Source: Leptolyngbyaceae cyanobacterium M33_DOE_097 (GTDB lineage Bacteria; Cyanobacteriota; Cyanobacteriia; Leptolyngbyales; Leptolyngbyaceae). From it: DNA of 64,000 bases. A program made the position numbers and the translations under genes. The notes below the pieces were generated by a model, which had not been told where the DNA came from, ran no database searches, and saw only the letters and a program-made list of their open reading frames with translations. This document shows positions 1 through 64,000 of the stretch, one piece after another. Numbering within the stretch: the first letter of the stretch is position 1; each line of letters opens with the position of its first letter. The stretch lies in NCBI GenBank assembly GCA_015296075.1, contig DVDV01000099.1:26446-90445 (forward strand). The letters are read 5' to 3'.

Positions 1-320
1 GGCCCTGCCGGGACGGGCACAATCACTGGGCCGCCACCCCCGTAAGGCCGACTGGGCGACGAATAACCCCCTGAGTATCCCCCGCTGGGACGAGAGGATC
101 CACCCCCCGATGAAGGCCGACTGGGCGACGAACTGCGCGGCGACGAACGAAACGAACCGCCTCCTGCTCGTCCACCACTGCGTTGCGCGAAAGCGTCAGC
201 CCCCCAGGTCAGGCGAGTTGAGGTGAAAGCCGCTGGGGAAGTTGGCAGCCGCACACTCAAAGTGCTGGCCAGCAAGGTGCTGAGGGCGATCGCGCCCAAA
301 CGAATCACGGTGTTTCTCAT
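1..320 (-). CDS. Partial CDS (N-terminal part, continues past window start): signal-peptide protein with Gly/Ser/Pro-rich region, DUF1517-like
   Basis: Absent from the ORF track because it runs off the window edge. ATG at 320 (minus) opens a stop-free frame to nt 1: MRNTVIRLGAIALSTLLASTLSV...AQRSGGRAGGGSFRSSPRSSSPSRPSSGGGSSRPSGGYSGGYSSPSRPYGGGGPVIVPVPAG. It has a hydrophobic N-terminus, then an SGGRxGGGSFR motif as I recall for DUF1517. The 20-nt direct repeat aaggccgactgggcgacgaa (44-63, 113-132) encodes the repeated SSPSRP. Confidence 0.5.
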   Translation of the reverse strand, partial: MRNTVIRLGAIALSTLLASTLSVRLPTSPAAFTSTRLTWGADAFAQRSGGRAGGGSFRSSPRSSSPSRPSSGGGSSRPSGGYSGGYSSPSRPYGGGGPVIVPVPAG

Positions 321-395
321 AAGTTCTTGACGACAACGCACGCGACAGGCTCGACTTTATTTCTGTATCGGTTGCCCCCATTCTATCCAGGGTTG

Positions 396-1118
396 TCAAT
401 CTCTTGACGTTTCTGTTGCTTGGGAGGGATCCATTTCGAGTTGCCACTTGGCGTACAGATCTGGGCGGCGATCGCGCGTCCGTTGAATCTGCTGCTCTAA
501 ACGCCATTGAGCGATCGCGGCATGATTGCCCGATAGCAGCACAGGCGGCACCTCAAACCCGCGAAATTCAGGCGGACGGGTGTATTGCGGATAGTCGAGT
601 AGCCCTTCTTCAAAACTTTCTAGCTTGAGTGAGGCTTCTTTCCCCACAGTGCCCGGTAAGAGGCGGGTGACGCCATTAATCAGCGTTAACGCCGGAATTT
701 CGCCACAAGTGAGAACAAAATCCCCTAACGAAATCTCACGCGTTACCAGATTTAAAACTCGTTCATCAACTCCTTCATAATGTCCACATATAATCACCAA
801 TTGCTCACAATTCTCAGCAAATTGTTGGAACATTTTTTGGTGCATCGTCTCCCCTTGCGGGGTTGTTAAAATCACTTCTCGACGGGGCAAAACGGGTAAG
901 GATTCCACGGCTGCAAAGATCGGTTCTGGCTTGATCAACATGCCGACACCGCCGCCATACGGCTCGTCGTCAACTCGATGGTGCTTGTCTGTGGTGAAGT
1001 CACGCGGGTTTGTTAAATGGACGCTGGCAATCGCTTTTGCCAGGGCTTTACCCAGCAAACCAGACTGCAAAGGTGACGTAAAAAAATCGGGAAAGAGCGT
1101 GACAATATCGAAGCGCAT
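396..1118 (-). CDS. trmD: tRNA (guanine37-N1)-methyltransferase
   Basis: 240-aa ORF with MRFDIVTLFPDFF start and VDDEPYGGGVGM motif, both typical of TrmD. Confidence 0.95.
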   Translation of the reverse strand: MRFDIVTLFPDFFTSPLQSGLLGKALAKAIASVHLTNPRDFTTDKHHRVDDEPYGGGVGMLIKPEPIFAAVESLPVLPRREVILTTPQGETMHQKMFQQFAENCEQLVIICGHYEGVDERVLNLVTREISLGDFVLTCGEIPALTLINGVTRLLPGTVGKEASLKLESFEEGLLDYPQYTRPPEFRGFEVPPVLLSGNHAAIAQWRLEQQIQRTRDRRPDLYAKWQLEMDPSQATETSRD

Positions 1119-1453
1119 GGAAGAAAAAGGGATTAGGATTTTTTACAATTAAGCAAAGGTTCTTTGAGGGAATCTGAGATGATCAAGACAAGGGTATTGT
1201 CTAGAATGACAGCCTCTGACTATATAATTATTCGGGCGTGTGCGAAGTTGTTATAACGTCTACCCCCTTTGCTCGTCTGCTTGCTTATGCCTCTGCTTAA
1301 TTTTTATCCCATTCAATGCAGTGGTCAGGTGCACACATGAACAGGAGTAGTGTCCCCACTTCGGTCATTCGCTGGCTGGAGCGCCTTTTGCATGTTCCGA
1401 GCGATGGGAAAACGGCACCGCCTAGCTTAGAGAGTCAGCTTTTTGGAGAGAAA

Positions 1454-2278
1454 ATGCCCCAGTCAACAAAAACCGCCATTCTGATTATTGGGGGTGCGGA
1501 AGACAAGGTGCATGGGCGGGAGATTTTGCACAATTTCTTCGTCCGTTCGGGTTCGACAGACGCACGCATTGCCATTATCCCTTCTGCTTCCCGGGAGCCT
1601 GCCATTATCGGCGATCGCTACCGCACGATCTTTGAAGACATGGGCGCTAAAGGCATTGAGGTGCTTGACATTCAAGACCGTGAGCAGTGCAATGATGCGC
1701 TCATGCAGAGTTATGTCGAAAATTGCACGGGCGTCTTTATGACGGGAGGTGACCAACTCCGGTTGTGTAGCTTATTGGCAGATACCCCCATCATGAACAA
1801 AATTCGAGAACGGGCGCAACGGGGTGAGATTACGCTAGCCGGAACGAGTGCGGGTGCTGCCGTGATGGGCTATTACATGATTGCCGGAGGGGGGAGTGGC
1901 GAATCTCCCAATCGGTCCTTGGTTGACATCACAACGGGCTTAGGCATTATTCCAGAATTAGTCGTTGACCAGCATTTTCACAACCGCAATCGAATGGCGC
2001 GGCTCCTCAGTGCGATCGCGGCACATCCCGACCGGGTTGGGCTGGGCATTGATGAAGACACCTGTGCCTTGTTTGAAGGCGATGGCTCGTTTGAAGTCAT
2101 CGGCAGAGGCTCAGTGACCGTTGTAGACCCGGCTCAAATGTCTCACAGTAATTATGCTGAAACAGGTCCGTCTGACCCGATTAGCATTTGTAGCCTCAAG
2201 TTACATATTTTATGTCACGGAGGTCGCTATGATCTTCGTAAGCGAAAACCACTCGTTGGTAACCAAACGGTTTCCTAA
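1454..2278 (+). CDS. cphB: Cyanophycinase
   Basis: AILIIGGAEDKVHGREIL, GTSAGAAVMG (catalytic Ser) and VVDQHFHNRNRMARL motifs. The ORF opens at 1316, but ATG 1454 (MPQSTKTAILIIGG) has a GGAGAG RBS 8 nt upstream and gives the usual ~274 aa. Confidence 0.9.
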   Translation: MPQSTKTAILIIGGAEDKVHGREILHNFFVRSGSTDARIAIIPSASREPAIIGDRYRTIFEDMGAKGIEVLDIQDREQCNDALMQSYVENCTGVFMTGGDQLRLCSLLADTPIMNKIRERAQRGEITLAGTSAGAAVMGYYMIAGGGSGESPNRSLVDITTGLGIIPELVVDQHFHNRNRMARLLSAIAAHPDRVGLGIDEDTCALFEGDGSFEVIGRGSVTVVDPAQMSHSNYAETGPSDPISICSLKLHILCHGGRYDLRKRKPLVGNQTVS

Positions 2279-2500
2279 CTGGTGCGTCAATCTCAGCTCT
2301 GGTTACTGCTTTAGCCCCAACTCAGTCTTTCTAGTTTCAAGGTTTTGCCTAACTCTCTCAAACAAAACTGTTCACTGTGGACAGTTCGCGATGCATTTAG
2401 GGCTTGAAACTAGGATGTTGCTTTTCTTAAGCCCCTTACCCTTAGATTAAGTCGGCAAGCACTACCTGTAACTCTCGGTCGGATTTTCTCGAATAGCATC

Positions 2501-5269
2501 ATGAGAATACTTAAAGTTCAGACATTGCGCGGCCCGAATTACTGGAGCATTCGACGTCACAAGTTGATTGTTATGCGGTTAGACCTGGAAGAGTTGGCAG
2601 AGAAACCCTCTGACCAAATTGCCGGGTTTTACGAGGGGTTGCAGCAAGTATTGCCAAGCCTGGTTGAGCATTATTGCTCTCCGGGGTGCCGGGGCGGTTT
2701 TTTGAGCCGGGTGCAAGAAGGCACGATGATGGGTCACATTGTTGAGCATGTCGCTCTAGAGTTACAAACTCTGGCAGGTATGCCAACTGGCTTTGGTCGT
2801 ACCCGCGAAACGGCAAACTCAGGCGTGTATCAGGTCGTCTACGAGTATATGGATGAGCAAGCCGGTCGTTACGCTGGGCGTGCAGCTGTTCGCCTCTGCC
2901 AGAGCGTTATTGACACAGGCGGCTATCCACAAGAAGAACTTGAGCAAGACATTCGAGATCTGCGCGAGATGTGGGCCGATGCGTCGCTGGGGCCAAGTAC
3001 CGAGGCGATTGTTAAAGAAGCGGAAGCACGAGGTATTCCCTGGACTCAACTCAGCGCCCGCTCGATGCTGCAATTGGGCTATGGGGTCCACCAAAAGCGG
3101 TTGCAGGCGACTCAAACTAGCTACACAGGCATTTTGGCCCTGGAGTTGGCGTGCGACAAAGAAGGCACCAAACGTATTTTGGGTGACTCAGGTGTACCCG
3201 TACCACGTGGCACGGTGATTGCCTACCTCGACGAGTTAGAAGAGGCGATCGCGGATGTCGGTGGCTACCCGATTGTGATCAAACCGTTAGATGGCAATCA
3301 TGGGCGTGGCATCACCATTGACATCAACACATGGGAAGAGGCCGAGGCTGCTTATGACGCGGCTCGTGAAGTGTCTCGCGATGTGATTGTTGAGCGATTT
3401 TACCGGGGCCGTGACCACCGCGTTTTGGTTGTGAACGGTAAAGTTGTTGCGGTTGCCGAACGTGTTCCTGCCCATGTCGTAGGGGATGGGCGCTCAACGG
3501 TTGAAGAACTGATTGATCGAACTAATCAAGACCCACGGCGCGGTGACGGTCACGCGAATGTGCTGACCAAAATCGTGATGGATCGCACCAGTTGGCAATT
3601 GCTAGAGAAGCAAGGCTATACGATTGATTCGGTGCTGCCAGAAGGGCAAGTTTGCTACCTGCGGGCGACAGCGAACCTTAGCACTGGTGGTATTGCGGTC
3701 GATCGCACGGATGAGATTCACCCTGAAAACGTCTGGCTGGCGGAGCGGATCGTTAAAATTATTGGCTTAGATATTGCGGGTATTGATATTGTCACGACAG
3801 ATATTTCTAAGCCGCTCCGCGAAGTCGATGGGGTGGTGGTAGAAGTAAATGCGGCTCCCGGATTCCGAATGCATGTCAGCCCTAGCGTGGGCATTCCTCG
3901 TAATGTGGCTGAACCTGTAATTGATATGCTGTTTCCGCATGGAACGGCTAGCCGTGTGCCGATCATTGCGCTGACCGGGACAAATGGCAAAACCACCACT
4001 ACCCGCCTGGTAGCCCACATCTTCAAGCAAACAGGGCAAATCGTGGGTTACACCACCACCGATGGCACCTACATTGGCGATTACCTGGTTGAGCCAGGTG
4101 ATAACACTGGGCCACAAAGTGCCAACCTGATTTTGCAAGACCCCACCGTTGAAGTGGCGGTGCTAGAAAGTGCGAGAGGCGGTATCTTGCGATCGGGTCT
4201 GGCGTTTGACGCGTGTGATGTTGGGGTGGTCTTAAATGTGGCTGCTGATCACCTGGGTTTAGGCGATATCAATACGATTGAGCAAATGGCCCGCGTGAAA
4301 AGCGTTGTGGCTGAAGCCGTACTTCCCAAGGGGTATGCTGTGCTGAATGCGGATGACCCGTTAGTGGTCAACATGGCAGAGCGCGTTAAGGCTCAAATTG
4401 CCTACTTCTCAATGAATCCTGACAATCCTGTGATTCAAAATCACACTAAGCAGGGTGGTCTAGCGGCGGTGTATGAGAGTGGCTATCTCTCGATCTTAAA
4501 GGGCGACTGGACGCTGCGGATTGAGCAGGCGGTAAATGTGCCCCTCACGATGGCAGGCCGCGCTCCTTTCATGATTGCGAATGCACTGGCTGCAAGCTTA
4601 GCTGCGTTTGCCCACGGTGTGCGGATTGAAGATATTCGGGCGGCATTAGCCACCTTCCGCGCCTCGACCGACCAAACTCCCGGACGGATGAACCTGGTCA
4701 ACCTGGGTAAATTCCATGCGCTGGTCGATTATGCGCACAATCCCCACAGTTACGAGGCTTTGGGTGGATTTGTGCGAAACTGGCCGGGTGAACGGATTGG
4801 GGTCGTTGGGGGGCCAGGCGATCGCCGCGATGAAGACTTTGTCACCTTGGGTAAGCTCTCAGCCCAAATGTTTGACCGCATCATTGTCAAGGAAGATGAT
4901 GATAATCGCGGTCGGACCCGAGGAGATGCGGCACGACTCATTTCAGAAGGGATTGAATCGATCAATCGTCAGTTTCCCTATGAAGTGGTTTTAGACGAGA
5001 CAACTGCGGTTCAAACGGCGCTTGGGTCAGCTTCGCTCAATAGCTTGGTGGTTGTTTTACCCGAAAGTGTTAGTCGAGCGATTAAGCTGATTGAGTCCTA
5101 TCAACCTGCCAGCCCGCCTGCATCAAATGGTTCACCTGCGGTCACGCCAGATGTGGCTGTGGGCGAAGTTGTGCCCGCAGCGGAAGTGGCTCCGGCTGAG
5201 GTGACGACTCCGGTTGAGCCTGAGATGACACAACCTGTTGAGTATGTGACTCGCATATCCGGTACCTAG
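2501..5269 (+). CDS. cphA: Cyanophycin synthetase
   Basis: 922 aa. MRILKVQTLRGPNYWS start, ATP-grasp region and a Mur-ligase-like half with P-loop ALTGTNGKTTTTRL. Sits directly downstream of cphB. The C-terminal ~50 aa is a low-complexity Pro/Ala/Val/Glu tail. Confidence 0.95.
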   Translation: MRILKVQTLRGPNYWSIRRHKLIVMRLDLEELAEKPSDQIAGFYEGLQQVLPSLVEHYCSPGCRGGFLSRVQEGTMMGHIVEHVALELQTLAGMPTGFGRTRETANSGVYQVVYEYMDEQAGRYAGRAAVRLCQSVIDTGGYPQEELEQDIRDLREMWADASLGPSTEAIVKEAEARGIPWTQLSARSMLQLGYGVHQKRLQATQTSYTGILALELACDKEGTKRILGDSGVPVPRGTVIAYLDELEEAIADVGGYPIVIKPLDGNHGRGITIDINTWEEAEAAYDAAREVSRDVIVERFYRGRDHRVLVVNGKVVAVAERVPAHVVGDGRSTVEELIDRTNQDPRRGDGHANVLTKIVMDRTSWQLLEKQGYTIDSVLPEGQVCYLRATANLSTGGIAVDRTDEIHPENVWLAERIVKIIGLDIAGIDIVTTDISKPLREVDGVVVEVNAAPGFRMHVSPSVGIPRNVAEPVIDMLFPHGTASRVPIIALTGTNGKTTTTRLVAHIFKQTGQIVGYTTTDGTYIGDYLVEPGDNTGPQSANLILQDPTVEVAVLESARGGILRSGLAFDACDVGVVLNVAADHLGLGDINTIEQMARVKSVVAEAVLPKGYAVLNADDPLVVNMAERVKAQIAYFSMNPDNPVIQNHTKQGGLAAVYESGYLSILKGDWTLRIEQAVNVPLTMAGRAPFMIANALAASLAAFAHGVRIEDIRAALATFRASTDQTPGRMNLVNLGKFHALVDYAHNPHSYEALGGFVRNWPGERIGVVGGPGDRRDEDFVTLGKLSAQMFDRIIVKEDDDNRGRTRGDAARLISEGIESINRQFPYEVVLDETTAVQTALGSASLNSLVVVLPESVSRAIKLIESYQPASPPASNGSPAVTPDVAVGEVVPAAEVAPAEVTTPVEPEMTQPVEYVTRISGT

Positions 5270-5633
5270 ACCCAATCTAGACGCTATACCAGTTTCAATT
5301 GAGAAAGCGACAAAGCTCACGCCGAACCGAGCCGCCTCACTCCCCTGATGCTACGTTGAGAGTACATCTCCGCAGGGGATTAGGGGGATGGTGGAGTTTG
5401 GGGGAGGTTTGGCTGTCGCGATCGCCAATCAAAGCCATAGTCATCCTAGTTAGGACAGGGTGCAGAGGCTTCAACTGAGTCTCAACCCCTACACTTCCAC
5501 GCTTCCACTCTCCATCCTGCCAATCTCCTAAGCCACTTGGCGACAGCTATAAGTCGGTATTTCTATTCCCGGTGCTGAGTTCGTTGAGCGTGGCTTTGGT
5601 GTGTCAGCAACCGGGAGTTTGGGTTGAGTGTGA

Positions 5634-6149
5634 CTAGGCAAACAGTTGGTTTGAGAGGCGATCGGCATCTGCAACCAGCTTCTCAGTTGCAGGAGTTTTT
5701 GTGCCGTTGAGGGCAACTTGCAAGGCCGGGAGGTTCTCATGCAGTTGCTCGACGAGCCTTTGCACCTGGTTGGCAAAGTCAGCGTCTTGATTCATCTGAC
5801 GCAAAATCTCAGTTTTATACGCTTGCAGGTGCAATGGGTTAGGGTCGGCTTGAGCCAGTGTCAAAGCGACTTCGGTGTGGGTCGATTTCAGCTTGCTTGC
5901 AACCTGCTGGCGCAACTCCTGCAAAATCGCTTGGTTGTCAGCACTCAGCGTAACAGCGGCTCTTGTAGACAACTGATGGACAAGCGGCGGCAACGTGTAG
6001 GTCGCAACTGCATCGATCACCGAAGCATCCCGCACGACGGTCGCTTCATCAACCTCTGGTCTATCCGTAGATGGCTGGTTTTGAGCAGGTGTTTTGGGCT
6101 GAAAGTATTTACCAAAAGAATTCGCAAGTTGGGATAAACGCTCAACCAT
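5634..6149 (-). CDS. Hypothetical protein (helical, no recognised domain)
   Basis: 171-aa ORF that fills the gap between cphA and pilD. The overlapping plus-strand ORF 5718..6137 has a less protein-like composition. No motif recognised. Confidence 0.45.
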   Translation of the reverse strand: MVERLSQLANSFGKYFQPKTPAQNQPSTDRPEVDEATVVRDASVIDAVATYTLPPLVHQLSTRAAVTLSADNQAILQELRQQVASKLKSTHTEVALTLAQADPNPLHLQAYKTEILRQMNQDADFANQVQRLVEQLHENLPALQVALNGTKTPATEKLVADADRLSNQLFA

Positions 6150-6369
6150 GATTTAGACTCCTAATCTGACTAAAACGGGGTCGAGCCTGTGCCATCGTTA
6201 CCGAACCTGCGAGCATCGACCTTCTGTTTCAGTCTGCCGTAGGGGAGCGATCGCCGCCTACTCAAAACCGTGGTAGAAAACCGATGGTAGAAGTGGGCAT
6301 TTCAACCCCCATTAAAGAATGAACCTGATGTGATGGCGATCGCGTTGGCTGGGGTATGCTGCTGGTTAT

Positions 6370-7197
6370 ATGGAAACCTTTCTGACTCTTTTCATCACTG
6401 TCATTGTGTTTGCCCTCGGCGCGGCGATCGGCAGCTTTTTAAATGTAGTGGTCTATCGTTTGCCTGCGGGCCTGTCCCTACTCTATCCGCCTTCCCGCTG
6501 TCCTAAATGTTTGCACCCCCTCCGGGCGCGAGAAAATGTGCCCGTTTTGGGCTGGCTTTGGCTGCGTGGCCGTTGTGCCCATTGCAAAACCAAAATTTCG
6601 GCTCGTTATCCAACAGTTGAGGCGGTGACGGGGCTTTTGTTTGTGCTGGTGTTTGGGTTATTTGGCGTTTCCTGGCAGACCATTGGCTACTGGACTTTCT
6701 TTGCGTGGCTGGTCGCACTCGCGTTGATTGACCTCGACACGATGACCTTACCGGATCCGTTGACCCAATCGGGGCTAGTGGTTGGTTTGGCTTACCAGGC
6801 GATCGCGGGTTGGCAGACCACAGGGAGCTGGGTGGGAGCCATCCAATATTTAGTGGGAGGCGTGATCGGTGCGGTGCTGGGCATCTGGCTGCTGGATGGG
6901 ATCGCCCTCGTCGCTTCCGTCGCTCTGGGCCAAACCGCGATGGGGGCTGGGGATGCCAAATTAGCTGCCATGATGGGCACCTGGCTCGGTTGGAAGTTGC
7001 TGCTACTGGCTGGCTTACTGGCCTGTGGGCTGGGTGCAGTGATTGGGGTGGGCGCAATCACGCTGGGTCTGCTACGGCGGCGTCAAGCCATGCCGTTTGG
7101 GCCGTTTTTAGCTTTAGGCGCGATCGCGGCAGCACTGTGGGGCGATCGCGTTCTCAGCTTCTATTTCAGCCTTTTTACCAGCAATCCTGGTTTATAA
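6370..7197 (+). CDS. pilD: Prepilin peptidase / N-methyltransferase (A24 family)
   Basis: Cys pairs CPKC...CAHC, RYPTVE, GAGDAKL catalytic-Asp motif, multiple TM segments. Confidence 0.9.
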   Translation: METFLTLFITVIVFALGAAIGSFLNVVVYRLPAGLSLLYPPSRCPKCLHPLRARENVPVLGWLWLRGRCAHCKTKISARYPTVEAVTGLLFVLVFGLFGVSWQTIGYWTFFAWLVALALIDLDTMTLPDPLTQSGLVVGLAYQAIAGWQTTGSWVGAIQYLVGGVIGAVLGIWLLDGIALVASVALGQTAMGAGDAKLAAMMGTWLGWKLLLLAGLLACGLGAVIGVGAITLGLLRRRQAMPFGPFLALGAIAAALWGDRVLSFYFSLFTSNPGL

Positions 7198-7255
7198 GAC
7201 TCCCAACTTTTGGCTAGCTGGAATAAGTGGGTTGGCAATTTGAGCTGAAGCCAGC

Positions 7256-8527
7256 TTACGGCTGCGATCGCGCCGCCACTTGCGCCAACAGCGGTTTGCG
7301 ACCGAGCAGCCCGACCATTAGCTTCAGTGCCAACACCTTCATCAACGGCACGTGCCGCATCACAAACAAACCCATGCGACGGGCGACAACCAACGGCAAC
7401 CAGTTATTTGAAAAGGTGCGATTGAGAATATCTGTGAAGCCCAAAATCGTGAGGTTTTCTAGATTCCGCCAGCGCTCGTAGCGACGTAACACACGCAGTG
7501 AACCAATATCTTCCTGGCGCTGGTGAGCCGCCACTAACACCTCTGCCAGCGCTGCCGCATCCCGAAAGCCCATATTCACGCCTTGCCCCCCCACCGGATG
7601 GCAACAGTGGGCGGCATCTCCAATCAGCGCCAGTCGAGGTTGCACATACTGGCGGCTATGCTGCAACTGCACTGGAAAAACGTAGCGATCGCCGACCAAT
7701 TCCAGGTTTCCCATCTGATCGCCATAGCGCTGCTGCAAGCGTTGCATAAATTGCTCTGGTTCCAGGTTCAAGATCGCTTCTGCTTCTGCTTTGGGGGCTG
7801 TCCAAACAATGCGGCAGAGGTTGTCAGGCAGTGGCAAAATGGCAAACGGACCTTCCGGTTGAAAGCGCTCGTAGGCCGTGTTTTGGTGCGACTTCTCTGG
7901 TCGAATAAACGCCACGACACAGGCTTGCCAATATTGCCAACCTACAGTACGAATTCCGGCAGTGTGGCGAATGGGCGATCGCGCCCCATCTGCTGCTACC
8001 AACAACTGAGTCTTAATTTGCTGGAGTTGCCCGTCTTGGCGAACCGTTAGATAAACAGCATCGGCCTGATAATCGGTTTCGACCAGCTCCACCGGACACA
8101 GGTAAGTCACATTTGGACACTCTTGTAAAAACTCTCTCAGAGCCGAAAGCAGCACCCCATGTTTAGCAACATAGCCAAGCGCCTCTGTCTGCAAATCGGG
8201 CTGCACAAATGAGACGACCTGCGGTGACGCCCCATCTGACAGGCGAATCTGCTCAATGGGATTGACCTGGGGGCGCATCTTCTCCCAGACACCAATGCCC
8301 TGAAAAATGCGACTGGCCAACAAATTTACGTGGTATGCCTGCCCCTTTGAAGCCGCGATCGATGCTTCGCGAGCTTCAATCACAGCCACTCGCAAGCCTG
8401 ACTGCTTCAGCGCCGTTGCGAAGGTTAACCCGACCAGGCCACCACCCACTACTGTGATGTCGTAATCAAAAGAGGGAAGGGCAGATACTGAGCTTTTAAG
8501 TTGGGGCTGGCGCGTTGCAGTAGGCAT
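7256..8527 (-). CDS. FAD-dependent monooxygenase, UbiH/UbiF/Coq6 family
   Basis: ITVVGGGLVGL (GxGxxG) and GDAAHCCHPVGGQGVNMG motifs. The track ORF extends to 8677, but that extension reads into the repeat array. ATG at 8527 (MPTATRQP...) is the plausible start. Confidence 0.85.
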   Translation of the reverse strand: MPTATRQPQLKSSVSALPSFDYDITVVGGGLVGLTFATALKQSGLRVAVIEAREASIAASKGQAYHVNLLASRIFQGIGVWEKMRPQVNPIEQIRLSDGASPQVVSFVQPDLQTEALGYVAKHGVLLSALREFLQECPNVTYLCPVELVETDYQADAVYLTVRQDGQLQQIKTQLLVAADGARSPIRHTAGIRTVGWQYWQACVVAFIRPEKSHQNTAYERFQPEGPFAILPLPDNLCRIVWTAPKAEAEAILNLEPEQFMQRLQQRYGDQMGNLELVGDRYVFPVQLQHSRQYVQPRLALIGDAAHCCHPVGGQGVNMGFRDAAALAEVLVAAHQRQEDIGSLRVLRRYERWRNLENLTILGFTDILNRTFSNNWLPLVVARRMGLFVMRHVPLMKVLALKLMVGLLGRKPLLAQVAARSQP

Positions 8528-8639
8528 GGAGTAAGGTTTAGCAAGCCAAAGTTTTGTTACAACTTTATTCTGACGCGATCGCGCCTCGAAATTCAAGCTC
8601 AGTATCAATTTCCTGGTGTTGCTGAGGGGCGATAGGATT

Positions 8640-8880
8640 GTCGGATGGGCATTTTCCCAGTAGGGGCGTTTGGCCAAACGCCCTTACCGAGTATCTGTAT
8701 GCGATTAGTAGCGCCCAAGGTTCTGGATACCAAACGCCCTTGGGTTATTTCCCCAGTAGGGGCGTTTGGCCAAACGCCCTTACCGAGTATCTGTATGCGA
8801 TTAGCACCGCCCAAGGTTTTAGATGCCAAACGCCCTTACAGAGCATCTATGTGCGATTAGCAGCCCCAACAACCTGCCTG
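8640..8880. repeat. Intergenic tandem repeat array with palindromic core gggcgtttggccaaacgccc
   Basis: The identical 27-mer taggggcgtttggccaaacgcccttac occurs at 8661-8687 and 8757-8783 (96-nt spacing). Half-copies ccaaacgccctt start at 8730 and 8826 (spacings 56/40/56). The 20-nt perfect palindrome lies at 8664-8683. Confidence 0.85.
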
Positions 8881-8947
8881 GTTTCAGGCAGCCGAGGAAG
8901 ATATGTTTTTCTGTGAGACGTGGTAAACACAGGGCGAAAAGCCGCGC

Positions 8948-10978
8948 CTAACGCCAAAACTCATCGACCTCTAACCCTGCTAACTCATCCTTCAACTCTT
9001 GGAAATAATCGCTTTGAGTAATCTGCGCCACATCTTTTTGGCGTTTTTGTTGGTCAATCTCAATTTGCAACTCTTCTAACTGCTGCTTGAGGTCGGCTTC
9101 GAGTTGCTTCCGTTCGGTAATGTCTTCAACAATGCCCTCGTAGTAAAGCAAATTGCCAACCTTATCTCGCACCGCGCGGGTATTTTCCTCGATCCAAATA
9201 ATGCTGCCGTCTTTGCGATAAATCTGATACTCGCGGTTTTTGACCGCATTAGAGGCTTCCATCACGCGCTTAAACTCATTGCGCCCATTCGGATCTACAT
9301 ATGTCTGGGTGTCAATTGACGTAATGCTTTGCACCAACTCTTCGGGTGAGTCATAGCCATAGATGCGAGCCAACGCCGGGTTGACCTTGAGAAAACGCCC
9401 GTCTGTTGAAGATTGAAAAATGCCTTCTAGGGCGTTTTCAAAAATGCTGCGGTAGTTTTCTTCGGCGATCCGTAGGGCTTCTTCAGCTTGCTTGCGATCA
9501 GTAATATCCCGAACAATAAAGATCACCTCATCGTCGCCACAACGAACCACACGACCTTCAAAGTCAGCGACATTTGCGCCATCTGAAAACTCATACTCGA
9601 TCGCCTGTGTTTCACCCGTTGCGATCGCCCGCTCAATCGCTTCCATATACTTGTGGGCCACCTCGACGGGCAAAATGTCATAAACACTCTTCCCAATCCG
9701 GTTTTCGCGAGTTGCATTTAGGATGTTTTGCTTTGCTTCAACTACATCGAGATAAATGCCGTCTTTTCTCAGGCACAAAATCAAATCGGGAATCGCCTTC
9801 AAAAAGGCGCGGTTTCTAGCTTCACTCTGGCGCAGGGCTTCTTCGGCTTGCTTGCGATCGGTGACATCAATGCCAACCGATACAGTGGCAGCTCCTTGCT
9901 GATATTTTTGAGCAGCCAACAGAAAGTACTTTTTTGTGGCACCCCCGCTAATTTCAATCACTTGAGAAGCAGCCTCTTGCGGACTAACGATAAACTCTCG
10001 CATAAACTCAGCAAACTGAGCACTGCCTTTGAGAAAGCCAATTTCTTGACCGATAAAAGCCTCTTGCGAAAGATGCCAATTTTCAGCGAGATGCCGATTC
10101 ACACCGAGGTAAATTCCGGTTGAGTCGATCCACGAAATGGCTCCTGGTACAGCATTTAAAATTGCTTCGAGCTGGTCTTTTGCTGCTTCTAACTCGCGCT
10201 CGCGGAGCTGCACCGTTTGAATCATCTGGCTAAACACCCGGGCAAGATGCCCCAACTCATCGGGACGTTCGGCAACCTGGTCTAAACTCGTCGCATCAAA
10301 GGCATCGTTTTCAACAGCCGCCGCTGCATCTGTCAGCACGTTCACCTGCTGCAAATACTGAGACATTTGTTGATTTTTTGCGCTGATTTCTAAATTGGCG
10401 CGCCCCAATGCAACATTGCGTTCATCGAGCGTCTCCATTGCGAGCTTATAAACTTGAGCCTGCGATATTAACAGGGTTTGCAACTCTAAAAGCTTGTACG
10501 AGTTATCTGCCAGTTGCACCACGACAGGCTCATACATCTCATCGGGCGATCGCGCCAAACATTGCTGCACAGCATCTGAGATCAGGGTGCTAGCCGCAAG
10601 AATCAGCGGTTTGACTGGCATACATTCATGTAACTGAGCTAGCGATCGCTGAAGAAACAACTCTCGCCCATACACCCCACTCAAAATCTCTAAAAACTGG
10701 CGGCGTGACATCATCCCCGCAAACGTGCCCTGCCGCTTCAAAATGGCACCGGGTAATGCCGGATTTTGGTTGAACTGATCGTAAAGTTGCTGCGAAAGGC
10801 AGGCCACCTCGATTTCAAACCCCTCCAGTGGTAACTCACCCAACGTTGCTTCCAGGCGCAGGCGATCGGGCGCAGGCACCGTGCGATGAGACTGAGGGGG
10901 TGAGTCTGGGGTTTCACGCATGGGATTTGAGGCGATAAACGGCGGTGATTGACGGTTCAAACGGAATGAGACGGTCAA
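8948..10978 (-). CDS. Multi-PAS sensor protein without recognisable output domain (possible CBS-like N-terminus, three PAS modules, C-terminal coiled coil)
   Basis: 676 aa. Three PAS S-box-like modules each end in [12 protein letters not shown] / DITERKQ. It ends 51 aa after the last PAS, with no kinase, GGDEF or cyclase motifs. Confidence 0.8.
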   Translation of the reverse strand: [676 protein letters not shown]

Positions 10979-10984
10979 TGACCG

Positions 10985-12016
10985 TTACCAGGCGCCATCT
11001 GCGGGCCGACCGTTCATCCATTCTTCCAGGTCTCGGTCTGGCTTGGCTCCGTTAAACAAGTGCAAGCCAAAGTCTTTAGCGAGGTCTTCGCAGACTTTAA
11101 TGCCGCGTACGCTATTGCCTTTCTCATCAAGTGGTGGCGAAAAGGTGCCAATCCCAATTCTGCCGGGCACGACTGCCGTAATGCCACCCCCAACGCCACT
11201 TTTTGCTGGAATGCCGACGCGATACGTCCACTCGCCAGAGTAGTCATACATACCGCAGGTCAGCATCACACTAATCACATCTTGCACATAGCGTCCGTCG
11301 ATCGCCCGTTCTTGCGTGATTGGGTTCACACCGTTGTTAGCCAGGGTCGCAGCCATCATGGCCAGATCCCGACTGTTGACTAAGATGGAGCATTGTTGAA
11401 AGTAGAGATCGAGTGTTTCATCAATGCGATTGGTGATCATGTCAAAGTTCAACATTAAGTAGGCGATCGCTCGGTTGCGGTTGCCGGTTGCCCGTTCTGA
11501 TAGAAACACAGGCACATTGATGTCGAGTTCGCGCCCGGTGTAGCGCTTAAACATGTCTAAAATGCGCTTCAGCCGTTCAGTGCTGCCTTTGCCTTTGATC
11601 ATGTCGGTCGTGGCGATCGCGCCAGCATTCACCATCGGGTTGTAAGGACGATTCGTTTTTTCATCCAGCACAATCGCATTAAACGCCTCACCCGTTGGCT
11701 CAACGCTGACCTTGCTGTTGACGTACTCACGCCCGTGATCTTCTAACGCTAAGCCGTAAACAAACGCCTTTGAAATAGATTGAATTGTGAATAGGCTGGT
11801 GCAATCGCCCACTTCAAAAACCTGACCGTCTACCGTGGCGACACAAATGCCAAACGATTCGGGTTTTGCGATCGCCAACTCCGGGATGTAGTCAGCAACG
11901 GCTCCATCCATCACGCCTTTGTATTGCTCATACAGATCTTGCAGATAACCCCGAAACGGAGAGGCCACCGCCTGAATCGAGCTAGCGAGCGACTCTAAGT
12001 TACTGGTTTCGACCAT
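10985..12016 (-). CDS. glsA: Glutaminase A
   Basis: 343 aa. QSISKAF (Ser-x-x-Lys), NPMVNAGAI and [10 protein letters not shown] motifs of the serine-dependent glutaminase family. Confidence 0.9.
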
Positions 12017-12018
12017 GG

Positions 12019-12780
12019 TTAGTTTGCCTCAATAATTTTTTGAGCCACTTTGCGAAATTCCTGGCTGATCGGGTGGTCCTGATATTTCACGCAGAAAACC
12101 CCCTCACTCGCGAGCTGCACCATATCTTCAGACAGCGGAAACAATCCAGCAACCGATTCGCTGTAGGTTTCTTCGATGCGTTGTCTAAGGGCATCACCAT
12201 TTAGCAAGCTGTGGACTTTGTTGACAGCCAGCATGAGATTACGCACTTTAAGTTGACGCGCAACATCAACAGTAACGGCTGTGCCCTGGTAGTCTTGCTT
12301 GTCGGGTCGCAAGATAAGAATGAGAATGTGGGAAATGGCGATCGATAAAAAGGTCTCTTTGGATAGACCAGGATGAGTATCAATAAAGAGATAGTCAAGC
12401 TCTAGACCTTTCACCAGCTTGCGAAACCCGTCGTTTAGTAGCTTGACGTCATACCCATCTTTGAGAATTTTGGCTATGTCGTCGGCTCGCACGCTGGCTG
12501 GCACTAAAAACAACTCGCCTGCATCTGTGATGCCAACATTAGAGCTAATGTTGTAAGCCGCATCTTGAATCTCGCAATCGCCCCAAAGATAAGAGTTGAG
12601 GGTCTTGGTCGTCTGCTCAGGCTCTAGACAAAAGAGGCTATGAATGCCGGGAGAAGGAAGGTCTGTATCAATGACACCGACACGCTTCCCAGTCATAGCA
12701 ATCGTTGTTGCTAAATTAGCCGTGAAGTTCGATTTTCCGGTTCCCCCTCGGTAGGAATGAACTGAGACAACTTTAGGCAT
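12019..12780 (-). CDS. ParA/MinD-family P-loop ATPase (deviant Walker A with Arg at the signature-Lys position)
   Basis: [24 protein letters not shown]. This is the Walker A xKGGxGK[ST] pattern but reads RGGTGKS. Walker A' VIDTDL and Walker B-like YLFIDTHPG are present. Its stop codon lies 2 nt before the glsA ATG. Confidence 0.8.
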
Positions 12781-12998
12781 GGACTAATTTTTTGCCATAT
12801 AAATTCAATCTCGTCTAGCCTCTCGCGATGGGAAATAGGGTTTTGTATTCGGAGATACGTTTTATTGGAACTTAAGCTTTTCTTGGTAAGGAGGAGACAG
12901 GAGGCCGCAGGGGGATTGATCTGCGATCGCCCGCAAGTCCACGCGGAGCTGAGCTAGAGTACGATGAAATGCAGATTGTCCCATGAAGGATTTGCCAG

Positions 12999-13916
12999 AT
13001 GTTGCCAGTCATCTACTCAGATGAGTTTTTGATGCACGATACCGGAGATTTTCATCCTGAGCGTCCGGCTCGGTTAACCGCGATTAAGCAGGCTTTAGAG
13101 GCAACTCCCTGGAGCAGTCAGTTAGAGTGGCGCAAACCAACGCCAATTGAGCAGCGTCCGGTGTTAGAAGCGGTGCAACAAGTGCATGATCCCAGTTATG
13201 TCAATGGCGTGCGGATCTTGGCAAATCGGGGTGGCGGTTATCTAGACGGGGATACGCCCATTTCACATCGCAGTTATGAGGTCGCGATGCTGGCTGTGAG
13301 TGCCTGGTTGGATGGGGTCGATGAAGTCCTGCACTCAGGCAAGCCTGTGTTTGTGTTGGCGCGACCACCGGGGCACCATGCCACTAAAAATGTCGGGATG
13401 GGGTTTTGTCTTTTCTCAAACGCGGCGATCGCGGCGCATTATGCCTTACAGCAAGCGGGCATTAACAAGGTCGCCATTCTCGATTGGGATGTGCATCACG
13501 GCAATGGCACCCAAGATCTAGTTGAGCGCAATCCCCAACTGGCTTACTGTTCGTTGCATGAGTTTCCTAACTATCCAGGAACGGGGAATGCGACAGAGCA
13601 GGGGTTTCACCAGAATGTTTTGAATGTGCCAATGGCTCCGGGAAGTGCCATGCCCGACTATGACCAGGCATTTCAATCACAGGTGATGCCATTTTTAGAA
13701 GCGTTTCAGCCTGATCTGTTGATTGTGAGTGCGGGGTATGATGCTACGGCGGCTGACCCGCTATCGCGTATCTGCCTGCTGCCAACGGACTTTGGCGTGT
13801 TTAGCCGCTACTGTTTGCAGTTCACTTCCAAGATCCTGTTTGGGTTAGAAGGTGGCTACGACTTAGAGGCGATCGCGCAGGCCGTTGTGGCAACCCTAGA
13901 GCCGTGTGTGGCTTAA
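12999..13916 (+). CDS. Histone deacetylase-family (acetoin utilisation/acetylpolyamine amidohydrolase-like) protein
   Basis: RPPGHHA and DWDVHHGNGTQ motifs, 305 aa. Confidence 0.9.
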   Translation: MLPVIYSDEFLMHDTGDFHPERPARLTAIKQALEATPWSSQLEWRKPTPIEQRPVLEAVQQVHDPSYVNGVRILANRGGGYLDGDTPISHRSYEVAMLAVSAWLDGVDEVLHSGKPVFVLARPPGHHATKNVGMGFCLFSNAAIAAHYALQQAGINKVAILDWDVHHGNGTQDLVERNPQLAYCSLHEFPNYPGTGNATEQGFHQNVLNVPMAPGSAMPDYDQAFQSQVMPFLEAFQPDLLIVSAGYDATAADPLSRICLLPTDFGVFSRYCLQFTSKILFGLEGGYDLEAIAQAVVATLEPCVA

Positions 13917-13951
13917 GGTAACGCTTCAGCGGCACAGGTCGCCAAGGTCAC

Positions 13952-14644
13952 TTAATCGAGCGTGACGATGCCACGTCGCAACGCCACAAGCACCGCCTGG
14001 GTGCGATCGCTGACGCGCAACTTGCCCAAAATGTTGTTGACATGAAATTTGACCGTGCCTTCGGCGATCGTCAGGGCACTGGCGATTTCTAAGTTGCTCA
14101 TACCCTTGGCCATGAGTTTCATCACATCTTGCTCGCGATCGCTCAGTTGCGGATTCTCCATCCGTTCAATCAGCTTCAGGCTGACCGCATTGGAGAGAAA
14201 CTTGTGCCCCGCATGCACACAGCGAATGGCCTTGAGCAACTCTTCACACGAACTGTCTTTCAGCAAATATCCCTTAGCCCCTGCTTGAATTCCCTGATAA
14301 ATATCCTCATCACCATCGTAGGTGGTCAAAATAATAATTCGAGCATCTGCAAACTCCTGGCGAATTGTGCGAATCGCCTCAACTCCACCAATACCGGGCA
14401 TCCGCAAGTCCATCAGGGTGACATCTGGGCGTACTGCCCGAAACTGCGCGATCGCCTCTGCGCCATTACTGGCTTCACTGACTGTTTCCATGCTCGACTC
14501 ATACTTCAGCATCAGGGCTAACCCGTGCCGCACAACCGGATGATCATCCACAATCAAAATTCGGATTGGCTTTGCGCGATTTTGGTTTGCGTTCGTTGCC
14601 AAGTGCTGTGAGTGGCGAAGTTTGGAGGCTGAAGAAAGTTCCAT
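13952..14644 (-). CDS. Response regulator, NarL/LuxR family
   Basis: REC domain (ILIVDDHPVV, TLMDLRMPG) plus LuxR HTH (LSDREQDVMKLMAKGMSNLEIA...TVKFHVNNILGKL). Confidence 0.9.
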   Translation of the reverse strand: MELSSASKLRHSQHLATNANQNRAKPIRILIVDDHPVVRHGLALMLKYESSMETVSEASNGAEAIAQFRAVRPDVTLMDLRMPGIGGVEAIRTIRQEFADARIIILTTYDGDEDIYQGIQAGAKGYLLKDSSCEELLKAIRCVHAGHKFLSNAVSLKLIERMENPQLSDREQDVMKLMAKGMSNLEIASALTIAEGTVKFHVNNILGKLRVSDRTQAVLVALRRGIVTLD

Positions 14645-15490
14645 TGCTAACTCGTTTGCTGAGGGCGGTTCAGAATATTGCTATCTAAGAGAAGTGAGGG
14701 TGATCAATGCAGAGAAAACAGCAAAGAAAATAATGCGGACTGGGATCACTGTGAAAGAATTGAGTATTTTTAATCACATTTTCAACGCTTTTTATAGAGA
14801 TTTCTAAGTTAATTAATGCCTAAATTAGCGCAGAGAGTCAGATATTTGAGAAGAATGATCTAAAGGAAATCTTACAATCTACCTGAAGCCGCTAAAACTT
14901 GATGGTAATCAAGTTTTTTACAGGTGAAATGTGGAAAGATCAGGCTAAATTACTCCTATCGAAGAACGTATGCGTTTGAAACCTTTTTAGTCTATCTGTT
15001 TGATTCCAGTTAATCGGCCTCCTCAAAAGTGAAAGTCGCGTTTAGGGGTTGAAACTCATTGGTATTAGTTATTGGAGTGTATGAGTGTAATGTGCCAGTG
15101 AAAGTTTCAGCAACGATCGCCCGAAGACCAAGCGATAGAAAATTAAGCTTTTCTTAAGACTAAATCTGTGTTGCTTTAAATGGAACTGTTCTTTTTCTGA
15201 CCGATATTTTTATCTGATTCTAAACCATACTGGTCAAAAGTTAAGGTTGAACTTAAGCCAATTGATAGGCTGTGAATTCAACCCCCTTGTGCCAAAGTTT
15301 TTGGCTATCAACCAGCGACGATACTTCGATTGATTTGGTAAATTTTAACTGTTTTTAAAAGCCAGGTATCTGTTGGTTTAGTGATGCAAAAGATGGATGC
15401 TTCTCTAATGTTTCACTCTCAGGCGATCGCCCTTAAAAATTATCTTTTCAATTGATTTGTCCGTTGTTTCAGTTTCGTTGAGAGAATTTT

Positions 15491-16690
15491 ATGGCTGTTT
15501 CTTTGCCAGTCAATGATTCACCCCAAACCGCACAAAGCTTAAAGCCCCAACAACGCAAGCGTTTAATTGTCCTCTCAGGAAGTGTTGTCGGTCTATTGGT
15601 GGGTGCTTTTATCTGGCAACAGGCAACACGCTACGAAACTTCTCAAAACGCTTATGTCACGGCTGAAATTCACCCGCTTAAGGCGCATCTAGTCGGCAGC
15701 ACTATCGTTGTCTCGCAGGGCGATCGCGCGGCATTAAATCAAGCTGCAATCGTACTCAAACTTGAAAATCATTCGCCTGAGTTGATGTTTCAACAGACGC
15801 AAGCGGCGATCACGAGTGCCCAGTACCATTTAGAGCTGGCGCAGCTGCGGTACACCCAATTAACGACCGAGTTTCCAGAAGCAGCTAAACCCCAAACGCC
15901 TCTCCCTAACACGCTGCACAGCTTGACGCAAATGAGCGACCGCTTGACTCAACTGAGATCGCGCGTCTTGTTGACGCACTCGCTACTGACCCAGGCAGAG
16001 GCCGACAGCGTCAAGGCCAACTTAGACTATCAGCAGTTTGCGGGGCTAGAAAGCTCGACAACATCAACTGAGACACAGGCTCAAAAAGCACGCGTTGCCT
16101 ATGAAGCAACTCAACTCCGCCGCAACGAGTTGAGAACTCAAATGAACCAGTTACAAACCGATGTGGCTCAGCTTCAAAAGCAGTTGACAACCCTGATTAA
16201 TCAGTTGATTGTGACGCGACAGCAAATGCCCCATGCACTCCCACCGCGATCGCTCACTTCACCCAGCCAGCCGACTATTTCAAAAATTGTCAATGCTATC
16301 TCAGAGTCGATTAATCAGCTTGAGAATGCAAAATTTCAGTTACTCAATACGAGTAATTTGATCCTAGGGCAAGCCCCATTAGCCGTCGTGTATCAGGAAC
16401 CCTGGGTCGTCGCTGAGTTTGAACAAGCGCAGCAGATGAGAATTCAATCAGGACAGATAGTTGAAATACGATTAAAATCACGCCCAAATGAAACTTTTTC
16501 AGGAAAAGTGTTGCATCACTCAGTGTTCTCTCAAAAACGGAATGAGACAACAACGAAAGCTCAGTCCGGAACTGATCAGATGAAGGAAAAATACTTGGTC
16601 AAGATTATGATTGACAGTAAAGACTTGAGGACGCGCAGAGATGTCTTTGAACCAGGCGAAGAAGCTTCTGTGAAGATCAAAGTCTGGTAG
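15491..16690 (+). CDS. HlyD-family membrane fusion / periplasmic adaptor protein (orphan)
   Basis: N-terminal TM (LIVLSGSVVGLLVGAFIW). AYVTAEIHPLKAHLVGS lipoyl-like start, a long coiled coil, and a C-terminal beta-barrel-like part (VVAEFEQAQQMRIQSGQIVEIRL...FSGKV...EPGEEASVKIKV). No adjacent ABC/RND/MFS partner. Confidence 0.6.
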   Translation: MAVSLPVNDSPQTAQSLKPQQRKRLIVLSGSVVGLLVGAFIWQQATRYETSQNAYVTAEIHPLKAHLVGSTIVVSQGDRAALNQAAIVLKLENHSPELMFQQTQAAITSAQYHLELAQLRYTQLTTEFPEAAKPQTPLPNTLHSLTQMSDRLTQLRSRVLLTHSLLTQAEADSVKANLDYQQFAGLESSTTSTETQAQKARVAYEATQLRRNELRTQMNQLQTDVAQLQKQLTTLINQLIVTRQQMPHALPPRSLTSPSQPTISKIVNAISESINQLENAKFQLLNTSNLILGQAPLAVVYQEPWVVAEFEQAQQMRIQSGQIVEIRLKSRPNETFSGKVLHHSVFSQKRNETTTKAQSGTDQMKEKYLVKIMIDSKDLRTRRDVFEPGEEASVKIKVW

Positions 16691-17466
16691 ACGACTGATT
16701 CAAAGCCGCTCACTTTTCCTGGTCTTTGCGTTGGCTCTCATAGAAGAGTCACAGCGGGCGGAACTGTTGAACGCCTCACAGAAGCGCCTGTGAAGTTGAG
16801 ATACTAGCAGCCTACGGTGTAAGTTTGTCTATCCTTTACTTGTTCAAATTCCCTGGAAAGGTTGACAAGAGATGACTTAGATGGGAAATCTACCTGGGCA
16901 AACTATTTTGACAGTGAAATCAGGAGTGAATCGAACCTTCAAACATAAGGCTTGAGTCAGCCGAGAAAGTTCATGAGATCGCCGCGATCGCGACTGATAA
17001 CTGCAATCTTTCTAGCGCTACGCATAATGTTTGGTACAAGAGAATTTGGGAGTTGCGCTCCTAGCCAGGGGTGGAACTCTTGCATCCCGTTCTAACTTTT
17101 TCCAGTACTGCTATAACGTTTCACAGCTCCGCATTAATTAGGGAAAAGATAAAAGATAAGTTACTCATTTTTCATAAATTTTTTCACTTGTTATATCTAG
17201 AAAATAGCCTTTTTCAACATTTCTCTGCTTTAAAGGATGGGGCGATCGCTCTTGCTTTGGGAGTAATGATTGAGCCATCAATAAGTTGATCGTTAAATTC
17301 CTTCTGGGTTTGATAAATGTTGTCTTTTACAGTGATACCTTAAAGCTATGAGATGGATTTTCTCACTGATTAAACGTATTCGAATTTAGATAACGCTGCT
17401 TTGTCGAAAGCGTGGAACCTAGAATCCGATAGAGTTTTGCGTCACTTCATCCGTGCTGTGAATAAT

Positions 17467-18141
17467 ATGAATTCACCTTCTTCGCAAGAGTCAAATCCTT
17501 ACTTTCTGGTGGTTGATGATCACGAAGCGATTCTTAAAGGAACTGTTCCTGCGTTAAGAGAGCGGTACCCCAAAGCAAAAGTTTTGATGGCTCAAGATCG
17601 GCAGACGGCTCAACAAATTCTCAACCAATTTCCTTTAGATTTAGTGGTAGTTGATTTGAGCTTGCCAGAGTCGTTAGGGCAAGTTGCCAGTCCTGAAATT
17701 GGGATGCAATGGCTTGAGTTATTGATGCAGCATGCGGTTACAAAACCAAACATCCTAGTCGTCAGCACAAATATTAAACCGCTAGTCCGGCTAACTCCTA
17801 AGATCAATATTTACGAAGGTGGGTTTGTTGCAATGGACAAATCACTGCCGATTCAAGAGTTATTAAAATTGGCTGATTTATCCTTGCGCGGTTCGATTTA
17901 CTTGCCGTTAGAGGTGCGATCGCGACCTGAGTTTGATCGCCGTTGGTTGGAGGTGTTAACTCTAAAGTTTCAGCATGGGCTGTCTGACCGCGCGATTCGT
18001 GAGCGGATGGGAATTGCTGAGCGAACGTTGCGTAACTATTGGGTTCGCATCCAGGATGCGTTAGAAGTGGTTGACGACCCCGATAAAGATTTACGAGTTC
18101 AAATTGAGTTGGCTGCGAGAGCAGCTGGACTTATTAATTAA
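17467..18141 (+). CDS. Response regulator with LuxR-like HTH
   Basis: REC motifs YFLVVDDHEAIL, DLVVVDLSLPE and AMDKS. C-terminal HTH LSDRAIRERMGIAERTLRNYWVRI. The ORF opens at TTG 17401; ATG 17467 is preferred. Confidence 0.75.
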   Translation: MNSPSSQESNPYFLVVDDHEAILKGTVPALRERYPKAKVLMAQDRQTAQQILNQFPLDLVVVDLSLPESLGQVASPEIGMQWLELLMQHAVTKPNILVVSTNIKPLVRLTPKINIYEGGFVAMDKSLPIQELLKLADLSLRGSIYLPLEVRSRPEFDRRWLEVLTLKFQHGLSDRAIRERMGIAERTLRNYWVRIQDALEVVDDPDKDLRVQIELAARAAGLIN

Positions 18142-18256
18142 GTCTTTTTTATTGATTTAATCGCTGAATCAAACGGTATAACGTCTGAGTAATGAGAAAT
18201 TTTTAATTGTCACCTTAAAAGCACTTTGACCCCATCCTCTTATCTTTATCTCAACT

Positions 18257-20188
18257 GTGTTGACTCAGTTTTGGCAAAGTATTAAACAACGAGTCACAAT
18301 GTTACGCGAAGTCGCTCTGCCAAGCGTTTTTTTGGTAGGGCTGATTATTTTTATTCGATTAGCCGGTCTATTTCAAGTTCAAGAGTGGATGGCGTTGGAT
18401 ACTTTTTCGCGGTTTTGTCAGGGCGATCGCCAAGAAGCTCCCGTTGTGATTGTTGGCATTGATGAAAATGATTTGAGGTCGGTTGGCAGTTTTCCAATAC
18501 CGGATCGTGATATCGCGGCTGTTCTCCGCATTTTGCAAGCCTATCGTCCTAGTGTGATTGGCTTAGATTTTTTGAAAAATAGTCCTGTCGAGCCGGGGCA
18601 CGCCGCACTCTTGCAAATGCTCAAAGATAACCCCAACATTATTGGCGGTGAGGTCGTTTTTAGTCGTGAGCCGTCGATGAATGTGCGACCGCTATCGGTG
18701 CTGTCGCCGGAGCGGGTTGGCTTTATTGATATGGTGGTCGATTTAGACGGCAAGCTCCGCCGCGCCTTTTTGGCAAAGGTCATTCAGCCGACGGAGATCA
18801 AATATTCGCTTCCCTTACGGCTGGCTCAATGGCATCTCGCGCTGCAAAAAATGCCCTATGAGCTAAGTTTGCAAGCCAATCAACCGATTCAATTTGGCAT
18901 GCTCAAATTGCCCTATTTTCAAGCAAATTCGGGGGCGTATGTCGGGGCTGACGCGATGGGCCATCAAATGATCCTCAATTTCTGTAGCAATCGCGGGCGC
19001 ATTCGTACGCTGTCAATGACCAACGTTTTGCAGCAAAACTTTTCGCCTGAGTGGATCCGCGATCGCGTTGTGATTTTTGGCATGATTGCAGCCAGCGTCA
19101 AGGATGTTTTCTTTACATCAGCTCTTGAAATGACTTTGGCTTCTCCTTTATCGGCACCCCAGCAAAGTCAAACGCAGATCATTTATGGAGTTGAGGCACA
19201 CGCTTATACTACTGCCCAAATCATTAATGCAGCCTTACATAATCAACCGTTGATTCAAACTTGGGCTGACTTTTGGGAGTATTTGTGGATTGTTTTTTGG
19301 GGTGGGATTGGCATTTTGCTGAGTGTTTTGTTGCAGTCTTTTTGGAAAAGTCTGATTAGCCTTTTAGTGGCAAGTCTTGGATTAATTAGTATTTGTTATT
19401 TTGCTCTTTTGCTGATAGGTTTGTGGCTGCCCTTAATTCCCGCGATCGCGGCACTTTTGAGCGCAGGTTTGTTAACTACTTTCTTTGATCAAGGCTTGCG
19501 CTTTGAGGTTGAGCAACGCCGACAAACCATTGAACGCACCTACGAAATGGTGCATAATGGGCCGCTTCAAATTCTGGCTGCTCTATTAAGAGATGTCAGT
19601 AGTAATGAGTTTCAAAATGACAGTTTAGAGCGCCAATTGCGCCGTTTAAATGAGGAATTACGGAGTCTTTTTGGTCATATTTATCAAGAAGTGTCAACAA
19701 ATCAAGCAAGCCTCTATTTACGCGGTGATTTAGTAATCGATTTCAATCTACCGCTGTCAGATTTGCTCTACCAAATCTACAACCAAACCCGCGCCGAAGA
19801 ATTACCTGGTTTCAAATCGATTCGCACGTTTATTCCTCCCAATTTTGAGGTGTTAAAACAGGCAAACTATAGCCTGACTCAAAAACGGGGACTGTGCCTA
19901 TTCCTGCAGGAAGCGTTGATTAATGTCGGCAAACACGCGATCGCCCCTACCCGTCTGGATGTTGTTTGCACCGTAGAGTCAGGTTTGTATGTGTTGCGAA
20001 TCATCGACAACGGCATGGAGCGATTAGACGCAGACGAACCCCAGGAAGGTCAGGGAACGCGGCAAGCACGAGCGATCGCGCGCGATTTGCGGGGGCAATT
20101 TAGGCGTCGTTCCAATACACCCCAGGGCACAATTTGCGAACTGCTCTGGCCACCCAAACGACCCTGGCTGCGATCGCCGCGTCGTTAG
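18257..20188 (+). CDS. CHASE2-domain sensor histidine kinase (HisKA_3-type)
   Basis: CHASE2 signature VVIVGIDENDLRSVGSFPIPDRDIAAVL...VIGLDF, then three to four TM helices, H-box-like EMVHNGPLQIL, and N-box INVGKHA with IIDNGM. GTG start at 18257 (alternative ATG 18299). Confidence 0.85.
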   Translation: MLTQFWQSIKQRVTMLREVALPSVFLVGLIIFIRLAGLFQVQEWMALDTFSRFCQGDRQEAPVVIVGIDENDLRSVGSFPIPDRDIAAVLRILQAYRPSVIGLDFLKNSPVEPGHAALLQMLKDNPNIIGGEVVFSREPSMNVRPLSVLSPERVGFIDMVVDLDGKLRRAFLAKVIQPTEIKYSLPLRLAQWHLALQKMPYELSLQANQPIQFGMLKLPYFQANSGAYVGADAMGHQMILNFCSNRGRIRTLSMTNVLQQNFSPEWIRDRVVIFGMIAASVKDVFFTSALEMTLASPLSAPQQSQTQIIYGVEAHAYTTAQIINAALHNQPLIQTWADFWEYLWIVFWGGIGILLSVLLQSFWKSLISLLVASLGLISICYFALLLIGLWLPLIPAIAALLSAGLLTTFFDQGLRFEVEQRRQTIERTYEMVHNGPLQILAALLRDVSSNEFQNDSLERQLRRLNEELRSLFGHIYQEVSTNQASLYLRGDLVIDFNLPLSDLLYQIYNQTRAEELPGFKSIRTFIPPNFEVLKQANYSLTQKRGLCLFLQEALINVGKHAIAPTRLDVVCTVESGLYVLRIIDNGMERLDADEPQEGQGTRQARAIARDLRGQFRRRSNTPQGTICELLWPPKRPWLRSPRR

Positions 20189-20300
20189 GGGATTTTGCCC
20201 GGATGCCGAAGTCGGCACGCAGTTTGCCTCAAAAGCCAATGATTTATCGCAGTCCTTAAGCAAGGATAGAGTCAGCAAAATTCACTTCTCAGGTGAGTCT

Positions 20301-20630
20301 ATGGTAAGCGCCTTGCAGGTTTCTAGAAGATATCGTGGCTTTGTTTTGACCCATCAAGGAATGGAGAAACTACAAGAACGAATTCAACAACTTGAAATGC
20401 GGACGCGCATTCGGCAAAGCCCCGGCATGATTGCCCAACGCGTTCAACTTACACAACCCGATGGCATTCACCCAATGACGGTGAGAAAACTGTTACGTCG
20501 TCAAAAAGGCGTGGACAAGCGATCGATTCTCTGCGTTTTTGAGGCGTTGCAGATTCAGCTCGAAGAAGGTGACTATGCCCATGCACGCTTTTGTTTTGAC
20601 CTGGGTATGGCAGATGCGGCCTATTTTTAA
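20301..20630 (+). CDS. Small stand-alone HTH-like protein
   Basis: 109 aa. The segment HPMTVRKLLRRQKGVDKRSILCVFEALQIQLEEGDY resembles the N-terminal HTH module that heads many large cyanobacterial STAND/WD40 signalling proteins (recognised from memory). Confidence 0.4.
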   Translation: MVSALQVSRRYRGFVLTHQGMEKLQERIQQLEMRTRIRQSPGMIAQRVQLTQPDGIHPMTVRKLLRRQKGVDKRSILCVFEALQIQLEEGDYAHARFCFDLGMADAAYF

Positions 20631-20696
20631 GCCTGTTCTGGCTTGATTCACCCTGCTACTCAGCAAACGCAAAATCTGTCTCAAATCTGAAAGGAT

Positions 20697-20726
20697 CCTC
20701 GGTCTTAAACGGCTGAGGCTTTTTTC
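20697..20726 (+). terminator. Putative intrinsic terminator
   Basis: Stem cctcgg/ctgagg (one G-U pair) with an 8-10 nt loop, followed by cttttttc. Confidence 0.45.
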
Positions 20727-21033
20727 TGTTCATGCCTTTATATTGGACTTTAGACTAAACGCGATTTTCCACTATATGTAAGGCCGAACAGCCGTTCGCC
20801 CCTCCTAAATATGGTGTATTTTTTGAATTAGTCCAAACTCCAGTTTATACAAACCAGTGAACACCGACATTTGATAAAAAACCTCTCCTGAAACCCAGAA
20901 GAGGTGTGATGTGAGTAACTGCTGGAGGAAGAATGTTGTAGGGTGCCTCAGTAAAACGCAATCCACTGTCTGACCTGCTTTTGATGCGTTATGGCTGCGC
21001 CTGACACACCCTGCTTGATTCGATTCGGAATTT

Positions 21034-21207
21034 TTAGTGAAGGTAGGAGTGGCCGCGATAGCTGAGTTGCAGATTAGAACGGGGTGCAACACGAGCCGCC
21101 GAGAAGTGAACCGTCGCGCCGCGGTACTTGCCAGTTCGAGTGGTGGGAGCTTGGGCAACTTCGGTCGAGGTGGATTGGTAGGGCTGGCCGAGGAATGTGA
21201 GTGTCAT
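21034..21207 (-). CDS. DUF4278-family small protein (57 aa)
   Basis: Below the ORF-track length cutoff. ATG at 21207 with GGAGAA 8 nt upstream. Product: MTLTFLGQPYQSTSTEVAQAPTTRTGKYRGATVHFSAARVAPRSNLQLSYRGHSYLH. The spaced YRG motifs and the size match cyanobacterial DUF4278. Confidence 0.7.
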   Translation of the reverse strand: MTLTFLGQPYQSTSTEVAQAPTTRTGKYRGATVHFSAARVAPRSNLQLSYRGHSYLH

Positions 21208-21612
21208 GGGGGCTTTCTCCGAGTTGTGTAGGTGGTGTTTGCCGATGAGTTAATCATGTAGTTTTCTTGGCTGAAACCAGGTGACGCAACACCGTGTTAG
21301 AGCGTGAACCTCCGCACTTATTTCTCTGATGGAAATCAACGTTCTCCACTAATCGCTATCACCCTTGCCGATGATCAGCCGCAACTCGCGCCGTGATCGA
21401 GATCACAATCCGTAGCGGAAAAGTGTTAGGGCACCCCCCGATCGCCCTTTCCTTATTCCTTCAGCATCGAAATTTAAGACAGAACTAATTCGGCGCAGAC
21501 ACTTTACAACTCGCAGCAAAAAAGTTCCTGATTCCTCAAACTTTCCGCCGAAATTGCTATTACGGCAGCATTGACCGGAGTTTTCATCAGTGCCATGTGA
21601 TGCCTTTTCCCC

Positions 21613-22938
21613 ATGACTCAACTGTTCCCCCTCCCTATAATTCAGCCTTTTGAGCGGTTACAAGTAACGGATGGTTTACGGATAACCGCCGATCGCTGGC
21701 AACGGGCACACGACTATCACCGTCACCGCCAAAACCTGCACTATCAGTCCGTTCATCAACCTGGTATTGTCTACGGGTTAGGAGTTTACCCGACGGTTGC
21801 TCCCGCCGATGTGCCCAGCAAATATCGCGATGGTTACTGGCTTCAGATTCAACCTGGGATTGCGATCGATGTAATGGGCAACCCGATCATCGTGCCAGAG
21901 CCGATAGACTTTCACATTACAACTCGCCCCACCACAGAAACGGTTGTGGTGTACCTGGTCTTGAGCTACGTTGACCCCACGGAATTGAAGGGGTTAGAGC
22001 GGCAAGAAATGGTACGCGAGACCTTTCGGATTGATGAGAAAAACTCACCTCCGATCGCGCGAGAAGTTGAGTTATGCCGGATTCAGCTCAGCCCGGATGG
22101 CGCCCAGCTAGAAGTACCCGGCGATGTATTTGCCCCTGGCTTCAATCAAATTGATGTGCGCGATCGCCTGAGCGTGCAAGCCCGTCCCCACACGATGGTG
22201 ATGCTGGCAGAGGTCGTTCACCCAGATGATCCAACGGCTTATCGGCGTTCAACGCAACTGGCAAGCTTTGTGCGATCGGTGTCGCCACTCTATCCGGCGA
22301 TGGGTGCCCAGTTAACGGCGCTTTCGCTCTATGAGTTACAAGCAACAACGACGCCCATCGATCTACTCTATTTCACGGGTGAGCAACCCTTTTTGCCAAC
22401 CCAGACTGAAGCAACTGCCCTGCAAACCTATTTAGAACAAGGTGGTGTGCTGCTGGTAGATGTGCCTGCGACAGGTGCAGCCCTGGCAAAAAGCATGATG
22501 GATTTTGCTCAGTCAATTGGCACCCCCTTGCAGTATTTAGAACCCCCGTTACCGTTGCGGGCGATCGCCACGCCTGACCGTCAACATCCTCTGCGCACGT
22601 CGCCTTTTGTGTTTGCCCAGTTGCCTCACTTTGCTGAACAACCGATCCAGGTTTTGGTCGGGGGTGGCATCGTGCTGGTGTTGGGCGACCTGGCGAGTGC
22701 GTGGGGTGTGAGTGACGATCGCCTGCTGCCCCGCGAAATGATTCGCACTGCGCAAGAATTTGGCATTAATATCCTGAGCTTTGCCGCCAAGCGGAGAAAT
22801 TGGATGCAACTGGTGCGATCGCCGCAACCCCTGACCTACTCGTCATCTAGCCCATTTGAAAGTGCCGCTGCTGTTCCCCGCAATGTGGGTGAAAAGCCAC
22901 ACTCGAAACAAATGGAGCGCATTATCGGGCAACTCTAA
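21613..22938 (+). CDS. Hypothetical protein: unknown N-terminal domain plus DUF4159-like C-terminal half
   Basis: 441 aa. LLYFTGEQPFLPTQTEATALQTYLEQGGVLLVD, GIVLVLGDLASAWG and AQEFGINILSFAA match my recollection of DUF4159. The N-terminal ~190 aa is unassigned. Confidence 0.6.
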   Translation: MTQLFPLPIIQPFERLQVTDGLRITADRWQRAHDYHRHRQNLHYQSVHQPGIVYGLGVYPTVAPADVPSKYRDGYWLQIQPGIAIDVMGNPIIVPEPIDFHITTRPTTETVVVYLVLSYVDPTELKGLERQEMVRETFRIDEKNSPPIAREVELCRIQLSPDGAQLEVPGDVFAPGFNQIDVRDRLSVQARPHTMVMLAEVVHPDDPTAYRRSTQLASFVRSVSPLYPAMGAQLTALSLYELQATTTPIDLLYFTGEQPFLPTQTEATALQTYLEQGGVLLVDVPATGAALAKSMMDFAQSIGTPLQYLEPPLPLRAIATPDRQHPLRTSPFVFAQLPHFAEQPIQVLVGGGIVLVLGDLASAWGVSDDRLLPREMIRTAQEFGINILSFAAKRRNWMQLVRSPQPLTYSSSSPFESAAAVPRNVGEKPHSKQMERIIGQL

Positions 22939-23010
22939 CCCGTTGGCTCAGTGGGGCGATCGATAGTTTCTCCGAGTTCCTGTTACATCTCACTTATCAG
23001 GCAGCCTACC

Positions 23011-25263
23011 ATGCCCAAACTCACCAAACTGATTGACATTGCGACCCCTGAGCAGATTGTGCCGCTAAAGCCGGGGCAACCTGCCGAGTTTGAAGTTGAA
23101 GTGGTCAATCAGAGCGACCAATTTGCTTCCTTTCAGCTTGAGTTAGAGTCTGAGGGAGCTGGCACAAGCTGGTATCGGCTATCGCCTGAAGTGTCGGCCA
23201 AAAAGCCACCGGGCAGCAAAACAACCTTTCGCGTCAAAATTCTTGATACCCCAGTCCCTGGCTTTGTCGGTCGCATGAATTTGCTGGTGCTGGTTAGCTC
23301 ACCTGAGCTGCGTCAGCAAGAACGCCGGATTGTGCGGTTACAAATTGAGGCGAGTGCGGCGCGAGTGACGTTACGGGTCAGCCTGCCGACGCGCAACTTT
23401 GAGCAGCGACCCTACGATCGCTTTTTGATTCCGGTGATGGTGTACAACCCATCCAAGGAGCCAATTGTGGATGCGGTGTTACGCGTCACAGGCAAGGATG
23501 GCGACACCACCATTGAGCACTGGCTCGAAAATGCCGAAGAACCCTTGCCACGCCTCACGACGGGGACTCGCGAGTTTACCTTCCGCTGTCGCGTTCCTCG
23601 CCAAACTATTGCTTCCAATCACCTCTTCACTGTTGGCATTTACCGCAACGAAGAATGCCTTGACTCCGCCGAAGGGATTGTCAACATTCTGCCGGATGGC
23701 TACGTGGATTTTGTTTGTCAACCAGAGACGCAGCATTTGCGACACAACGGCTGGCTACCCGATCGCAACAACCGCACTGTTACTTATGAATTGCAGCTCG
23801 ACAACCAGAGCAACCTGCCTCAGCAAGCACAGGTCAGGCTGGAACCTGTCGAAGGCCAATCAGCTTGCCAGTATTATCTGGAGGTCGCACCAACCCTTGA
23901 CCCTGATGATTTCGAGCATAACGGTAATGGGCATCGGCCAACAAAGGTTTTGCCCTCTGCGACTCTGGTAGACCCCCTCCCTGAAGCTGAGCTTCCAACC
24001 AGAACCGGGGTCAGCTCTCCCTATACGCCGCTTGCACCCGCTCAAAAGCTGGTCTTTAATCTCGAAGTCAGCAAAAATCGGCGTCCCTGGTTGGGGTTGC
24101 CGCGCAAGTACCTGTTTCTGGTGCAGGCTGAGATGCAAGAGCAGCGTCTGGATGTGCGAAATGACACCCAACTTTTGCGCCTTTGGATTCACCCTCACAT
24201 TCCCTTAAAGACTCAACTTCTCGGCGGTTTAGGATTGTTGGCGTTGCTCTGGTTCGTCTTAATCTCGCCTCTCTCAAAGCACAGCCGTGCGGTGAATTCG
24301 GTTCAGTTTAATGGGGCGGGCGATCGCTTGATTAGTGCTTCCGATGATCAAAGTCTAATGCGGTGGAATGTGGGGGGCTTTTTTAACCCGTTCACCCGCG
24401 CCAATTTAGGCGTGATTGGGCGGACAGGCAAAGCGGTGCGAGTCGCGCGTTACCGTCCTGTGAGTAACGATTTGGTCGCGGCGGGGCTAGAAAATGGCGA
24501 CATCCAACTCTGGAGCGCGATCGCCCCAAAACAGCAGCCGATCAGAACCTTGACCCGTCAACGCGACGACCGGGTGCTGGATCTGGCCTTTAGCCGTGAT
24601 GCCCGTTATTTGTTTAGCAGTCATGGCAGTGGCACCGTGCAGCAATGGCAGGTCGATCGCGTCTTGAGTACCCCCAGCAGCCTCGACCAGCAGGCCCTTG
24701 GCAGTACCCCCGCACTCGGATTCGCCGCCTACGCCCTGGCTCCGATTGGCACGAATGATCAGCTTGCGATTGGGGGGCAATTTAATCGATTGCTGTTGTG
24801 GAACTGGCAAACTAACACTCAAAAGCCACTCAACTATCCCCCTGGCAGCAAAGACGATTACATCCTCAGTTTGGCAAGCGCTGACTATCAGTCTGACCGA
24901 CTGGCGGTTTCGGATAATCGCGGCAACATCACGCTGATGACATGCACTCAGGATACGTGCAACACGATTGAAGCGTGGCAGGCCAGCGATCGCCCGATTC
25001 ATTCTGTCGCGTTTAGCCCCAATGGTTGTTACCTCGCCAGCGCTGGGGATGATGGCAGAGTCACGCTTTGGGGCATTGGCACGGATGGCAGACGCATCGC
25101 TGATTCCCGCACGGGTCGAGTGGTCGCTCGGCCTAACAGTCAAATTCGCAGCGTTTCTCTGGCTCAACATGAAAACCAACTCCTGGTTGCAACTGGCACC
25201 GAAGACACGAAAGTCCGCGTGACTCGACTGAATGGATTTAACCAGTCATGCGGGAGGCGATAA
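23011..25263 (+). CDS. Bitopic protein: Ig-like (CARDB/NEW3-like) modules, one TM helix, C-terminal WD40 propeller
   Basis: ATG 23011 (the ORF opens at GTG 22951). PGQPAEFEVEVVNQSDQFASFQLEL beta-sandwich pattern. TM QLLGGLGLLALLWFVLISPL (24214-24273). WD40 blades include HSRAVNSVQFNGAGDRLISASDDQSLMRWNV and DRPIHSVAFSPNGCYLASAGDDGRVTLWGI. Confidence 0.8.
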   Translation: MPKLTKLIDIATPEQIVPLKPGQPAEFEVEVVNQSDQFASFQLELESEGAGTSWYRLSPEVSAKKPPGSKTTFRVKILDTPVPGFVGRMNLLVLVSSPELRQQERRIVRLQIEASAARVTLRVSLPTRNFEQRPYDRFLIPVMVYNPSKEPIVDAVLRVTGKDGDTTIEHWLENAEEPLPRLTTGTREFTFRCRVPRQTIASNHLFTVGIYRNEECLDSAEGIVNILPDGYVDFVCQPETQHLRHNGWLPDRNNRTVTYELQLDNQSNLPQQAQVRLEPVEGQSACQYYLEVAPTLDPDDFEHNGNGHRPTKVLPSATLVDPLPEAELPTRTGVSSPYTPLAPAQKLVFNLEVSKNRRPWLGLPRKYLFLVQAEMQEQRLDVRNDTQLLRLWIHPHIPLKTQLLGGLGLLALLWFVLISPLSKHSRAVNSVQFNGAGDRLISASDDQSLMRWNVGGFFNPFTRANLGVIGRTGKAVRVARYRPVSNDLVAAGLENGDIQLWSAIAPKQQPIRTLTRQRDDRVLDLAFSRDARYLFSSHGSGTVQQWQVDRVLSTPSSLDQQALGSTPALGFAAYALAPIGTNDQLAIGGQFNRLLLWNWQTNTQKPLNYPPGSKDDYILSLASADYQSDRLAVSDNRGNITLMTCTQDTCNTIEAWQASDRPIHSVAFSPNGCYLASAGDDGRVTLWGIGTDGRRIADSRTGRVVARPNSQIRSVSLAQHENQLLVATGTEDTKVRVTRLNGFNQSCGRR

Positions 25264-25266
25264 CTA

Positions 25267-27729
25267 ATGACCAAAGAATTACCGATTACCTCGACCTCCT
25301 CTAGCTTGGGGATGACCGTTGCTGACCTGTTTCTTTTGCCTGAAACGGTGCAAGCCTTGGCCCGCCTCTTTTTACATCAAAAGGAACCGCAGTCACTCGA
25401 AGCGATCGCGGCGCAGCTCAATCAGCCCGTGCCTGCCACCCAAACCCAACTTGAAACCATGATGCAACGGGGTTTGGTGGAGAAAGTCACGATCAACAAT
25501 GTGACCTATTATCAGAAAGCGATCGGTCAAAAGCGGGGTGGTCAAATTGCCGAACAACTGTTTCAATCGTTGGCTCCTGGCTCGCCGCTCGCCGTGATTC
25601 GCAACCCAAGTGGTGAGCAACGGGTGATTGCAGGTGAAGAATTTTTCTTGTCAGTGACGATTAAGAATCAAGGACAATGGAGTGCCCTGGTCGATGTCTT
25701 TTTAGAAGAAGGCTCCGAACCTTACGAATGGTGTTTAGACCCCTGCGATCGCCTCGCGCTGGAACATCCCCCTCAACTGACGCTAGGGGCGATCAACACC
25801 TTTGATTTGGCAGAAACGGCTTCGGGTACATCGGGCGAGGTCTTATTTCACTTTCGAGTGCCCGTCACTGCCACTGCCCAGGTCTACACCTACACCCTCG
25901 TGGTGGATGCCCGTGACCACTATCCCGAAGTGACACCGCTTTACTACCAGCAGAGTGTGCGGGTACTGCCACCTGTACGGCAGGTGCAGAAGGCGAAGGA
26001 TCCAACTTTTACCGTTCTACCTGTCACCACCTCGGCTCGACCTGGTCAAGTGCCGCTAGAGGTGCAGGTCACGGTTCACAACATCTCAAATCGGGTCGAT
26101 CGCTTTCGGCTCACCTGTCCCGACCTGGCTGAAGACTGGTATACCGTCCGCTACCCTGAAGCCTTAGAAACCCCCGGTGTGGTGTTGGAGACGAGTAGTC
26201 TGGCGTTAAACCCCGGTGCCAAAGGCGATATTTTTCTGCTGCTCCACCCACCCCGACTCACGCCTGCCGGAATTTATTCACCCACGCTGCGGTTGCAGTC
26301 GGTCAATAATCCCGATTTAGCTCTGCTTGACCTGGTTTACCTGGAGGTGTCACCCAACTACGACCTCAGCCTGGAGCTACGCACCCTCAAGGGCAGCATT
26401 CGCCAAGGTCCTGGTGAGTATGAGGTGGCACTGGTGAATCGGGGTAACACCAACCGAGATCTGCGGCTGATGGCGATCGGTGGCGAAGACAGTCCGCTTT
26501 GCGACTATCAACTCTGGCACGAGGAGGTACGGCTGGCACCTTATCAGGCAGAGGTTGTGCCATTAAGCGTGCAACCGTTGAAGTGGTGGCAACGCCCCTG
26601 GTTTGGTAAGAGCAAAGCGATTCACTTTTTTGTCGAGCCAGCAGACGCAGCGGCGTTACCAATCAATCCACCCCGGTTGCCGGGTGTCTTGCTTTGGAAA
26701 CCGCGCCCCTGGTGGCAATCGCTCAGCGGCTTGCTGGGATTATTGCTGTTGCTGGGTTTGCTCGGCTTCCTGATCTGGAAGTTCTTTCCGCGATCGCCCG
26801 CCCCACCGCGGATTCTGACTTTTGAGGCGGCAGACACAACCTATCGGGAAGCAACGGGTGAAGCTATCCGGCTAAACTGGCAGATTCGCAATCCACGTGC
26901 GTTGCAAGAGCTACGGCTGACCAGCAGTGCTGAGCAAAACACAACAGCGATGCGGCCTATAGTTTATGACTTGCGGCAGGGCATTCCAGAATCGCTAAAA
27001 CCTTTTTGTGGAGCGACTTTGCGACCTGTTTTGATTTGTCAGGGTGTGCCCACTGCAGCCCGTAAAGCCGGAACCTATGCCTTTGAGCTGGCGATCGTCC
27101 CCAGGAATACTGAGGGAGAACCGACTGATACGAGAAAAACGGAGGCGATCGCGATTCAGGCTCCACCCGCTCAAAGTCCGGTTATTACTGAATTCAAGAT
27201 TGACAACCAGGAGGCTCGCCCGCGCCACCTGATTGCGATCAATCCCCGACAACCGATCAAGCAGGTAGTAATTAGTTGGAAAGTGCAGGGCGGCAATGAT
27301 GTCAAAGTCGAGCTTTTGCCGGCACCGGGTAGCGTGCGACCTGCGGGTGCCCTCGCCTATCGTGTCACCCCCCGGATTGGAGCCGAAACCTACACCCTAA
27401 AAGCTCGTAATGCCGCTGGGCAAGAAGTCAGCCGCTCTGTAGTGATTGAGACGTTTGACCCGACAGCGCTTGTCCCTTCGCCGTCACCATCTCCCCTGGT
27501 GCTGCCGCCTGGTGGGGGTGGGGCACCCCTCCCACCAATTCCTGTACCTAGTGGAGCCTTACCTGGCACAACGCCTCCAGGTGGACAACCCTCTGACTCA
27601 GGCCAACCGGGTGGGCGACCCAGTCCAACGGCTCCTGCCAAACCAGCTGCGCCTGCTAATCCAGCGGCACCCGCGCCTGCCGATCCGAATCGCCTCTCGC
27701 CTTCAGAGTTGCCACCTCAATTCAATTAA
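25267..27729 (+). CDS. Bitopic protein: winged-helix-like N-terminus, Ig-like modules, one TM helix, beta-rich region, Pro/Ala-rich tail
   Basis: 820 aa. The ATG lies 3 nt after the upstream stop. SLEAIAAQLNQPVPATQTQLETMMQRGLVEKVTINNVTYYQ is wHTH-like. Repeated VxVxNxGN modules. TM SLSGLLGLLLLLGLLGFLIW (about 26719-26787). Pro-rich tail at about 27456-27726. Confidence 0.75.
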   Translation: MTKELPITSTSSSLGMTVADLFLLPETVQALARLFLHQKEPQSLEAIAAQLNQPVPATQTQLETMMQRGLVEKVTINNVTYYQKAIGQKRGGQIAEQLFQSLAPGSPLAVIRNPSGEQRVIAGEEFFLSVTIKNQGQWSALVDVFLEEGSEPYEWCLDPCDRLALEHPPQLTLGAINTFDLAETASGTSGEVLFHFRVPVTATAQVYTYTLVVDARDHYPEVTPLYYQQSVRVLPPVRQVQKAKDPTFTVLPVTTSARPGQVPLEVQVTVHNISNRVDRFRLTCPDLAEDWYTVRYPEALETPGVVLETSSLALNPGAKGDIFLLLHPPRLTPAGIYSPTLRLQSVNNPDLALLDLVYLEVSPNYDLSLELRTLKGSIRQGPGEYEVALVNRGNTNRDLRLMAIGGEDSPLCDYQLWHEEVRLAPYQAEVVPLSVQPLKWWQRPWFGKSKAIHFFVEPADAAALPINPPRLPGVLLWKPRPWWQSLSGLLGLLLLLGLLGFLIWKFFPRSPAPPRILTFEAADTTYREATGEAIRLNWQIRNPRALQELRLTSSAEQNTTAMRPIVYDLRQGIPESLKPFCGATLRPVLICQGVPTAARKAGTYAFELAIVPRNTEGEPTDTRKTEAIAIQAPPAQSPVITEFKIDNQEARPRHLIAINPRQPIKQVVISWKVQGGNDVKVELLPAPGSVRPAGALAYRVTPRIGAETYTLKARNAAGQEVSRSVVIETFDPTALVPSPSPSPLVLPPGGGGAPLPPIPVPSGALPGTTPPGGQPSDSGQPGGRPSPTAPAKPAAPANPAAPAPADPNRLSPSELPPQFN

Positions 27730-27804
27730 TTTTGAGGGAGCAAAACCAAGGCAGTTTATGTTGTGGTTCGACATGCTCAAAATTGTAGTCGTTAGCCCTA
27801 AACC

Positions 27805-28557
27805 CTACAACACCTTACCAAAGCGACGTTCGCGCTGCTGATAACTGATTAATGCCTGGTGAAATTCTTCCCGATCAAAATCGGGCCAGAGCGTATTTGT
27901 GACGTAGATCTCGGCGTAGGCCATCTGCCACAGCAAAAAGTTACTGATCCGCATTTCACCACTGGTGCGAATCAACAGATCGGGGTCACAAATGCCGTGC
28001 GTATAGAGATGTTGCTCAAACATCGCTTCGTCGATCTGGTCGGGTTGTAGCGTACCCGCTTGCACTTGCGCCGCGATCGCCTGACAGGCTTGCACAATTT
28101 CTTGCCGTCCGCCGTAATTGGTCGCTACCGTAAAGTGAATGCCGCGATTGTTTTTTGTCTCGCTAACGGCGCGATCGATCTCAGCTTGCAGCGATCGCGG
28201 CAACATTTCTAAATTGCCAACAAACCGAATTTGCACATCCTCTTCCATCATTTCGCGCAATTCTTGCCGCAGCACACGCTCAAACAGTGCCATCAAAAAC
28301 TCAACCTCTTCAGTCGGTCGGCCCCAATTTTCTGTCGAGAATGCGTAAGCGGTGAGTGCCTCAACGCCCCAGTCGCGGCAGCAGCGCAGCAACCGTTTTA
28401 AAACATCGACCCCGCGCCGATGACCCATAATGCGGGGCAACCCTCGCTGTTTTGCCCAGCGACCATTGCCATCCATAATCACCGCCACATGACGAGGCAT
28501 TCGTTCTTGCACCAAATCGGTCGGTAATGCTTGCAAGGCAAAATGTTTGGCAGTCAT
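27805..28557 (-). CDS. uppS: Isoprenyl transferase (undecaprenyl diphosphate synthase)
   Basis: [25 protein letters not shown] and [18 protein letters not shown] motifs. ATG 28557 preferred over the Cys-rich extension to 28632. Confidence 0.9.
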
Positions 28558-29013
28558 GATTCTCCACGCGATTCGCTGCAACACAATCAGGATCAGTGAA
28601 CAGCATACAGGACAGAGGCAGGCGCACTTCACTCGCTCAAGCGTTTTAACGTGAAAGCCCTAAAAATATGAAGTTGAGATGTGGCGCGACAGCCTTACTT
28701 AAAACTTAGGATCACGGATTGAATAAAGTCGAATATTTTGTCGTCTAAAGGGTCGAACAGCCATAGCCTTGCGGCAATAGCTTTCGGTATGGCTTCGCCC
28801 TGTTTGGATGCCCTGCAGGGCTTTAGGCTGCGCCAGCACCCATTCAACAAAGTATCGACGTTATTTGTTCTCGTTCCTGAACCGTCAAGTTTTAGCTGTG
28901 CTCAAGCAAGGTCGGGGGCGATCGCTGAACCCACTTCAATAACGCCGAATGAATACACCATCTCTTTTATTCTTCCGCTATTTGAGGCAGATCACACAAA
29001 TCTCTAAAAGGCT

Positions 29014-29970
29014 TCAAAGGCGAGTTTTGTGATTACGGAAAATTTTTGCTTTGGTTGAGGTAATGGCTTGTACAATTTTTGACCGCGACTGCTGAACGAT
29101 ATTCAACAGATTAGGTGCGCCCGTCTCGCGATCGACACTGGGTGAAAACCTTGCTTCTAGATACTCTTTTAGTTTACTGCTAGTCAGCGGGCGATTGAGC
29201 ATTCCTTTTTCAGCTACGGAGATTGACCCTGTCTCTTCTGATACCACCACGCAAATACAGTTATCCACTCGCTCTGTAATGCCCATTGCGGCTCGGTGGC
29301 GGGTGCCTAGCTGCCGTGAGGCACTTTTTTCTGAAAGGGGTAAAATCACCCCGGCTGCCACAATCTTGGCATCGCGTACTAAAACCGCTCCGTCATGTAA
29401 TAGCGTCGAAGTCTGAAAAATTGTTTGGATCAGCTCGCGCGACACTTCGGCATTGAGCCGCACCCCTGGCACCGAAAAATCACGTTCATCAATTGGGGTG
29501 CCAGTTTCTAAGATCAATAGTGCCCCAGTACGGCTTTGCGATAGTTCTTTAACCGCATCTACAATCTCATCCGTCACACTCCCCGACTTATAGATCGGGC
29601 GATTGGGGGGGCGCAGCAGTTGCAAAATCTGCCCTCGCCCCAACTGTTCGAGAAACCGACGAAACTCTGATTGCAAAATAAATGCCATTGCCACGGCTGA
29701 CCCAATTACCAACTTGTCTAAAACAAAGTTGAGTAAATTGAGTTGCAACTCACGGCTAATGGCCGCAGCCAGTACGAGAACAATGAATCCCCGTACCATC
29801 CACAAGGTTCGTCGCTCTCCTACGATGACCAGCACCATGTAGGAGAGGGCAACAACTAGCAAAATATCAATCACTGAATGGATATTAAGCGATCGCCAGC
29901 TAGCCAACCAAAGAGGCATCACAGTGAAAGTCCAACCAGGATCTATTAGCATTTGCCAAAACTCTGCCAT
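29014..29970 (-). CDS. cdaA: Diadenylate cyclase (c-di-AMP synthase), membrane-anchored CdaA type
   Basis: Three N-terminal TM helices, then a DAC domain with TGALLIL, LHDGAVLV and GTRHRAAMG motifs. Confidence 0.9.
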   Translation of the reverse strand: MAEFWQMLIDPGWTFTVMPLWLASWRSLNIHSVIDILLVVALSYMVLVIVGERRTLWMVRGFIVLVLAAAISRELQLNLLNFVLDKLVIGSAVAMAFILQSEFRRFLEQLGRGQILQLLRPPNRPIYKSGSVTDEIVDAVKELSQSRTGALLILETGTPIDERDFSVPGVRLNAEVSRELIQTIFQTSTLLHDGAVLVRDAKIVAAGVILPLSEKSASRQLGTRHRAAMGITERVDNCICVVVSEETGSISVAEKGMLNRPLTSSKLKEYLEARFSPSVDRETGAPNLLNIVQQSRSKIVQAITSTKAKIFRNHKTRL

Positions 29971-30053
29971 TGATCTGGGTTAACTCTGCGCCTCTACAAA
30001 AAAATCACATAACTCAACAGCCAGTCGGGAAACCATTCAGCCCTTTTTAGCAT

Positions 30054-31451
30054 CTAATATCTTAAGCGTTCAGGCAGGCGATCGTGCCGCAGCAAATCTT
30101 GGGCAGTTTCTCGCTGAAGAATTAAATTTGCTTCTCCCTCATTTACCAGTACAGCCGCTGGACGCGGGATCCGGTTGTAGTTAGAAGCCATGCTGTAGTT
30201 ATACGCTCCCGTTGCCAAAACTACCAGGGTTTCCCCTGAAGTTATGGATTCTGGTAGAGGCGCATCCTTAATTAAGACATCCCCAGACTCACAATGTTTC
30301 CCAGCAATTGTAACCGGAGTAGTATGCGGAGCCGACATGCGGTTAGCGATTACAGCCCGATACAAAGATTGATAAGTAATCGGACGTGGGTTGTCTGACA
30401 TGCCCCCATCAATGCTGACGTAGGTGCGAATCTCAGGAATCGTTTTCTGTCCGCCAATGGTGTAGGCCGTGACGCACGCGGAGCCGATCAGCGATCGCCC
30501 TGGCTCACTTAACAGCTTCGGAAACGGAATCCCAGCCGCTTCACACGCCTTTTTGACAGAGGTTGCCACAATCTCAACCCACGCGTGGATGCTGGGGGGA
30601 TCATCAGACTCGGTGTAGCGAATGCCCAGGCCACCGCCGATATTCAACTCTTTGAGTGACAGCCCATACTGAGAGGCTTTGGTAAACCATTGCACCATCA
30701 CACTGCCTAAATCTTGGTGCGGTTGCAGCTCAAAAATTTGTGACCCGATGTGGGCGTGAATCCCCAAACAATTCAGCGCAGGTTGCTGGCTGACAAAGCG
30801 AAACACTTCGTCAATCTGGTTGGGGTCAAAGCCAAACTTGCTGTCCAGGTGGCCTGTGCGAATGTATTCGTGCGTGTGGCACTCAATTCCCGGAGTTAGG
30901 CGCAACAAAATTGGGATCGGAGTTTCACCCGCCAACTCGACTAAGGTTTGCAGCTCATGCCAGTTGTCAACAATGATTCGGCAATTTGCCGCGATCGCCT
31001 GTTCTAACTCATTCCGCGATTTGTTGTTGCCGTGCAGGTAGATTTTGTCTGGGTTGACCCCCGCTTCCAGAGCCGTGATCAACTCACCGCCAGAAACCAC
31101 ATCCATGCCCAGACCTTCGCTGCTGGCGATCGCACAAACCGCAAGACAGCTCCAGGCTTTGGAGGCATAGATCACCAGCGACTCACCGGGGTAATACTGC
31201 TGAAACGCATCCCGATATTGACGGCAAGCCGTGCGCAGCGTTTGCTCATCTAAAATATAAAGAGGTGAGCCAAATTTCTGTACCAGGTCAACAACGTCAC
31301 ACCCCCCAATCTCCAGGTGGTCTGCCTGATTCACCGTTGTTGTCAGAGGCACCAGTGATTGGTTGGGCGATCGCTCGGTGCCAGATGCAGGTGTTAAATA
31401 TCGCCAACCAGACTGCTGCATCTCCTCGTTATATGTAGTCTCCATATCCAA
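30054..31451 (-). CDS. lysA: Diaminopimelate decarboxylase
   Basis: 465 aa. YASKAWS (PLP Lys), GGGLGIRY, CESGD and GAYNYSMASNYN motifs. Confidence 0.95.
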   Translation of the reverse strand: MDMETTYNEEMQQSGWRYLTPASGTERSPNQSLVPLTTTVNQADHLEIGGCDVVDLVQKFGSPLYILDEQTLRTACRQYRDAFQQYYPGESLVIYASKAWSCLAVCAIASSEGLGMDVVSGGELITALEAGVNPDKIYLHGNNKSRNELEQAIAANCRIIVDNWHELQTLVELAGETPIPILLRLTPGIECHTHEYIRTGHLDSKFGFDPNQIDEVFRFVSQQPALNCLGIHAHIGSQIFELQPHQDLGSVMVQWFTKASQYGLSLKELNIGGGLGIRYTESDDPPSIHAWVEIVATSVKKACEAAGIPFPKLLSEPGRSLIGSACVTAYTIGGQKTIPEIRTYVSIDGGMSDNPRPITYQSLYRAVIANRMSAPHTTPVTIAGKHCESGDVLIKDAPLPESITSGETLVVLATGAYNYSMASNYNRIPRPAAVLVNEGEANLILQRETAQDLLRHDRLPERLRY

Positions 31452-31513
31452 TCCTTTATGTGGGTGCCGTCTCAGGGATTTAGTTAAGTCATCCTGATAA
31501 CCAGTTTACAATT

Positions 31514-32155
31514 GTGGGCTGTGCATCCTATTTCCACTTTGTCATCTTTTCAGTAGTTGAGTTGCCTGCATTGAAGCGTTTGACCCTCCAGCCCCTGACT
31601 GATGCCCTGCTTCCAGAGGCACTAAACCTTGACCAGCAGTGCTTCGGTGGCTTGTGGACGGATGAAGGCTATCGCCGTGAAATGGCTAGCCCCAATAGCG
31701 AGTTACTTATTTTTTTAGCGGAGTCAGAAGCGGCGGAAGCTCCAAATGTTGTGGCGCTTGGCTGTTATTGGGCAATTTTAGAAGAGGCTCATATTACGAT
31801 CGTGGCGGTTGACCCGACCCATCGCAGGGGTGGATTGGGTCAAGCGATGGTTTGGGTGTTGCTCAATTCGGCCCATCGTCGCGGGTTAGAACGGGCCACT
31901 CTGGAGGTGCGAGTCTCAAATGAATCGGCGATCGCCCTCTACTCTAAATTTGGGTTTCAAGTCGCTGGGCAACGCAAACGCTACTACCAAGACAATGGCG
32001 AAGATGCGCTGATTCTCTGGCGAGGCGGGTTACATAAACCAGAGTATCAACACGAACTGGCGAACCAATGGGAACAAACGCGCGATCGCTTAATCACAAA
32101 AAACTGGCACATTGACCCAACCACATTTGAGCCACTCATTTTGGTTTTAGATTAA
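31514..32155 (+). CDS. rimI: Ribosomal-protein-alanine N-acetyltransferase (GNAT)
   Basis: AHITIVAVDPTHRRGGLGQAM (acetyl-CoA motif) and ATLEVRVSNESAIALYSKFGF. Start codon uncertain (GTG 31514 or a downstream TTG). Confidence 0.8.
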   Translation: MGCASYFHFVIFSVVELPALKRLTLQPLTDALLPEALNLDQQCFGGLWTDEGYRREMASPNSELLIFLAESEAAEAPNVVALGCYWAILEEAHITIVAVDPTHRRGGLGQAMVWVLLNSAHRRGLERATLEVRVSNESAIALYSKFGFQVAGQRKRYYQDNGEDALILWRGGLHKPEYQHELANQWEQTRDRLITKNWHIDPTTFEPLILVLD

Positions 32156-32462
32156 AAATCATTACCTGCGGAAGATGCAGCAAACCCGCTGATCTTCTTT
32201 CTGTCACTGTGATCCCTGCTTCAAATACTTAAATATTTAAGTTCTCCTTAAGAAAAGTGACTTGATTACGCCGCTTTTTTCTGGTATTTCTTCCATCTTG
32301 GGGACGTTTGCTCAGGCGAAAACCGGTGTCACGCTTGCTCCCCTCCTCACCATTTGCCATTCGGATATCCCTAATCATCCTGCTGTACATACTGAACAGC
32401 AGGACAGGTCGCCTATGCTAAAATCAGCAGTACCGGCACGCAGCAGGTGATAGATAGACGCC

Positions 32463-34928
32463 ATGTTTGAACGCTTCACAGAAAAAGCCATCAAAGTGAT
32501 TATGCTCGCCCAGGAGGAGGCCCGCCGCCTGGGACACAATTTTGTAGGCACGGAACAAATCCTCCTAGGGTTAATCGGTGAAGGAACCGGTGTCGCCGCC
32601 AAAGTCCTCAAGTCGATGGGCGTCAATCTCAAAGACGCTCGCATCGAAGTAGAAAAAATCATTGGCCGCGGTTCTGGTTTCGTCGCTGTTGAAATTCCGT
32701 TTACGCCTCGTGCAAAACGAGTTCTCGAACTTTCTCTGGAAGAGGCTCGTCAGCTTGGGCACAATTACATCGGCACGGAACACCTGCTCCTGGGTTTAAT
32801 CCGGGAAGGGGAAGGCGTTGCCGCTCGAGTTCTCGAAAATCTGGGAGTCGATCTCTCAAAAGTGCGCACCCAGGTCATTCGGATGCTGGGTGAAACAGCC
32901 GAGGTTACCTCAGGCGGTTCTCAAGGGCGCACCAAAACCCCAACATTGGATGAGTTTGGCTCTAACCTGACCCAAATGGCAGGTGAAGGCAAGCTTGACC
33001 CGGTTGTCGGTCGTCAAAAAGAAATTGAACGGGTAATTCAAATTCTCGGTCGTCGGACGAAGAACAACCCTGTGCTGATTGGAGAACCCGGCGTCGGTAA
33101 AACGGCGATCGCAGAAGGGTTAGCTCAGCGGATTGCAAACGACGATGTGCCCGATATTTTGCAAGATAAACGCGTTGTCACCTTAGACATTGGTTTGCTA
33201 GTTGCTGGCACCAAGTACCGGGGTGAGTTTGAAGAGCGCCTTAAGAAGATCATGGATGAAATCCGCTCGGCCGGAAACGTCATCCTGGTCATTGACGAGG
33301 TGCATACATTAATTGGGGCAGGTGCCGCTGAGGGCGCGATCGATGCCGCAAACATTCTGAAGCCAGCGTTGGCGCGGGGTGAGTTGCAGTGCATTGGTGC
33401 TACCACGTTGGATGAATACCGGAAGCACATCGAGCGCGATGCTGCGCTTGAGCGACGTTTTCAGCCAGTCATGGTGGGTGAACCCAGCGTTGACGAGACG
33501 ATTGAAATCTTGCGCGGTCTGCGTGAGCGTTATGAGCAGCACCATAAGCTCAAGATCTCAGATGAAGCGTTGGATGCAGCGGCGAAGCTCTCCGATCGCT
33601 ATATCTCTGACCGCTATCTGCCCGACAAAGCGATTGACTTGATTGACGAAGCGGGTTCTCGCGTTCGTTTAATCAACTCCCAGTTGCCACCCGCCGCTAA
33701 AGAATTGGATAAGGAACTGCGTCAGGTTTTGAAAGACAAAGACGATGCGGTTCGTGCTCAAAACTTTGACCGGGCTGGTGAACTCCGCGATCGCGAGATG
33801 GAAATCAAAGCTGAGATCCGCTCGATCGCTCAAAACAAGAAGCCTGAAGGTTCGGGTGAAGAGCCAGTCGTTACCGAAGAAGACATTGCGCAAATTGTCG
33901 CTTCGTGGACGGGTGTACCCGTTAACAAGCTCACCGAGACGGAGTCCGAAAAACTGTTGCACATGGAGGAAACTCTGCACCAGCGGTTGATCGGTCAAGA
34001 CGAAGCGGTGAAAGCGGTGTCTCGTGCCATTCGTCGGGCACGGGTCGGCTTGAAGAATCCCAACCGTCCGATTGCGAGCTTTATCTTCTCTGGCCCAACT
34101 GGGGTTGGTAAGACTGAGTTGACGAAGGCACTGGCTTCTTACTTCTTTGGTTCTGAAGATGCCATGATCCGGCTTGACATGTCGGAATACATGGAGCGTC
34201 ACACCGTTTCGAAGCTGATTGGTTCGCCTCCGGGCTACGTCGGCTATAACGAAGGTGGCCAGTTGACTGAAGCGGTTCGTCGTCGTCCTTACACCGTTGT
34301 GCTGTTTGACGAAATCGAAAAAGCGCACCCCGATGTCTTTAACATGCTGCTGCAAATCCTGGAAGATGGTCGCTTGACCGACGCCAAGGGTCGCACAGTT
34401 GACTTTAAGAACACCCTCTTGATTATGACTTCGAACATTGGTTCGAAGGTGATTGAGAAAGGTGGCGGTGGTCTGGGCTTTGAGTTTGCCTCTGACGATC
34501 CAAACGAGTCTCAATACAACCGCGTGCGATCGCTGGTTAACGAAGAGCTGAAGCAGTTCTTCCGCCCAGAGTTCTTAAACCGTCTGGATGAGATTATCGT
34601 CTTCCGCCAGCTCAAGAAGGACGAGGTCAAGGAAATTGCCGACATTATGCTGCGCGATGTATTTAAGCGTCTGCAAGAGCAAGGCATCACCTTAGAAGTG
34701 ACCGAGAAGTTCAAAGATCGGTTGGTCGAAGAGGGCTACAATCCCAGCTATGGTGCTCGTCCATTGCGTCGTGCCATCATGCGTCTGCTAGAAGACTCTC
34801 TGGCTGAAGAGATTCTCTCTGGCCGGATCAAGAATGGGGATGTCGCACTTGTGGATGTCGCCGAAGATGGCCAGGTGAAAGTAGCACCCGGAGAGAAGCG
34901 GGAATTACTCCCTCAAGCCGCAGAATAA
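32463..34928 (+). CDS. clpC: ATP-dependent Clp protease ATP-binding subunit ClpC
   Basis: [37 protein letters not shown] double Clp_N repeat. Walker A GEPGVGKT and [11 protein letters not shown]-like linker. Confidence 0.97.
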
Positions 34929-34969
34929 TACGATCGGACGATGTCTCCTGTTACAAAATGTAACTAACA

Positions 34970-35008
34970 ATAGATGGTGAAGCTTTTTGTTTCGCCATCT
35001 ATTTTTTT
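34970..35008 (+). terminator. Intrinsic terminator after clpC
   Basis: Perfect 8-bp stem atagatgg/ccatctat (34970-34977 / 34995-35002) followed by a run of 6 further T (35003-35008). Confidence 0.7.
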
Positions 35009-35021
35009 AGGAAGACACCCT

Positions 35022-35606
35022 ATGACTTCAGTAGCAACTCCGCCTAAGCCTCGAACTACTTCTGCGTTCAAACACTTGATGAGTGTTCACTGGGTGATGG
35101 CGACGCTTTACTTCGTTTTGTTTGCTACGGGTACGTTTATGGCTCAACTGCCCCGCGAAGTTTCTTTTCGGGGTTCGTTTTACGACTTCCACAAATCTCT
35201 TGGAATTTTGGTGATGGCTCTGCTGAGCTGGCGAATTTTGGTACTCTTGCGCGTCTGGTGGAAGAAATATACAAAGCGGTTGCCCAAGTTTTCGCCCGAG
35301 TGGTTTGGTAAGGTTGCTTTACATATCGTCCTTTATTTTTTTATGTGGGTGGTGCCTGTTACGGGTTACTTTCTCTCTAATTCCTTTAAGAGTGGCAACG
35401 TCAAGTTTTTTGGCCTTTTGATGCCCGATATTTTTCCTCAGAATGCTGCCAACGTGGATCTAGCGCGAGGTTTACATTTTTGGCTGGGGTATACTTTTCT
35501 GGCTTTTGTGGTTTTACACATGGTTGCTCAGTGGAAAGTGATGCGAGCAAACTGGCGACGTTTAGTGAAATTTCTGCAGAAGCGGCAGTCCCAGGCAAAT
35601 TCTTAG
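35022..35606 (+). CDS. Cytochrome b561 (CybB-like) family membrane protein
   Basis: Four TM helices with conserved His (SVHW, FHKSLG, LHIVLY, VVLHMV). ATG 35022 follows an AGGAAG RBS. The track start at 34974 lies inside the clpC terminator. Confidence 0.7.
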   Translation: MTSVATPPKPRTTSAFKHLMSVHWVMATLYFVLFATGTFMAQLPREVSFRGSFYDFHKSLGILVMALLSWRILVLLRVWWKKYTKRLPKFSPEWFGKVALHIVLYFFMWVVPVTGYFLSNSFKSGNVKFFGLLMPDIFPQNAANVDLARGLHFWLGYTFLAFVVLHMVAQWKVMRANWRRLVKFLQKRQSQANS

Positions 35607-35897
35607 ATCCTCAGGAATGTAGATTCAATCATGTGCAATCTGACGGGGGGCACACAGGCGAAGAAGAGACATCAATATAAAGATTGCTGGCTAAATCTGC
35701 CCCCCTTGTTTGTAACTTTGTAACACAATTGTAGTTTCGCCTACTACACTAGAAAAGGGCATGGGTGTTGCTGAATCGTCACCTTAAGCCCTTACCAAGA
35801 ACATACTTTTGCCGAGATGCCGTCTCTTTGGGTTGCATCTAAACCCAAGCCAGACGGCTTTTTTTGGGGAGTCGTAGCACGGCTGCGATCGCGATTT

Positions 35898-37265
35898 ATG
35901 GTGTATCTAACGCTTTCAAAACCAATTCAAACTGAGATTCGAGCGTTCATTCGCTTAACGGTGCCTTTAGCGGCGGCTCAAGTTGCCCAGGCGGCAACCG
36001 GGTTTGTCGATACTGTGATGATGGGTTGGCTGGGGCAAGAAACTCTGGCTGCTGGTGGGTTAGCGGCGGCTACTTTCTCAACTCTGCTTGTGTCGGGTGT
36101 CGGTATCGTGACAGGGATTAGTCCCCTGATTGCTGAGTCGCATGGAGCAGGCAACTTTCACCGGATCCGCCAACTCACCTGTCAAGGCTTTTGGCTGGTG
36201 GTGTTAGTGTCGCTGCCAGTGATGGTGTTGCTGGCTCAAATGGGGTCGGTGCTGACTCTGCTGGGTCAAAAACCCGAAATCGCAGTCATAGCAAAGCCTT
36301 ATCTGGATGTAATGATTTGGGCTTACCTACCCGCTTTAACCTTTACGTTGCTTAAAAGTGTGGTGTCTTCGCTATCACACCCGCAACCAATTATGGGCAT
36401 TGTAGTAACGGGCACCTGCTTTAATGCGATCGGTAACTATGTGCTGGGCTTTGGCAAACTCGGATTTCCGACCTTGGGGCTAACTGGACTCGCCCTATCA
36501 ACAATGGTGACGCACTGGGGTATGGCGATCGCCTTGCTGCTCTATATGCTCTGGCATCGCAAATTGAAAGACTACCGATTATTCGCAGAGTTGCGCCAAT
36601 TTCACCCCAAGATTTTGCGGGAGTTGATGGCGATTGGCTTGCCAATTGGGGTTGCCTTTACTCTTGAAGTCGGTCTATTCACCACGACCACCTATCTAAT
36701 GGGGGTACTCGGCACCGAGGTCTTGGCCGCTCACCAGATTGTGTTTCAGACAATTGTGGTGGTGTTTATGGTGCCACTTGGCTTGTCTTTTGCCAACACA
36801 ATTCGCGTGGGACAGTGGATCGGCCAGGGCGATCGCGAAGCGGCAAAACGGGCGGCTTATGTCGGCATGGTGCTGGGTGGGTTGTTTATGACCCTGATGG
36901 CGATCGCCCTTTCCCTCTCTCCTAAATTGATTATTGGCTTGTACCTGAATGTCAACGACCCACGCAATGCAGCAGTTGTTAGCCTCGCTGCATCAATGTT
37001 AATTGTGGCGGCCTTTGCGCAAATTTTAGATGGGGTGCAAACGTCTGCTGCAGGGGCACTGCGTGGCTTAAAAGATACACGAGTACCGATGCTGCTGAGC
37101 TTTATCGCCTTTTGGGGGGTCGGCTTAGCCAGTGGCTACCTGATTGGATTTCGGCTGGGTCTGGGTGGTGTTGGCCTCTGGCTTGGGCAGTCACTGGGAA
37201 TTGCCGCCGCTGCGGGTGTCTTCATTCGCCGCTTTCGCTACCTGATTCGGCCAGTAAAGCCTTAG
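35898..37265 (+). CDS. MATE-family efflux transporter
   Basis: About 12 TM helices. LTVPLAAAQVAQAATGFVDTVMMG N-terminal MATE signature and GALRGLKDTRVPM in the second half. ATG 35898 preferred to 35817. Confidence 0.85.
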   Translation: MVYLTLSKPIQTEIRAFIRLTVPLAAAQVAQAATGFVDTVMMGWLGQETLAAGGLAAATFSTLLVSGVGIVTGISPLIAESHGAGNFHRIRQLTCQGFWLVVLVSLPVMVLLAQMGSVLTLLGQKPEIAVIAKPYLDVMIWAYLPALTFTLLKSVVSSLSHPQPIMGIVVTGTCFNAIGNYVLGFGKLGFPTLGLTGLALSTMVTHWGMAIALLLYMLWHRKLKDYRLFAELRQFHPKILRELMAIGLPIGVAFTLEVGLFTTTTYLMGVLGTEVLAAHQIVFQTIVVVFMVPLGLSFANTIRVGQWIGQGDREAAKRAAYVGMVLGGLFMTLMAIALSLSPKLIIGLYLNVNDPRNAAVVSLAASMLIVAAFAQILDGVQTSAAGALRGLKDTRVPMLLSFIAFWGVGLASGYLIGFRLGLGGVGLWLGQSLGIAAAAGVFIRRFRYLIRPVKP

Positions 37266-38020
37266 TGCCCCAGCCGATAGAGCAGCGATCGCCACGCAAA
37301 TCGGGGCAAATCGAGCATCCGTTTCCAGCGCCAGGGTTCCTTATAAAGACGGTAAACCCACTCCAGGTTGTTGTTGCGGAGCCAACCCGGTGCCCGTTGT
37401 TTGGTGCCAGCCCAAACGTCAAAGCTACCGCCGACCCCAATCCAAACGGTGTTAGGGCACAAGTGACGGTGTTGGGCAATCCAAAATTCTTGCCGGGGCA
37501 CCCCCAACCCAACCAAAACAAGTTCTGGCTGAAGTTCCTTCAAGGTTTGCAGAAAAACGGGCGTCGTCTCAGGGGTGAGATAGCCATTTTGCACATGGGC
37601 GATCGCCAAGCCTGGATATTTGGCTTCTAGCTTTGCGGCGGCTTGCTCTGCGACTCCCGGTGCTCCACCAAAGAAGACGATCTTGCCGAGGTTTTGTTGG
37701 GCGATCGCTTGCAAGAGTGACTCGGCTAGCTCAATCCCAGGGCATCGCTTGATCCGGCGACCATGTAGCCGCAAGTAAAGTACAACTCCCGCTCCATCAG
37801 GAATCACCAACTCTGCCTGATGAATCACCGTGGCGAGATCGGGGTTGCGCTCTGCCTGCATCGTCATTTCTGCATTCAGCGTGACGACATGGCAGCCTTG
37901 CCGTTGCTTTAACCGAGCCAATAACCAGTCAAAATAGTTACGGGTTAGATGCAATGGTACACCTAACACCTGAAACGGCTCTAGCGCCTGGGGTTGGATT
38001 TGTTCTTGCGCCATGATCAC
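37262..38020 (-). CDS. WecB/TagA/CpsF-family glycosyltransferase
   Basis: VTLNAEMTMQAERNPDL, LVIPDGAGVV, FFGGAPGVAEQAA, LVGLGVPRQEFW motifs. Confidence 0.85.
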   Translation of the reverse strand: MIMAQEQIQPQALEPFQVLGVPLHLTRNYFDWLLARLKQRQGCHVVTLNAEMTMQAERNPDLATVIHQAELVIPDGAGVVLYLRLHGRRIKRCPGIELAESLLQAIAQQNLGKIVFFGGAPGVAEQAAAKLEAKYPGLAIAHVQNGYLTPETTPVFLQTLKELQPELVLVGLGVPRQEFWIAQHRHLCPNTVWIGVGGSFDVWAGTKQRAPGWLRNNNLEWVYRLYKEPWRWKRMLDLPRFAWRSLLYRLGH

Positions 38021-38237
38021 ACCAACATTTTCAGCCTTTCATAATACCAGGACTTACCGAAGCACTATCAGTCTGGATAGACTTTTGCGCTGGCCAATTA
38101 AGTTATTGAAAGAAAGGTTACTAATGGGGCGATCGCGTGCTCCTGAAAGAAAGTCTGATTCGTACATGAATACACAGAACCGATTTTTGTCTCGGTATAA
38201 CGTCAATTCTGTTGATTTATTTCCAGGAGTAACGTGA

Positions 38238-39275
38238 ATGGTTGCCGCCCAAGAAGTCACTTTGCCGCGCAATTGCACCTTTAGCCCAACCGATTGGCAA
38301 GCGCTTGCACCCTTCTGGTATCCGGTTGCGTTCTCTCATGAAATCACACTCGATAAGCCCTTTGGTACTCGCCTCCTGGATGAGCGGTTAGTGATTTATC
38401 GTGTTTCCGATGGTTCCATCATCGTTGCACGAGATTTGTGTCTGCACCGAGGCGCGCCGTTAAGCCTGGGTTGGATTGAGCGCGATCGCCTCGTTTGTCC
38501 TTATCACGGGGTGCAGTATGACTGTAATGCTCAGTGTGTCCATATTCCAGCACAACCTGAAGCGGCAATTCCCGGGCGGCTTAAGCTCAAGACCTATCCC
38601 GTCATGGAGCGCTATGGTTTAGTGTGGACTCGATTGATCGACAATGGCCCTGTCCCCTTTCCTGAGCTGAGCGAATGGGATGACCCCGATTACATTCAGG
38701 TGCTGCCTAATGCGGTTGAGTTAAATGCAGCAGCCGGTCGTCAGGTCGAAGGCTTTTTAGATGTCAGCCATTTTGCATTTATTCACGCGAAGTCTTTTGG
38801 CGAAGGCGATAACCCAATCGTGCCAGATTACGCCATTGAACAAACGCCGCATGGTTTTCGTGCCGACTATGTCAGTACGGTGAGCAACTACCCGCATGGT
38901 ATGAAGCATCTGGCTCCGCCTGACTTTTTGTGGCGTCGATTGTTTGAAGTGTGGCTACCGTTTACAGCAAAACTAACTGTTTTCTTTCCACATGGGAAGC
39001 TGCACGTTCTAAACGCCGCCTCCCCAGTCTCAGCCCGTAAGACCCGTGTGTTTGTGCCAATTTGCCGCAATTTTGATAAGGATGCACCTCTCCAAGACAC
39101 GCTGGACTTTAACCATCAAGTGTTTGATGAAGACAAGGCGATCGTGGAGGAGCAGTGGCCCGAAGATTTGCCGATCAATCTGGCCGATGAAGTGCATATC
39201 GCAGGTGATAAAAGTTCAATCACCTTCCGTAAACGTTTAGCAGCACTCGGTCTAGGACGTTCTTATACGACCTAA
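38238..39275 (+). CDS. Rieske [2Fe-2S] non-haem iron oxygenase (PaO/Tic55/LLS1-like)
   Basis: Rieske motif CLHRGAPLS...CPYHG. Downstream mononuclear-iron region DVSHFAFIHAKSFG. Confidence 0.85.
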   Translation: MVAAQEVTLPRNCTFSPTDWQALAPFWYPVAFSHEITLDKPFGTRLLDERLVIYRVSDGSIIVARDLCLHRGAPLSLGWIERDRLVCPYHGVQYDCNAQCVHIPAQPEAAIPGRLKLKTYPVMERYGLVWTRLIDNGPVPFPELSEWDDPDYIQVLPNAVELNAAAGRQVEGFLDVSHFAFIHAKSFGEGDNPIVPDYAIEQTPHGFRADYVSTVSNYPHGMKHLAPPDFLWRRLFEVWLPFTAKLTVFFPHGKLHVLNAASPVSARKTRVFVPICRNFDKDAPLQDTLDFNHQVFDEDKAIVEEQWPEDLPINLADEVHIAGDKSSITFRKRLAALGLGRSYTT

Positions 39276-39342
39276 AGCCACCCCACCAATTAAACAAACC
39301 CCCGGATTTTAGTCAAATCCGGGGGTTTAGCTACTCGTTTAA

Positions 39343-40518
39343 TTAATACTCTGGAACAGAGGGATCGACTTCGCGGCTCCAGGCGGTGATGCCGCCTTTC
39401 ACATTGATGCCTTCGATGCCTGCCCGTTCTTTGAGAATGCCAAGCGCTTTAGCCGATCGCCCACCCATCTTGCAGTGCGCCACCAGCTTATGCCCATTTA
39501 ACAACTCTTTGACTTGCTCAACCCCACGCCCGTTCTCAATATCGGGTAGCGGAATCAACACGGCACCGGGAATCTTTGCGATCTCGTATTCGTGGGGATT
39601 TCGCACATCGATCACAACGTATTCGCCGGAACCCTCATCGAGAATTTGCTTCAACTGTTGAACTGTAATTTCTTCCATACCTTGCTTTGCCTCCGCTTCG
39701 GCTGCTTTTGCTTGGGGGATACCACAGAACATTTCGTAGTCAATCAGCTGCTCAATCACAGGACGAACCGGATTGGGACGCAGCTTTAACTCGCGAAACT
39801 TCATATTGAGTGCATCAAACAGCAGGAGCCGACCGCTCAGTGTCGTGCCCTTGCCTAAAATAATTTTGACTGTTTCGGTCGCCTGAATTACACCAATAAT
39901 CCCTGGCAGGATACCGAGTACGCCACCCTCAGCACACGAGGGCACCATTCCTGGTGGTGGGGGTTCTGGGTAGAGGTCACGATAGTTGGGGCCACCCTCG
40001 TAGTTAAACACGGTCGCCTGACCCTCAAACCGAAAGATAGAACCGTAAACATTGGGTTTGTTGAGCAACACGCAGGCGTCGTTTACCAGGTAGCGGGTAG
40101 GGAAGTTGTCGGTGCCATCTACAACAATGTCGTAAGGCTCTACGATCTGTAGTGCATTTTCAGCACTCAGGCGGGTTTCATACAAATCAACCTGGCAGTA
40201 GGGGTTGATTTCGAGAATGCGAGCCTTGGCTGACTCAATCTTGGGCTTGCCGACCCACGAAGTACCGTGAATCACCTGGCGCTGGAGGTTTGAGCGATCG
40301 ACCACATCAAAATCAACGATCCCGATGCGACCAATGCCTGCAGCCGCTAAATAAAGCAGCAAGGGCGAACCCAAACCACCGGTGCCGATACACAGCACAC
40401 TGGCCGCTTTAAGGCGTTTTTGCCCTTCTAAGCCCACTTCCGGCAAAATTAAATGTCGGGAGTAGCGTTCATAATCGTCTTTTGTCAGTTGGATATCATC
40501 CAAATTTGGATTCAGCAT
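39343..40518 (-). CDS. moeB: MoeB/ThiF-type adenylyltransferase fused to a rhodanese domain (MoeZ-like)
   Basis: YSRHLILPEVGLEGQKRL, CIGTGGLGSP, SCAEGGVLG. C-terminal rhodanese with active-site loop HCKMGGRS. Confidence 0.9.
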   Translation of the reverse strand: MLNPNLDDIQLTKDDYERYSRHLILPEVGLEGQKRLKAASVLCIGTGGLGSPLLLYLAAAGIGRIGIVDFDVVDRSNLQRQVIHGTSWVGKPKIESAKARILEINPYCQVDLYETRLSAENALQIVEPYDIVVDGTDNFPTRYLVNDACVLLNKPNVYGSIFRFEGQATVFNYEGGPNYRDLYPEPPPPGMVPSCAEGGVLGILPGIIGVIQATETVKIILGKGTTLSGRLLLFDALNMKFRELKLRPNPVRPVIEQLIDYEMFCGIPQAKAAEAEAKQGMEEITVQQLKQILDEGSGEYVVIDVRNPHEYEIAKIPGAVLIPLPDIENGRGVEQVKELLNGHKLVAHCKMGGRSAKALGILKERAGIEGINVKGGITAWSREVDPSVPEY

Positions 40519-40596
40519 GATGAAGTAAATAAGGGAAAAGTCAGAAGTAAACGAACGGTGAAGGTTTAGAAAACTCTGTGCTGAGACGCGACAGAC

Positions 40597-41073
40597 TTAA
40601 ATGAGAATTGCCTCTGACTGAAAGCGATGGTTGTCATCCAGTACCCAGCTTTGGTGGTCAACGACCTTACCTTGCCCCACAGCCAGAATCAGGTAAGAGT
40701 AGTTTTGCCAAGCGAGCTGCCGATCGCACTCAGAGGGAGTTGCCACATGGTCAGGGTGAGAATGGTAAACGCCCACAATCTCTTGGCTTTGACTGCGGGC
40801 TTCGCGCATGACTTCTAACATTTGGGCTGGATCCAGCCAATAGCGATCGCGGGTGCCCTGAGAATAGTTGATTTGCATTTCTGCTGCGACCTCGGCACTC
40901 CAAGCGTTTTGCATCGGCTTAACCGCCATGACCTGCCGTTGATCAGACTGGCAAACGCCTACCAGCAACCCACAGCACTCATTGGGGTAGGTGCAGGTCG
41001 CATGGTTATAAATGGCATCTAGCAGGTCAGGAGTGAGTTCAAGCACCACGAGCGATCGCCCAACATGATTCAA
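40597..41073 (-). CDS. JAB/MPN (Mov34) metalloprotease-family protein
   Basis: ECCGLL and the JAMM motif HSHPDHVATPSECD. Start uncertain (TTG 41073 or GTG 41049/41046). Confidence 0.85.
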   Translation of the reverse strand: MNHVGRSLVVLELTPDLLDAIYNHATCTYPNECCGLLVGVCQSDQRQVMAVKPMQNAWSAEVAAEMQINYSQGTRDRYWLDPAQMLEVMREARSQSQEIVGVYHSHPDHVATPSECDRQLAWQNYSYLILAVGQGKVVDHQSWVLDDNHRFQSEAILI

Positions 41074-41362
41074 GACTTTTCATTTTAAAGCAGGATTGAG
41101 AGGGATCAAACTTGCTTCATGACATTTGCAGGTTTTATAAAAATGCTTAGCAGAGAAAAAGGGATGAGGTCTTAACTCTAGTGGTCTGCCAAGCCAACTT
41201 CGCCAGGTAGAAAAAACAAATGACGAATGACGAATGACTCAGTCATGATTGACCCTGCAAAGCTCTTCTGGTGTACTAGCCAAATTAGGTTGAAGAAAGC
41301 GCTTCAGTTACTCTAAACGGCGCAAAAGAATCTGGGTTTGCTAGAACAGAGACAGGCGTTGA

Positions 41363-41962
41363 GTGCAAATTATGAGTCCGCACCGAACAGATCCGCAACT
41401 TCTTTGGCGATCGCCCTTAGCCGCTCTGACCACTTTGGCAATGCTAGCTAGCAGTTTCGTTTCGCCTGCCACCGCCGTAAAGCTATCAGATGGCAGGACG
41501 TATTTTGAAAACCCACCCCGCTTAGAGAAAGCGTCGGTCAGCCAAAACGCGGCCTATGCGAGTTCAATCTATTCCTTTATCTTGACCATCCCCGAAAAAG
41601 CCGGGGAGCCGCTCGGCAGCGTTTTGATTAAGCCTGAACCCAGCCCCGACTACCCCCGCTTTGACCTCTCCGATATCTCAGTCTTCGAAGGCACCTCACG
41701 GCGACGACGGCCTAACCAGTTTGCTTTTCAGGTCACAGAGTCTGAAAAAGAGCCGCGCACGATTACCCTGCAATTTGATCCGCCCATTCCACCAGGGCGC
41801 ACGATCACCATTGATATTCGCGCCTTTTACAATCCGGGTGCCAGCGGTGTTTATCTCTATGGGGTGACGGCTTTTCCACCTGGTGAAAAGCCCTACGGTC
41901 AGTTCTTAGGGTTTGGTCGGATCCACATTTACAGCGTGTTTGACGGGTCATTCTTTCCCTAA
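41363..41962 (+). CDS. DUF2808-family secreted protein
   Basis: Signal-peptide-like N-terminus. TYFENPPRL...YSFILTIPEKAGEPLGSVLIKP...ISVFEG pattern as I recall for cyanobacterial DUF2808. Confidence 0.65.
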   Translation: MQIMSPHRTDPQLLWRSPLAALTTLAMLASSFVSPATAVKLSDGRTYFENPPRLEKASVSQNAAYASSIYSFILTIPEKAGEPLGSVLIKPEPSPDYPRFDLSDISVFEGTSRRRRPNQFAFQVTESEKEPRTITLQFDPPIPPGRTITIDIRAFYNPGASGVYLYGVTAFPPGEKPYGQFLGFGRIHIYSVFDGSFFP

Positions 41963-41976
41963 CACAAAGACTAAGC

Positions 41977-42549
41977 CTATTCCCTGGTCGGTTTGAGATA
42001 ACCGTTGGCAACACACTCATCCAACAAGTGCTGCACAAACTGCCATAGGTCGGGGGCGCTGCCTTGCATGGGGGCAACGCGTTGCATCACGCGATCGCGC
42101 GAAATGTCGTGCAGTTGCCAGGTATGCCCTTGCGTTTGGTGGTTGTTGAGCAGCGGTTGCAATCGATCAAGGGTTGCCGCAAACTGAGCATCGGCTGTTG
42201 TTTGGGCTTCAAACTCATCCCAAAGGGCGCGAAACTCGCTGGCCTGGTCAGGTGGCAGCAAGTTGAACAGGCGCTCGGCGGCCTGCATTTCGCGCTCAGC
42301 TTTGGATTCATGCCCGCGATCGTCGTAGCAAAACGTGTCGCCTGCATCGATCTCAACCAGGTCATGCAGCAGCAGCATTTTGACAACGCGCAAAACGTCG
42401 ATCGGTTCAGTGGCGTACTCTGACAGCAGAATCGCCATCAGCGCGATGTGCCAGGAATGTTCGGCACTGTTTTCGCGGCGAGAACCATCTGTTAATAAGG
42501 TCTGGCGCAAAACGCGTTTGAGCTTGTCGATCTCAACCACGAATTGCAT
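41977..42549 (-). CDS. HD-domain phosphohydrolase (YfbR-like 5'-deoxynucleotidase family)
   Basis: ENSAEHSWH...LLHDLVEIDAGD metal-binding pattern. ATG 42549 (MQFVVEIDKLK) avoids the overlap with map that the 42600 start creates. Confidence 0.8.
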   Translation of the reverse strand: MQFVVEIDKLKRVLRQTLLTDGSRRENSAEHSWHIALMAILLSEYATEPIDVLRVVKMLLLHDLVEIDAGDTFCYDDRGHESKAEREMQAAERLFNLLPPDQASEFRALWDEFEAQTTADAQFAATLDRLQPLLNNHQTQGHTWQLHDISRDRVMQRVAPMQGSAPDLWQFVQHLLDECVANGYLKPTRE

Positions 42550-42562
42550 TTGTTGAAGGAGT

Positions 42563-43363
42563 CTAGGCGGCATCAGGGCTAAGGGCGACCTCATCTTCAC
42601 CGGGATACGGAGTCAAAATTTCGACGCCATTATCTGTAACGGCGATCGTATGCTCGCACTGGGCAGATAGCTTGCGGTCTTTGGTCACCGCTGTCCAACC
42701 ATCGGCCAAGACTTCGACCTCATAGGTGCCCTCGTTAATCATCGGCTCAATAGTGAAGACCATCCCAGGTCGCAGCTTACGACCTCTGCCACGCTCACCA
42801 TAGTGAGGAATCTGCGGTGCTGTGTGAAACACATTGCTAATGCCATGCCCGACAAAATCGCGTACCACTGAAAAGCCCTGCGCCTCAGCATATTCTTGAA
42901 TCGCAGCGCCGATGTCACCGACCCGCGCACCGGGTTTTACAGCCGCAATCCCTCGGCGACGGCATTCATCCGTGACTTCGACGAGGCGGCGGGCAAGGGG
43001 TGAGGGTTCTCCCACAAAAAACATGCGCGAGGTGTCACCATGGTATCCATCCACAATTAGCGTCACATCAATATTAATAATGTCGCCTTCCTTTAAAACC
43101 TGTTTGGCGCTGGGAATGCCATGACAAATGACTTCGTTGATGCTGGTGCAAATCGACTTGGGATAGCCCTTGTAACCTAAAGGTGCGCTCTTCGCTCCAT
43201 GCGCTTGCGTCCAACGTTCGGCTTCGGTGTCTAGCTCAAGCGTGCTGACCCCAGGCCGAATCAAGGTGCCCAGATGATGCAATAGCTTGGCGGCTAAATG
43301 CCCAGCCGTACGCATTTTGTCGATTTCTCGTTGAGACAGTAGGGTGATGATTTCTTTTTCCAT
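42563..43363 (-). CDS. map: Type I methionine aminopeptidase
   Basis: VICHGIP, INIDVT...DGYHGD, GHGI, FTIEPM and EHTIAVT metal-ligand motifs. Confidence 0.95.
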   Translation of the reverse strand: MEKEIITLLSQREIDKMRTAGHLAAKLLHHLGTLIRPGVSTLELDTEAERWTQAHGAKSAPLGYKGYPKSICTSINEVICHGIPSAKQVLKEGDIINIDVTLIVDGYHGDTSRMFFVGEPSPLARRLVEVTDECRRRGIAAVKPGARVGDIGAAIQEYAEAQGFSVVRDFVGHGISNVFHTAPQIPHYGERGRGRKLRPGMVFTIEPMINEGTYEVEVLADGWTAVTKDRKLSAQCEHTIAVTDNGVEILTPYPGEDEVALSPDAA

Positions 43364-43713
43364 AGCTCTATCCGTGTTAGCGGCTGATCGTTGGGTAAAT
43401 GAGGTTAGTTAGTTGGGGCTAGGCAACTGTGGGCACGTTGCGAAAAACTTTGCGAATCGCTGCTAACGCTTTACTGATGGCGATCGAGACGGTCTTTAGC
43501 CCAACCATTTTGCAGGTCAGGTTGGACTGAATAAAAAGTGCCCTTTCAAATTGTGGCGTATTCTTGCAATGTAAACCAAGATTTTCACAAGCGATGTGAT
43601 CGGGTTAGTTAAGCTAGAATGATCAAAAGGTAAGTACCACTAGTATTTGAGAGTTCACGAGAGGATATGAAGCAGTTTATTTTGTGGGTTGATCGCCGGA
43701 GGGTTGGGTTTTG

Positions 43714-44442
43714 ATGCGTCAGGCGCACTCAGCACATGAGCCTCACATTTCTAGAAATGTTGTGTCTCTGCCAAACGCACAGCCCACTGATCTGACTGCC
43801 TGCTCTAAACTGCAATCCACCAGCTTTGACCCCATTGACCGCGATGCGGTGCTGCATTGGCTTTCAGAGAATGTACCGGAGTCTCGTTTAGAGCATATTC
43901 TACGGGTTGAAGCGATGGCGATCGACCTGGCAGAGCAGCATCAGTTGGATGTGGTGAAAGCAGCCCAGGCCGGCTTGATGCACGATTTGGCAAAGTACTT
44001 TAAACCCGCTCGGTTGATCGACATGGCCCAGGCTGAAGGTCTAGCCCTTGATCCGGTCGATGAGATGAATCCTCACCTGTTACATGCTGATATCGGTGCA
44101 ATTGTGGCTCGCGATCAGTTTGGGGTGAGCGATGAGCAAGTGTTGAATGCGATTCGCAACCATACCCTCGGCCAACCAGGGATGGATGACTTGAGTTGTG
44201 TTGTTTTCTTAGCTGACGGCTTAGAGCCTGGGCGTGGCAACACGCCTGAGTTAGAGCAACTGCGTCAGCATAGCTTTGAAAATTTATCCGAAGCCGTTTG
44301 GAAGACGTGTGATTACACGCTTCACTACTTACTCGAACACCATCAACTGGTTCACCCACGGGCGATCGCCACCCGTAACTGGTTTCTTCAGACAACACGG
44401 CGAAGGCATGCGGCGGGTTCAGTGCGACCCACAAGTGCCTAA
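43714..44442 (+). CDS. yqeK: HD-domain protein, YqeK-like bis(5'-nucleosyl)-tetraphosphatase
   Basis: [16 protein letters not shown]...GLMHDLAKY...HADIGA pattern. Located upstream of rsfS, as is common. Confidence 0.8.
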
Positions 44443-44474
44443 CATTTACCCACTTCGTAAGGAAAATCTACTGC

Positions 44475-44912
44475 ATGACCTATTCATCCAACCTTGCATC
44501 CCGTGCAACCACAAGTCAATCGGTCGAAGCGGACTCACTCAACCTCGAAGATCCGACGCTTCAACTGGTTCAGCAAATTGTGATTGCGGCAGATGAGCGA
44601 AAGGGTGGAGATATTGCCATTTTAGAAGTGACAGAAGTTTCGACCCTGGCCGACTACTTTGTTTTGGTGACTGGCTTTTCGCGGGTACAGGTACGGGCGA
44701 TCGCCCGCGCGATTGAGGATCAAGTCAAAGAAACCTTGCAATGCCAGCCTCGCCGTTTAGAAGGTTTGCAAGAAAGCACCTGGATTTTGATGGATTTTGG
44801 AGATGTCGTCGTTCACATCCAGATGCCACAAGAACGCGAATTCTATAACTTAGAAGCCTTTTGGGGGCACGCCAAACGCTTCCCCCCAGAGGTGTTTGTA
44901 TCAGCCGCTTAG
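44475..44912 (+). CDS. rsfS: Ribosome silencing factor
   Basis: [35 protein letters not shown] and [13 protein letters not shown] motifs. Confidence 0.9.
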
Positions 44913-44944
44913 TTACTACTGATCAACAACGAATCTACGTTAGA

Positions 44945-44974
44945 GGGTAAGGGATTTTTTCTTTTACCCTTTTT
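44945..44974 (+). terminator. Putative intrinsic terminator after rsfS
   Basis: Stem gggtaa/ttaccc (44945-44950 / 44964-44969) followed by ttttt. Confidence 0.55.
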
Positions 44975-45379
44975 ACGTTGCCCTCATTTTTAGGGATGCT
45001 GAAGCCGCTACAAATCCTAAAACACTGCGGTTACCTGTTCCCCCGACTCCTCTATTTTGAGCAAGTCAATGAGCGCCGATTAGAGAGAAGCAAGTCTTCT
45101 GTTGCTTGACTCTTTGTTTTACTCCTTCTAATCCCGCCAATCTGTCACAATAAGGGGAGTTACCCTGTCATCCCCTCACCCCTCACTGGCTGACCTGAGA
45201 TATGTATTCTTAAACCTTGCGGATTTGGGTGTCTCTCATGGGAAGCAGTCGTGTGAAAGCAACCCAACAAGCAAATAAGGATGGGCAGAGTAAGTCAGTT
45301 AAAGAAAAGTATTGCTGATGTGATGAGCTTCCCTGCTTTTTGGGTTATCTACCACTAGTGCTATGAGTCAAACAGAGAA

Positions 45380-47144
45380 ATGGATCCTGTGTCTAATGAA
45401 CGTTTTACTCTGTCGCTTTCTGCCAATGAAATCGAGGCTCTCAGGCAAGAAGTAATTGAACTCAGACAAAAAAATGCCGATTTAGAAACCCAATTGGCAG
45501 CACTGCGACCCGAAATCCGGCAACCCACTGCGACACCACCACTACCCGATAGCGCGGCTACACTCAATTCAACGGTACAAGTACCGTCTGATTTTTTACA
45601 ACAAATTACGGATAACATTCCCCTGGCCATTTTTTGGCAAGACTGTCAGGGTGTATATTTGGGCTGCAATCAACTAGGAGCCGCGATCGCCGGGTGTCAA
45701 TCAGCCGCTGAGATTGTAGGTAAAACCGACGCAGACTTAGCGTTTTCGCGCAAGCAGATTGAGCTGTTTAATGACTTAAATCGACAGGTGTTAATCACCG
45801 GGGTGCCGCTCCATCATGCGGTGCATACCCTCGTACAACCTGACGGGCAGCAGATCTGGCTGGATGTGACAAAAGCGCCGTTGCAAAATTCAGACGGGCA
45901 AATCATTAGCATCCTAACCGCTTATGAGGAAGTGACCGAGCGTTTGATGTCACAGGTTGCGTTGCAAGACCAGTGGCAATTTTTACACCAATTGATCGAC
46001 AGTTCCCCCGACCTGATCATGGTGCAAGACTGGAGCGGACAAGTCACGCTGGCAAACCGTTCACTTGCCAGGTTTTTGGGAGCCGAGATGAAAGACCTGT
46101 TGGGGTATGGCGCTAAAAGCTTTTTTCCTGCTGGAGCATGGGAACGATTTACTGACGAAAACCAGGAAGTTATTATCTCTGGCGAAGATTTGCAGTCGCC
46201 TGAAGAAATTTGGGCGAATGCGCAGGGTAAAAGTCGCTGGCTTTGCTGGACGAAACGCGTCTTACCCCTGCCGGGTAGCGAAGAGTTGGGTGTACTCGCG
46301 ATCGCGGTTGACGTGACCAACCAGATCCAAGCAAATGCAGCCATTCGTGAGTTGAACGAGCGACTCAAAGCCGAGAATCTGCGCATGGGGGCCGAGTTAG
46401 AAGTGACGCGTCGCCTGCAACAAATGATCTTGCCCCGCGAAGAAGAGTTGGCGCAGATCACCGAGTTGGACATCGCAGGGTTTATGGAGCCTGCCACCGA
46501 GGTGGGAGGTGATTACTACGATGTGGTCTTACAGCCCAATGGCAAGGTGAGCATTGGTATTGGAGATGTGACAGGGCATGGTTTAGAAAGTGGCATGGTG
46601 ATGCTGATGGCTCAAACGGCTCTACGCACGTTACTCGCTACGAATGAAGCCGACCCGGTGAAGCGGTTAGATGTACTCAACCAAATTCTGTATACGAATT
46701 CGCGCCGCATGCAGTCAGGCAAAAGTATGACGCTGACCTTATTAGAGTACGAGGCTGGCAAGATTCGTCTGAGCGGTCAACACGAAGAGTTGATCCTGCT
46801 GCGGTTAGATGGGCAGATTGAGGTGATTGACACCTTTGACCTCGGTTTTCCCTTGGGGATTGAGTCAACGATCGCCCCCTACGTTCAGCAAATCGAAACG
46901 CCGCTTTTACCAGGTGAAGTGGCAGTGCTTTATACCGATGGGGTGACTGAAGCGATGAACGTAAACAATGAAATCTACGGAGTGACTCGGCTCCACAATG
47001 TGTTGAGGGCAAATCGGCATCGTTCTGCGCTAGAGATCCCGTCAAGCGGTTGTGACAGACATTCGCACCTACATCGCTGATCAAGAAATATTTGACGACA
47101 TTACGTTGGTTGTTATTAAACAAAAAAATAAAAATGCCTCGTAA
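45380..47144 (+). CDS. Coiled-coil/PAS/PAS-PP2C (SpoIIE/RsbU-type) Ser/Thr phosphatase. Reading frame broken by a 1-nt frameshift at about 47038-47040
   Basis: GGDYYDV, IGDVTGHG and LYTDGVTEA PP2C motifs. The track ORF stops at 47080. The +1 frame from 47037 encodes SRQAVVTDIRTYIADQEIFDDITLVVIKQKNKNAS and stops at 47142-47144, which is the expected PP2C C-terminus. Confidence 0.85.
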
Positions 47145-47752
47145 AGGATGAATGTTTCAAGAACCTTTCCGGGTTTAGATTTTCACCAAAGGTAAAGTAT
47201 TACGTGTTTACCGATACGTGTATAACGACAGTCAGGTGTCTTAAGTCATTGGGGATAGCGAGGATGTGACACTGCTCTCCTAGCCAGGGTTTCACTCCTG
47301 CACCTTGACTTAACCAGGATGACTTGGCTATGTCCAGCAGTTATGTGGATGGCAAAAAATGTGGATTGAAACAACCTAAAACGAGTTCAACACGATACTG
47401 AATTGATGAGATACAAACAGTTCGATAATTTTTAAACTGTTAAAAAACGGATGAGATCATGGCTATGAAGGGTTACTGACCCAGTACTCCTAGAGACATC
47501 AGTGGTGGCTTGGCTCGCATTGCATTTTTTCTACATAGAGTTCATCACCTTCATGAACCTCAATGTGAGTCAAAAATATTGTTCAATCAACCTATCGTGA
47601 CAGCATAGCCTGGGGCGCAATTCGCAACCTGATGGTGCGATGGCTGCTTTTCTGCTGACTATCCGCAATTCTCTTATTTCATAATCTCGTTCGACTGTTT
47701 ACTATAGATTGATTATTCCCTGTATAAGAGCAATAAGGCGTGCTCACAAACT

Positions 47753-49555
47753 GTGTCACAGCAAAACGAAAAAGAACTGATTCAACAGATCGCAGCGCTG
47801 CAACAAGAAATTGCTCACTTGCAGCGAGCCAATACTGACCTGCAACTTACGCTAGAAACCGCTGTCGAACATGGTGATGTGATTGAGGCTGAGTTACAAC
47901 AGGTCAATGCACGCTTGAAAACAGAAGTCGCCGAGCGACGGACTGCTCAGTCAACCTTGCAAGCCATTTTAGAAACGGTTAGCCGTGATAAATCTGATCT
48001 TGAAACGATTCTAAATCTCACGGTTGAGCATGGCGATACAGTTGAGTATCACCTTTACAAGCGGGCGGTTGAGGTAATGCGCCACAGTGAGGATTTGTTT
48101 CGCGCGATCGCGGAGTCGAGTCCGGTGGCGATGCTCATCAGCGAGACTCCAGTAGGGGTGATCCGCTATGCCAATGCCGCTGCTGCTGCGCTTTTAGAAG
48201 TGACCGAAAAAGATCTGATTGGGCAGCCATTAAGCACCTTTTACCACAGTCAGACCAGTCTGCAGCAAGTGCAGGCGCAATTAAGTCAGAATGGCTATCT
48301 AGAACAGTTTGAGATTGAAGGTGTAACCGCCAACCAAGAAAAGTTTTGGGCGATCGCCTCCGCCCACACGGTCATGCTGCAAAGCACACCCTCTTGGTTA
48401 ACCACCTTTTATGACATCAGCGATCGCAAGCGTATCGAAGAGGCGTTGCGGCAATCAGAGGCAAAACTGCAAGAGCAGGCCCGTCTCTTAAGAGGCATGG
48501 TCGAGTACCGCGAAGAGCAGTTGCGCCAATCAGAGGAGAAGTACCGCAGCATTTTTGAAAATGCCGTTGAGGGGATCTACCAGACCTCTCCAAACGGACG
48601 GTTTATTAATGCGAATCCGGCTTTAGCTCAGATTTATGGGTATGACTCCCCAGCGGAGTTAATGCGGGCAATTTCCGATTTAAGCAAACAACTCTACGTG
48701 CAACCGAGTCGTCGGGCAGAGTTGACTGTTTTTGTGAACCAGTTTGAGTCGGCTTCTGATATGGAGTCGCAAGTCTATCGCAAGGACGGCAGCACGATTT
48801 GGATCTCTGAAAGTATTCGAGTCGCGAAGGATGAGGCTGGCAACATCCTGTATTACGAAGGAGCCGTACGTGATGTTACCGAACACAAAAAAATGGAGGC
48901 TGAGCTACGTCAGCAACGCCTGACATCTGAACGGCTATTGCTCAATGTTTTGCCCCAAAAAGTTGCAGAACGGCTCAAACGGGGAACTCATAAGATTGCA
49001 GATCATTTCAATAAAGCAACCGTTCTCTTTGCCGACATTGTGAATTTTACGGAGCTAGCCGATACGGTTTCACCCACCGAGCTAGTAGATGTTTTAAATG
49101 AAATTTTCTCTTCGTTCGATTCCCTGGTTGATCGCTACAGCCTAGAAAAGATCAAGACGATTGGTGATGCTTATATGGTCGTGGGTGGTTTACCCCAGCC
49201 AACCCCAATTCATGTTGAGGCGATCGCTGATCTGGCTTTAGGGATGCAACAAGAAATTCGCCGCTTTCGACGACACGACGGGCAACCGTTCGCTCTTCGC
49301 ATTGGCATTCACACAGGTCCAGTAATTGCCGGGGTGATTGGGCTGAGAAAATTTGCCTATGATTTATGGGGAGATACCGTCAACGTCGCTAGCCGGATGG
49401 AAACTCATGGCGAACCTGGCAAGATTCAAGTGACTGAGGCTGTCTATAAACGCTTGAAACAAACCTATGAATTTGAGTCACGCGGCTCAGTCGTTGTCAA
49501 AGGTAAAGGCGAGATGAGTACCTACTGGCTAGTAGGCAAACGTCCCACTTTTTAA
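47753..49555 (+). CDS. Class III adenylate cyclase with two N-terminal HGD repeats and two PAS domains
   Basis: FADIVNFT, EKIKTIGDAYMVVGG (adenine-specifying Lys) and WGDTVNVASRME motifs. GTG start. Confidence 0.9.
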   Translation: MSQQNEKELIQQIAALQQEIAHLQRANTDLQLTLETAVEHGDVIEAELQQVNARLKTEVAERRTAQSTLQAILETVSRDKSDLETILNLTVEHGDTVEYHLYKRAVEVMRHSEDLFRAIAESSPVAMLISETPVGVIRYANAAAAALLEVTEKDLIGQPLSTFYHSQTSLQQVQAQLSQNGYLEQFEIEGVTANQEKFWAIASAHTVMLQSTPSWLTTFYDISDRKRIEEALRQSEAKLQEQARLLRGMVEYREEQLRQSEEKYRSIFENAVEGIYQTSPNGRFINANPALAQIYGYDSPAELMRAISDLSKQLYVQPSRRAELTVFVNQFESASDMESQVYRKDGSTIWISESIRVAKDEAGNILYYEGAVRDVTEHKKMEAELRQQRLTSERLLLNVLPQKVAERLKRGTHKIADHFNKATVLFADIVNFTELADTVSPTELVDVLNEIFSSFDSLVDRYSLEKIKTIGDAYMVVGGLPQPTPIHVEAIADLALGMQQEIRRFRRHDGQPFALRIGIHTGPVIAGVIGLRKFAYDLWGDTVNVASRMETHGEPGKIQVTEAVYKRLKQTYEFESRGSVVVKGKGEMSTYWLVGKRPTF

Positions 49556-49612
49556 GGGGAGCGATTTGAGGTTCGTGATAAACCTTTCTGCTGCTGGAGA
49601 AATAAAGACCCT

Positions 49613-50188
49613 ATGATCCAAACCTTTGGTGAGTTTATTGATCAAATGCCTCATACAGAGGAGTATCTGACTATCAGTTTCTCACCCAGCTCAAATGCTC
49701 GTAACTTACGCTGGAGCAACTATGGATTGTCGGCTGATTTTTTAGGTGATTATTTTGCCACGTTTTTTCCAGGTAGCCCTGAGCAAAAGCCGGAGCTTGA
49801 TAAACAAGACGTTGTAAAGTCTTCAGTCAGCTACATTGCGAATGAGCTATTGGAGAATGCTATTCAGCACAGTGACCTCAATTCGGAAATACCGATTCAT
49901 ATTTCGCTCTATCTGTATAACACTCGCTTAGTTTTTGTTGTTTCTAACGCGGCAACTACTTTGAAAGTTGAAAAATACAAGGAATTTATTCACCAATTAC
50001 TCAGTTCAGACGTTAACGAACTCTACACAACCCAGCTCGAAAAAACGGCTATGGGCCGGGGTGGGTCTCACATGGGACTGCTCACCATGATGAATGACTA
50101 CTCGGCCCGGTTTGGTTGGAAGTTTGAGCCGTTAGCGGCTCATCAAGAAGCTGTAAACGTCACGGTGATGGCACAACTAGATGTTTAA
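49613..50188 (+). CDS. GHKL-like protein, SiaB/RsbW-type switch kinase candidate
   Basis: 191 aa. ANELLENAIQH (N-box-like) and GRGGSHMGLLTMM (G-box-like). Positioned directly upstream of a SiaC-like gene. Confidence 0.6.
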   Translation: MIQTFGEFIDQMPHTEEYLTISFSPSSNARNLRWSNYGLSADFLGDYFATFFPGSPEQKPELDKQDVVKSSVSYIANELLENAIQHSDLNSEIPIHISLYLYNTRLVFVVSNAATTLKVEKYKEFIHQLLSSDVNELYTTQLEKTAMGRGGSHMGLLTMMNDYSARFGWKFEPLAAHQEAVNVTVMAQLDV

Positions 50189-50284
50189 AGAGTGACGATG
50201 GTATCCTGACGAAGATGTGCAACCAACCATAAAGCCCTTGCTTTAGTAAAAGCTTGTTAATTTTGATAGAGGAATCACTACTAG

Positions 50285-50626
50285 ATGGAGATCAAGACAA
50301 AAGATTACAGTGTCTGGTATGAACCTAATGAAGCGACGGTTTTCTTCAAAGGTTTTTTGCGTCTTGACGGCATGGAAGCTTACCAGCCAATCATCAATCT
50401 CTTAAATTCAGCTTCAGATGGTAGTGATGCTGTGACCCTTGATTTACAAGAGCTAGAGTTTTTAAATAGCTCTGGGATCAGTATGTTGTCGATGTTTGTG
50501 GTGGCGCTTCGCAACAAGGGTAGTGTCAATTTGATTCTAAAAGGGTCAAATAAGGTTTTGTGGCAAACCAAATCTTTGAGAAACTTGCAACGACTCATGC
50601 CAAGCATTGTCTTGGAATTGTGTTAA
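50285..50626 (+). CDS. SiaC/DUF1987-like (STAS-like) small regulatory protein
   Basis: 113 aa. TVFFKGFLRLDG..AYQPIINLL...VTLDLQELEFLNSSGISML pattern recalled for DUF1987/SiaC. Confidence 0.6.
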   Translation: MEIKTKDYSVWYEPNEATVFFKGFLRLDGMEAYQPIINLLNSASDGSDAVTLDLQELEFLNSSGISMLSMFVVALRNKGSVNLILKGSNKVLWQTKSLRNLQRLMPSIVLELC

Positions 50627-50630
50627 ACCC

Positions 50631-51656
50631 GTGGGCATAAACGTGGAACAGCTAAAGTACGCTAAAGAACAACTCATTACTGAGATTGAGTTGCTGCGTC
50701 GGCAAGTTGAACGACTAGAGCAAGAAAACCATGACTTACAAATTGCTTTAGAGACAACAGCGATTCATGGTGATTTAGTCGAATCAGAGTTGTATACCGT
50801 TAATCAAAAACTACAATCGGCGATCGCAAGCTATCAACAAAAGCAGACGATTCTTGAGTCTGTTTTGGAAAGTGTGGCGCAACAAAAGACCGATTTAGAA
50901 ATTATTTTGCATACCATGACTGAGCATGGCGACTCGGTTGAAACAGAGCTTTTTAACTTGAATCAGCGGCTTGAAGCAGAGATGCTTGAGCGCAAGAAAA
51001 CAGAAAATAAGTTGCACTCTCTAGTGAGAATTATTTCTAAAGAAAAAGATGATTTAGAAAAGATTATGCGGACGATCATTGAGCATGGAGATGCGATCGA
51101 AACGCAGTGGTATGGCAAGTTATTAGAAGCCGATCAGCTAGCTTTAATTGATGGCTTAACCCAGGTCGCCAATCGGCGTCACTTAGACAACTACCTCGCC
51201 TCTGAATGGCGACGGTTGACGCGTGAACAGCAGCCATTAGCGCTGATCTTGTGCGATGTTGATAATTTCAAGCTCTACAACGATACCTATGGCCACCAGT
51301 TGGGTGATGACTGCTTAAAACAGGTCGCTCGCGCGATCGCTTGCTCCGTCAATCGTCCGTCTGATCTGGTCGCCCGCTATGGTGGGGAAGAGTTTGCGGT
51401 CATCTTGCCCAATACCCCAATTGAAGGGGCGGTGTGTGTGGCTGAGCGCATTCGAGCCGCAATTGAGGCGTTACAAATCCTGCACGAGCGATCGCCTGTG
51501 CGCCCTCACGTCACCCTCAGTTTAGGCGTGGCAGCTTTGGTTCCTGCTGAAGCGCTGTCGCTCAAACAATTGATTGCGTTGGCTGATGATGCCCTCTACG
51601 AGGCAAAGCAAGCAGGTAAAAATCACATTCAGGTGGCGATCTCAGATGCCAACTAA
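50631..51656 (+). CDS. Diguanylate cyclase (GGDEF) with three N-terminal HGD repeats
   Basis: DGLTQVANRRHLD, RYGGEEFAV (GGEEF), and RPSD I-site 5 residues upstream. The track opens at TTG 50607; GTG 50631 lies 4 nt after the upstream stop. Confidence 0.9.
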   Translation: MGINVEQLKYAKEQLITEIELLRRQVERLEQENHDLQIALETTAIHGDLVESELYTVNQKLQSAIASYQQKQTILESVLESVAQQKTDLEIILHTMTEHGDSVETELFNLNQRLEAEMLERKKTENKLHSLVRIISKEKDDLEKIMRTIIEHGDAIETQWYGKLLEADQLALIDGLTQVANRRHLDNYLASEWRRLTREQQPLALILCDVDNFKLYNDTYGHQLGDDCLKQVARAIACSVNRPSDLVARYGGEEFAVILPNTPIEGAVCVAERIRAAIEALQILHERSPVRPHVTLSLGVAALVPAEALSLKQLIALADDALYEAKQAGKNHIQVAISDAN

Positions 51657-51811
51657 GCACCCTGGCACTTTATCCTCAACCCCCAAGACTAAGTTTAGCC
51701 ACGCGACTGCGGTGCAATCAGCACAGATGAATTGGCTGGGTGTTAAGGGTAAACCCAGCAGAATGCCATCTTTTTGAGAAACTAATGATTGGCAGCTTTT
51801 TTTAACAGTTA

Positions 51812-53113
51812 ATGAATATTGCCTACGAGTTACTTTTCATTTTCTTATTGATTCTTGTTAACGCCTTTTTTGCAGCCACTGAGATTGCGCTGGTGTCAGC
51901 GAGTGATGTGCGCATGAAGTTGCTGGCAGAGGAGGGGAATCGGCGTGCCTTGCTGGTACTGAATACCACCCAAAACGGTACGCGCTTTTTAGCCACAATT
52001 CAGGTGGGCATTACGCTTGCTGCGTTTTTTACCTCTGCGTTAGCGGCCACAAACCTGTCAGAGCCATTGGCAAACTGGATGCAGCCTCAGTTGGGTGGGG
52101 CGGCAAGTGTGATCGCGTTTATTCTCGTAACCAGCGTCATTTCCTTTATTAGTCTCGTGCTGGGTGAGTTAGTGCCAAAGCGATTGGCGATTCGGCACGC
52201 TGAAGACTGGGCCCTGGCATCGGTTCAGGTGATTCGCTGGCTTGGTATTTTAACGGCTCCCATCGTCAAATTGCTGAGCTTCTGCACTGATAGTGTATTG
52301 CGTTTGCTGGGCACCTCAACTGAAGAAGTTGAAGAGCGGGTTAGCTCAGAAGAAATTATGGCAATGGTCGATGCCAGTATGGCGGGTGGGGTTGTTGGAG
52401 AGCAAGAGCGGCGAATTATTCATCGAGCTGTCGAAATCAGGCATATCCCGGCGCGAGCGATTATGGTGCCCCGGGTGCAGATCCAATATCTGAAAATCAC
52501 GACCACGCTAGAAGAGGCTTACAAAGTGGTGGCGGAAAATGCCCATACGCGTCTCCCGGTCTGTGATGGCGATCTGGATAATATTGTGGGCGTGCTACAT
52601 GTAAAAGACCTGATCCGTCCGATGCCAGATCTGATGGAGCAACCCCCCAGCTTGCGTGAGCTGCTGCGCCCGGTGCGTTATGTGCCCGAAGGCAAGTTGG
52701 TGGCTGAAATGTTGGAGGAGATGAAGCGCGATCGCCTCCACATGCTGATTGTGCGCGATGAATTTGGCGGGACGGCTGGCTTAGTCACGCTGGAAGATGT
52801 GCTGGAGGAACTTGTCGGTGAAATTCGAGATGAGTACGACTTAGAAGAAGAACGGGAATTTCGCCGTATTAGTGACCACGAAGGTATTTTCAAGATTCGA
52901 GCGAGCCTTGCAGCGGTTAACAACGAACTCGATCTGGAGTTACCGCGCGACGAGGCAGCAACCTTAGCGGGCTTGTTCCTGGAGGAGCTACACCGTCCGC
53001 CTGAAGTGGGCGATCGCCTGCAAATTGATAATGTTCTGCTAGAAGTACTCGAAGATGGACAGCGGGTACGAGTTAGCCTCGCACCCCCGCCTGAAACAGA
53101 AGCCGATGCTTAA
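51812..53113 (+). CDS. Hemolysin-family protein (DUF21/CNNM TM domain, CBS pair, CorC_HlyC)
   Basis: N-terminal 4-TM DUF21 region (NAFFAATEIALVS), CBS pair, and C-terminal transporter-associated domain. Confidence 0.9.
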   Translation: MNIAYELLFIFLLILVNAFFAATEIALVSASDVRMKLLAEEGNRRALLVLNTTQNGTRFLATIQVGITLAAFFTSALAATNLSEPLANWMQPQLGGAASVIAFILVTSVISFISLVLGELVPKRLAIRHAEDWALASVQVIRWLGILTAPIVKLLSFCTDSVLRLLGTSTEEVEERVSSEEIMAMVDASMAGGVVGEQERRIIHRAVEIRHIPARAIMVPRVQIQYLKITTTLEEAYKVVAENAHTRLPVCDGDLDNIVGVLHVKDLIRPMPDLMEQPPSLRELLRPVRYVPEGKLVAEMLEEMKRDRLHMLIVRDEFGGTAGLVTLEDVLEELVGEIRDEYDLEEEREFRRISDHEGIFKIRASLAAVNNELDLELPRDEAATLAGLFLEELHRPPEVGDRLQIDNVLLEVLEDGQRVRVSLAPPPETEADA

Positions 53114-53394
53114 ACTTCAACCTTGACGCCACGCCAGAAAGCAACGTGATCCTTAATTTGCTTGGCAGCGTCCTTGGGTTCAGGGTAGTACCAGGCTGCA
53201 TCTGCATTTTGCTGACCATCTACCTCAATTGTGTAGTAGCTGGCAACCCCTTTCCAGGGACAGGTTGTGTGGGTACTGCTAGGCTTGAAATATTCCTTGT
53301 TAATCGAGTCGGGTGGAAAGTACTGGTTGCCCTCCACCACTTCACAATTATCGCTTTCGGCTAAAACTGCGCCATTCCAAATCGCTTTGGGCAT
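53110..53394 (-). CDS. DUF427-domain protein
   Basis: 94 aa. AIWNGAVLAESD...VEGNQYFP...TCPWKGVASYY...AAWYYPEP...VAFW pattern of DUF427. Confidence 0.85.
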   Translation of the reverse strand: MPKAIWNGAVLAESDNCEVVEGNQYFPPDSINKEYFKPSSTHTTCPWKGVASYYTIEVDGQQNADAAWYYPEPKDAAKQIKDHVAFWRGVKVEV

Positions 53395-53423
53395 TGTTGG
53401 ATACCTGTAAACTCCACCTCAGC

Positions 53424-53969
53424 CTACCGCAACCCATCTAGAACGGCTAGTAACTGATCAACACTGGCATTGTGGTCAAAGAAAGAAAAAAGATGTTTGT
53501 AGTGCAAGCGGCCTTGCTGATCAATCACAAACTGAGCCGGGAGAGGTGCCCCTAACGCTTGCCCCGTCTGATACAGCCGAAACACCTGGCAACTGGGGTC
53601 ACTCAGCAATGGCATGTTTAACCCTAGATCCCGCGCTACAAACTGACTTTGTTGAGAGTCGGTACTGGTAATCATTAACAGAGGAATTTTGCGATCGCTA
53701 AACTCGCTGTAGTTTTCGTTGAGCGCCTTGATGTGGGGGTAGCAAAAGGGACAGTACTGCTTCTCGGTAAAGATGCGCGTAAATGCTAGCACAATCGGCG
53801 TTTTACCCCGGTAGCTAGAGAGCTTGAGCATTCCCCCGTTCTTGATATCGGGCAACACAAAATCTGGAGCGATCGCACCTTTTTGCAGATTGTTTGTCGC
53901 CGGAATTGGGAAGAAGTTATTGAAAAACCGTTGGTTAAATAATCCGCTGAAATCCGTAGAGGTGACCAT
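53424..53969 (-). CDS. Peroxiredoxin-like (AhpC/TSA/redoxin family) thioredoxin-fold protein
   Basis: APDFVLPD...LSSYRGKTPIVLAF...CPFC motif arrangement. Confidence 0.8.
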   Translation of the reverse strand: MVTSTDFSGLFNQRFFNNFFPIPATNNLQKGAIAPDFVLPDIKNGGMLKLSSYRGKTPIVLAFTRIFTEKQYCPFCYPHIKALNENYSEFSDRKIPLLMITSTDSQQSQFVARDLGLNMPLLSDPSCQVFRLYQTGQALGAPLPAQFVIDQQGRLHYKHLFSFFDHNASVDQLLAVLDGLR

Positions 53970-54161
53970 ACCAGAACGTTGTTAGACGCAATGCAACACT
54001 TCAAACCTAGCACTGTAAAAGGGTTTAGGCTAGGAATTGGAGGCGTTGGGGAGAGGGGAGATCGCGCAGGTAAAATCCACGCAGCCAAACCAGCGGCGCT
54101 AGGAAGAACCTACGCAGGATCGATGGTATTAACCTTTCAGGCAATAGTGACTGGCTCTAAC

Positions 54162-54947
54162 CTACTGGCAGTTCTTCATAATTGGCACATCGGCAACCTT
54201 ACTAAGATTGACGTTGGTATCACTCATCAGCGTTTTCCAGGCTTTGCGGGTCGCTTCGGGTTCGACACACGACTGGTCTGCGAGAGTTGTGATCGCGTCA
54301 AACCAGAGACCGTTTTCGGAGTAGAGGGTTGTCCTTTGGGTTGGGTTCGCGTTAGTCAGGCTTTTATCTAGCGCTGCATCAGCGGCGACCCGCTCAACAC
54401 CACCCTCAACTTTGAGACTGCCCGGTTTTACCCCAGGGCAAAGAACTTCGACCGACCAACGGTAAACCTTGCCCACTTCTAAGGAAGGCACATTGGCATC
54501 GGCAGGTAAGGCGAGACTATAGATTCCAGGTTTGCTGGGTTGCCCTGCGGCTCGTGCCAGTTGAAATCGGCTCTGATAAAGAACAGCTTCCGGCGCTTCG
54601 GTTTCCCCGCTGTAGAGCGTGAACTCAACTGTACCTGTACGGGTTCCCGGTAAGTACCAGAAGAAGCGTGGGTGGGCCGATAAGGTTTGCCCTGCCCCAA
54701 CTTTGCCAGCTTCCTTAAAGTCTGGAACGAGCGCGATCGGCGAACGGGGAGAACCACTGGCTGCCACTAAACAGCGATCGCGGGTGCCACCTCCTTCTCG
54801 ACGACCCGGCACACCTCGCTTAGGGGGCTTAAACCCGGCAAATGCAATTAGTGGGGTTGTGGCGATCGCCAGCACTAGCCCTAGAGATAAGCCACGAAAC
54901 AAAAGGTTAGAAGGTTTCTTCAACATGCTTTGCAGCCTCATCCTCAC
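54162..54947 (-). CDS. DUF928-domain secreted protein
   Basis: Signal peptide, then FKPPKRGVPGRREGGGTRDRC and later VGKVYRWSVEVLC, as recalled for DUF928. Confidence 0.7.
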   Translation of the reverse strand: MRMRLQSMLKKPSNLLFRGLSLGLVLAIATTPLIAFAGFKPPKRGVPGRREGGGTRDRCLVAASGSPRSPIALVPDFKEAGKVGAGQTLSAHPRFFWYLPGTRTGTVEFTLYSGETEAPEAVLYQSRFQLARAAGQPSKPGIYSLALPADANVPSLEVGKVYRWSVEVLCPGVKPGSLKVEGGVERVAADAALDKSLTNANPTQRTTLYSENGLWFDAITTLADQSCVEPEATRKAWKTLMSDTNVNLSKVADVPIMKNCQ

Positions 54948-55316
54948 TGCACCAACGATTTAAACAGATTTTATCGAGTTAAATTTGCGCTACTTAATTC
55001 TCAGAACCTTAGCCCCATCATCTTAGCCAGCTTTAGATGGTTCTTTATTTCATTTTTAGTAATCGCGTAGCAAAAGTGAGAAAATTTTGCCAGTTTTGGG
55101 ATTTATGGATTTGTTTGCTTGCCATGTCAGGTAAATGCACAAAATTCCGTTTCTTTTCCGGATTTTGGCTGCTCTGCTGTTGTACATAAATAGCGGCATC
55201 TTGATCAGCCACACTCAGGCATGAATCTAAGAACAAAAGAGTTCTCAACAGCCTGGGTTAGTCAATAATGAAAGGCGACATTTTTAATATCATCAGAGTC
55301 TGGCAGGTTGAAAGGC

Positions 55317-57194
55317 ATGCAGCGAAAGCCAAAAATTATCCGGTGGGGAGCTTGCGTCACAGGTTTAGTCGAGCTAGGCGTAATAGGCATACCGACGTTA
55401 GCCACGGCTGAAAGTTCCTTGCCAGAGCGGCAACTTGCGACAGCCGTTGAGGTTGCTCAAAAGGCGGATCCAAATCGCGATCGCCTGATTCAGCCCGTTC
55501 AACCTCGTCCCTTACCACCAGAGTCAACTCAACCCATCTTTTCAGAACCGACTCCGATTCCGACGCCTGACGCGTCGCCAGCCGCACCGAGTCCAGAACC
55601 TGCCGCGCCTGAACCCACTCCCGCAGCTTCACCTGCCGAACCAGCACCGACTCCGGCTGAGCCGACTCCCGATGGGCCAATTTCTACCCCGGCTCCGGCA
55701 GGGCCAACCATTCCCGTCAAAAAAATTGAGGTTCTGGGCAGCACCGTCCTAAAACCGACGGATCTGGAACCTATCACGCAACCGTTAGAAGGCCGCAACG
55801 TCACCTTAGAGGAGTTGCAGCAAGCTACCGACGCGATTACACAGCTTTACCTGAATCGGGGATTTATTACTTCACGGGCGGTTTTGACCGATCAAACGGT
55901 CACAGATGGTGTGGTGAAAATTCAGGTGATTGAGGGGGCGATCGAGCAGATTGAGATCGAAGGAAATAAACGGCTCAACTCTAGCTATGTTCGCCGCCGT
56001 ATCGAGTTAGGTACAGGCACGCCGCTCAATCGAGATAAGCTCGAAGACCAGTTGCGCTTGCTGAAGGCCGATCCGCTTTTGAGTAATGTCGAAGCCAGCT
56101 TGCGCCCCGGCACTGAACTAGGTAAAAGCATTTTGGTGGTGCGGGTGAGTGAAGCCCCATCGCTGATTGGTTTTGCCGGGGTTGATAACTTTTCACCGCC
56201 GAGTGTTGGGTCGGTGCGGCTGGGTTTGGGTTTGGGGTATCGCAATCTGACTGGGTTGGGCGATGAAATCTTTGCGTCGTACTATCGCACGACCCGCGGT
56301 GGGGCGGATTCGTTTGATTTTGCCTATCGTATTCCGGTCAACCCAATGAATGGTACGTTGCAGGTGCGGGTTGCGCCCAGCCGCAATGAAATTGTTGATG
56401 ATGAATTTAATCTTGATATCAGTGGTGAAACCGAACTATATGAAGTTAGCTTCCGACAACCGCTGATCCGCACACCACGAGAAGAATTTGCGCTCTCGGC
56501 TGGGTTGACATTTCAAGATGGGCAAACCCTGCTATTCCAGCAGGGCTTCCCCTTTGGCATTGGGCCTGATGCCGATGGCAACAGCAAAACGCGTGTGCTT
56601 AAGTTTGGGCAAGATTACATTAAGCGTGACCCCAATGGGGCTTGGGCTTTGCGATCGCAGTTTAGTTTTGGTCTCGATATCCTCGATGCCACCACCAATG
56701 ATGCCCCCATCCCCGATGGCGAGTTTTTTGCCTGGTTAGGACAAGTGCAGCGGGTGCAACGCCTGGGCGACAACCATTTGTTGATTGCTCAATTTGATGT
56801 GCAACTGACCCCCAATAGTTTGTTGCCCTCGCAGCAGTTTGTGATTGGGGGTGGGCAATCGTTGCGCGGCTTCCGACAAAATGCGCGATCGGGCGATAAC
56901 GGGTTTCGCTTTTCCCTCGAAGACCGAATTGCCCTGATTCGCGATGAGGCGGGTATCCCAATCTTTCAGGTTGCCCCCTTTGTTGATTTTGGCTCTGTCT
57001 GGAATGTCGCTGATAATCCCAACCCGTTGCCGAGTCAGCGGTTCCTTGCAGGTGCAGGCGTTGGCTTGCTCTGGCAACCGCTGCCAAAACTCAACATGCG
57101 GGTAGATTTTACCGTTCCGCTGATTGACCTCGACGATCGCGGCAACGATGCCCAAGACGAAGGCATCTACTTCAGCGTTTACTACACGTTTTGA
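55317..57194 (+). CDS. ShlB/FhaC/HecB-family outer-membrane transporter (POTRA plus beta-barrel)
   Basis: Signal peptide, Pro/Ala/Thr-rich linker, POTRA (IKKIEVLGSTVL..., IEIEGNKRLNSSYV), and a C-terminal barrel ending in YFSVYYTF. TTG 55308 is an alternative start. Confidence 0.85.
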   Translation: MQRKPKIIRWGACVTGLVELGVIGIPTLATAESSLPERQLATAVEVAQKADPNRDRLIQPVQPRPLPPESTQPIFSEPTPIPTPDASPAAPSPEPAAPEPTPAASPAEPAPTPAEPTPDGPISTPAPAGPTIPVKKIEVLGSTVLKPTDLEPITQPLEGRNVTLEELQQATDAITQLYLNRGFITSRAVLTDQTVTDGVVKIQVIEGAIEQIEIEGNKRLNSSYVRRRIELGTGTPLNRDKLEDQLRLLKADPLLSNVEASLRPGTELGKSILVVRVSEAPSLIGFAGVDNFSPPSVGSVRLGLGLGYRNLTGLGDEIFASYYRTTRGGADSFDFAYRIPVNPMNGTLQVRVAPSRNEIVDDEFNLDISGETELYEVSFRQPLIRTPREEFALSAGLTFQDGQTLLFQQGFPFGIGPDADGNSKTRVLKFGQDYIKRDPNGAWALRSQFSFGLDILDATTNDAPIPDGEFFAWLGQVQRVQRLGDNHLLIAQFDVQLTPNSLLPSQQFVIGGGQSLRGFRQNARSGDNGFRFSLEDRIALIRDEAGIPIFQVAPFVDFGSVWNVADNPNPLPSQRFLAGAGVGLLWQPLPKLNMRVDFTVPLIDLDDRGNDAQDEGIYFSVYYTF

Positions 57195-57275
57195 TGCAAT
57201 CATGAACGGTTTGATAGCCATCTCACGATTTTGTGAATACTCATGAAGTAACTCAAATCGTAGGCTTTCATCCTT

Positions 57276-58688
57276 TTGCGAAAAATCGGTTTCAACTCAT
57301 CCATCTGGCAAGCTAAAAAGTCTTGGCGGTATGGTTTAGTCGCTGTCCTTAGTTGTGTGGTGTTAGCAATTGGGGGCGATCGCCCGTCTACCTCTGCTCC
57401 CGCTTCTATAAATAACTCCAACTCGGCTAATCAAATGGAACTGCCGTCAAATCTCAACCTCAACAAAACGCTTATGGTTGGCACAGATGTTGCGGCTTGG
57501 TTTCTCTTTGATCCACAGGCGTTGGCTCACCGCGAGCAAGATCCCTGTGACTGGTGGACACACGATTTTGCAATTCGTAAGGAGTTGGCAGCAGGCAACC
57601 TGCTTGCTGTTGATACCGGGAGCGATGGTGGCTTTAAGGTCCGCTTCTCAACGGAGGGCTTGAGCGATCGCGAACGGGCTTATGTAAGGTACTCCAGAGA
57701 GTTTCGCTTACGTACTTTAAGCGGAAAATTGTATTTTGACGGAGGGTATGCTCTCTCTTGCGACGACCCGACGAGCAAACCAGAGGAGGATCCAGAAAAT
57801 TGGGTCGAGCTTGCAAAGGGTGACTATCGAGCTACTGTTCACACCATTGACTGGTACGAAGAGCCTGGTTCAGTAGATAGTGAAGGTACCGGTACGGAAA
57901 CATCTTTACCTGCCTACGTTGTAGTTCTTGAGTCGGTTCCCAGTCTGGAATTAATTTCGCCGCCTGCCATAATTCCTCGCATGGAGCCAGACCTCTATTC
58001 TGAGGAGCCGTATAATTTCTCAGAAGAATCAGAAGAAATAGAGGAAACACCATTAAAGCGAGAATATGCATTATTTATTCGGAATGAAACTATCTTTCCT
58101 AAAGCAAAGATCGATGAAATACCCATCTCAAAAAATGAATTTCAGCAACTCGACTTTTCTTCTCAAAAAATTACAGCCGAAAACGTACTAGAAATTCTCA
58201 GTCGGTCGGTAGTTATCAGTCCGTCTAATCATCCGCAGCAGATTGCAACCTTATTCGGAGTGGTTACACTTAGCGCTAGCAACTCTATTCAAGTTTTAGG
58301 CGAAGACAGGTTTGTTGACTCTTGGAGCTACTCAATGGATGGCCACGGAGAGCAGCGCGTTCAGATTATTCGCAGCTTCAAACGCAATGGTGTTGATTGG
58401 GTTGAAGTCAAACCTTACACGCCTCAATCGGAACCTGTTCCAGACACCTTGGTGCAACAGCTCAAGCAACTGTTTGCCAACTACGCTGCTACTAGCCCAA
58501 GCTATCCCAAACGCATCAAGTATGCTCACTTTTATGCTGAGCGCATGGAGTCATTGACTGAGGCTTCTGAAATTGCCTGGTTGGTTGCTAACGCTTTAGA
58601 CCTTGCGCCTGAGATCCAGCGTGAGTTACTTTCTCTGCCTGAAAAGGAATTAGTTGAACGGCTGATTGCCCTGCTCGAAGCGATTTGA
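57276..58688 (+). CDS. Hypothetical protein (470 aa from TTG 57276; 417 aa from ATG 57435)
   Basis: Long ORF with coding-like composition and no recognised motif. The hydrophobic segment YGLVAVLSCVVLAIGG is present only if the TTG start is used. Acidic stretch EEPYNFSEESEEIEE. Confidence 0.6.
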   Translation: MRKIGFNSSIWQAKKSWRYGLVAVLSCVVLAIGGDRPSTSAPASINNSNSANQMELPSNLNLNKTLMVGTDVAAWFLFDPQALAHREQDPCDWWTHDFAIRKELAAGNLLAVDTGSDGGFKVRFSTEGLSDRERAYVRYSREFRLRTLSGKLYFDGGYALSCDDPTSKPEEDPENWVELAKGDYRATVHTIDWYEEPGSVDSEGTGTETSLPAYVVVLESVPSLELISPPAIIPRMEPDLYSEEPYNFSEESEEIEETPLKREYALFIRNETIFPKAKIDEIPISKNEFQQLDFSSQKITAENVLEILSRSVVISPSNHPQQIATLFGVVTLSASNSIQVLGEDRFVDSWSYSMDGHGEQRVQIIRSFKRNGVDWVEVKPYTPQSEPVPDTLVQQLKQLFANYAATSPSYPKRIKYAHFYAERMESLTEASEIAWLVANALDLAPEIQRELLSLPEKELVERLIALLEAI

Positions 58689-59102
58689 GACCGTTTTGCA
58701 GAACCTTAGAGATCGCCCCGCTGATTGTAAAGAAACATATCGGCCACTTGTCTGAGTGACCATCTTTTGCATTGCATTTTATTGGGTTCGCTGTCGTCCT
58801 TGTAACTAAAGCACACCTTTATATTCAATTAATAATCATTATTTATTTAACTAAACAGAAGAACTGAAGTCGCGCTTATCACAATCCTGATATTATTCTG
58901 TATGAGCTTGTCCTACAGTATTTAAGGGGTTAAGCGAAGCTCACACTCAATGGGTTCGTTTATTGGAGCTTTCAAGCAACATTCCCAAATTGATATAGGG
59001 CATATGTAGAAATTTCAGAAATGCTTAGATGAATGGTTTAAGCCTTTCTGAGATGCGTGCGATCGCGAAGTTTTTCACGATTTCAAACAGGAAGGGAGAT
59101 TT

Positions 59103-60533
59103 ATGTCATACGCGCAAACTAAAACTCAGAGCAAATCTGGGTATCAGGCTGGGGTTAAGGATTACAAACTGACTTACTACACCCCAGACTACACGCCGAA
59201 GGATACCGACATCCTGGCAGCGTTCCGGGTTACACCTCAGCCCGGTGTTCCTTTTGAAGAAGCGGGTGCTGCGGTAGCGGCTGAGTCTTCCACCGGTACT
59301 TGGACAACTGTGTGGACAGACCTGTTGACTGACCTCGATCGCTACAAGGGACGCTGCTACGATATCGAGCCAGTTCCCGGCGAAGATAACCAATTTATCG
59401 CCTACATTGCCTATCCTCTCGATCTGTTTGAGGAAGGGTCTGTAACCAACATGCTGACCTCCATCGTTGGTAACGTGTTTGGTTTCAAAGCTCTGAAAGC
59501 TCTACGTCTGGAAGACCTGCGGATTCCGGTTGCTTACCTGAAGACCTTCCAAGGCCCTCCCCACGGTATCCAAGTTGAGCGCGACAAGATTAATAAGTAT
59601 GGTCGTCCTCTGTTGGGTTGCACCATCAAGCCCAAGCTCGGTCTGTCTGCTAAGAACTATGGCCGTGCCGTTTATGAGTGTCTGCGGGGTGGTCTAGACT
59701 TCACCAAAGATGACGAAAACATCAACTCCCAGCCGTTCCAACGCTGGCGCGATCGCTTCCTGTTTGTGGCTGATGCAATCCATAAGTCTCAAGCAGAAAC
59801 GGGCGAAATCAAGGGCCACTACCTCAACGTGACTGCTGCAACCTGCGAAGACATGCTGAAGCGGGCTGAGTTTGCGAAAGAACTCGGAATGCCCATCATC
59901 ATGCATGACTTTTTGACAGCTGGCTTCACTGCCAACACAACTCTGTCGAAGTGGTGTCGCGACAACGGTGTGCTGCTGCACATTCACCGTGCAATGCACG
60001 CAGTGATCGACCGTCAAAAGAACCACGGGATGCACTTCCGCGTTCTGGCGAAGTGCTTGCGGATGTCGGGTGGAGACCACATTCACACCGGAACTGTCGT
60101 CGGTAAGCTTGAGGGTGACAAAGCCGTAACCCTCGGTTTCGTAGACCTCCTTCGCGAAAACTACGTTGAGCAAGACCGCTCGAAGGGTATCTACTTCACC
60201 CAAGACTGGGCTTCCATGCCTGGTGTAATGGCTGTGGCTTCTGGTGGTATCCACGTATGGCACATGCCTGCTCTGGTAGAAATCTTTGGCGACGACTCTG
60301 TTCTCCAGTTTGGTGGTGGTACTCTGGGTCACCCCTGGGGTAATGCGCCGGGCGCAACTGCTAACCGGGTTGCTCTGGAAGCTTGCGTTCAAGCTCGTAA
60401 CGAAGGTCGTGACCTGATGCGTGAAGGTGGCGACATCATTCGTGAAGCTTGCCGCTGGTCACCTGAGTTGGCAACTGCTTGCGAACTGTGGAAGGAAATC
60501 AAGTTCGAGTTTGAAGCTCAGGACACCATCTAA
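59103..60533 (+). CDS. rbcL: RuBisCO large subunit (Form IB)
   Basis: 476 aa. [25 protein letters not shown], and [15 protein letters not shown]. Confidence 0.99.
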
Positions 60534-60610
60534 TTTCAGGCGACGGGCAAAAGTAGAAAGTAAAAAGTTAATTTCTTTTGCCTTTACCTTTTTACTTTTG
60601 CCTCCCCCTT

Positions 60611-61000
60611 ATGGATCTGAAGCAGATTGCGAAAGATACAACCAAAACCCTGGTCAGCTACATGACTTATCAGGCGTTGCGAGTTGTGATTGCCCAACTT
60701 GATGAAACGGAGCCGAAACGGGCTTACTGGTTACGCCAGTTTTCCTACCGAGTCAGCATTCAAAACGGTGAAGCGTTTCTCGAAGCTCTTTTTCAAGAAG
60801 AACAACGACTCGCTTTTCGGTTGCTGACGGTGCGCGAACACATTGCAGAGGAACTTGCTGACTACCTCCCGGAAATGTTGCGGGCAGGCATTCAACAGGC
60901 AAATTTGCACCAGCGTACTCAACAGTTGGAGCGCATGACGCAGATCGATCCGACGGTGGTAGATGAACACCCCGAACAACAAACTCCTTCTGAAGAGTAG
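60611..61000 (+). CDS. rbcX: RuBisCO assembly chaperone RbcX
   Basis: MDLKQIAKDTTKTLVSYMTYQALRVV is the canonical RbcX start, between rbcL and rbcS. The track ORF start at 60578 is rejected. Confidence 0.9.
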   Translation: MDLKQIAKDTTKTLVSYMTYQALRVVIAQLDETEPKRAYWLRQFSYRVSIQNGEAFLEALFQEEQRLAFRLLTVREHIAEELADYLPEMLRAGIQQANLHQRTQQLERMTQIDPTVVDEHPEQQTPSEE

Positions 61001-61086
61001 TTTTTGGTTCTTTATCTGTGGCGATGCCTTAAACCCTTAAGGTGACAGCGCCATGCAACCGCCATTAGTAATCATTGAGGATACCC

Positions 61087-61434
61087 ATGAAGACCTTACC
61101 CAAAGAGCGTCGTTACGAAACCTTTTCTTATCTGCCTGCGCTGACCGATGCTCAAATTGCTCGTCAGATTCAGTACACCATTGAGCAAGGCTACATCCCT
61201 TGCGTCGAGTTCAACGAAAGCTCGGCTGCTGAAATCTACTACTGGACAATGTGGAAGCTGCCTTTGTTCAACTGCTCCTCTCCTCAAGAGGTGCTGAACG
61301 AAGTGCAACAGTGCCGCTCTGAGTACCCCAACTGCTACGTTCGTGTTGTTGCTTTCGACAACATCAAGCAGTGCCAGGTGATGAGCTTCATCGTACACAA
61401 GCCCAATCAAAACAGCGGCGGTTACCGCTACTAA
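61087..61434 (+). CDS. rbcS: RuBisCO small subunit
   Basis: [17 protein letters not shown]...[18 protein letters not shown] 5 nt upstream of ATG 61087. Confidence 0.95.
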
Positions 61435-61456
61435 TTCTTAGCTAAGGAATTTGAAG

Positions 61457-61487
61457 CAGGGTGAGAGCAATCCACCCTGTTTTTTTT
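61457..61487 (+). terminator. Intrinsic terminator of the rbcLXS operon
   Basis: Stem cagggtg/caccctg (61457-61463 / 61473-61479), 9-nt loop, then T8. Confidence 0.8.
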
Positions 61488-61493
61488 CGCTTG

Positions 61494-61760
61494 AGGGCAA
61501 GCATTTCGGCGATAGGGGCGTTTGGCCAAACGCCCTTACAAAGATTGGCGCGATCGCAATGTTCAGCATTGGTGATGATAGATCTGGTATAGGGCAAGCA
61601 TCCCAGCGGTAGGGGCGTTTGGCCAAACGCCCTTACAGGATTCATGGACCTGATCAGCAACGCTTAAGGTCTTAATTGTCAAACGCCCTTACAGAATTCA
61701 TAGACCTGATCAGCAACGCTTAAGGTTTTAATTCCAAAACGTCCTGACAGGATTCTCCAG
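61494..61760. repeat. Second locus of the gggcgtttggccaaacgccc repeat family, with 56-nt tandem units
   Basis: The 27-mer taggggcgtttggccaaacgcccttac at 61513-61539 and 61610-61636 (97-nt spacing) is identical to the copies at 8661 and 8757. It is followed by about 2.4 tandem 56-nt units (caaacgcccttacagRattcatRgacctgatcagcaacgcttaaggtYttaatt). Confidence 0.85.
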
Positions 61761-61773
61761 TGCATCGCGCGGC

Positions 61774-62778
61774 TTAACCCATTGGTTTCGCTACTTCCTG
61801 TTTGGCAATCCAATCTAAGATCAATTGATTGACCTGCTCAGGTCGCTCATCATGGGGACAGTGCCCCGCATTGTCAATCTCCGCAAAAGTGATTTGCGGG
61901 TTGAGTCGAGCAATCATCGGAGCAAGCTTTGGCGGCACCATGCGGTCTTGTTTGCCCCAGATCAGCAACATTGGAATTTTGAGATTGGGAATCAGCGTTT
62001 TGGCGCTGTAGTCTCGACCACTAACCTTTGGTGATTGAATCATCGCCCGCAAAGCGCTAGCTGCTCCGCGATCGAAGGTGGGGTGCGAGAAAATCTCAAC
62101 CACTTCTTTGGTGATTGCGGCTGAAGTTGCATAGGCTTGACGCGCCCAGATTTTGAGCAGCGCTCGACTGCGAATCACCCGAAACAGCGAGTTAAAGAAA
62201 ATCGGCGACAGAAATAGACAGCTCAGCAGCGAAAAACTGACCTTTTTAATCGGTTGCATCGGCGCGATCGCCTGCTTTAACCAGAGCGGCAGACTCAACA
62301 CTGAAGAATCTGGCAGATTGAGCATGACCATTCCCTGCACCATTTCGGGATAGCGAGCCGCTGCTGCGAGACAGACCAGCGAGCCAATGGAGTTACCAAC
62401 CAGAATGACGGGTTTTTGAATAAAGGTGCGCCAAAAATCGTAAAGCTGCTCTGACCACAACTCTACGTTGTATCCAGCAACCGCCTTTTCTGAGGTGCCA
62501 AACCCCAACATATCTAAGGCATAGACTGGATGCTGCTCGGCCAAAGCGGGAATGTTGTTGCGCCAGGAGGCGATCGAGGCTCCAAACCCATGTACTAATA
62601 GGAAGGGGGCGCGATCGCTGGTTATGTTAGCCGCTCTCAAAAAGGTATAGCGCGTCTGCCAACCTCGCCAAACCCAATCGCGTTGGTTTCCAACTTGCCG
62701 ATGCCAGGAGAAATTTGCTATCACAATAGGGAATTCGAAGAAGGGTGAACGAGTGTCACAAAATATTACAAAGTACAC
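61774..62778 (-). CDS. Alpha/beta-fold hydrolase
   Basis: LLVHGFGAS, nucleophile elbow LVGNSIGS, AGHCPHDE. Start uncertain (GTG 62778 or GTG 62724). Confidence 0.85.
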   Translation of the reverse strand: MYFVIFCDTRSPFFEFPIVIANFSWHRQVGNQRDWVWRGWQTRYTFLRAANITSDRAPFLLVHGFGASIASWRNNIPALAEQHPVYALDMLGFGTSEKAVAGYNVELWSEQLYDFWRTFIQKPVILVGNSIGSLVCLAAAARYPEMVQGMVMLNLPDSSVLSLPLWLKQAIAPMQPIKKVSFSLLSCLFLSPIFFNSLFRVIRSRALLKIWARQAYATSAAITKEVVEIFSHPTFDRGAASALRAMIQSPKVSGRDYSAKTLIPNLKIPMLLIWGKQDRMVPPKLAPMIARLNPQITFAEIDNAGHCPHDERPEQVNQLILDWIAKQEVAKPMG

Positions 62779-63121
62779 TCAGGCACTTCAATTCTAACGA
62801 GTGGAGTTGATATTGAAGAAATCCGCAGTCGATTCGGCCACCTGATTGGAAAGTAGGGGGTTTCTCTCAATGCCTCTTGTCGCCAGTCAGCATCCATAGA
62901 GTGAACTTTATGTTTGCCTCACTTGAATTTTGGTAAGCACTGCTTAGAAATTTAAGCAGACTGGGTAGAATGGCAGGTATTATTCATCCAATTTTCAGTA
63001 AGATAAGTGTTCTCTAGTAATTGACGACGTTTTTAGTCTTTAAGCGACTGCTCTGCTTGGGTCTTAGACCGTGGCTATCTCCTTAGTTGTCAACTTTTAA
63101 CTTGTTACCATCCACTTACGA

Positions 63122-63655
63122 ATGCCAGCGCCAGAAAAACGACCAAACCGAGACCTTCCACCTATCAACGAACGGATTCGTTTTCCCAAATTGCGGGTCA
63201 TTGATGCAGATGGTTCCCAATTAGGAATCCTTTCCCGCGAAGAAGCGTTAAATCTCTCTGATGAGCGAGAGCTAGATTTAGTATTGGTGAGCGATAAAGC
63301 CGACCCGCCCGTTTGCCGCATTATGGACTACGGCAAATATAAGTTTGAGCAAGAGAAGAAAGCGCGGGAAGCGAAGAAGAAGCAGCATACTGTTGACGTG
63401 AAAGAAGTCAAGATGCGCTACAAAATTGAGGAACACGACTACAACGTGCGGATCAATCAGGCCAAGCGATTCCTCAAAGACGGTGATAAAGTCAAGGCCA
63501 CAATTATGTTTCGGGGGCGTGAGATTCAACATAGCGATATGGCAGAAGAACTGCTAAATCGGATGGCGCAAGACTTGCAAGAGTTTGCTGAAATTCAACA
63601 GGCTCCCAAGAAAGAAGGCCGAAATATGATGATGTTGCTCGCGCCAAAACGTTAA
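63122..63655 (+). CDS. infC: Translation initiation factor IF-3
   Basis: [28 protein letters not shown]...[17 protein letters not shown]...VKEVKMR...GREIQH. Confidence 0.95.
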
Positions 63656-63840
63656 TCTGTGCTTCAGTTATGCGAGTTTTTGGCAGGCTTTGGGTAAACT
63701 CTTTGCATTAGATGTGCACCCAAGCTCTAAAATAGCGCCAGCCTGATGCTGTAATTTGTTGATGCGGTTGGCTCTTTGTTCTCTCATTTGAGAGAGTCGC
63801 CGTGCATTATCCATGCTCGGTTCCAATACTCGTTGATTGA

Positions 63841-64000
63841 ATGGACAAGCAAGACCAGAAGGTTCGCAAACAACTTGCCCGACAACGGTTGCTCAAATGG
63901 GTCAATCTGCGCCCCGAAGAGAGCGAACGAACTTTTTTGATGTTTGCATTTTATGCAACGACATCTATTGGTCTTGTTTGGTTGGAGTCAATTACGGTTG
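63841..64000 (+). CDS. Partial CDS (N-terminus only, runs off window end): membrane protein, possibly a nucleotide-transporter/MFS-like family
   Basis: ATG 63841 opens MDKQDQKVRKQLARQRLLKWVNLRPEESERTFLMFAFYATTSIGLVWLESITV with no stop before nt 64000. A TM segment begins at FLMFAFY. The family call is from memory only. Confidence 0.4.
   Translation, partial: MDKQDQKVRKQLARQRLLKWVNLRPEESERTFLMFAFYATTSIGLVWLESITV

What the first reader, a model, noticed from the sequence alone, without database searches (positions are those of the whole stretch)
21613..27729. Uncharacterised three-gene module: DUF4159-like protein, Ig-like/TM/WD40 protein, wHTH/Ig-like/TM/Pro-rich protein
Three same-strand ORFs have short gaps. 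The first gap (22938 to 23011) is 72 nt. At the second junction the stop TAA (25261-25263) and the next ATG (25267) are 3 nt apart, which suggests translational coupling. (A) The 441-aa protein has an unknown N-terminal ~190 aa. Its C-terminal half matches my recollection of DUF4159, a class I glutamine-amidotransferase-like fold usually found in Bat/MoxR/vWA-type operons, which are absent here. (B) This protein has no signal peptide. It has several CARDB/NEW3-like beta-sandwich modules, one TM helix (24214-24273) and then about 7 WD40 blades. (C) This protein starts with a winged-helix-like head. It then has the same style of beta-sandwich modules (for example QVPLEVQVTVHNISNRVDRFRLTCPDLAEDWYTV...LNPGAKGDIFLLL), one TM helix (about 26719-26787), a further beta-rich region and a Pro/Ala/Gly tail (about 27456-27726). 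B and C therefore look like paralogous bitopic scaffolds with different end domains. I cannot map the trio to any characterised system. One inference is an envelope-spanning sensing or assembly complex, possibly with a membrane-tethered DNA-binding component.
Basis: partly seen in the sequence, partly recalled or inferred. Interest (0 to 1): 0.75.

Follow-up and report, generated by a model that had tools for sequence, protein, structure and literature searches.

The report
Detached membrane-docking module of phage-tail injector
These three genes are not an orphan system: in other cyanobacteria they end the baseplate operon of a phage-tail-like contractile injection system, and they most likely connect that machine to a membrane, but here they sit apart from the baseplate genes.

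Summary
The three ORFs and both junctions are exactly as described. Most domain calls hold: DUF4159 and WD40 pass Pfam cut-offs, B and C are paralogues, and the winged helix is supported by a confident model but not by Pfam.

In 69 of 70 species-representative genomes, the homologue of protein A lies directly after the contractile-injection-system (CIS) baseplate genes gp25/Cis9-Cis11-Cis12. In about a third of them B and C follow. The one exception is the window's closest relative.

This Cis11 is close to the Streptomyces cytoplasmic CIS (E 2e-120) and far from the Anabaena thylakoid-anchored CIS (E 2e-4).

- **Protein A:** a Cis13-type N-domain with a TssK / phage receptor-binding-protein-like fold, plus a DUF4159 head.
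- **Proteins B and C:** single-pass membrane proteins that share three Ig-like domains and the membrane helix. The even number of cysteines after the helix suggests the C-terminal parts lie outside the cytoplasm.

My best reading is a connector (A) plus a membrane complex (B, C) that docks or triggers a CIS. This would resemble TssK-TssLM, Anabaena Cis13 and Streptomyces CisA in function without being a member of those families.

This is a new variant of a known kind. I could not show that the source organism encodes the CIS core.

The parts
21613..22938 (+). Gene A: Cis13-position protein, 441 aa
   Evidence: ORF. AlphaFold model with pLDDT 87.7 and pTM 0.83. The homologue lies directly downstream of gp25-Cis11-Cis12 in 69 of 70 genome loci and in 52 of 56 Cis11-anchored metagenome loci.
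21613..22200 (+). A, N-terminal domain (about residues 1-196): Cis13-type, TssK / phage receptor-binding-protein-like beta domain; presumed baseplate-binding part
   Evidence: NCBIfam NF053767 CIS13_fam, E 1.5e-9 over residues 21-116. Foldseek matches to TssK 5y0e, 5mwn and 6n38 and to Anabaena baseplate chains 7b5h_AA-AC. Matches to phage receptor-binding and tail-fibre proteins in BFVD. 517 representative clusters carry this domain.
22192..22815 (+). A, C-terminal DUF4159 domain (about residues 194-401): flavodoxin/GATase1-like fold with no conserved Cys-His-Glu triad
   Evidence: PF13709 at 45 bits, above the cut-off. Foldseek to 4i66, E 3.9e-9, TM 0.69 normalised to the target. Invariant residues listed.
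22939..23010 (.). 72-nt A-B spacer. In at least 14 other loci a dCache/HAMP (with or without cNMP-binding) sensor gene sits between A and B.
23011..25263 (+). Gene B: bitopic membrane protein, 750 aa
   Evidence: Follows A in 21 of 58 genome loci that have enough downstream DNA.
23011..24216 (+). B, part before the membrane helix: three Ig-like (NEW3/CARDB-style) domains plus an RRPWxG motif next to the membrane; inferred cytoplasmic
   Evidence: hhalign to the C family, E 1.7e-16. No signal peptide in the sequence.
24217..24273 (+). B, membrane helix (residues 403-421)
   Evidence: Hydropathy 2.26. Aligned with the helix of C.
24274..25260 (+). B, WD40 beta-propeller with four conserved Cys; inferred to lie outside the cytoplasm
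   Evidence: PF00400 at 78.6 bits. Cys count after the helix is 4 in 17 of 18 homologues. Conserved Cys columns.
25252..25257 (+). GGGAGG ribosome-binding-site-like motif inside the end of B, 9 nt before the C start codon; the stop of B and the start of C are 3 nt apart
25267..27729 (+). Gene C: bitopic membrane protein, 820 aa ('COG1470 family' in NCBI naming)
   Evidence: Model pLDDT 80.7.
25318..25518 (+). C, winged-helix head (residues 18-84); optional in the family
   Evidence: Model H18-23, H26-37, H44-51, H55-67, E71-76, E79-84 at pLDDT about 90-97. HTH_IclR E 1.2e-3, below the cut-off. HTH_IclR or MarR_2 hits in 5 homologues each. Head present in 26 of 48 homologues.
25588..26697 (+). 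C, three Ig-like domains (residues 108-477) paralogous to those of B
   Evidence: NPCBM_assoc in 28 of 48 and CARDB in 17 of 48 homologues.
26707..26784 (+). C, membrane helix (model residues 481-506)
26809..27456 (+). C, two Ig-like domains after the helix (residues 515-730) with an invariant Cys581/Cys591 pair; inferred to lie outside the cytoplasm
   Evidence: Cys count after the helix is 2, 4 or 8 in 48 of 48 homologues.
27469..27693 (+). C, disordered Pro/Ala/Gly/Ser linker
   Evidence: pLDDT below 50 for residues 735-798. The sequence varies among homologues.
27694..27726 (+). C, conserved C-terminal motif LSPSELPPQFN (family consensus [LS]SPxELPP[QR]F[DN] at the C-terminus)

Best explanation
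The trio is the membrane-proximal accessory module of a cyanobacterial phage-tail-like contractile injection system (CIS). That CIS belongs to the lineage that includes the Streptomyces cytoplasmic CIS.

Protein A occupies the Cis13 ('tail-fibre') slot. I infer that its N-terminal domain, which has a TssK / receptor-binding-protein shoulder-like fold, binds the Cis11/Cis12 baseplate wedge, probably as a trimer. I infer that its non-enzymatic DUF4159 domain is the distal 'head'.

B and C are paralogous single-pass membrane proteins. I infer that they sit with the N-terminus inside. Each would then present three Ig-like domains (plus a winged helix on C) to the cytoplasm, where they could meet the head of A. 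Outside the cytoplasm they would expose a WD40 propeller (B) or disulfide-bonded Ig domains, a Pro-rich linker and a conserved C-terminal peptide (C).

Together they would dock the baseplate to a membrane and/or pass on a trigger for firing. That is the job done by TssK plus TssL/M in type VI secretion, by the membrane helix of Cis13 in the Anabaena thylakoid-anchored CIS, and by CisA in Streptomyces.

In this genome, and in its closest relative, A-B-C has been separated from gp25-Cis11-Cis12 but kept intact as a unit.

Shown: gene linkage, domain identities, B/C paralogy and fold similarities. Inferred: the A-baseplate contact, the A-B/C contact, the membrane topology and the function.
For: Gene linkage:
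- Calothrix PCC 7507, Gloeobacter kilaueensis, Limnospira and Acaryochloris all show gp25-Cis11-Cis12-A-(X)-B-C.
- 69 of 70 GTDB species loci have the baseplate trio directly upstream of A. 20 of 58 have B and C downstream.
- In an independent set anchored on Cis11, 52 of 56 loci have A. Of the 34 loci with more than 8 kb of DNA downstream, 18 have B and 14 have C.
- L173, whose A is 58% identical to the window's, still has the whole operon.
- More distant proteins carrying the same N-domain also follow Cis12.

Lineage: Cis11 matches Streptomyces 9gtp at E 2e-120 and Anabaena All3317 at only 2e-4. TIGR02241, TIGR02242, TIGR02243, VgrG-related, PAAR-like and CIS5/CIS1 tube hits occur in the same clusters.

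Protein A: CIS13_fam N-domain. TssK and phage receptor-binding-protein folds. DUF4159. No membrane helix in 58 of 78 homologues.

Proteins B and C: hhalign E 1.7e-16 including the membrane helix. The Cys count after the helix is always even in C (48 of 48) and is 4 in 17 of 18 B proteins, whereas the counts before the helix mix odd and even.

The ancestral target is not the thylakoid: by established knowledge Gloeobacter has no thylakoids, yet it has the full module.

Signal input elsewhere: a dCache-HAMP sensor (with or without cNMP-binding) lies between A and B in at least 14 loci. FHA and PP2C genes follow C in Gloeobacter.

Precedents from the literature: Anabaena Cis13 and Streptomyces CisA (PMC8894136, PMC12237407).
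Against: - No CIS core gene lies in the 64-kb window, and I could not show that the source organism has one. The only Cis11 contig found in the same metagenome has 65% G+C against about 50% for the window.
- The TssK similarity is fold-level only and weak (E 4.6e-4, TM about 0.2 over the whole chain). No sequence profile links A to TssK or to Anabaena Cis13 in the PDB.
- No interaction was modelled or measured.
- Topology rests on cysteine parity. The positive-inside rule is uninformative. The four Cys of B could instead bind a metal in the cytoplasm.
- About two thirds of the genomes with A lack B and C next to it, so B and C are not obligatory partners in cis.
- A solitary C paralogue exists away from any CIS gene.
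Confidence: 0.62

Rival explanations
1. Orphaned or co-opted remnant. The window organism has lost the CIS core, and A-B-C now works on its own, for example as an envelope or thylakoid scaffold, or is drifting towards loss.
For: The trio is flanked by housekeeping genes (uppS, cdaA, lysA, rimI, clpB) and by unrelated signalling genes. No CIS gene lies in the window. No matching Cis11 contig was found for this organism. A solitary C paralogue exists elsewhere.
Against: - All three ORFs are intact and conserved over their full length against L008 (63%, 76%, 70% identity) and against a 95%-identical variant.
- In the sister lineage, baseplate operons that stop at Cis12 without A (L129, L176-L180) have the same G+C and a tetranucleotide correlation of 0.94 with the detached-trio contig L008. 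That equals the within-genome control. This suggests a split operon, not a loss.
- Only the 80 best of 225 Cis11 matches were returned, so absence is not shown.
Confidence: 0.15
2. A is a true tail fibre or receptor-binding protein of an extracellular CIS. Its DUF4159 domain would recognise a target cell after release. B and C would serve another purpose, such as particle release, self-protection or regulation, and would not anchor the machine.
For: A sits in the slot that encodes tail fibres in Afp/PVC-type clusters (PMC12237407). Its N-domain resembles phage receptor-binding proteins. Many genomes have A without adjacent B and C.
Against: - A has no fibre-like repeats or coiled shaft. It is a compact two-domain protein.
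- The closest solved relative by Cis11 is the Streptomyces system, which is cytoplasmic and lacks tail fibres.
- B and C are membrane proteins co-transcribed head-to-tail with A, and they stay with A, not with the baseplate, when the operon is split.
Confidence: 0.12
3. One reading: an independent envelope-spanning sensing complex whose output is a membrane-tethered transcription factor, namely the winged helix of C.
For: The winged-helix fold is confidently modelled at the cytoplasmic N-terminus of C. MarR/IclR profile hits occur in some homologues, and one is annotated as a 'transcriptional regulator'.
Against: 22 of 48 homologues lack the head entirely. Gene linkage to CIS baseplate genes is nearly universal. 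Three Ig-like domains separate the winged helix from the membrane, unlike ToxR/CadC-type regulators (my own knowledge). DNA binding is untested.
Confidence: 0.08

Closest known systems
Streptomyces coelicolor cytoplasmic CIS and its membrane protein CisA (SCO4242); PDB 9gtp; eLife 2025, PMC12237407
   Same: The baseplate protein Cis11 of the cyanobacterial clusters is a close homologue (E 2e-120). A bitopic membrane protein is encoded just after the baseplate genes, in the 'tail-fibre slot'. In Streptomyces that protein is needed for firing and is not part of purified particles.
   Different: CisA is one 468-aa protein with a disordered N-terminal part and a substrate-binding-protein-like periplasmic domain. 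Here there are two paralogous proteins of 750-820 aa with Ig-like arrays and a WD40 or Ig/Pro-rich exterior. There is also a soluble Cis13/DUF4159 connector that the Streptomyces cluster is not reported to have. Sequence homology to CisA could not be tested because no CisA sequence was at hand.
Type VI secretion TssK with the TssL/TssM/TssJ membrane complex
   Same: The architecture is the same in outline: a baseplate-bound connector with a receptor-binding-protein-like N-terminal shoulder and a separate C-terminal head, plus membrane proteins that hold the baseplate at the membrane. Foldseek links the model of A to TssK (5y0e, 5mwn, 6n38). FHA/PP2C genes next to the Gloeobacter module recall, from my own knowledge, the threonine-phosphorylation control of the Pseudomonas H1-T6SS.
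   Different: There is no sequence-level membership, since no TssK profile hit was found. The head is DUF4159, not the TssK head. B and C are unrelated to TssL/M/J. The tube, spike and wedge genes are of the Afp / TIGR02241-02243 type.
Anabaena PCC 7120 thylakoid-anchored CIS: Cis13 (All3316), Cis12 extension and Cis19; PDB 7b5h; Nat Microbiol 2022, PMC8894136
   Same: It is a cyanobacterial CIS fixed to an internal membrane through the protein in the Cis13 slot. The N-domain of that protein binds the baseplate as a trimer. Foldseek gives a weak match of A to the trimeric 7b5h chains AA-AC.
   Different: It is a different CIS lineage (Cis11 E 2e-4). Anabaena Cis13 carries its own membrane helix at residues 122-154. 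A has none and carries DUF4159 instead. Here the membrane helices are on separate proteins, B and C. Gloeobacter, which has the module, has no thylakoids.
DUF4159 (PF13709; structure 4i66, Hoch_4089) and the IFT52/GldG 'GIFT'-like fold
   Same: The C-terminal half of A is a bona fide DUF4159 domain.
   Different: Fusion to a CIS baseplate-attachment domain and placement in CIS operons is not described in any paper of the library searched. The only paper that holds the term is a Pfam database paper.

Membership tests
NCBIfam NF053767 'CIS13 family contractile injection system protein' | Whole-protein score at or above the curated cut-off (370 bits) | tested here: not met
   37.6 bits, E 1.5e-9. 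Only residues 21-116 match profile positions 12-99 of 392. The same holds for the Calothrix orthologue at 49 bits.
NCBIfam NF053767 'CIS13 family contractile injection system protein' | Shares the N-terminal domain of the family | tested here: met
   Significant local match in A, in its orthologues, and in 9 of 10 distant relatives scanned.
Cis13 slot of a CIS gene cluster (functional class) | Encoded directly downstream of the baseplate wedge genes Cis11 and Cis12 | tested here: inconclusive
   Met for orthologues in 69 of 70 genome loci and 52 of 56 metagenome loci. Not met in the window itself or in its closest relative L008, where the trio is detached.
Cis13 slot of a CIS gene cluster (functional class) | Physically attached to the baseplate, as a trimer | not testable with these tools
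   No multimer prediction was available. There is indirect support: single-chain proteins with three tandem copies of the N-domain occupy the same slot in other clusters.
Pfam PF13709 DUF4159 | Score above the gathering threshold, and matching fold | tested here: met
   45 bits against 25.9. Foldseek to 4i66, E 3.9e-9, TM 0.69 normalised to the target.
T6SS TssK | Sequence-profile membership | tested here: not met
   No TssK family among the Pfam or NCBIfam hits at E up to 1. No TssK chain in the PDB profile search at E up to 1.
T6SS TssK | N-terminal shoulder fold shared with phage receptor-binding proteins | tested here: inconclusive
   Foldseek to 5y0e_A gives E 4.6e-4 and probability 0.97, but TM is only 0.21 over the whole chain. 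Many phage receptor-binding and tail-fibre models match at E 1e-4 to 1e-3.
Pfam PF00400 WD40 repeat (protein B) | Score above the gathering threshold | tested here: met
   78.6 bits against 27, three scored repeats, plus many beta-propeller families. The number of blades was not determined.
CARDB / NPCBM_assoc (NEW3) Ig-like domains; 'COG1470 family' (protein C) | Profile match above threshold in the window protein | tested here: not met
   CARDB E 0.028, 15.1 bits against 22.7. However, NPCBM_assoc matches 28 of 48 homologues and CARDB 17 of 48. The model shows five beta-sandwich domains that match Ig/ASH/MG arrays. Homologues are named 'COG1470 family protein' by NCBI.
Winged-helix DNA-binding domain (IclR/MarR type; protein C) | Profile score above threshold | tested here: not met
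   HTH_IclR 19 bits against 22; MarR_2 12.6 against 27. The best homologue reaches E 7.8e-6.
Winged-helix DNA-binding domain (IclR/MarR type; protein C) | Three helices followed by a beta-hairpin wing | tested here: met
   Model elements H26-37, H44-51, H55-67, E71-76, E79-84 at pLDDT about 90-97. DNA binding itself cannot be tested here.
Streptomyces CisA-type membrane adaptor | Bitopic, N-terminus in the cytoplasm, C-terminus outside | tested here: inconclusive
   One membrane helix and no signal peptide. Even Cys counts after the helix favour N-in/C-out. The positive-inside rule is uninformative.
Streptomyces CisA-type membrane adaptor | Sequence or domain homology to CisA (disordered N-terminal part, substrate-binding-protein-like C-terminal domain) | not tested
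   No CisA sequence was available. The domain make-up described in PMC12237407 differs from that of B and C.
Anabaena thylakoid-anchored CIS | Cis13 with its own membrane helix; baseplate of the All3317 type | tested here: not met
   The only hydrophobic window found in A (score 1.85) lies inside the DUF4159 core, and 58 of 78 homologues have none. Cis11 matches All3317 only at E 2e-4.
Known anti-phage defence systems (PADLOC) | Any component profile match | tested here: not met
   Only a weak repeat-type hit of the WD40 region to a HEAT-ARM model.

The most novel reading that the evidence does not exclude
A, B and C (with the dCache-HAMP sensor 'X' in other genomes) could form a previously undescribed, signal-gated trans-membrane docking complex for a cytoplasmic-type CIS in cyanobacteria.

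In this reading the DUF4159 head of a TssK-like connector plugs into the cytoplasmic Ig arrays of two paralogous bitopic proteins. Their exterior parts communicate through binding of the conserved C-terminal peptide of C ([LS]SPxELPP[QR]F) to the WD40 propeller of B. Events in the periplasm or thylakoid lumen would then decide when the injector fires.

That would be a third solution to 'how a phage tail is coupled to a host membrane', alongside T6SS TssJLM and Anabaena Cis13. It would be old enough to predate thylakoids, since it is present in Gloeobacter.
Probability: 0.3. Interest if true: 0.8.

Novelty: new variant of a known kind. Interest (0 to 1): 0.62.

Why it matters
How CISs outside the T6SS group meet a membrane and decide to fire is an open question. 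Streptomyces CisA was described only in 2025, and the Chloroflexota relatives have no close cisA homologue (PMC12998442).

This module gives a widespread and deeply conserved candidate answer for cyanobacteria, from Gloeobacter to Nostocales, Limnospira and Acaryochloris.
- It assigns a first biological context to a CIS-linked branch of DUF4159.
- It assigns a context to a large family of cyanobacterial 'COG1470' and WD40 membrane proteins.
- It points to testable parts: connector, membrane pair, sensor and C-terminal peptide.

It also shows that CIS accessory genes can sit far from the core cluster. Cluster-based CIS surveys would miss them there.

Tried and rejected
- BLASTP of B against C: not significant (E 0.13). 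Only the profile-profile comparison showed paralogy.
- PDB sequence-profile search with the A family: only DUF4159-like 4i66, de novo TIM barrels and IFT52. No TssK and no Anabaena Cis13.
- PHROGs and PADLOC scans of the trio: nothing useful.
- Foldseek of the C model: only generic Ig/ASH/macroglobulin/cadherin arrays.
- Promoter and terminator scan of 20600-28700: not above shuffled expectation, and no terminator between the genes that stands out.
- Literature: 'DUF4159' occurs in one Pfam paper only. No paper holds contractile injection, WD40, cyanobacteria and baseplate together.
- Finding the CIS core of the source organism:
  - The metagenome scan with Cis11 found contig L121 from the same sample, but it has 65% G+C and a tetranucleotide correlation of 0.31 with the window, so it is another organism.
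  - The closest Cis11 cluster (P0376) lies in split operons whose composition matches the sister lineage L008, not the window.
  - Cluster membership tables gave no assembly accessions.
- Membership in the Anabaena thylakoid-anchored CIS was considered first and rejected on Cis11 similarity and on the lack of a membrane helix in A.
- The positive-inside rule for topology was uninformative.

Full report
**1. The observation**

- A is 21613-22938 (441 aa).
- B is 23011-25263 (750 aa). A longer GTG-started ORF begins at 22951, but gene callers and homologues agree on ATG 23011.
- C is 25267-27729 (820 aa).
- The A-B gap is 72 nt. The stop of B and the ATG of C are 3 nt apart, with GGGAGG 9 nt before the ATG.

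The window is part of a 125-kb contig of JGI metagenome 3300006865. It looks like an ordinary cyanobacterial chromosome. It carries cyanophycin synthetase, rbcL, lysA-cdaA-uppS, rimI and clpB.

**2. Domain checks**

- **A.** It carries DUF4159 above the Pfam threshold. Its N-terminal 100 residues hit NCBIfam 'CIS13 family contractile injection system protein' at E 1.5e-9, far below the whole-protein cut-off.
- **B.** Its C-terminal 330 residues are WD40.
- **C.** It has only sub-threshold winged-helix and CARDB hits. Its AlphaFold model has mean pLDDT 80.7 and shows:
  - a winged helix at residues 18-84;
  - three beta-sandwich domains at 108-477;
  - a membrane helix at 481-506;
  - two further beta-sandwich domains at 515-730;
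  - a disordered Pro-rich tail.
- **C family.** NPCBM_assoc matches 28 of 48 members, CARDB 17 of 48, and HTH_IclR and MarR_2 five each. Only 26 of 48 members have the winged-helix head at all.
- **B and C are paralogues.** hhalign gives probability 98.7% and E 1.7e-16 for B 19-~420 against C 120-~510. The aligned span includes an RRPWxG motif next to the membrane and the membrane helix. BLASTP alone missed this.

**3. Context elsewhere: the key result**

A has hundreds of cyanobacterial homologues at 43-64% identity, from Gloeobacter to Nostocales.

In Calothrix PCC 7507 the order is tube genes, VgrG, PAAR, gp25, Cis11, Cis12, A, B, C. In Gloeobacter kilaueensis it is gp25, Cis11, Cis12, A, a 207-aa gene, B, C, an FHA protein and a PP2C phosphatase.

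Limnospira and Acaryochloris show gp25-Cis11-Cis12-A-X-B-C. There X is a dCache/HAMP or HAMP/cNMP-binding protein.

| Data set | Loci with enough flanking DNA | Result |
|---|---|---|
| 80 GTDB species loci anchored on A | 70 upstream | 69 have gp25-Cis11-Cis12 directly upstream of A |
| Same set | 58 downstream | 21 have B, 20 have C, 20 have both |
| 80 metagenome loci anchored on Cis11 | 56 with more than 3 kb downstream | 54 have Cis12, 52 have A |
| Same set | 34 with more than 8 kb downstream | 18 have B, 14 have C |

The single exception in the first row is L008, the closest relative of the window.

Distant proteins with the same N-domain also follow Cis12 in other CIS clusters. These include forms with a coiled coil plus DUF4159, and 700-aa proteins with three tandem copies of the domain.

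**4. Which CIS**

The Calothrix Cis11 matches the Streptomyces coelicolor CIS baseplate protein (PDB 9gtp) at E 2e-120. It matches Anabaena All3317 (7b5h) only at 2e-4. The clusters carry TIGR02241, TIGR02242 and TIGR02243, a VgrG-related spike, a PAAR-like protein and CIS5/CIS1-like tube proteins.

This is therefore a second cyanobacterial CIS lineage. It is distinct from the published thylakoid-anchored one (PMC8894136) and related to the cytoplasmic CIS of Streptomyces (PMC12237407). I did not locate the sheath gene. In the loci inspected the system is spread over more than one operon.

**5. Anatomy of A**

The model has pLDDT 87.7 and pTM 0.83. It has a beta-rich N-domain at about residues 14-201 and a flavodoxin/GATase1-like C-domain at about 194-400.

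Foldseek against the PDB:
- C-domain: 4i66, a DUF4159-type protein, at E 3.9e-9.
- N-domain: T6SS TssK (5y0e at E 4.6e-4 and probability 0.97, also 5mwn and 6n38), and the trimeric chains AA-AC of the Anabaena baseplate 7b5h.

Against viral models it finds phage receptor-binding, tail-fibre and minor-tail proteins.

No Cys-His-Glu triad is conserved in the C-domain, so an enzymatic role is unlikely (inference). A has no membrane helix.

From established knowledge, TssK is a trimeric connector. Its shoulder, which resembles phage receptor-binding proteins, sits on the TssFG wedge, and its head contacts the membrane complex. A has that same two-part logic with a different head.

**6. Topology of B and C**

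Neither protein has a signal peptide, and each has one strong membrane helix.

| Protein | Cys count after the helix | Cys count before the helix |
|---|---|---|
| C (48 homologues) | 2, 4 or 8 in all 48; C581 and C591 invariant | 1 to 6, odd and even mixed |
| B (18 homologues) | 4 in 17 of 18 | 3 to 6, odd and even mixed |

The simplest reading is one disulfide per Ig domain after the helix. That places the parts after the helix outside the cytoplasm (N-in/C-out). This is an inference. The positive-inside rule does not decide the matter, and the four Cys of B could bind a metal instead.

By established knowledge Gloeobacter lacks thylakoids, yet it has the module. The ancestral membrane must therefore be the cytoplasmic membrane. 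In thylakoid-bearing species I cannot tell which membrane is used.

**7. Mechanism proposed**

- A binds the Cis11/Cis12 wedge through its N-domain.
- Its DUF4159 head meets the cytoplasmic Ig arrays of B and/or C.
- B and C hold or recruit the baseplate at the membrane and couple it to events outside. The exterior parts are the WD40 propeller of B and, in C, the Ig domains, the Pro-rich linker and the conserved C-terminal peptide [LS]SPxELPP[QR]F[DN].

Two observations in other genomes suggest that docking or firing is signal-controlled. At least 14 loci carry a sensor between A and B: dCache-HAMP with or without cNMP-binding, or Tll0287-like plus cNMP-binding, and with no enzymatic output domain. 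Gloeobacter has FHA and PP2C genes after C.

Linkage, domains, paralogy and fold similarity are shown. Every contact, and the function itself, is inferred.

**8. Why the trio stands alone here**

L173, whose A is 58% identical to the window's, still has the complete operon. The window and L008 (A 63% identical by tblastn) both have A-B-C detached, with different flanking genes.

The Cis11 cluster closest to L173 (P0376, 76% identical) lies in operons that stop after Cis12 without A (L176-L180; also L129). These loci have the same G+C as L008, about 0.53. Their tetranucleotide correlation with L008 is 0.94. That is the highest among all loci held, and it equals the within-genome control.

This is circumstantial evidence that the sister lineage carries a split system: the baseplate operon in one place and A-B-C in another. 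When the operon split, A stayed with B and C and not with the baseplate genes. This supports a functional A-B-C unit.

For the window's own organism I found no core genes. The one Cis11 contig from the same metagenome has 65% G+C and belongs to another organism. The orphan reading therefore stays open.

**9. Comparison and novelty**

In function the module resembles three known solutions: TssK with TssLM, the membrane helix of Anabaena Cis13, and Streptomyces CisA. By the membership tests it belongs to none of them.
- It fails the CIS13_fam whole-protein cut-off.
- It has no TssK profile hit.
- A has no membrane helix.
- Its domain make-up differs from that described for CisA.

No paper in the library links DUF4159 or these WD40 and COG1470 proteins to a CIS. 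I rate it a new variant of a known kind.

**10. Verdict**

The finding is more specific, and more interesting, than 'uncharacterised module'. However, the mechanism rests on synteny and fold similarity, not on any interaction data.

Noticed in passing
window 27694-27726 (C residues 810-820): Most C homologues end in a conserved motif, [LS]SPxELPP[QR]F[DN] at the C-terminus, after a Pro/Ser/Ala linker of variable sequence. This looks like a short docking peptide. The WD40 propeller of B, inferred to lie on the same side of the membrane, is an obvious candidate partner.
   Followed up: partly
L099:12996-14585, L108:15175-17100, L113:5858-7348, L088:6206-7591, L089:6004-7737 and others: In at least 14 loci a gene lies between A and B. 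It encodes dCache_1+HAMP (with or without cNMP_binding), or Tll0287-like plus cNMP_binding, with no enzymatic output domain. It is a likely ligand-gated regulator of the module. It is absent from the window, where the A-B gap is 72 nt.
   Followed up: partly
L006:16399-18751 (Gloeobacter kilaueensis): A zinc-ribbon/FHA protein and a PP2C phosphatase directly follow C. From my own knowledge, this recalls the Fha1/PppA threonine-phosphorylation control of the Pseudomonas H1-T6SS.
   Followed up: no
L171:5718-12127; proteins P0351, P0353, P0360: Other CIS clusters have, after Cis12, a protein of about 700 aa with three tandem copies of the Cis13-type N-domain, which could form a single-chain pseudo-trimer. 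L171 also has a 1059-aa WD40 protein between Cis11 (1449 aa) and Cis12. WD40 proteins thus recur in CIS baseplate operons.
   Followed up: partly
L129:7097-11430; L176-L180: Baseplate operons gp25-Cis11-Cis12 that end without A. Their composition (G+C about 0.53, tetranucleotide r = 0.94) matches L008, the detached-trio contig of the window's sister lineage. L120 also lacks A and has an unrelated 870-aa ORF after Cis12.
   Followed up: partly
L174:10001-12454 (protein P0124): A solitary C paralogue (49% identical, with the winged-helix head) without A, B or any CIS gene nearby. It sits next to PatA-type response regulators and an uncharacterised 1025-aa protein.
   Followed up: no
L121 (Ga0073934_10021130, same metagenome as the window): A 6.8-kb contig with 65% G+C carries gp25, Cis11 and Cis12 homologues of this lineage. 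Its Cis11 is 66% identical to that of Crinalium, so a second, high-GC organism in the same sample has the system.
   Followed up: partly
L026/L062 (Nostoc paludosum FACHB-159) and L029/L072 (Nostoc sp. FACHB-152): Two separate gp25-Cis11-Cis12-A loci occur in one genome, neither followed by B and C. Some Nostocales therefore carry two copies of this baseplate operon.
   Followed up: no
window 17401-20188 and 21034-21207: Upstream of the trio lie a response-regulator-like ORF, a CHASE2-domain sensor protein (643 aa), a 109-aa ORF and, on the minus strand, a 57-aa DUF4278 gene. The closest relative L008 does not share these flanking genes, so they are probably unrelated to the trio.
   Followed up: partly
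window 45380-49555: A PAS-SpoIIE (PP2C-type) phosphatase and a PAS-PAS adenylate/guanylate cyclase lie next to each other. This is ordinary cyanobacterial signalling content, noted only because cNMP-binding sensors accompany the module in other genomes.
   Followed up: no

What the first reader, a model, noticed from the sequence alone, without database searches (positions are those of the whole stretch)
45380..51656. SiaA/B/C/D-like partner-switch locus with two different nucleotide cyclases flanking the kinase/SiaC-like pair
All genes are on the same strand, in this order: PAS-PAS-PP2C phosphatase (45380-47144), a ~600-nt AT-rich gap, and a class III adenylate cyclase (47753-49555). After a 57-nt gap comes a 191-aa GHKL-like protein (ELLENAIQH, GGSHMGLLTMM). 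After a 96-nt gap comes a 113-aa SiaC/DUF1987-like protein. Its NSSG loop at nt 50465-50476 resembles the phosphorylatable DSSG loop of STAS anti-anti-sigma factors. After a 4-nt gap comes a GGDEF cyclase (GGEEF with an RPSD I-site). Established knowledge: in Pseudomonas aeruginosa, SiaA (PP2C), SiaB (kinase), SiaC (DUF1987) and SiaD (DGC) form a partner switch in which unphosphorylated SiaC activates SiaD. Here the switch pair sits between a cAMP-forming and a c-di-GMP-forming enzyme, and both share the same unusual N-terminal repeat. The inference is that one phospho-switch could gate two second messengers. I do not know of a characterised dual-output version.
Basis: partly seen in the sequence, partly recalled or inferred. 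Interest (0 to 1): 0.8.

Follow-up and report, generated by a model that had tools for sequence, protein, structure and literature searches.

The report
Partner switch flanked by two nucleotide cyclases
A cyanobacterial gene cluster encodes a phosphatase, a kinase-like protein and a small phospho-switch protein next to a cAMP-making and a c-di-GMP-making enzyme that share a previously unannotated 53-residue 'HGD' repeat, and the same arrangement recurs across cyanobacteria, which suggests that one switch controls several signalling enzymes through a common docking module.

Summary
The 191-aa and 113-aa proteins belong to NCBIfam's slr1658 and slr1659 families. They are not Pfam SiaC or NCBIfam SiaB members (scores below cut-off). 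Their AlphaFold models nevertheless hit SiaB and SiaC first in the PDB. The 113-aa protein has an invariant LEFLN-S62-SG loop that mirrors SiaC's LLYLN-T68-SS phosphosite.

The shared N-terminal repeat is real: 53 residues, motif DL..L.T..EHGD, two copies in the adenylate cyclase and three in the diguanylate cyclase. No Pfam or NCBIfam model passes its cut-off there.

In 80 loci, slr1659 is adjacent to slr1658 in 79, and a PP2C is nearby in 56. All 85 HGD-repeat ORFs lie within 6.5 kb of slr1658. Sixteen loci carry both an HGD-GGDEF and an HGD-cyclase. HGD repeats also precede hybrid histidine kinases and a PP2C, and HGD-GGDEF-slr1658 fusions exist. All four HGD proteins looked up independently had the pair, or a remnant or one member of it, next door.

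Most likely this is a SiaABCD-like partner switch with modular HGD-tagged outputs. It is a new variant of a known kind. No biochemistry exists, and kinase competence is uncertain because an invariant Asn replaces the G1-box Asp.

The parts
45380..47080 (+). PAS-PAS-PP2C (SpoIIE-type) phosphatase ORF as it stands (566 aa). It is truncated by a frameshift before the C-terminal DDIT motif.
   Evidence: SpoIIE 1e-30, PAS_4 4e-23. The motifs GGDYYD 46505-46522, GDVTGHG 46562-46582 and YTDGVTE 46931-46951 are located.
47038..47040 (+). CCC run holding the +1 frameshift. Deleting one C restores the frame.
   Evidence: The corrected C-terminus EIRQAVVTDIRTYIADQEIFDDITLVVIKQ aligns with the L084 orthologue EIRQAVIADVYQHIGEQRIFDDLTLVVIKQ. 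L001 and L002 have the identical sequence.
47041..47144 (+). Out-of-frame C-terminal remnant of the PP2C gene, including FDDITLVV.
47145..47752 (.). AT-richer intergenic gap (GC about 0.41-0.43). No feature was identified in it.
   Evidence: composition. (no Rfam match). (no + strand promoter-like site in the gap). (not conserved with the L084 gap).
47753..49555 (+). HGD2-PAS-PAS class III adenylate cyclase (600 aa).
   Evidence: The canonical catalytic residues, read directly from the sequence, are FADIVNFT 49028-49051, KTIGDAYM 49154-49177 and YDLWGDTVNVASRME 49358-49402.
47795..48112 (+). Two tandem 53-aa HGD repeats of the cyclase (47795-47953 and 47954-48112).
   Evidence: domain E-values 4e-17 and 7e-18 with the repeat HMM.
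49613..50188 (+). slr1658-family protein (191 aa) with a GHKL/SiaB-like fold. It is the candidate Ser kinase of the switch.
   Evidence: NF052618, 246.8 bits against a cut-off of 200. (pLDDT 80). (top hit SiaB 6kko_A, E 1.5e-4). The N-box is at 49844-49870, the G1-equivalent VVSNAAT at 49937-49957, the G2-like stretch at 50060-50092 and the family-specific WSNYGLSADFLGDYFATFFPG at 49712-49774.
50285..50626 (+). slr1659-family STAS/SiaC-fold protein (113 aa), the predicted phospho-switch.
   Evidence: NF047705, 153 bits against a cut-off of 100. (pLDDT 88.6). (top hits SiaC 7e6g_F, 6kkp and 6k4f, then STAS antagonists).
50465..50476 (+). The N61-S62-S63-G64 loop at the N-terminus of helix alpha2. 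S62 is the predicted phosphorylation site.
   Evidence: Invariant in 44 homologues. Helix 63-78 in the model. Parallel to SiaC N67-T68-S69 (PMC7647112, PMC8457831).
50631..51656 (+). HGD3-GGDEF diguanylate cyclase (341 aa from GTG 50631; an upstream in-frame TTG at 50607 would overlap the 113-aa gene).
   Evidence: GGEEF is at 51381-51395 and the RPSD I-site at 51354-51365.
50691..51167 (+). Three tandem 53-aa HGD repeats of the DGC (50691-50849, 50850-51008, 51009-51167). The last one runs directly into the GGDEF domain (..DGLTQ).

Best explanation
The locus is a cyanobacterial, SiaABCD-like partner-switching module built on the slr1658/slr1659 pair.

Proposed mechanism:
1. The PAS-PAS-PP2C phosphatase is the sensory input.
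2. The 191-aa slr1658-family protein (GHKL/SiaB fold) phosphorylates the 113-aa slr1659-family protein (STAS/SiaC fold) on S62. S62 lies in the invariant LEFLN-S-SG loop at the start of helix alpha2.
3. The PP2C removes that phosphate.
4. The unphosphorylated 113-aa protein docks on the tandem 53-residue HGD repeats. These form the coiled-coil N-terminal stalks of both the adenylate cyclase (two repeats) and the diguanylate cyclase (three repeats), and docking changes the activity of these dimeric enzymes. Phosphorylation abolishes docking.
5. One phosphorylation state therefore sets both cAMP and c-di-GMP synthesis.

What is shown here: the gene content and order; family membership; fold similarity; the conserved phospho-loop; the existence and specificity of the HGD repeat; its near-exclusive genomic linkage to the pair; and fusions to slr1658.

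What is inferred: kinase activity, the phosphosite, which partner binds the HGD stalk, and the sign of regulation (activation or inhibition, and whether it is the same for both cyclases).

In this particular genome the PP2C gene is frameshifted. If the frameshift is real, the switch would be biased towards the phosphorylated state.
For: Family and fold:
- NCBIfam slr1658 (246.8 bits) and slr1659 (153 bits) both pass their cut-offs.
- The AlphaFold models have pLDDT 88.6 and 80.0.
- The top Foldseek PDB hits are SiaC (7e6g_F, E 5e-4, TM 0.71) and SiaB (6kko_A, E 1.5e-4), followed by SpoIIAA/RsbV and SpoIIAB/RsbW/UsfX.

Phospho-loop:
- N61-S62-S63-G64 is invariant in 44 homologues and precedes helix 63-78.
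- SiaC is phosphorylated at T68 in LLYLNTSSIK, at the N-terminus of alpha2 (PMC7647112).
- SiaC N67, T68 and S69 contact the SiaD stalk, and pT68 blocks binding (PMC8457831).

Precedent for tandem stalk motifs: four SiaC molecules bind two conserved tandem motifs on the dimeric SiaD stalk (PMC8457831).

HGD repeat:
- It has a 53-aa period with invariant D14-L15, H25 and D27 and a 3.5-3.6-residue hydrophobic periodicity.
- No Pfam or NCBIfam model passes its cut-off on it, and no PDB sequence match was found.
- It matches only 249 cluster representatives among 1.84 billion.

Linkage:
- In 80 loci, slr1659 is adjacent in 79, a PP2C is nearby in 56, an HGD-GGDEF in 40, an HGD-cyclase in 38 and both in 16.
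- All 85 HGD ORFs lie within 6.5 kb of slr1658.
- 38 of 39 cyclase ORFs and 40 of 52 GGDEF ORFs in these loci carry HGD.
- Unbiased neighbour clustering finds no other conserved gene and no sigma factor.

Reverse test: all four HGD proteins chosen from the representative search have slr1658 and/or slr1659, or an IS-disrupted remnant, next to them.

Fusions: HGD2-GGDEF-slr1658 fusions occur in 7 cluster representatives. Each of the two looked up is followed by a 113-114-aa slr1659-like gene (Pfam STAS_2 hit on the L091 one, no Pfam hit on record for the L092 one) and then a PP2C.

A relative with 78% identity keeps the same five-gene order in a different genomic context.

The conserved PP2C implies a phosphorylation cycle, and slr1658 is the only kinase-like gene in the module. 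The Glu (E78) and Asn (N82) of the N-box are invariant.
Against: - No experiment supports any step.
- The canonical G1 box (DxGxG) of GHKL kinases is replaced by x-N-x-x with an invariant Asn (N112), even in distant and fused members. ATP binding and kinase activity are therefore not assured. UsfX, a protein of the same fold that (from my own knowledge) does not phosphorylate its antagonists, is among the fold hits.
- Sequence-level similarity to SiaB and SiaC is not significant.
- Foldseek E-values are modest, and SiaC is barely separated from ordinary STAS antagonists.
- The slr1658 fusions to the DGC and one locus without slr1659 (L089, a short contig) fit at least as well a model in which slr1658, not slr1659, contacts the effector.
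- In the cyclase the HGD repeats are separated from the catalytic domain by two PAS domains, so transmission is less direct than in SiaD.
- 13 of 80 loci show no HGD neighbour, although some of those contigs are short.
- The PP2C here is frameshifted.
Confidence: 0.55

Rival explanations
1. Rsb-type topology. The slr1658-like protein itself binds the HGD-bearing enzymes and holds them inactive, as an anti-sigma factor holds sigma. Unphosphorylated slr1659 is the antagonist that pulls slr1658 off. The HGD repeat, or the catalytic dimer, is the slr1658 docking site, and slr1659 never touches the cyclases.
For: - Natural HGD2-GGDEF-slr1658 fusions occur in 7 cluster representatives, with slr1659 and PP2C as separate genes.
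- Locus L089 has PP2C, slr1658 and an HGD-GGDEF with no slr1659 in between.
- slr1658 carries an invariant, family-specific N-terminal motif, W..NYGLSADFLGDYF..FFPG, in a low-confidence, probably flexible region. It could be a docking element.
- The degenerate G1 box suggests a binding role rather than a catalytic one.
- The fold also matches the sigma-binding SpoIIAB, RsbW and UsfX.
Against: - The slr1659 loop mirrors the SiaC residues (N67, T68, S69) that contact the SiaD stalk (PMC8457831).
- The top fold hit for slr1659 is SiaC taken from the SiaC-SiaD complex.
- In the Sia system no SiaB-SiaD interaction was found (PMC7278518).
- A fusion of kinase to effector is equally explained by local phosphorylation of a stalk-bound activator.
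Confidence: 0.25
2. A classical anti-sigma / anti-anti-sigma pair that controls an unlinked sigma factor or other transcription regulator. The cyclases and the PP2C are merely co-transcribed signalling genes, and the HGD repeat is only a dimerising coiled coil.
For: [quoted passage not shown]
- The folds match SpoIIAB/RsbW and SpoIIAA/RsbV.
Against: - No sigma-factor gene, nor any other conserved gene, lies in the neighbourhood across 80 loci.
- HGD repeats are rare (249 representatives in 1.84 billion) yet are found next to the pair in every case examined.
- Covalent fusions of slr1658 to an HGD-GGDEF exist.
- Transcriptional effects can be downstream of c-di-GMP or cAMP.
Confidence: 0.07
3. 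The HGD repeat is a sensory element in its own right, for example a metal-, pH- or ligand-binding site formed by the E-H-G-D..E cluster in a coiled coil. The slr1658/slr1659/PP2C genes act on something else, or on the catalytic domains. Co-localisation reflects a shared pathway rather than docking on the repeat.
For: - The invariant residues are potential ligands (H25, D27, with E24 and E30 mostly conserved) around a small residue (G26) at a predicted core position.
- The Synechocystis slr1658 phenotype concerns recovery from iron limitation (PMC7555055).
- Coiled-coil metal sensors of DGCs are known. The Zn-dependent DgcZ is cited in PMC8457831.
Against: - A purely sensory repeat would not be expected to occur almost only next to one particular STAS/GHKL pair.
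- Nor would it be expected to be grafted onto four different output enzymes always together with that pair.
- The polar notch is equally what a docking site for a Ser/Thr loop looks like. In SiaD, S82 and Q86 receive SiaC T68 (PMC8457831).
Confidence: 0.08

Closest known systems
SiaA/SiaB/SiaC/SiaD of Pseudomonas aeruginosa (PP2C phosphatase, GHKL-type Thr kinase, DUF1987 phosphoprotein, diguanylate cyclase)
   Same: - Four-part logic and one-operon organisation.
- The best PDB fold matches of the two small proteins are SiaB and SiaC.
- The loop (F/Y)-L-N-(S/T)-S sits at the start of helix alpha2.
- The effector is a GGDEF enzyme with an N-terminal helical stalk that carries tandem conserved motifs (PMC8457831).
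- The effector has an I-site.
   Different: - No significant sequence similarity: SiaC Pfam 13.3 against 24.5 bits, SiaB NCBIfam 16.7 against 85, SiaA 28.9 against 700, SiaD 150.8 against 290.
- The phosphatase is a soluble PAS-PAS-PP2C rather than a membrane HAMP-PP2C.
- The stalk motif is a 53-aa HGD repeat, not the 32-residue-spaced S/Q motifs of SiaD.
- The G1 Asp is replaced by an invariant Asn.
- Outputs include a class III adenylate cyclase and, elsewhere, hybrid histidine kinases and a PP2C. Two outputs often sit in one locus.
Slr1657-Slr1658-Slr1659 of Synechocystis sp. PCC 6803
   Same: The 191-aa and 113-aa proteins are members of the NCBIfam families named after Slr1658 and Slr1659. 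A Synechocystis MAG has PAS-PP2C | HGD2-GGDEF | slr1658 | slr1659 (L039). A 2023 review lists Slr1657 as 'XXX-GGDEF', that is, with an unassigned N-terminal region (PMC10124867).
   Different: Only a phenotype is published in what I could read. [quoted passage not shown] I found no published link to partner switching, to Slr1657, to cAMP or to the repeat. The Synechocystis-type locus seen here has one output (DGC), whereas the window has two.
Other partner switches that act on diguanylate cyclases: HsbR-HsbA-HsbD (P. aeruginosa) and BgrU/V/W-BgrR (Sinorhizobium meliloti)
   Same: A STAS protein whose phosphorylation is set by a GHKL kinase and a PP2C phosphatase controls c-di-GMP synthesis rather than, or in addition to, a sigma factor. 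HsbR-HsbA is described in PMC6482189. BgrUVW is cited in the reference list of bioRxiv 10.64898/2026.04.08.717354. The HsbD link comes from my own knowledge.
   Different: Those systems use canonical STAS and HATPase_c_2 proteins. I know of no shared repeat on the effector, and none is known to control an adenylate cyclase or two enzymes at once.
SpoIIAA/SpoIIAB/SpoIIE and RsbV/RsbW/RsbU partner switches of Bacillus
   Same: The folds of both small proteins match. The phosphatase is a SpoIIE-type PP2C. The phosphorylatable Ser sits in an x-S-S-G loop, as in DSSG.
   Different: No sigma factor is linked. The proteins fall below the Pfam STAS and HATPase_c cut-offs. The neighbours are nucleotide cyclases and kinases with HGD stalks.

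Membership tests
slr1658 family / superfamily (NCBIfam NF052618, NF047703) | Score above the curated cut-off over the full length | tested here: met
   246.8 bits (cut-off 200) and 217.1 bits (cut-off 100), covering residues 3-191.
slr1659 superfamily (NCBIfam NF047705) | Score above the curated cut-off over the full length | tested here: met
   153 bits (cut-off 100), residues 1-109. 1163 homologues found, with invariant LEFLNSSGIS and LWQTKSL.NLQRLMP.
SiaC / DUF1987 (Pfam PF09345) | Sequence match above the gathering score | tested here: not met
   13.3 bits against 24.5, E 0.068. Only 15 of 44 family members reach E <= 0.1. The profile search of the PDB did not retrieve SiaC.
SiaC / DUF1987 (Pfam PF09345) | SiaC fold with a phosphorylatable Thr/Ser after a conserved Asn at the N-terminus of alpha2 | tested here: met
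   Top Foldseek hits are 7e6g_F, 6kkp and 6k4f with TM 0.68-0.71. N61-S62-S63 precedes helix 63-78, compared with N67-T68-S69 in SiaC (PMC7647112). The fold does not separate SiaC from STAS.
STAS domain (Pfam PF01740) anti-sigma-factor antagonists | Sequence match above the gathering score | tested here: not met
   21.1 bits against 22.6 for the window protein. All 44 homologues give weak STAS hits, best E 6e-5. This is borderline: a superfamily relative, not a Pfam member.
SiaB family protein kinase (NCBIfam NF038262) | Score above the curated cut-off | tested here: not met
   16.7 bits against 85. At fold level SiaB 6kko_A is the best PDB match.
GHKL (Bergerat-fold) protein kinases of the RsbW/SpoIIAB type | N-box with a catalytic Glu and a Mg-binding Asn (E-x3-N) | tested here: met
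   ANE78LLEN82A is invariant in 42 homologues and in distant and fused members. The motif assignment follows established GHKL knowledge.
GHKL (Bergerat-fold) protein kinases of the RsbW/SpoIIAB type | G1 box DxGxG, whose Asp contacts adenine | tested here: not met
   The strand-end position holds an invariant Asn (VVSN112AAT) with no Gly-rich box, in all members examined. The position was assigned from secondary structure and motif order, not from a structural superposition.
GHKL (Bergerat-fold) protein kinases of the RsbW/SpoIIAB type | ATP-dependent phosphorylation of the partner STAS protein | not testable with these tools
   This needs an in vitro kinase assay.
SiaABCD-type partner switch (system level) | Conserved linkage of a PP2C, a GHKL-fold protein, a STAS/SiaC-fold protein and a GGDEF enzyme | tested here: met
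   In 80 loci, slr1659 is adjacent in 79, a PP2C is nearby in 56 and an HGD-GGDEF in 40. Of the five-gene relatives and the fusion loci, L084-L086 and L090 were scanned with my own HMMs; L091 and L092 rest on the Pfam gene tables.
SiaABCD-type partner switch (system level) | The unphosphorylated switch protein binds tandem motifs on the effector stalk and activates it | not testable with these tools
   Only indirect support: tandem HGD repeats are exclusive to neighbours of the pair.
Class III adenylate cyclase (Pfam PF00211) | Catalytic domain above cut-off with the metal Asp pair, the Lys/Asp substrate pair and the Asn/Arg transition-state residues | tested here: met
   229.3 bits. FADIVNFT, KTIGDAYM and YDLWGDTVNVASRME were read directly. 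Residue roles come from established knowledge of class III cyclases.
GGDEF diguanylate cyclase (Pfam PF00990) | Domain above cut-off with an intact GG(D/E)EF A-site and an RxxD I-site | tested here: met
   183.9 bits. GGEEF and RPSD are separated by 5 residues.
SiaA and SiaD equivalogs (NCBIfam NF038263, NF038266) | Score above the curated cut-off | tested here: not met
   SiaA 28.9 against 700; SiaD 150.8 against 290.

The most novel reading that the evidence does not exclude
A single small phospho-switch protein (slr1659 family) acts as a universal adaptor for a portable 53-residue 'HGD' docking repeat. Evolution has grafted that repeat onto the stalks of at least four kinds of signalling enzymes, at least three of which work as dimers: diguanylate cyclase, class III adenylate cyclase, hybrid histidine kinase and PP2C phosphatase. 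In loci like this one, a single PAS-PP2C sensor would therefore set cAMP and c-di-GMP synthesis together. Elsewhere it would set c-di-GMP together with a His-Asp phosphorelay. That would make this the first partner switch known to control an adenylate cyclase and the first with a recognisable, transferable effector tag. It would also supply the missing signalling chain for the Synechocystis slr1658 phenotype (pgr5 de-repression, recovery from iron starvation).
Probability: 0.4. Interest if true: 0.85.

Novelty: new variant of a known kind. Interest (0 to 1): 0.72.

Why it matters
Partner switches were first known as sigma-factor regulators. A few, such as SiaABCD, are now known to switch a diguanylate cyclase directly. 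If the reading here holds, four things follow.

1. Cyanobacteria carry a widespread relative of that system. More than 564 species-level genomes hold an slr1658 relative.
2. The effectors are marked by a distinctive, previously unannotated repeat. Targets of the switch can therefore be predicted from sequence alone.
3. The switch reaches beyond c-di-GMP to cAMP and to two-component phosphorelays, giving a concrete mechanism for coordinating two second messengers.
4. An orphan regulator of photosynthetic electron-flow genes in the model organism Synechocystis (slr1658) gains a testable pathway through the neighbouring DGC Slr1657.

All four points can be tested with standard biochemistry and existing mutants.

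Tried and rejected
- **Sequence route to SiaB/SiaC.** Pfam, NCBIfam and profile searches of PDB sequences gave nothing significant. I therefore do not file the proteins as SiaB or SiaC family members.
- **Similarity of the HGD region to the SiaD stalk or any solved structure.** Only coiled-coil noise turned up (prefoldin and lamins, E >= 0.1). phmmer aligned SiaD only over the GGDEF domain.
- **Word-index homologue search with 79 HGD repeats.** I replaced it with the exhaustive representative search using the five window repeats.
- **A regulatory RNA or conserved element in the roughly 600-nt gap.** There was no Rfam match at E <= 1, no + strand promoter-like site in the gap and no conservation with the equivalent gap of the 78%-identity relative.
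- **A linked sigma factor or other conserved neighbour.** Unbiased clustering of all neighbouring ORFs found none.
- **The frameshift as an artefact of this window only.** It is present in the JGI and ENA assemblies as well. These may derive from the same reads, so a sequencing or assembly error cannot be excluded.
- **Structure of the HGD stalk and of complexes.** Not attempted. The two structure-prediction jobs went to the two small proteins, and no multimer tool is offered.
- **The Zer et al. 2018 paper on Slr1658.** It is not held in the library. Its content is cited only through papers that quote it.

Full report
**1. The observation**

- A PAS-PAS-PP2C protein (SpoIIE domain 1e-30).
- A PAS-PAS class III cyclase at 47753-49555 (Guanylate_cyc 3e-68).
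- A 191-aa protein at 49613-50188.
- A 113-aa protein at 50285-50626.
- A GGDEF protein (2e-54).

The quoted strings and coordinates are correct: ELLENAIQH, GGSHMGLLTMM, NSSG at 50465-50476, GGEEF, the RPSD I-site, and the 57-, 96- and 4-nt gaps. The 4-nt gap assumes the GTG start at 50631 that gene callers use. The gap after the PP2C gene has GC 0.41-0.43 against about 0.50 in the genes.

One thing was missed. The PP2C ORF stops at 47080.
- Removing one C from the CCC run at 47038-47040 restores EIRQAVVTDIRTYIADQEIFDDITLVVIKQ. This aligns residue for residue with the C-terminus of the intact 717-aa orthologue in a related genome (L084).
- The frameshift is present in the JGI and ENA assemblies of the same organism, named Leptolyngbyaceae cyanobacterium M33_DOE_097 by NCBI. 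I cannot tell whether these assemblies are independent.
- If the frameshift is real, the truncated product lacks the C-terminal DDxT segment of the PP2C domain. By general knowledge of PP2C enzymes that segment contributes a metal-binding Asp.

**2. What the two small proteins are**

By curated HMMs they are members of the families NCBI names after Synechocystis Slr1658 and Slr1659: 246.8 bits against a cut-off of 200, and 153 bits against 100.

They are not members of the Sia families.
- Pfam SiaC (DUF1987) scores 13.3 bits against 24.5.
- NCBIfam SiaB scores 16.7 bits against 85.
- STAS (21.1 against 22.6), HATPase_c (21.3 against 26.4) and DUF6272 (25.2 against 26.6) all fall just below their cut-offs.
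- Across 44 and 42 homologues the weak STAS and DUF6272 signals are universal, while the SiaC signal appears in 15 of 44.
- Profile searches of PDB sequences found nothing significant.

At fold level the picture is clear.
- AlphaFold models built from the family alignments are confident (pLDDT 88.6 and 80.0).
- The best PDB matches of the 113-aa model are SiaC chains (7e6g_F, E 5e-4, TM 0.71; also 6kkp and 6k4f). They are closely followed by anti-sigma antagonists such as 4qtp, RsbV and SpoIIAA.
- The best match of the 191-aa model is SiaB from the SiaB-SiaC complex (6kko_A, E 1.5e-4), followed by SpoIIAB, UsfX and RsbW.

The 113-aa family has an invariant LEFLN-S-S-G-I-S segment that ends the central strand and opens helix alpha2.
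- SiaC is phosphorylated on T68 in the peptide LLYLNTSSIK, also at the N-terminus of alpha2 (PMC7647112).
- SiaC N67, T68 and S69 are the residues that insert between the SiaD stalk helices (PMC8457831).
- S62 is therefore the predicted phosphosite.

The 191-aa family keeps the GHKL N-box (ANE78LLEN82A, invariant) and a G2-like S-x-(L/M)-G-(L/F)-x-T-M. The position of the G1-box Asp holds an invariant Asn (N112) with no Gly-rich box, even in very distant and fused members. Kinase competence is therefore plausible but unproven.

**3. The shared repeat**

Both cyclases begin with tandem copies of a 53-residue unit, two in the adenylate cyclase and three in the DGC.
- Over 176 copies from related loci the consensus is L..EV..L....xDLEI.L.TT.EHGD.IE.QL...N..L. 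L1, D14-L15, H25 and D27 are invariant, and G26 is present in 81%.
- Hydrophobic residues follow a 3-4 spacing, with a periodicity peak at 3.5-3.6 residues. I read this as a continuous coiled-coil stalk in which the small G26 falls on a core position flanked by H and D. This is an inference from sequence. No structure was predicted.
- The last DGC repeat runs straight into the GGDEF domain.
- No Pfam or NCBIfam model passes its cut-off in this region, and no solved structure resembles it by sequence.
- A profile of the five window copies finds only 249 cluster representatives at E <= 0.001 among 1.84 billion proteins.
- Of 103 of these, 54 carry GGDEF, 10 carry a class III cyclase domain, 22 carry HisKA plus HATPase_c (13 with a receiver domain), and 3 carry DUF6272.
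- With my own HMMs I found HGD2-GGDEF-slr1658 fusions in seven representatives and one HGD2-PAS-PP2C.

**4. Linkage**

A scan of one genome per species found at least 564 genomes with an slr1658 relative. I analysed the 80 best loci, 1.23 Mb in total. They are essentially cyanobacterial, with three or four apparently mis-binned or unplaced contigs. HMMs were run on six-frame ORFs.
- slr1659 follows slr1658 in 79 of 80 loci.
- A PP2C is nearby in 56 of 80.
- An HGD-GGDEF is nearby in 40, an HGD-cyclase in 38, both in 16, and any HGD protein in 67.
- Among the 49 loci with at least 5 kb on each side, the figures are 39 with a PP2C, 12 with both outputs, and 42 with any HGD protein.
- All 85 HGD ORFs lie within 6.5 kb of slr1658.
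- 38 of 39 cyclase ORFs and 40 of 52 GGDEF ORFs in these loci carry the repeat.
- The commonest dual layout is PP2C | HGD2-GGDEF | slr1658 | slr1659 | HGD2-PAS-cyclase.
- The window has PP2C | HGD2-PAS-PAS-cyclase | slr1658 | slr1659 | HGD3-GGDEF. A relative with 78% identity shares this order in a different genomic context.
- HGD proteins without a cyclase or GGDEF domain that sit next to the pair are hybrid histidine kinases (L040 and L044).
- Unbiased clustering of all neighbouring ORFs shows no other conserved gene and no sigma factor.

I also ran the reverse test, starting from HGD proteins found without reference to slr1658. It gave four of four.
- An HGD hybrid kinase has the pair directly upstream (L087).
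- A second HGD kinase has an slr1659 remnant separated from it by an IS605 insertion (L088).
- A six-repeat GGDEF protein is preceded by PP2C and slr1658 (L089).
- An HGD-PAS-PP2C is preceded by HAMP-PP2C, slr1658 and slr1659 (L090).

Both fusion proteins I looked up are followed by a 113-114-aa slr1659-like gene and then a PP2C, in contexts that do not look cyanobacterial. The L091 gene has a Pfam STAS_2 hit, and the L092 gene has no Pfam hit on record.

Exceptions exist. One is L010, where the pair sits beside era and a phytochrome-GGDEF-EAL gene with no HGD neighbour.

**5. Mechanism**

The best-supported reading is a Sia-type partner switch.
- The PAS-PP2C dephosphorylates S62 of the slr1659-like protein, and the slr1658-like protein phosphorylates it.
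- The unphosphorylated form binds the tandem HGD motifs on the dimeric stalks of the effectors, as four SiaC molecules bind two tandem conserved motifs on the SiaD stalk dimer and so activate it. Phosphorylation blocks that binding (PMC8457831, PMC7278518).
- Because both enzymes in this locus carry the same motif, a single phosphorylation state would act on cAMP and c-di-GMP synthesis together.
- The acidic and histidine-rich notch (E-H-G-D..E) would be expected to repel a phospho-serine. That point is my inference.

Shown here: gene content, families, folds, the conserved loop, the repeat, its linkage, and the fusions.

Inferred: kinase activity, the phosphosite, the binding partner of the repeat, and the sign of regulation.

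Rivals:
- The main rival keeps the same parts but uses the Bacillus wiring. There slr1658 holds the effectors and slr1659 releases them. The slr1658-DGC fusions, the invariant slr1658 N-terminal motif and the degenerate G1 box speak for it.
- Less likely, the pair controls an unlinked sigma factor. The strong transcriptional phenotype of slr1658 mutants (PMC6525291) could suggest that, but nothing in the neighbourhoods supports it.
- Also less likely, the repeat is itself a metal or ligand sensor.

**6. Comparison with what is known, and novelty**

The system works like SiaABCD but fails the sequence membership tests for all four Sia families. It belongs to the slr1658/slr1659 families.
- For these families the literature I could search gives only a phenotype and states that the signalling chain is unknown (PMC7555055, PMC6525291).
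- A 2023 review lists the neighbouring Slr1657 as 'XXX-GGDEF' (PMC10124867).
- Searches for slr1657-1660, DUF6272, 'SiaB-like' / 'SiaC-like', and partner switching in cyanobacteria found no description of this module, of the repeat, or of a partner switch acting on an adenylate cyclase. The library is incomplete, so prior description elsewhere cannot be excluded.

I rate it a new variant of a known kind. The logic is known, with new families, a new effector tag and new output classes.

**7. Verdict**

Its errors are the missed frameshift and the DUF1987 label. Interest is 0.72. Everything mechanistic still needs biochemistry.

Noticed in passing
window 47038-47040 (PP2C gene 45380-47144): A +1 frameshift in a CCC run truncates the PP2C 31 residues before its normal end and removes the DDIT motif. 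The same sequence is in the JGI and ENA assemblies. It could be a real pseudogenisation of the input phosphatase or a shared assembly error.
   Followed up: partly
window 45440-45496: The N-terminus of the PP2C (LRQEVIELRQKNADLETQL) resembles the first half of the HGD repeat (LRQEV..L....xDLE..L) but lacks the T..EHGD part. Elsewhere a PP2C with two full HGD repeats exists (P0375 in L090).
   Followed up: partly
L091 5001-6587 and L092 5001-6437 (also P0297, P0320, P0326, P0366, P0386): Single polypeptides fuse HGD repeats, a GGDEF domain and an slr1658-like domain. In both loci looked up, the fusion gene is followed by a 113-114-aa slr1659-like gene (STAS_2 hit in L091 only) and a PP2C. The flanking genes (Mur ligase, EF-P, Maf, MCP-CZB) suggest non-cyanobacterial hosts.
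   Followed up: partly
L088 1539-3144: An IS605-type OrfB transposase gene sits between a truncated slr1659-like gene and an HGD hybrid histidine kinase. This is apparently an insertion that broke the module.
   Followed up: no
L040 4434-7992; L044 4235-5929; L087 8001-11120: HGD repeats lead into hybrid histidine kinases (HisKA-HATPase_c-REC) next to the slr1658/slr1659 pair. L040 pairs an HGD-GGDEF with an HGD kinase, a different kind of dual output.
   Followed up: partly
window 49712-49774: An invariant, family-specific motif (W.NYGLSADFLGDYFA.FFPG) lies in the N-terminal part of the slr1658-like protein, in a low-confidence (pLDDT about 50-65) stretch of the model. Its role is unknown. 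It may be a docking segment.
   Followed up: no
L010 5866-10992 (Phormidium sp. R1S1), also L020 and L030: In the Phormidium and Floridaenema loci L010, L020 and L030 the pair has no HGD neighbour. It sits downstream of a large GGDEF protein without HGD, which in L010 (the only one scanned with Pfam) is a phytochrome-GAF-GGDEF-EAL protein followed by era. The HGD effector, if any, must lie elsewhere in the genome.
   Followed up: partly
window 47145-47752: The roughly 600-nt AT-richer gap upstream of the cyclase gene has no Rfam match and no ORF of 80 aa or more, and it is not conserved with the 425-nt gap of the 78%-identity relative. Relatives such as L004 and L005 have PP2C directly followed by slr1658, so the cyclase gene may be a later insertion into a four-gene module.
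   Followed up: partly
window 51812-53113 and downstream to about 60000: The neighbours are unrelated housekeeping or envelope genes: a CNNM/CorC transporter, a peroxiredoxin, DUF928, a POTRA/ShlB protein and the RuBisCO large subunit (from the L001 gene table). The related cassette in L084 sits in a wholly different context next to transposase genes, so the module moves as a unit.
   Followed up: no

What the first reader, a model, noticed from the sequence alone, without database searches (positions are those of the whole stretch)
47831..51116. Unnamed 53-residue HGD repeat shared by the adenylate cyclase (2 copies) and the diguanylate cyclase (3 copies)
In the cyclase, HGD occurs at residues 40-42 and 93-95 (nt about 47831-48067): DLQLTLETAVEHGDVIEAELQQVNARL and DLETILNLTVEHGDTVEYHL. 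In the GGDEF protein (numbered from 50607), HGD occurs at residues 54-56, 107-109 and 160-162 (nt about 50733-51116): DLQIALETTAIHGDLVESELYTVNQKL, DLEIILHTMTEHGDSVETELFNLNQRL and DLEKIMRTIIEHGDAIETQWY. The spacing is exactly 53 residues in both proteins. The consensus is DL(E/Q)xxLxTxxEHGDxxExEL followed by a coiled-coil-like stretch. I do not recognise this as a named domain. The invariant His-Gly-Asp between two helices might be a metal/ligand site or the docking surface for the neighbouring SiaC-like protein (inference).
Basis: seen in the sequence. Interest (0 to 1): 0.65.

Follow-up and report, generated by a model that had tools for sequence, protein, structure and literature searches.

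The report
Repeated partner-docking motif on cyclase stalks
The HGD repeat is real and has no name in Pfam or NCBIfam; it is a motif spaced in heptad register along a coiled-coil stalk, and it most likely lets one small SiaC-like switch protein dock onto, and jointly control, a cAMP cyclase and a c-di-GMP cyclase.

Summary
There are five 53-residue units, two in the adenylate cyclase and three in the GGDEF protein. An HMM built only from other organisms scores each unit at 51-60 bits.

No Pfam, NCBIfam or PDB sequence covers the repeat. It defines a family of at least 315 clusters at 50% identity. Members are mostly cyanobacteria, with sulfur-oxidising Gammaproteobacteria and other phyla. The repeat always sits N-terminal to a dimeric output domain: GGDEF, class III cyclase, HisKA or PAS.

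AlphaFold models it as one continuous helix, not a hairpin. Inter-motif spacings obey 25+7n in 172 of 178 cases. The last motif lies whole heptads from the GGDEF DxLT motif or from the HisKA His.

About 80% of family members sit next to an slr1659-type gene, and about 80% of slr1659-type genes sit next to a family member. The slr1659-type model's best PDB matches are all SiaC. An slr1658-type kinase and a PP2C phosphatase usually accompany them.

In Pseudomonas SiaD, the two SiaC-binding stalk motifs are 32 (25+7) residues apart. The proximal one lies 21 residues before DxLT, exactly as here.

Best reading: the repeat is the docking site for the SiaC-like partner-switch protein. Direct binding is inferred, not shown. 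It is a new variant of a known kind.

The parts
45380..47144 (+). PAS-PAS-PP2C (SpoIIE-type) phosphatase, the SiaA-like input of the module. The reading frame is broken near 47036-47052.
   Evidence: Pfam SpoIIE 1.1e-30 plus two PAS domains. The C-terminal 'RQAVVTDIRTYIADQEIFDDITLVVIKQ' continues in another frame, as shown by comparison with the L126 orthologue. A PP2C gene lies within 4 kb of 24 of 46 HGD genes in other genomes.
47753..49555 (+). Adenylate/guanylate cyclase: HGD stalk (2 units), two PAS domains, class III cyclase domain.
   Evidence: Pfam Guanylate_cyc 3.3e-68 over residues 418-594; PAS at residues 115-210 and 273-377. Nothing significant covers residues 1-114.
47792..47950 (+). 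Cyclase HGD unit 1 (aa 14-66; HGD at nt 47870-47878).
   Evidence: Independent HMM 58.1 bits.
47951..48109 (+). Cyclase HGD unit 2 (aa 67-119; HGD at nt 48029-48037). It runs directly into PAS ('EHGDTVEYHLYKRAVEVMRHSEDLFRAI').
   Evidence: Independent HMM 60.1 bits. The same junction is conserved in many family members.
49613..50188 (+). slr1658-family protein, a GHKL/SiaB-like putative Ser kinase of the partner switch.
   Evidence: NCBIfam NF052618 246.8 bits (cut-off 200). Weak matches to HATPase_c, DUF6272 and SiaB. Fused to HGD-GGDEF proteins in 7 of 150 family representatives.
50285..50626 (+). slr1659-superfamily protein, a SiaC/STAS-like partner-switch protein with an invariant LEFLNSSGI loop (Ser62/Ser63).
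   Evidence: NCBIfam NF047705 153 bits (cut-off 100). AlphaFold pLDDT 92.5. The top 8 PDB matches are all SiaC, TM 0.70-0.73. The loop is invariant or nearly invariant (at least 78 of 80 sequences at each position from F59 to I65).
50607..51656 (+). Diguanylate cyclase: HGD stalk (3 units) then GGDEF. The probable true start is GTG 50634.
   Evidence: Pfam GGDEF 2.3e-54 over residues 179-340. AlphaFold pLDDT 89, helix 14-159 and helix 161-179 leading into GGDEF.
50688..50846 (+). GGDEF-protein HGD unit 1 (HGD at nt 50766-50774).
   Evidence: 59.6 bits.
50847..51005 (+). GGDEF-protein HGD unit 2 (HGD at nt 50925-50933).
   Evidence: 59.7 bits.
51006..51164 (+). GGDEF-protein HGD unit 3 (HGD at nt 51084-51092). 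Gly161 lies 21 residues before Asp182 of the GGDEF 'DGLT'.
   Evidence: 51.4 bits. The 21-residue distance is shared with 71 of 97 family DGCs and with SiaD S82.

Best explanation
The HGD repeat is a portable docking motif on an N-terminal, parallel, dimeric coiled-coil stalk.

Anatomy. The core is about 20 residues: D-L-E-h-x-L-x-T-x-x-E-H-[G/S/A]-D-x-[I/V]-E-x-x-L. In this window a 28-residue (four-heptad) spacer follows, N-x-x-L-x-x-E-I-x-E-R-..., giving the 53-residue period. Each period is a whole number of heptads plus 4 residues (one hendecad). Successive motifs therefore face the same way on the stalk and stay in register with the dimeric output domain.

Register, by analogy with SiaD (inferred). 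The small residue (G/S/A) sits in the core 'a' position and opens a notch. That notch is flanked by the invariant His (g), Asp (b) and Glu (e).

Mechanism (inferred). The neighbouring slr1659-type SiaC-like protein inserts its invariant N-S-S-G-I loop into the notch. It binds as pairs at each motif and stabilises the active parallel dimer. The slr1658-type kinase phosphorylates the loop Ser and blocks binding. The PAS-PP2C phosphatase reverses this.

Consequence. Both the cAMP cyclase (2 sites) and the c-di-GMP cyclase (3 sites) carry the motif, so one phospho-switch would control both second messengers.

Shown: the repeat, its family, the register rules, the gene linkage, and the SiaC-like fold of the partner.
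Inferred: direct binding, stoichiometry, the sign of regulation, and phosphorylation of Ser62.
For: 1. A real, specific family. A profile of the unit finds 315 representative clusters at E<=1e-3, of which 114 are at E<=1e-10, among 1.84 billion proteins. In 128 members the outputs are GGDEF 58, HisKA 22, Guanylate_cyc 12 and PAS 39.

2. Coiled-coil register.
- 172 of 178 inter-motif spacings equal 25+7n (25, 32, 39, 46, 53, 60, 74).
- The distance from the small residue to the GGDEF DxLT Asp is 21, 14 or 35 in 94 of 97 cases.
- The distance to the HisKA His is 23+7n in 15 of 17 cases.
- The distance to a directly attached cyclase is 52 (6 cases) or 59 (1 case).
- AlphaFold gives one continuous helix over residues 14-159.
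- Hydrophobic columns follow a 3/4 pattern, with G/S/A occupying a core slot.

3. Conserved exposed polar residues: D-11, T-4, E-1, H0, D+2 and E+5 at 0.86-1.0 frequency. This argues for a binding surface.

4. Gene linkage.
- 35 of 46 HGD genes with at least 1.5 kb of flank on both sides have an slr1659-type gene within 1 kb, 34 of them on the same strand. 33 have an slr1658-type gene within 2.5 kb.
- Conversely, 36 of 45 slr1659-type loci with at least 3 kb of flank have an HGD gene within 3 kb.
- 7 of 150 representatives are HGD-GGDEF-slr1658 fusions.

5. The partner is SiaC-like. The eight best PDB matches are all SiaC, and the loop N61-S62-S63-G64-I65 parallels SiaC N67-T68-S69-x-I71.

6. 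The SiaD precedent. Its two SiaC-binding stalk motifs (S50/Q54 and S82/Q86) are 32 = 25+7 residues apart. S82 lies 21 residues before DxLT in an ungapped alignment with the window stalk. That alignment puts H-G-D-A-I-E on I-S-D-R-Y-Q.

7. Subfamily co-variation. slr1659 class 'NSSGIS..M' pairs with H-G-D stalks in 46 of 48 cases, and class 'NSSGIN..K' pairs mostly with H-S-D.
Against: - No complex was modelled or measured, so direct binding is inferred.
- The HGD unit HMM gives SiaD's stalk only about 1 bit, and the window stalk finds no SiaD by phmmer. The relation to the SiaD motif is positional, not demonstrable sequence homology.
- About 20% of HGD genes with adequate flanks lack an adjacent slr1659-type gene, and about 20% of slr1659-type loci lack an HGD gene.
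- The co-variation is confounded by co-inheritance of operons.
- The AlphaFold model is a monomer, so the parallel dimer is assumed from the heptad rule, from the known dimeric catalysis of GGDEF and class III cyclases (established knowledge), and from SiaD.
- The invariant His has no counterpart in SiaD (Ile81) and remains unexplained. It could point to a different ligand or to binding of the phosphorylated form.
Confidence: 0.6

Rival explanations
1. The motif is a metal- or small-ligand-binding site. In the parallel dimer each layer offers two His, two Asp and two Glu around a small core residue. This would make the stalk itself a sensor, for example of Fe, Zn or pH. The partner switch would then act elsewhere or additionally.
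For: His and Asp are invariant and Glu+5 is 91% conserved. The small core residue leaves a cavity. These proteins have no other N-terminal sensor domain. Disruption of the family prototype slr1658 in Synechocystis impairs recovery from iron limitation (PMC7555055, citing Zer et al. 2018).
Against: No similarity to any known metal-binding domain was found in Pfam, NCBIfam or the PDB. This reading does not explain the tight adjacency to slr1659 or the match to the SiaD docking geometry. SiaD works with Ile, Ser and Gln at the equivalent positions.
Confidence: 0.13
2. It is only a structural dimerisation or signal-transmission coiled coil, of the S-helix or stalk kind, with a conserved stutter and no specific partner. 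Linkage to slr1658/slr1659 would then reflect regulation through another surface.
For: The helix is continuous. Register with the output domains is heptad-quantised. The spacer 'L..EI.ER...E..L' recalls the signalling helix (recalled from memory, not tested).
Against: Strong conservation of exposed polar residues and of the exact motif across GGDEF, cyclase and HisKA contexts is more than a structural coil needs. The stalk is N-terminal, with nothing upstream to transmit a signal from. In 25-residue arrays only the core motif is repeated, without the spacer (P0083).
Confidence: 0.12
3. The invariant His is a phospho-acceptor. The slr1658-type GHKL protein would phosphorylate the stalk His, making this a split histidine kinase.
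For: slr1658 proteins have a weak HATPase_c match. His followed by an acidic residue in a dimeric helix loosely recalls H-boxes. HGD-GGDEF-slr1658 fusions exist.
Against: The stalk has no HisKA or DHp match. A single continuous helix, not a hairpin four-helix bundle, is predicted. There are up to 5-6 repeated His residues per chain. slr1659 carries the canonical STAS/SiaC Ser loop, which is the expected substrate.
Confidence: 0.05
4. It is a helical-hairpin repeat domain, with HGD as the turn, folding into a compact sensor domain.
For: Gly-Asp could break a helix. AlphaFold shows a one-residue break at the third HGD (residue 160). Free SiaD is reported to adopt a compact inactive N-terminal conformation.
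Against: The first two HGD motifs lie inside a continuous helix; the second (residues 107-109) sits in a stretch with pLDDT above 90, while pLDDT around the first (residues 54-56) is only about 65-70. Gly is often Ser or Ala. The 25+7n rule and the fixed heptad distance to the output domains fit a continuous coil.
Confidence: 0.05

Closest known systems
SiaC-binding motifs on the stalk of Pseudomonas aeruginosa SiaD (SiaABCD system; PDB 7E6G; PMC8457831)
   Same: - It is a repeated motif on an N-terminal parallel coiled-coil stalk of a GGDEF cyclase.
- The SiaD motifs are 32 = 25+7 residues apart.
- The proximal small core residue (S82) lies 21 residues before DxLT, as Gly161 does here.
- The pattern small-D-x-hydrophobic-Q/E is shared.
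- The operon contains a PP2C phosphatase, a small GHKL-type kinase and a SiaC-fold protein.
   Different: - There is no detectable sequence similarity between the motifs.
- SiaD has no counterpart of the invariant His, nor of the conserved upstream T-x-x-E segment of the HGD motif; both motifs carry a Leu-Glu pair, but 4 residues nearer the small core residue in SiaD.
- The typical period here is 53 residues, and copy number ranges from 1 to at least 5.
- The motif also occurs on class III cyclases, histidine kinases and PAS proteins.
- The kinase and switch proteins belong to separate families (slr1658 and slr1659) and score below the SiaB, SiaC and SiaD cut-offs.
Classical STAS partner switches (SpoIIAA/SpoIIAB/SpoIIE; RsbV/RsbW/RsbU)
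   Same: Same logic of a PP2C phosphatase, a GHKL Ser kinase and a STAS-like protein with a phospho-Ser at the start of helix 2. 'LNSSGI' here aligns with 'MDSSGL' of SpoIIAA.
   Different: The output is not sigma-factor release. It is (inferred) docking on the stalks of nucleotide cyclases and kinases. The slr1659 model is closer to SiaC (TM 0.70-0.73) than to RsbV or SpoIIAA (TM 0.55-0.66).
Regulatory coiled-coil stalks of other diguanylate cyclases (WspR, PleD, DgcR, PadC, DgcB)
   Same: A helix runs directly into the GGDEF domain, and its register sets the geometry of the catalytic dimer. The DGC model superposes on these structures.
   Different: Those stalks follow an in-cis sensor or receiver domain and carry no repeated conserved polar motif. 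Here nothing precedes the stalk.
Signalling helix (S-helix) between sensor and output domains (recalled from memory; Anantharaman, Balaji and Aravind 2006)
   Same: The spacer N-x-x-L-x-x-E-I-x-E-R-x-x-x-E-x-x-L resembles the E-R-T-centred parallel coiled-coil linker, and it contains the stutter.
   Different: The HGD core motif is not part of the S-helix, and it recurs without the spacer in 25-residue arrays. The resemblance was not tested with a model.

Membership tests
Any curated domain or repeat model (Pfam-A 2025, NCBIfam 20.0) | A model matches residues 1-114 of the cyclase or 1-178 of the GGDEF protein above its cut-off. | tested here: not met
   Only sub-threshold coiled-coil noise matches there (SYCE1, YabA and the like, E>0.004, all below cut-off). 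Scanning 128 family members adds no stalk family.
SiaD equivalog (NF038266) | Whole-protein score at or above the curated cut-off of 290 bits. | tested here: not met
   150.8 bits. The alignment covers residues 83-340, including part of the stalk.
SiaD-type stalk with repeated SiaC-binding motifs | At least two similar motifs on a helix N-terminal to GGDEF, spaced by whole heptads plus 4, with the proximal core small residue 21 residues before DxLT. | tested here: met
   Spacing is 53 = 25+28. Gly161 to Asp182 is 21 residues. In SiaD the spacing is 32 and S82 to the DxLT Asp is 21, in an ungapped alignment.
SiaD-type stalk with repeated SiaC-binding motifs | Sequence similarity of the motif to SiaD 'RLEKVARISDRYQQM'. 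| tested here: not met
   The unit HMM scores the SiaD stalk at about 1 bit. phmmer with the window stalk finds no SiaD.
SiaD-type stalk with repeated SiaC-binding motifs | Direct binding of the SiaC-like protein to the motif, with resulting activation. | not testable with these tools
   No multimer prediction or experiment was available.
SiaC / DUF1987 (PF09345), for the neighbour at 50285-50626 | Pfam score at or above 24.5 bits. | tested here: not met
   13.3 bits, E 0.068. It meets NF047705 (slr1659 superfamily) instead, at 153 bits against a cut-off of 100.
SiaC / DUF1987 (PF09345), for the neighbour at 50285-50626 | SiaC-like fold, with the phospho-acceptor at the N-terminus of helix 2. 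| tested here: met
   AlphaFold pLDDT 92.5. Foldseek ranks 1-8 are all SiaC chains, TM 0.70-0.73. The NSSGI loop at residues 61-65 precedes helix 63-78.
SiaB-family kinase (NF038262), for the neighbour at 49613-50188 | Score at or above 85 bits. | tested here: not met
   16.7 bits. It belongs to NF052618 (slr1658 family), at 246.8 bits against a cut-off of 200.
HisKA / DHp phospho-acceptor helix | An H-box match within a helical-hairpin dimerisation domain. | tested here: not met
   No HisKA-type hit on the stalk. A single continuous helix is predicted.
Signalling helix (S-helix) | A roughly 40-residue parallel coiled coil with a central E-R-T signature between two signalling domains. | not tested
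   No S-helix model surfaced in the library scans. The resemblance of the spacer 'EIxER' is recalled from memory only.
Class III nucleotidyl cyclase and GGDEF diguanylate cyclase (the host proteins) | Catalytic-domain match above the cut-off. | tested here: met
   PF00211 229 bits. PF00990 184 bits, with GGEEF and the RxxD I-site present.

The most novel reading that the evidence does not exclude
The H-[G/S/A]-D stalk repeat is a general, portable address tag. Any dimeric signalling enzyme that acquires it (GGDEF, class III cyclase, histidine kinase) comes under control of a single slr1658/slr1659/PP2C phospho-switch. The number of heptad-phased copies (1 to at least 5) would set the stoichiometry and cooperativity of activation. 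In this operon one switch would co-regulate cAMP and c-di-GMP synthesis. That would be a previously unrecognised, widespread cyanobacterial and proteobacterial signalling architecture. It would also give a mechanism for the unexplained Slr1658 regulatory phenotype in Synechocystis.
Probability: 0.45. Interest if true: 0.8.

Novelty: new variant of a known kind. Interest (0 to 1): 0.65.

Why it matters
SiaC-type activation of a cyclase through its stalk is so far known from a single Pseudomonas protein. The motif found here would extend that principle in three ways:
- to hundreds of protein clusters across cyanobacteria and several other phyla;
- to cAMP cyclases and histidine kinases as well as diguanylate cyclases;
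- to operons in which one switch addresses two second-messenger synthases.

It also yields a simple sequence rule that can be used to annotate these proteins: the motif itself, the 25+7n spacing, and the fixed heptad distance to the output domain.

It gives concrete residues to mutate: His, the small residue, Asp and Glu on the stalk, and Ser62/Ser63 on the slr1659-type protein.

Finally, it offers a testable mechanism for the slr1658/slr1659 family. The family prototype has a published regulatory phenotype (recovery from iron limitation, Pgr5 over-expression) but no known mode of action.

Tried and rejected
- The word-indexed homologue search gave little. The 178-aa stalk returned 3 hits, and the 53-column profile returned four 75-aa proteins. 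The exhaustive profile search was needed.
- My first genome-wide DNA pattern was mistyped (wrong run lengths of N) and found nothing. A corrected single-unit pattern worked.
- PDB sequence searches with the stalk alone found only coiled-coil noise or the start of the GGDEF domain. slr1659 alone found nothing, and its profile gave only weak STAS hits.
- Mutual information between the slr1659 loop and the stalk motif exceeds shuffles for many column pairs. I treat this as subfamily co-inheritance, not as proof of contact.
- Rfam and the promoter/terminator scans of 44-53 kb and 47-51.9 kb showed nothing relevant.
- Literature searches for slr1658/slr1659, DUF6272, SiaB/SiaC with cyanobacteria, and partner-switching with cyclases found no description of the repeat.
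- The hairpin-repeat reading and the phospho-His reading were considered and judged unlikely (see the rival explanations).

Full report
**1. The observation**

The window carries five genes on the + strand:
- a PAS-PAS-PP2C phosphatase (45380-47080, continuing to 47144 in another frame);
- a 600-aa PAS-PAS class III cyclase (47753-49555);
- an slr1658-family protein (49613-50188);
- an slr1659-superfamily protein (50285-50626);
- a 349-aa GGDEF protein (50607-51656).

Domain assignments come from Pfam and NCBIfam. Gaps between the last four genes are 57 nt, 96 nt and an overlap, so they look like one operon.

The units share 21-38% identity at protein level and 33-50% at DNA level, so they are ancient. 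The motif pattern occurs 3 times in the window against 0 expected. An HMM built from 412 units of other organisms scores each window unit at 51-60 bits and finds nothing else in the six-frame translation except a leader-only partial match in the phosphatase N-terminus.

**2. Is it a named domain?**

No Pfam-A or NCBIfam model covers the stalks. No PDB sequence matches them. Five full-text searches found no description of the repeat. Within the libraries available here it is unnamed.

**3. The family**

A profile of the 53-residue unit was searched exhaustively against 1.84 billion representative proteins. It found 315 clusters at E<=1e-3, 114 at E<=1e-10 and 11 at E<=1e-30.

In 128 of the best hits the repeat is N-terminal to GGDEF (58), PAS (39), HisKA/HATPase (22), receiver domains (14) or class III cyclase (12). 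Nothing precedes it.

The hosts are mostly cyanobacteria: Microcoleus, Pseudanabaena, Thermosynechococcaceae, Leptolyngbyaceae, Pleurocapsales. There are also Gammaproteobacteria (Thioalkalivibrio, Ectothiorhodospiraceae, Thiomargarita, Beggiatoa-like), Sulfuriferula, Rhodocyclaceae, Rhodospirillum, and MAGs of Myxococcales, Chloroflexia, Bryobacteraceae, Actinomycetota and Clostridia.

Across the family His and Asp are invariant, while the middle residue is Gly, Ser or Ala.

**4. What kind of structure**

AlphaFold2 was run on the GGDEF protein with 44 aligned sequences (pLDDT 89). It predicts one continuous helix over residues 14-159, a one-residue break at His160, and a helix over 161-179 that runs into GGDEF. 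There is no hairpin.

The decisive evidence is arithmetic.
- Of 178 inter-motif spacings in 269 proteins, 172 equal 25+7n: 53 (107 cases), 25 (25), 60 (16), 32 (10), 46 (7), 39 (6) and 74 (1).
- The distance from the small residue of the last motif to the Asp of the GGDEF 'DxLT' is 21 (71 cases), 14 (13) or 35 (10).
- The distance to the HisKA phospho-His is 23, 30, 44, 51 or 65 in 15 of 17 cases.
- The distance to the metal-binding Asp of a directly attached cyclase is 52 (6 cases) or 59 (1 case).

Each period is therefore whole heptads plus four residues (one hendecad). That corresponds to an integral, odd number of helical turns: 25 residues in 7 turns, 53 in 15. Successive motifs face the same way on a coiled coil and keep register with the dimeric output.

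Column statistics show hydrophobic positions at -10, -6, (-3/-2), +4, +8, +15, +19, +29, +33, +36 and +43 relative to His. The G/S/A residue at +1 occupies a core slot, and the stutter lies between +15 and +19.

The minimal unit is the 25-residue core, as in P0083: 'EKDELELLLKTTTEHADEIAEELAN' repeated five times. The window's extra 28 residues are a spacer, 'NxxLxxEIxER...'.

Several exposed polar residues are conserved at 0.86-1.0 frequency: D-11, T-4, E-1, H0, D+2 and E+5. This points to a binding surface.

**5. Genomic company**

In the genome loci, 35 of 46 HGD genes with at least 1.5 kb of flank on both sides have an slr1659-type gene within 1 kb (34 on the same strand). 33 have an slr1658-type gene within 2.5 kb, and 24 have a PP2C gene within 4 kb. 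The eight chance-match loci have none of these.

The converse was tested from 80 metagenomic slr1659-type loci. Of 45 with at least 3 kb of flank, 36 have an HGD gene within 3 kb.

The dual arrangement [PP2C][HGD-GGDEF][slr1658][slr1659][HGD-cyclase] recurs often: L127, L130, L132, L135, L141, L146, L147, L086, L115, L123. The window and its close relative L126 have the two cyclases in swapped order.

Seven of the 150 best representatives are natural HGD-GGDEF-slr1658 fusions. Independent look-ups gave the same picture: P0057 has DGC, a 190-aa gene, a 114-aa gene and SpoIIE in a row, and P0010 is flanked by STAS and DUF6272 genes.

**6. The partner protein**

The slr1659 family has at least 1163 clusters at 90% identity, named at best 'STAS domain-containing', 'anti-anti-sigma factor' or 'slr1659 superfamily regulator'. 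Its loop L-E-F-L-N-S-S-G-I is invariant or nearly so: L57, S62 and G64 are identical in all 80 sequences, F59 to I65 in at least 78, and E58 in 62.

By sequence the family is only weakly STAS-like. 'LNSSGI' aligns with SpoIIAA 'MDSSGL', which carries the phospho-Ser. It scores below the Pfam SiaC cut-off.

Its AlphaFold model (pLDDT 92.5) finds SiaC as ranks 1-8 in the whole PDB, with TM 0.70-0.73, ahead of RsbV and SpoIIAA-type proteins at TM 0.55-0.66.

**7. Comparison with SiaD**

The following comes from the eLife 2021 structure paper (PMC8457831). Two SiaD chains form a parallel coiled-coil stalk. Four SiaC molecules bind two conserved stalk motifs. SiaC T68 inserts between the helices and hydrogen-bonds S82 and Q86 (S50 and Q54 in the distal motif). 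Phosphorylation of T68 blocks binding. The two motifs are 32 residues apart, which is 25+7.

I recovered the SiaD stalk sequence from the PDB...VRLERIARISDGFQSM...RRLEKVARISDRYQQMMRDLNLALKEASIRDPLTGLPNRR. In an ungapped alignment, S82 lies 21 residues before the DxLT Asp. This is exactly the position of Gly161 relative to Asp182 here, and the same as in 71 of 97 family DGCs. The full-length family profile likewise begins its SiaD alignment at E-H-G-D against R-I-S-D.

This register maps H-G-D-A-I-E onto I81-S82-D83-R84-Y85-Q86. The small residue then falls on the core residue that receives SiaC T68, the invariant Asp on D83 and the conserved Glu on Q86. The slr1659 loop N-S-S-G-I parallels SiaC N67-T68-S69-x-I71.

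There is nevertheless no detectable sequence similarity between the motifs, and the invariant His has no SiaD counterpart. The window proteins also fall below the SiaA, SiaB, SiaC and SiaD equivalog cut-offs. The system works like SiaABCD but is not a member of those families.

**8. Mechanism proposed**

Shown:
- a heptad-phased, N-terminal stalk motif in register with dimeric outputs;
- tight linkage to an slr1658 / slr1659 / PP2C module;
- a SiaC-like fold for the slr1659-type protein.

Inferred:
- unphosphorylated slr1659 docks pairwise at each motif and stabilises the active parallel dimer of both the cAMP cyclase (2 sites) and the c-di-GMP cyclase (3 sites);
- slr1658 phosphorylates Ser62 (or Ser63), and the conserved Asp and Glu then repel the loop;
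- the PAS-PP2C phosphatase resets the switch in response to its own signal.

The sign of regulation is not established. The invariant His could instead favour the phosphorylated form.

One weak supporting point is that slr1659 subclass co-varies with the small residue: 'NSSGIS..M' goes with H-G-D in 46 of 48 cases, and 'NSSGIN..K' goes mostly with H-S-D. This is confounded by shared ancestry.

**9. Rivals**

A metal or ligand site formed by His, Asp and Glu is not excluded. It is mildly encouraged by the iron-limitation phenotype of the Synechocystis slr1658 mutant, and it could coexist with docking. A purely structural coil, a phospho-His relay and a hairpin repeat are each less consistent with the data (see the rival explanations).

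**10. Verdict**

The finding is real and was well described. It is best read as a new, widespread variant of the SiaD-type stalk docking motif, extended to adenylate cyclases and histidine kinases. Confidence by claim:
- coiled-coil register: about 0.85;
- functional coupling to the slr1658/slr1659 switch: about 0.85;
- direct docking of slr1659 on the motif: about 0.6;
- the unphosphorylated form being the activator: about 0.45.

Noticed in passing
window 47030-47144: The PP2C phosphatase gene is broken by an apparent 1-nt frameshift. The ORF ends '...ALEIPSSGCDRHSHLHR*' at 47080, while the conserved C-terminus 'RQAVVTDIRTYIADQEIFDDITLVVIKQKNKNAS' continues in another frame to 47144. The intact L126 orthologue reads '...AAEIRQAVIADVYQHIGEQRIFDDLTLVVIKQRA'. 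This is either a sequencing error or a pseudogenised input phosphatase.
   Followed up: partly
window 45434-45496 (phosphatase aa ~19-39): The phosphatase N-terminus ('ALRQEVIELRQKNADLETQLA') matches the first 21 columns of the HGD unit HMM (14 bits, E 1e-3) but lacks the T..EH.D half. It looks like a leader-like coiled coil without the docking core.
   Followed up: no
window 50607-50640: The TTG start at 50607 overlaps the end of the slr1659-type gene. A GTG at 50634 gives an N-terminus that aligns with the orthologues P0008 and P0009 and places HGD at residues 45, 98 and 151, as in those proteins. The annotated start is probably 9 codons too early.
   Followed up: partly
window 47145-47752: There is a 600-nt gap with no ORF between the phosphatase and the cyclase. 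It has no Rfam match and no convincing promoter or terminator consensus on the + strand.
   Followed up: partly
P0011, P0068, P0072, P0086, P0093, P0117, P0154 (family representatives); L026 and L107: Natural single-chain fusions of HGD stalk, GGDEF and an slr1658-type kinase domain, in cyanobacteria and Gammaproteobacteria.
   Followed up: partly
P0004-P0007 (75 aa) and many 65-150-aa representatives such as P0020, P0124 and P0128: Very short proteins that consist of little more than one or two HGD units. Some are probably gene fragments from short contigs. P0004-P0007 look complete and could be stand-alone decoy or adaptor stalks.
   Followed up: no
L007, L031, L037, L071, L073, L105, L108, L185, L189, L192, L193, L197, L205: A recurrent Microcoleus-type pair: an slr1659-type gene immediately upstream of a ~725-aa protein with a single H-S-D motif, and no slr1658-type kinase within the locus. 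These genomes also carry a separate full module with a cyclase (for example L025 and L105 from one strain). This suggests paralogous cognate pairs.
   Followed up: no
L194 7883-8884; L198 5635-6651: ORFs that match both the slr1658-type and the slr1659-type HMMs, possibly kinase-substrate fusions. They lie next to a second, unfused slr1658/slr1659 pair and a PP2C gene.
   Followed up: no
L159, L160, L162, L167, L171, L172, L191: slr1658/slr1659(/PP2C) modules with at least 3 kb of flank on both sides but no HGD-repeat gene within 3 kb. These switches may use a different target or act in trans.
   Followed up: no
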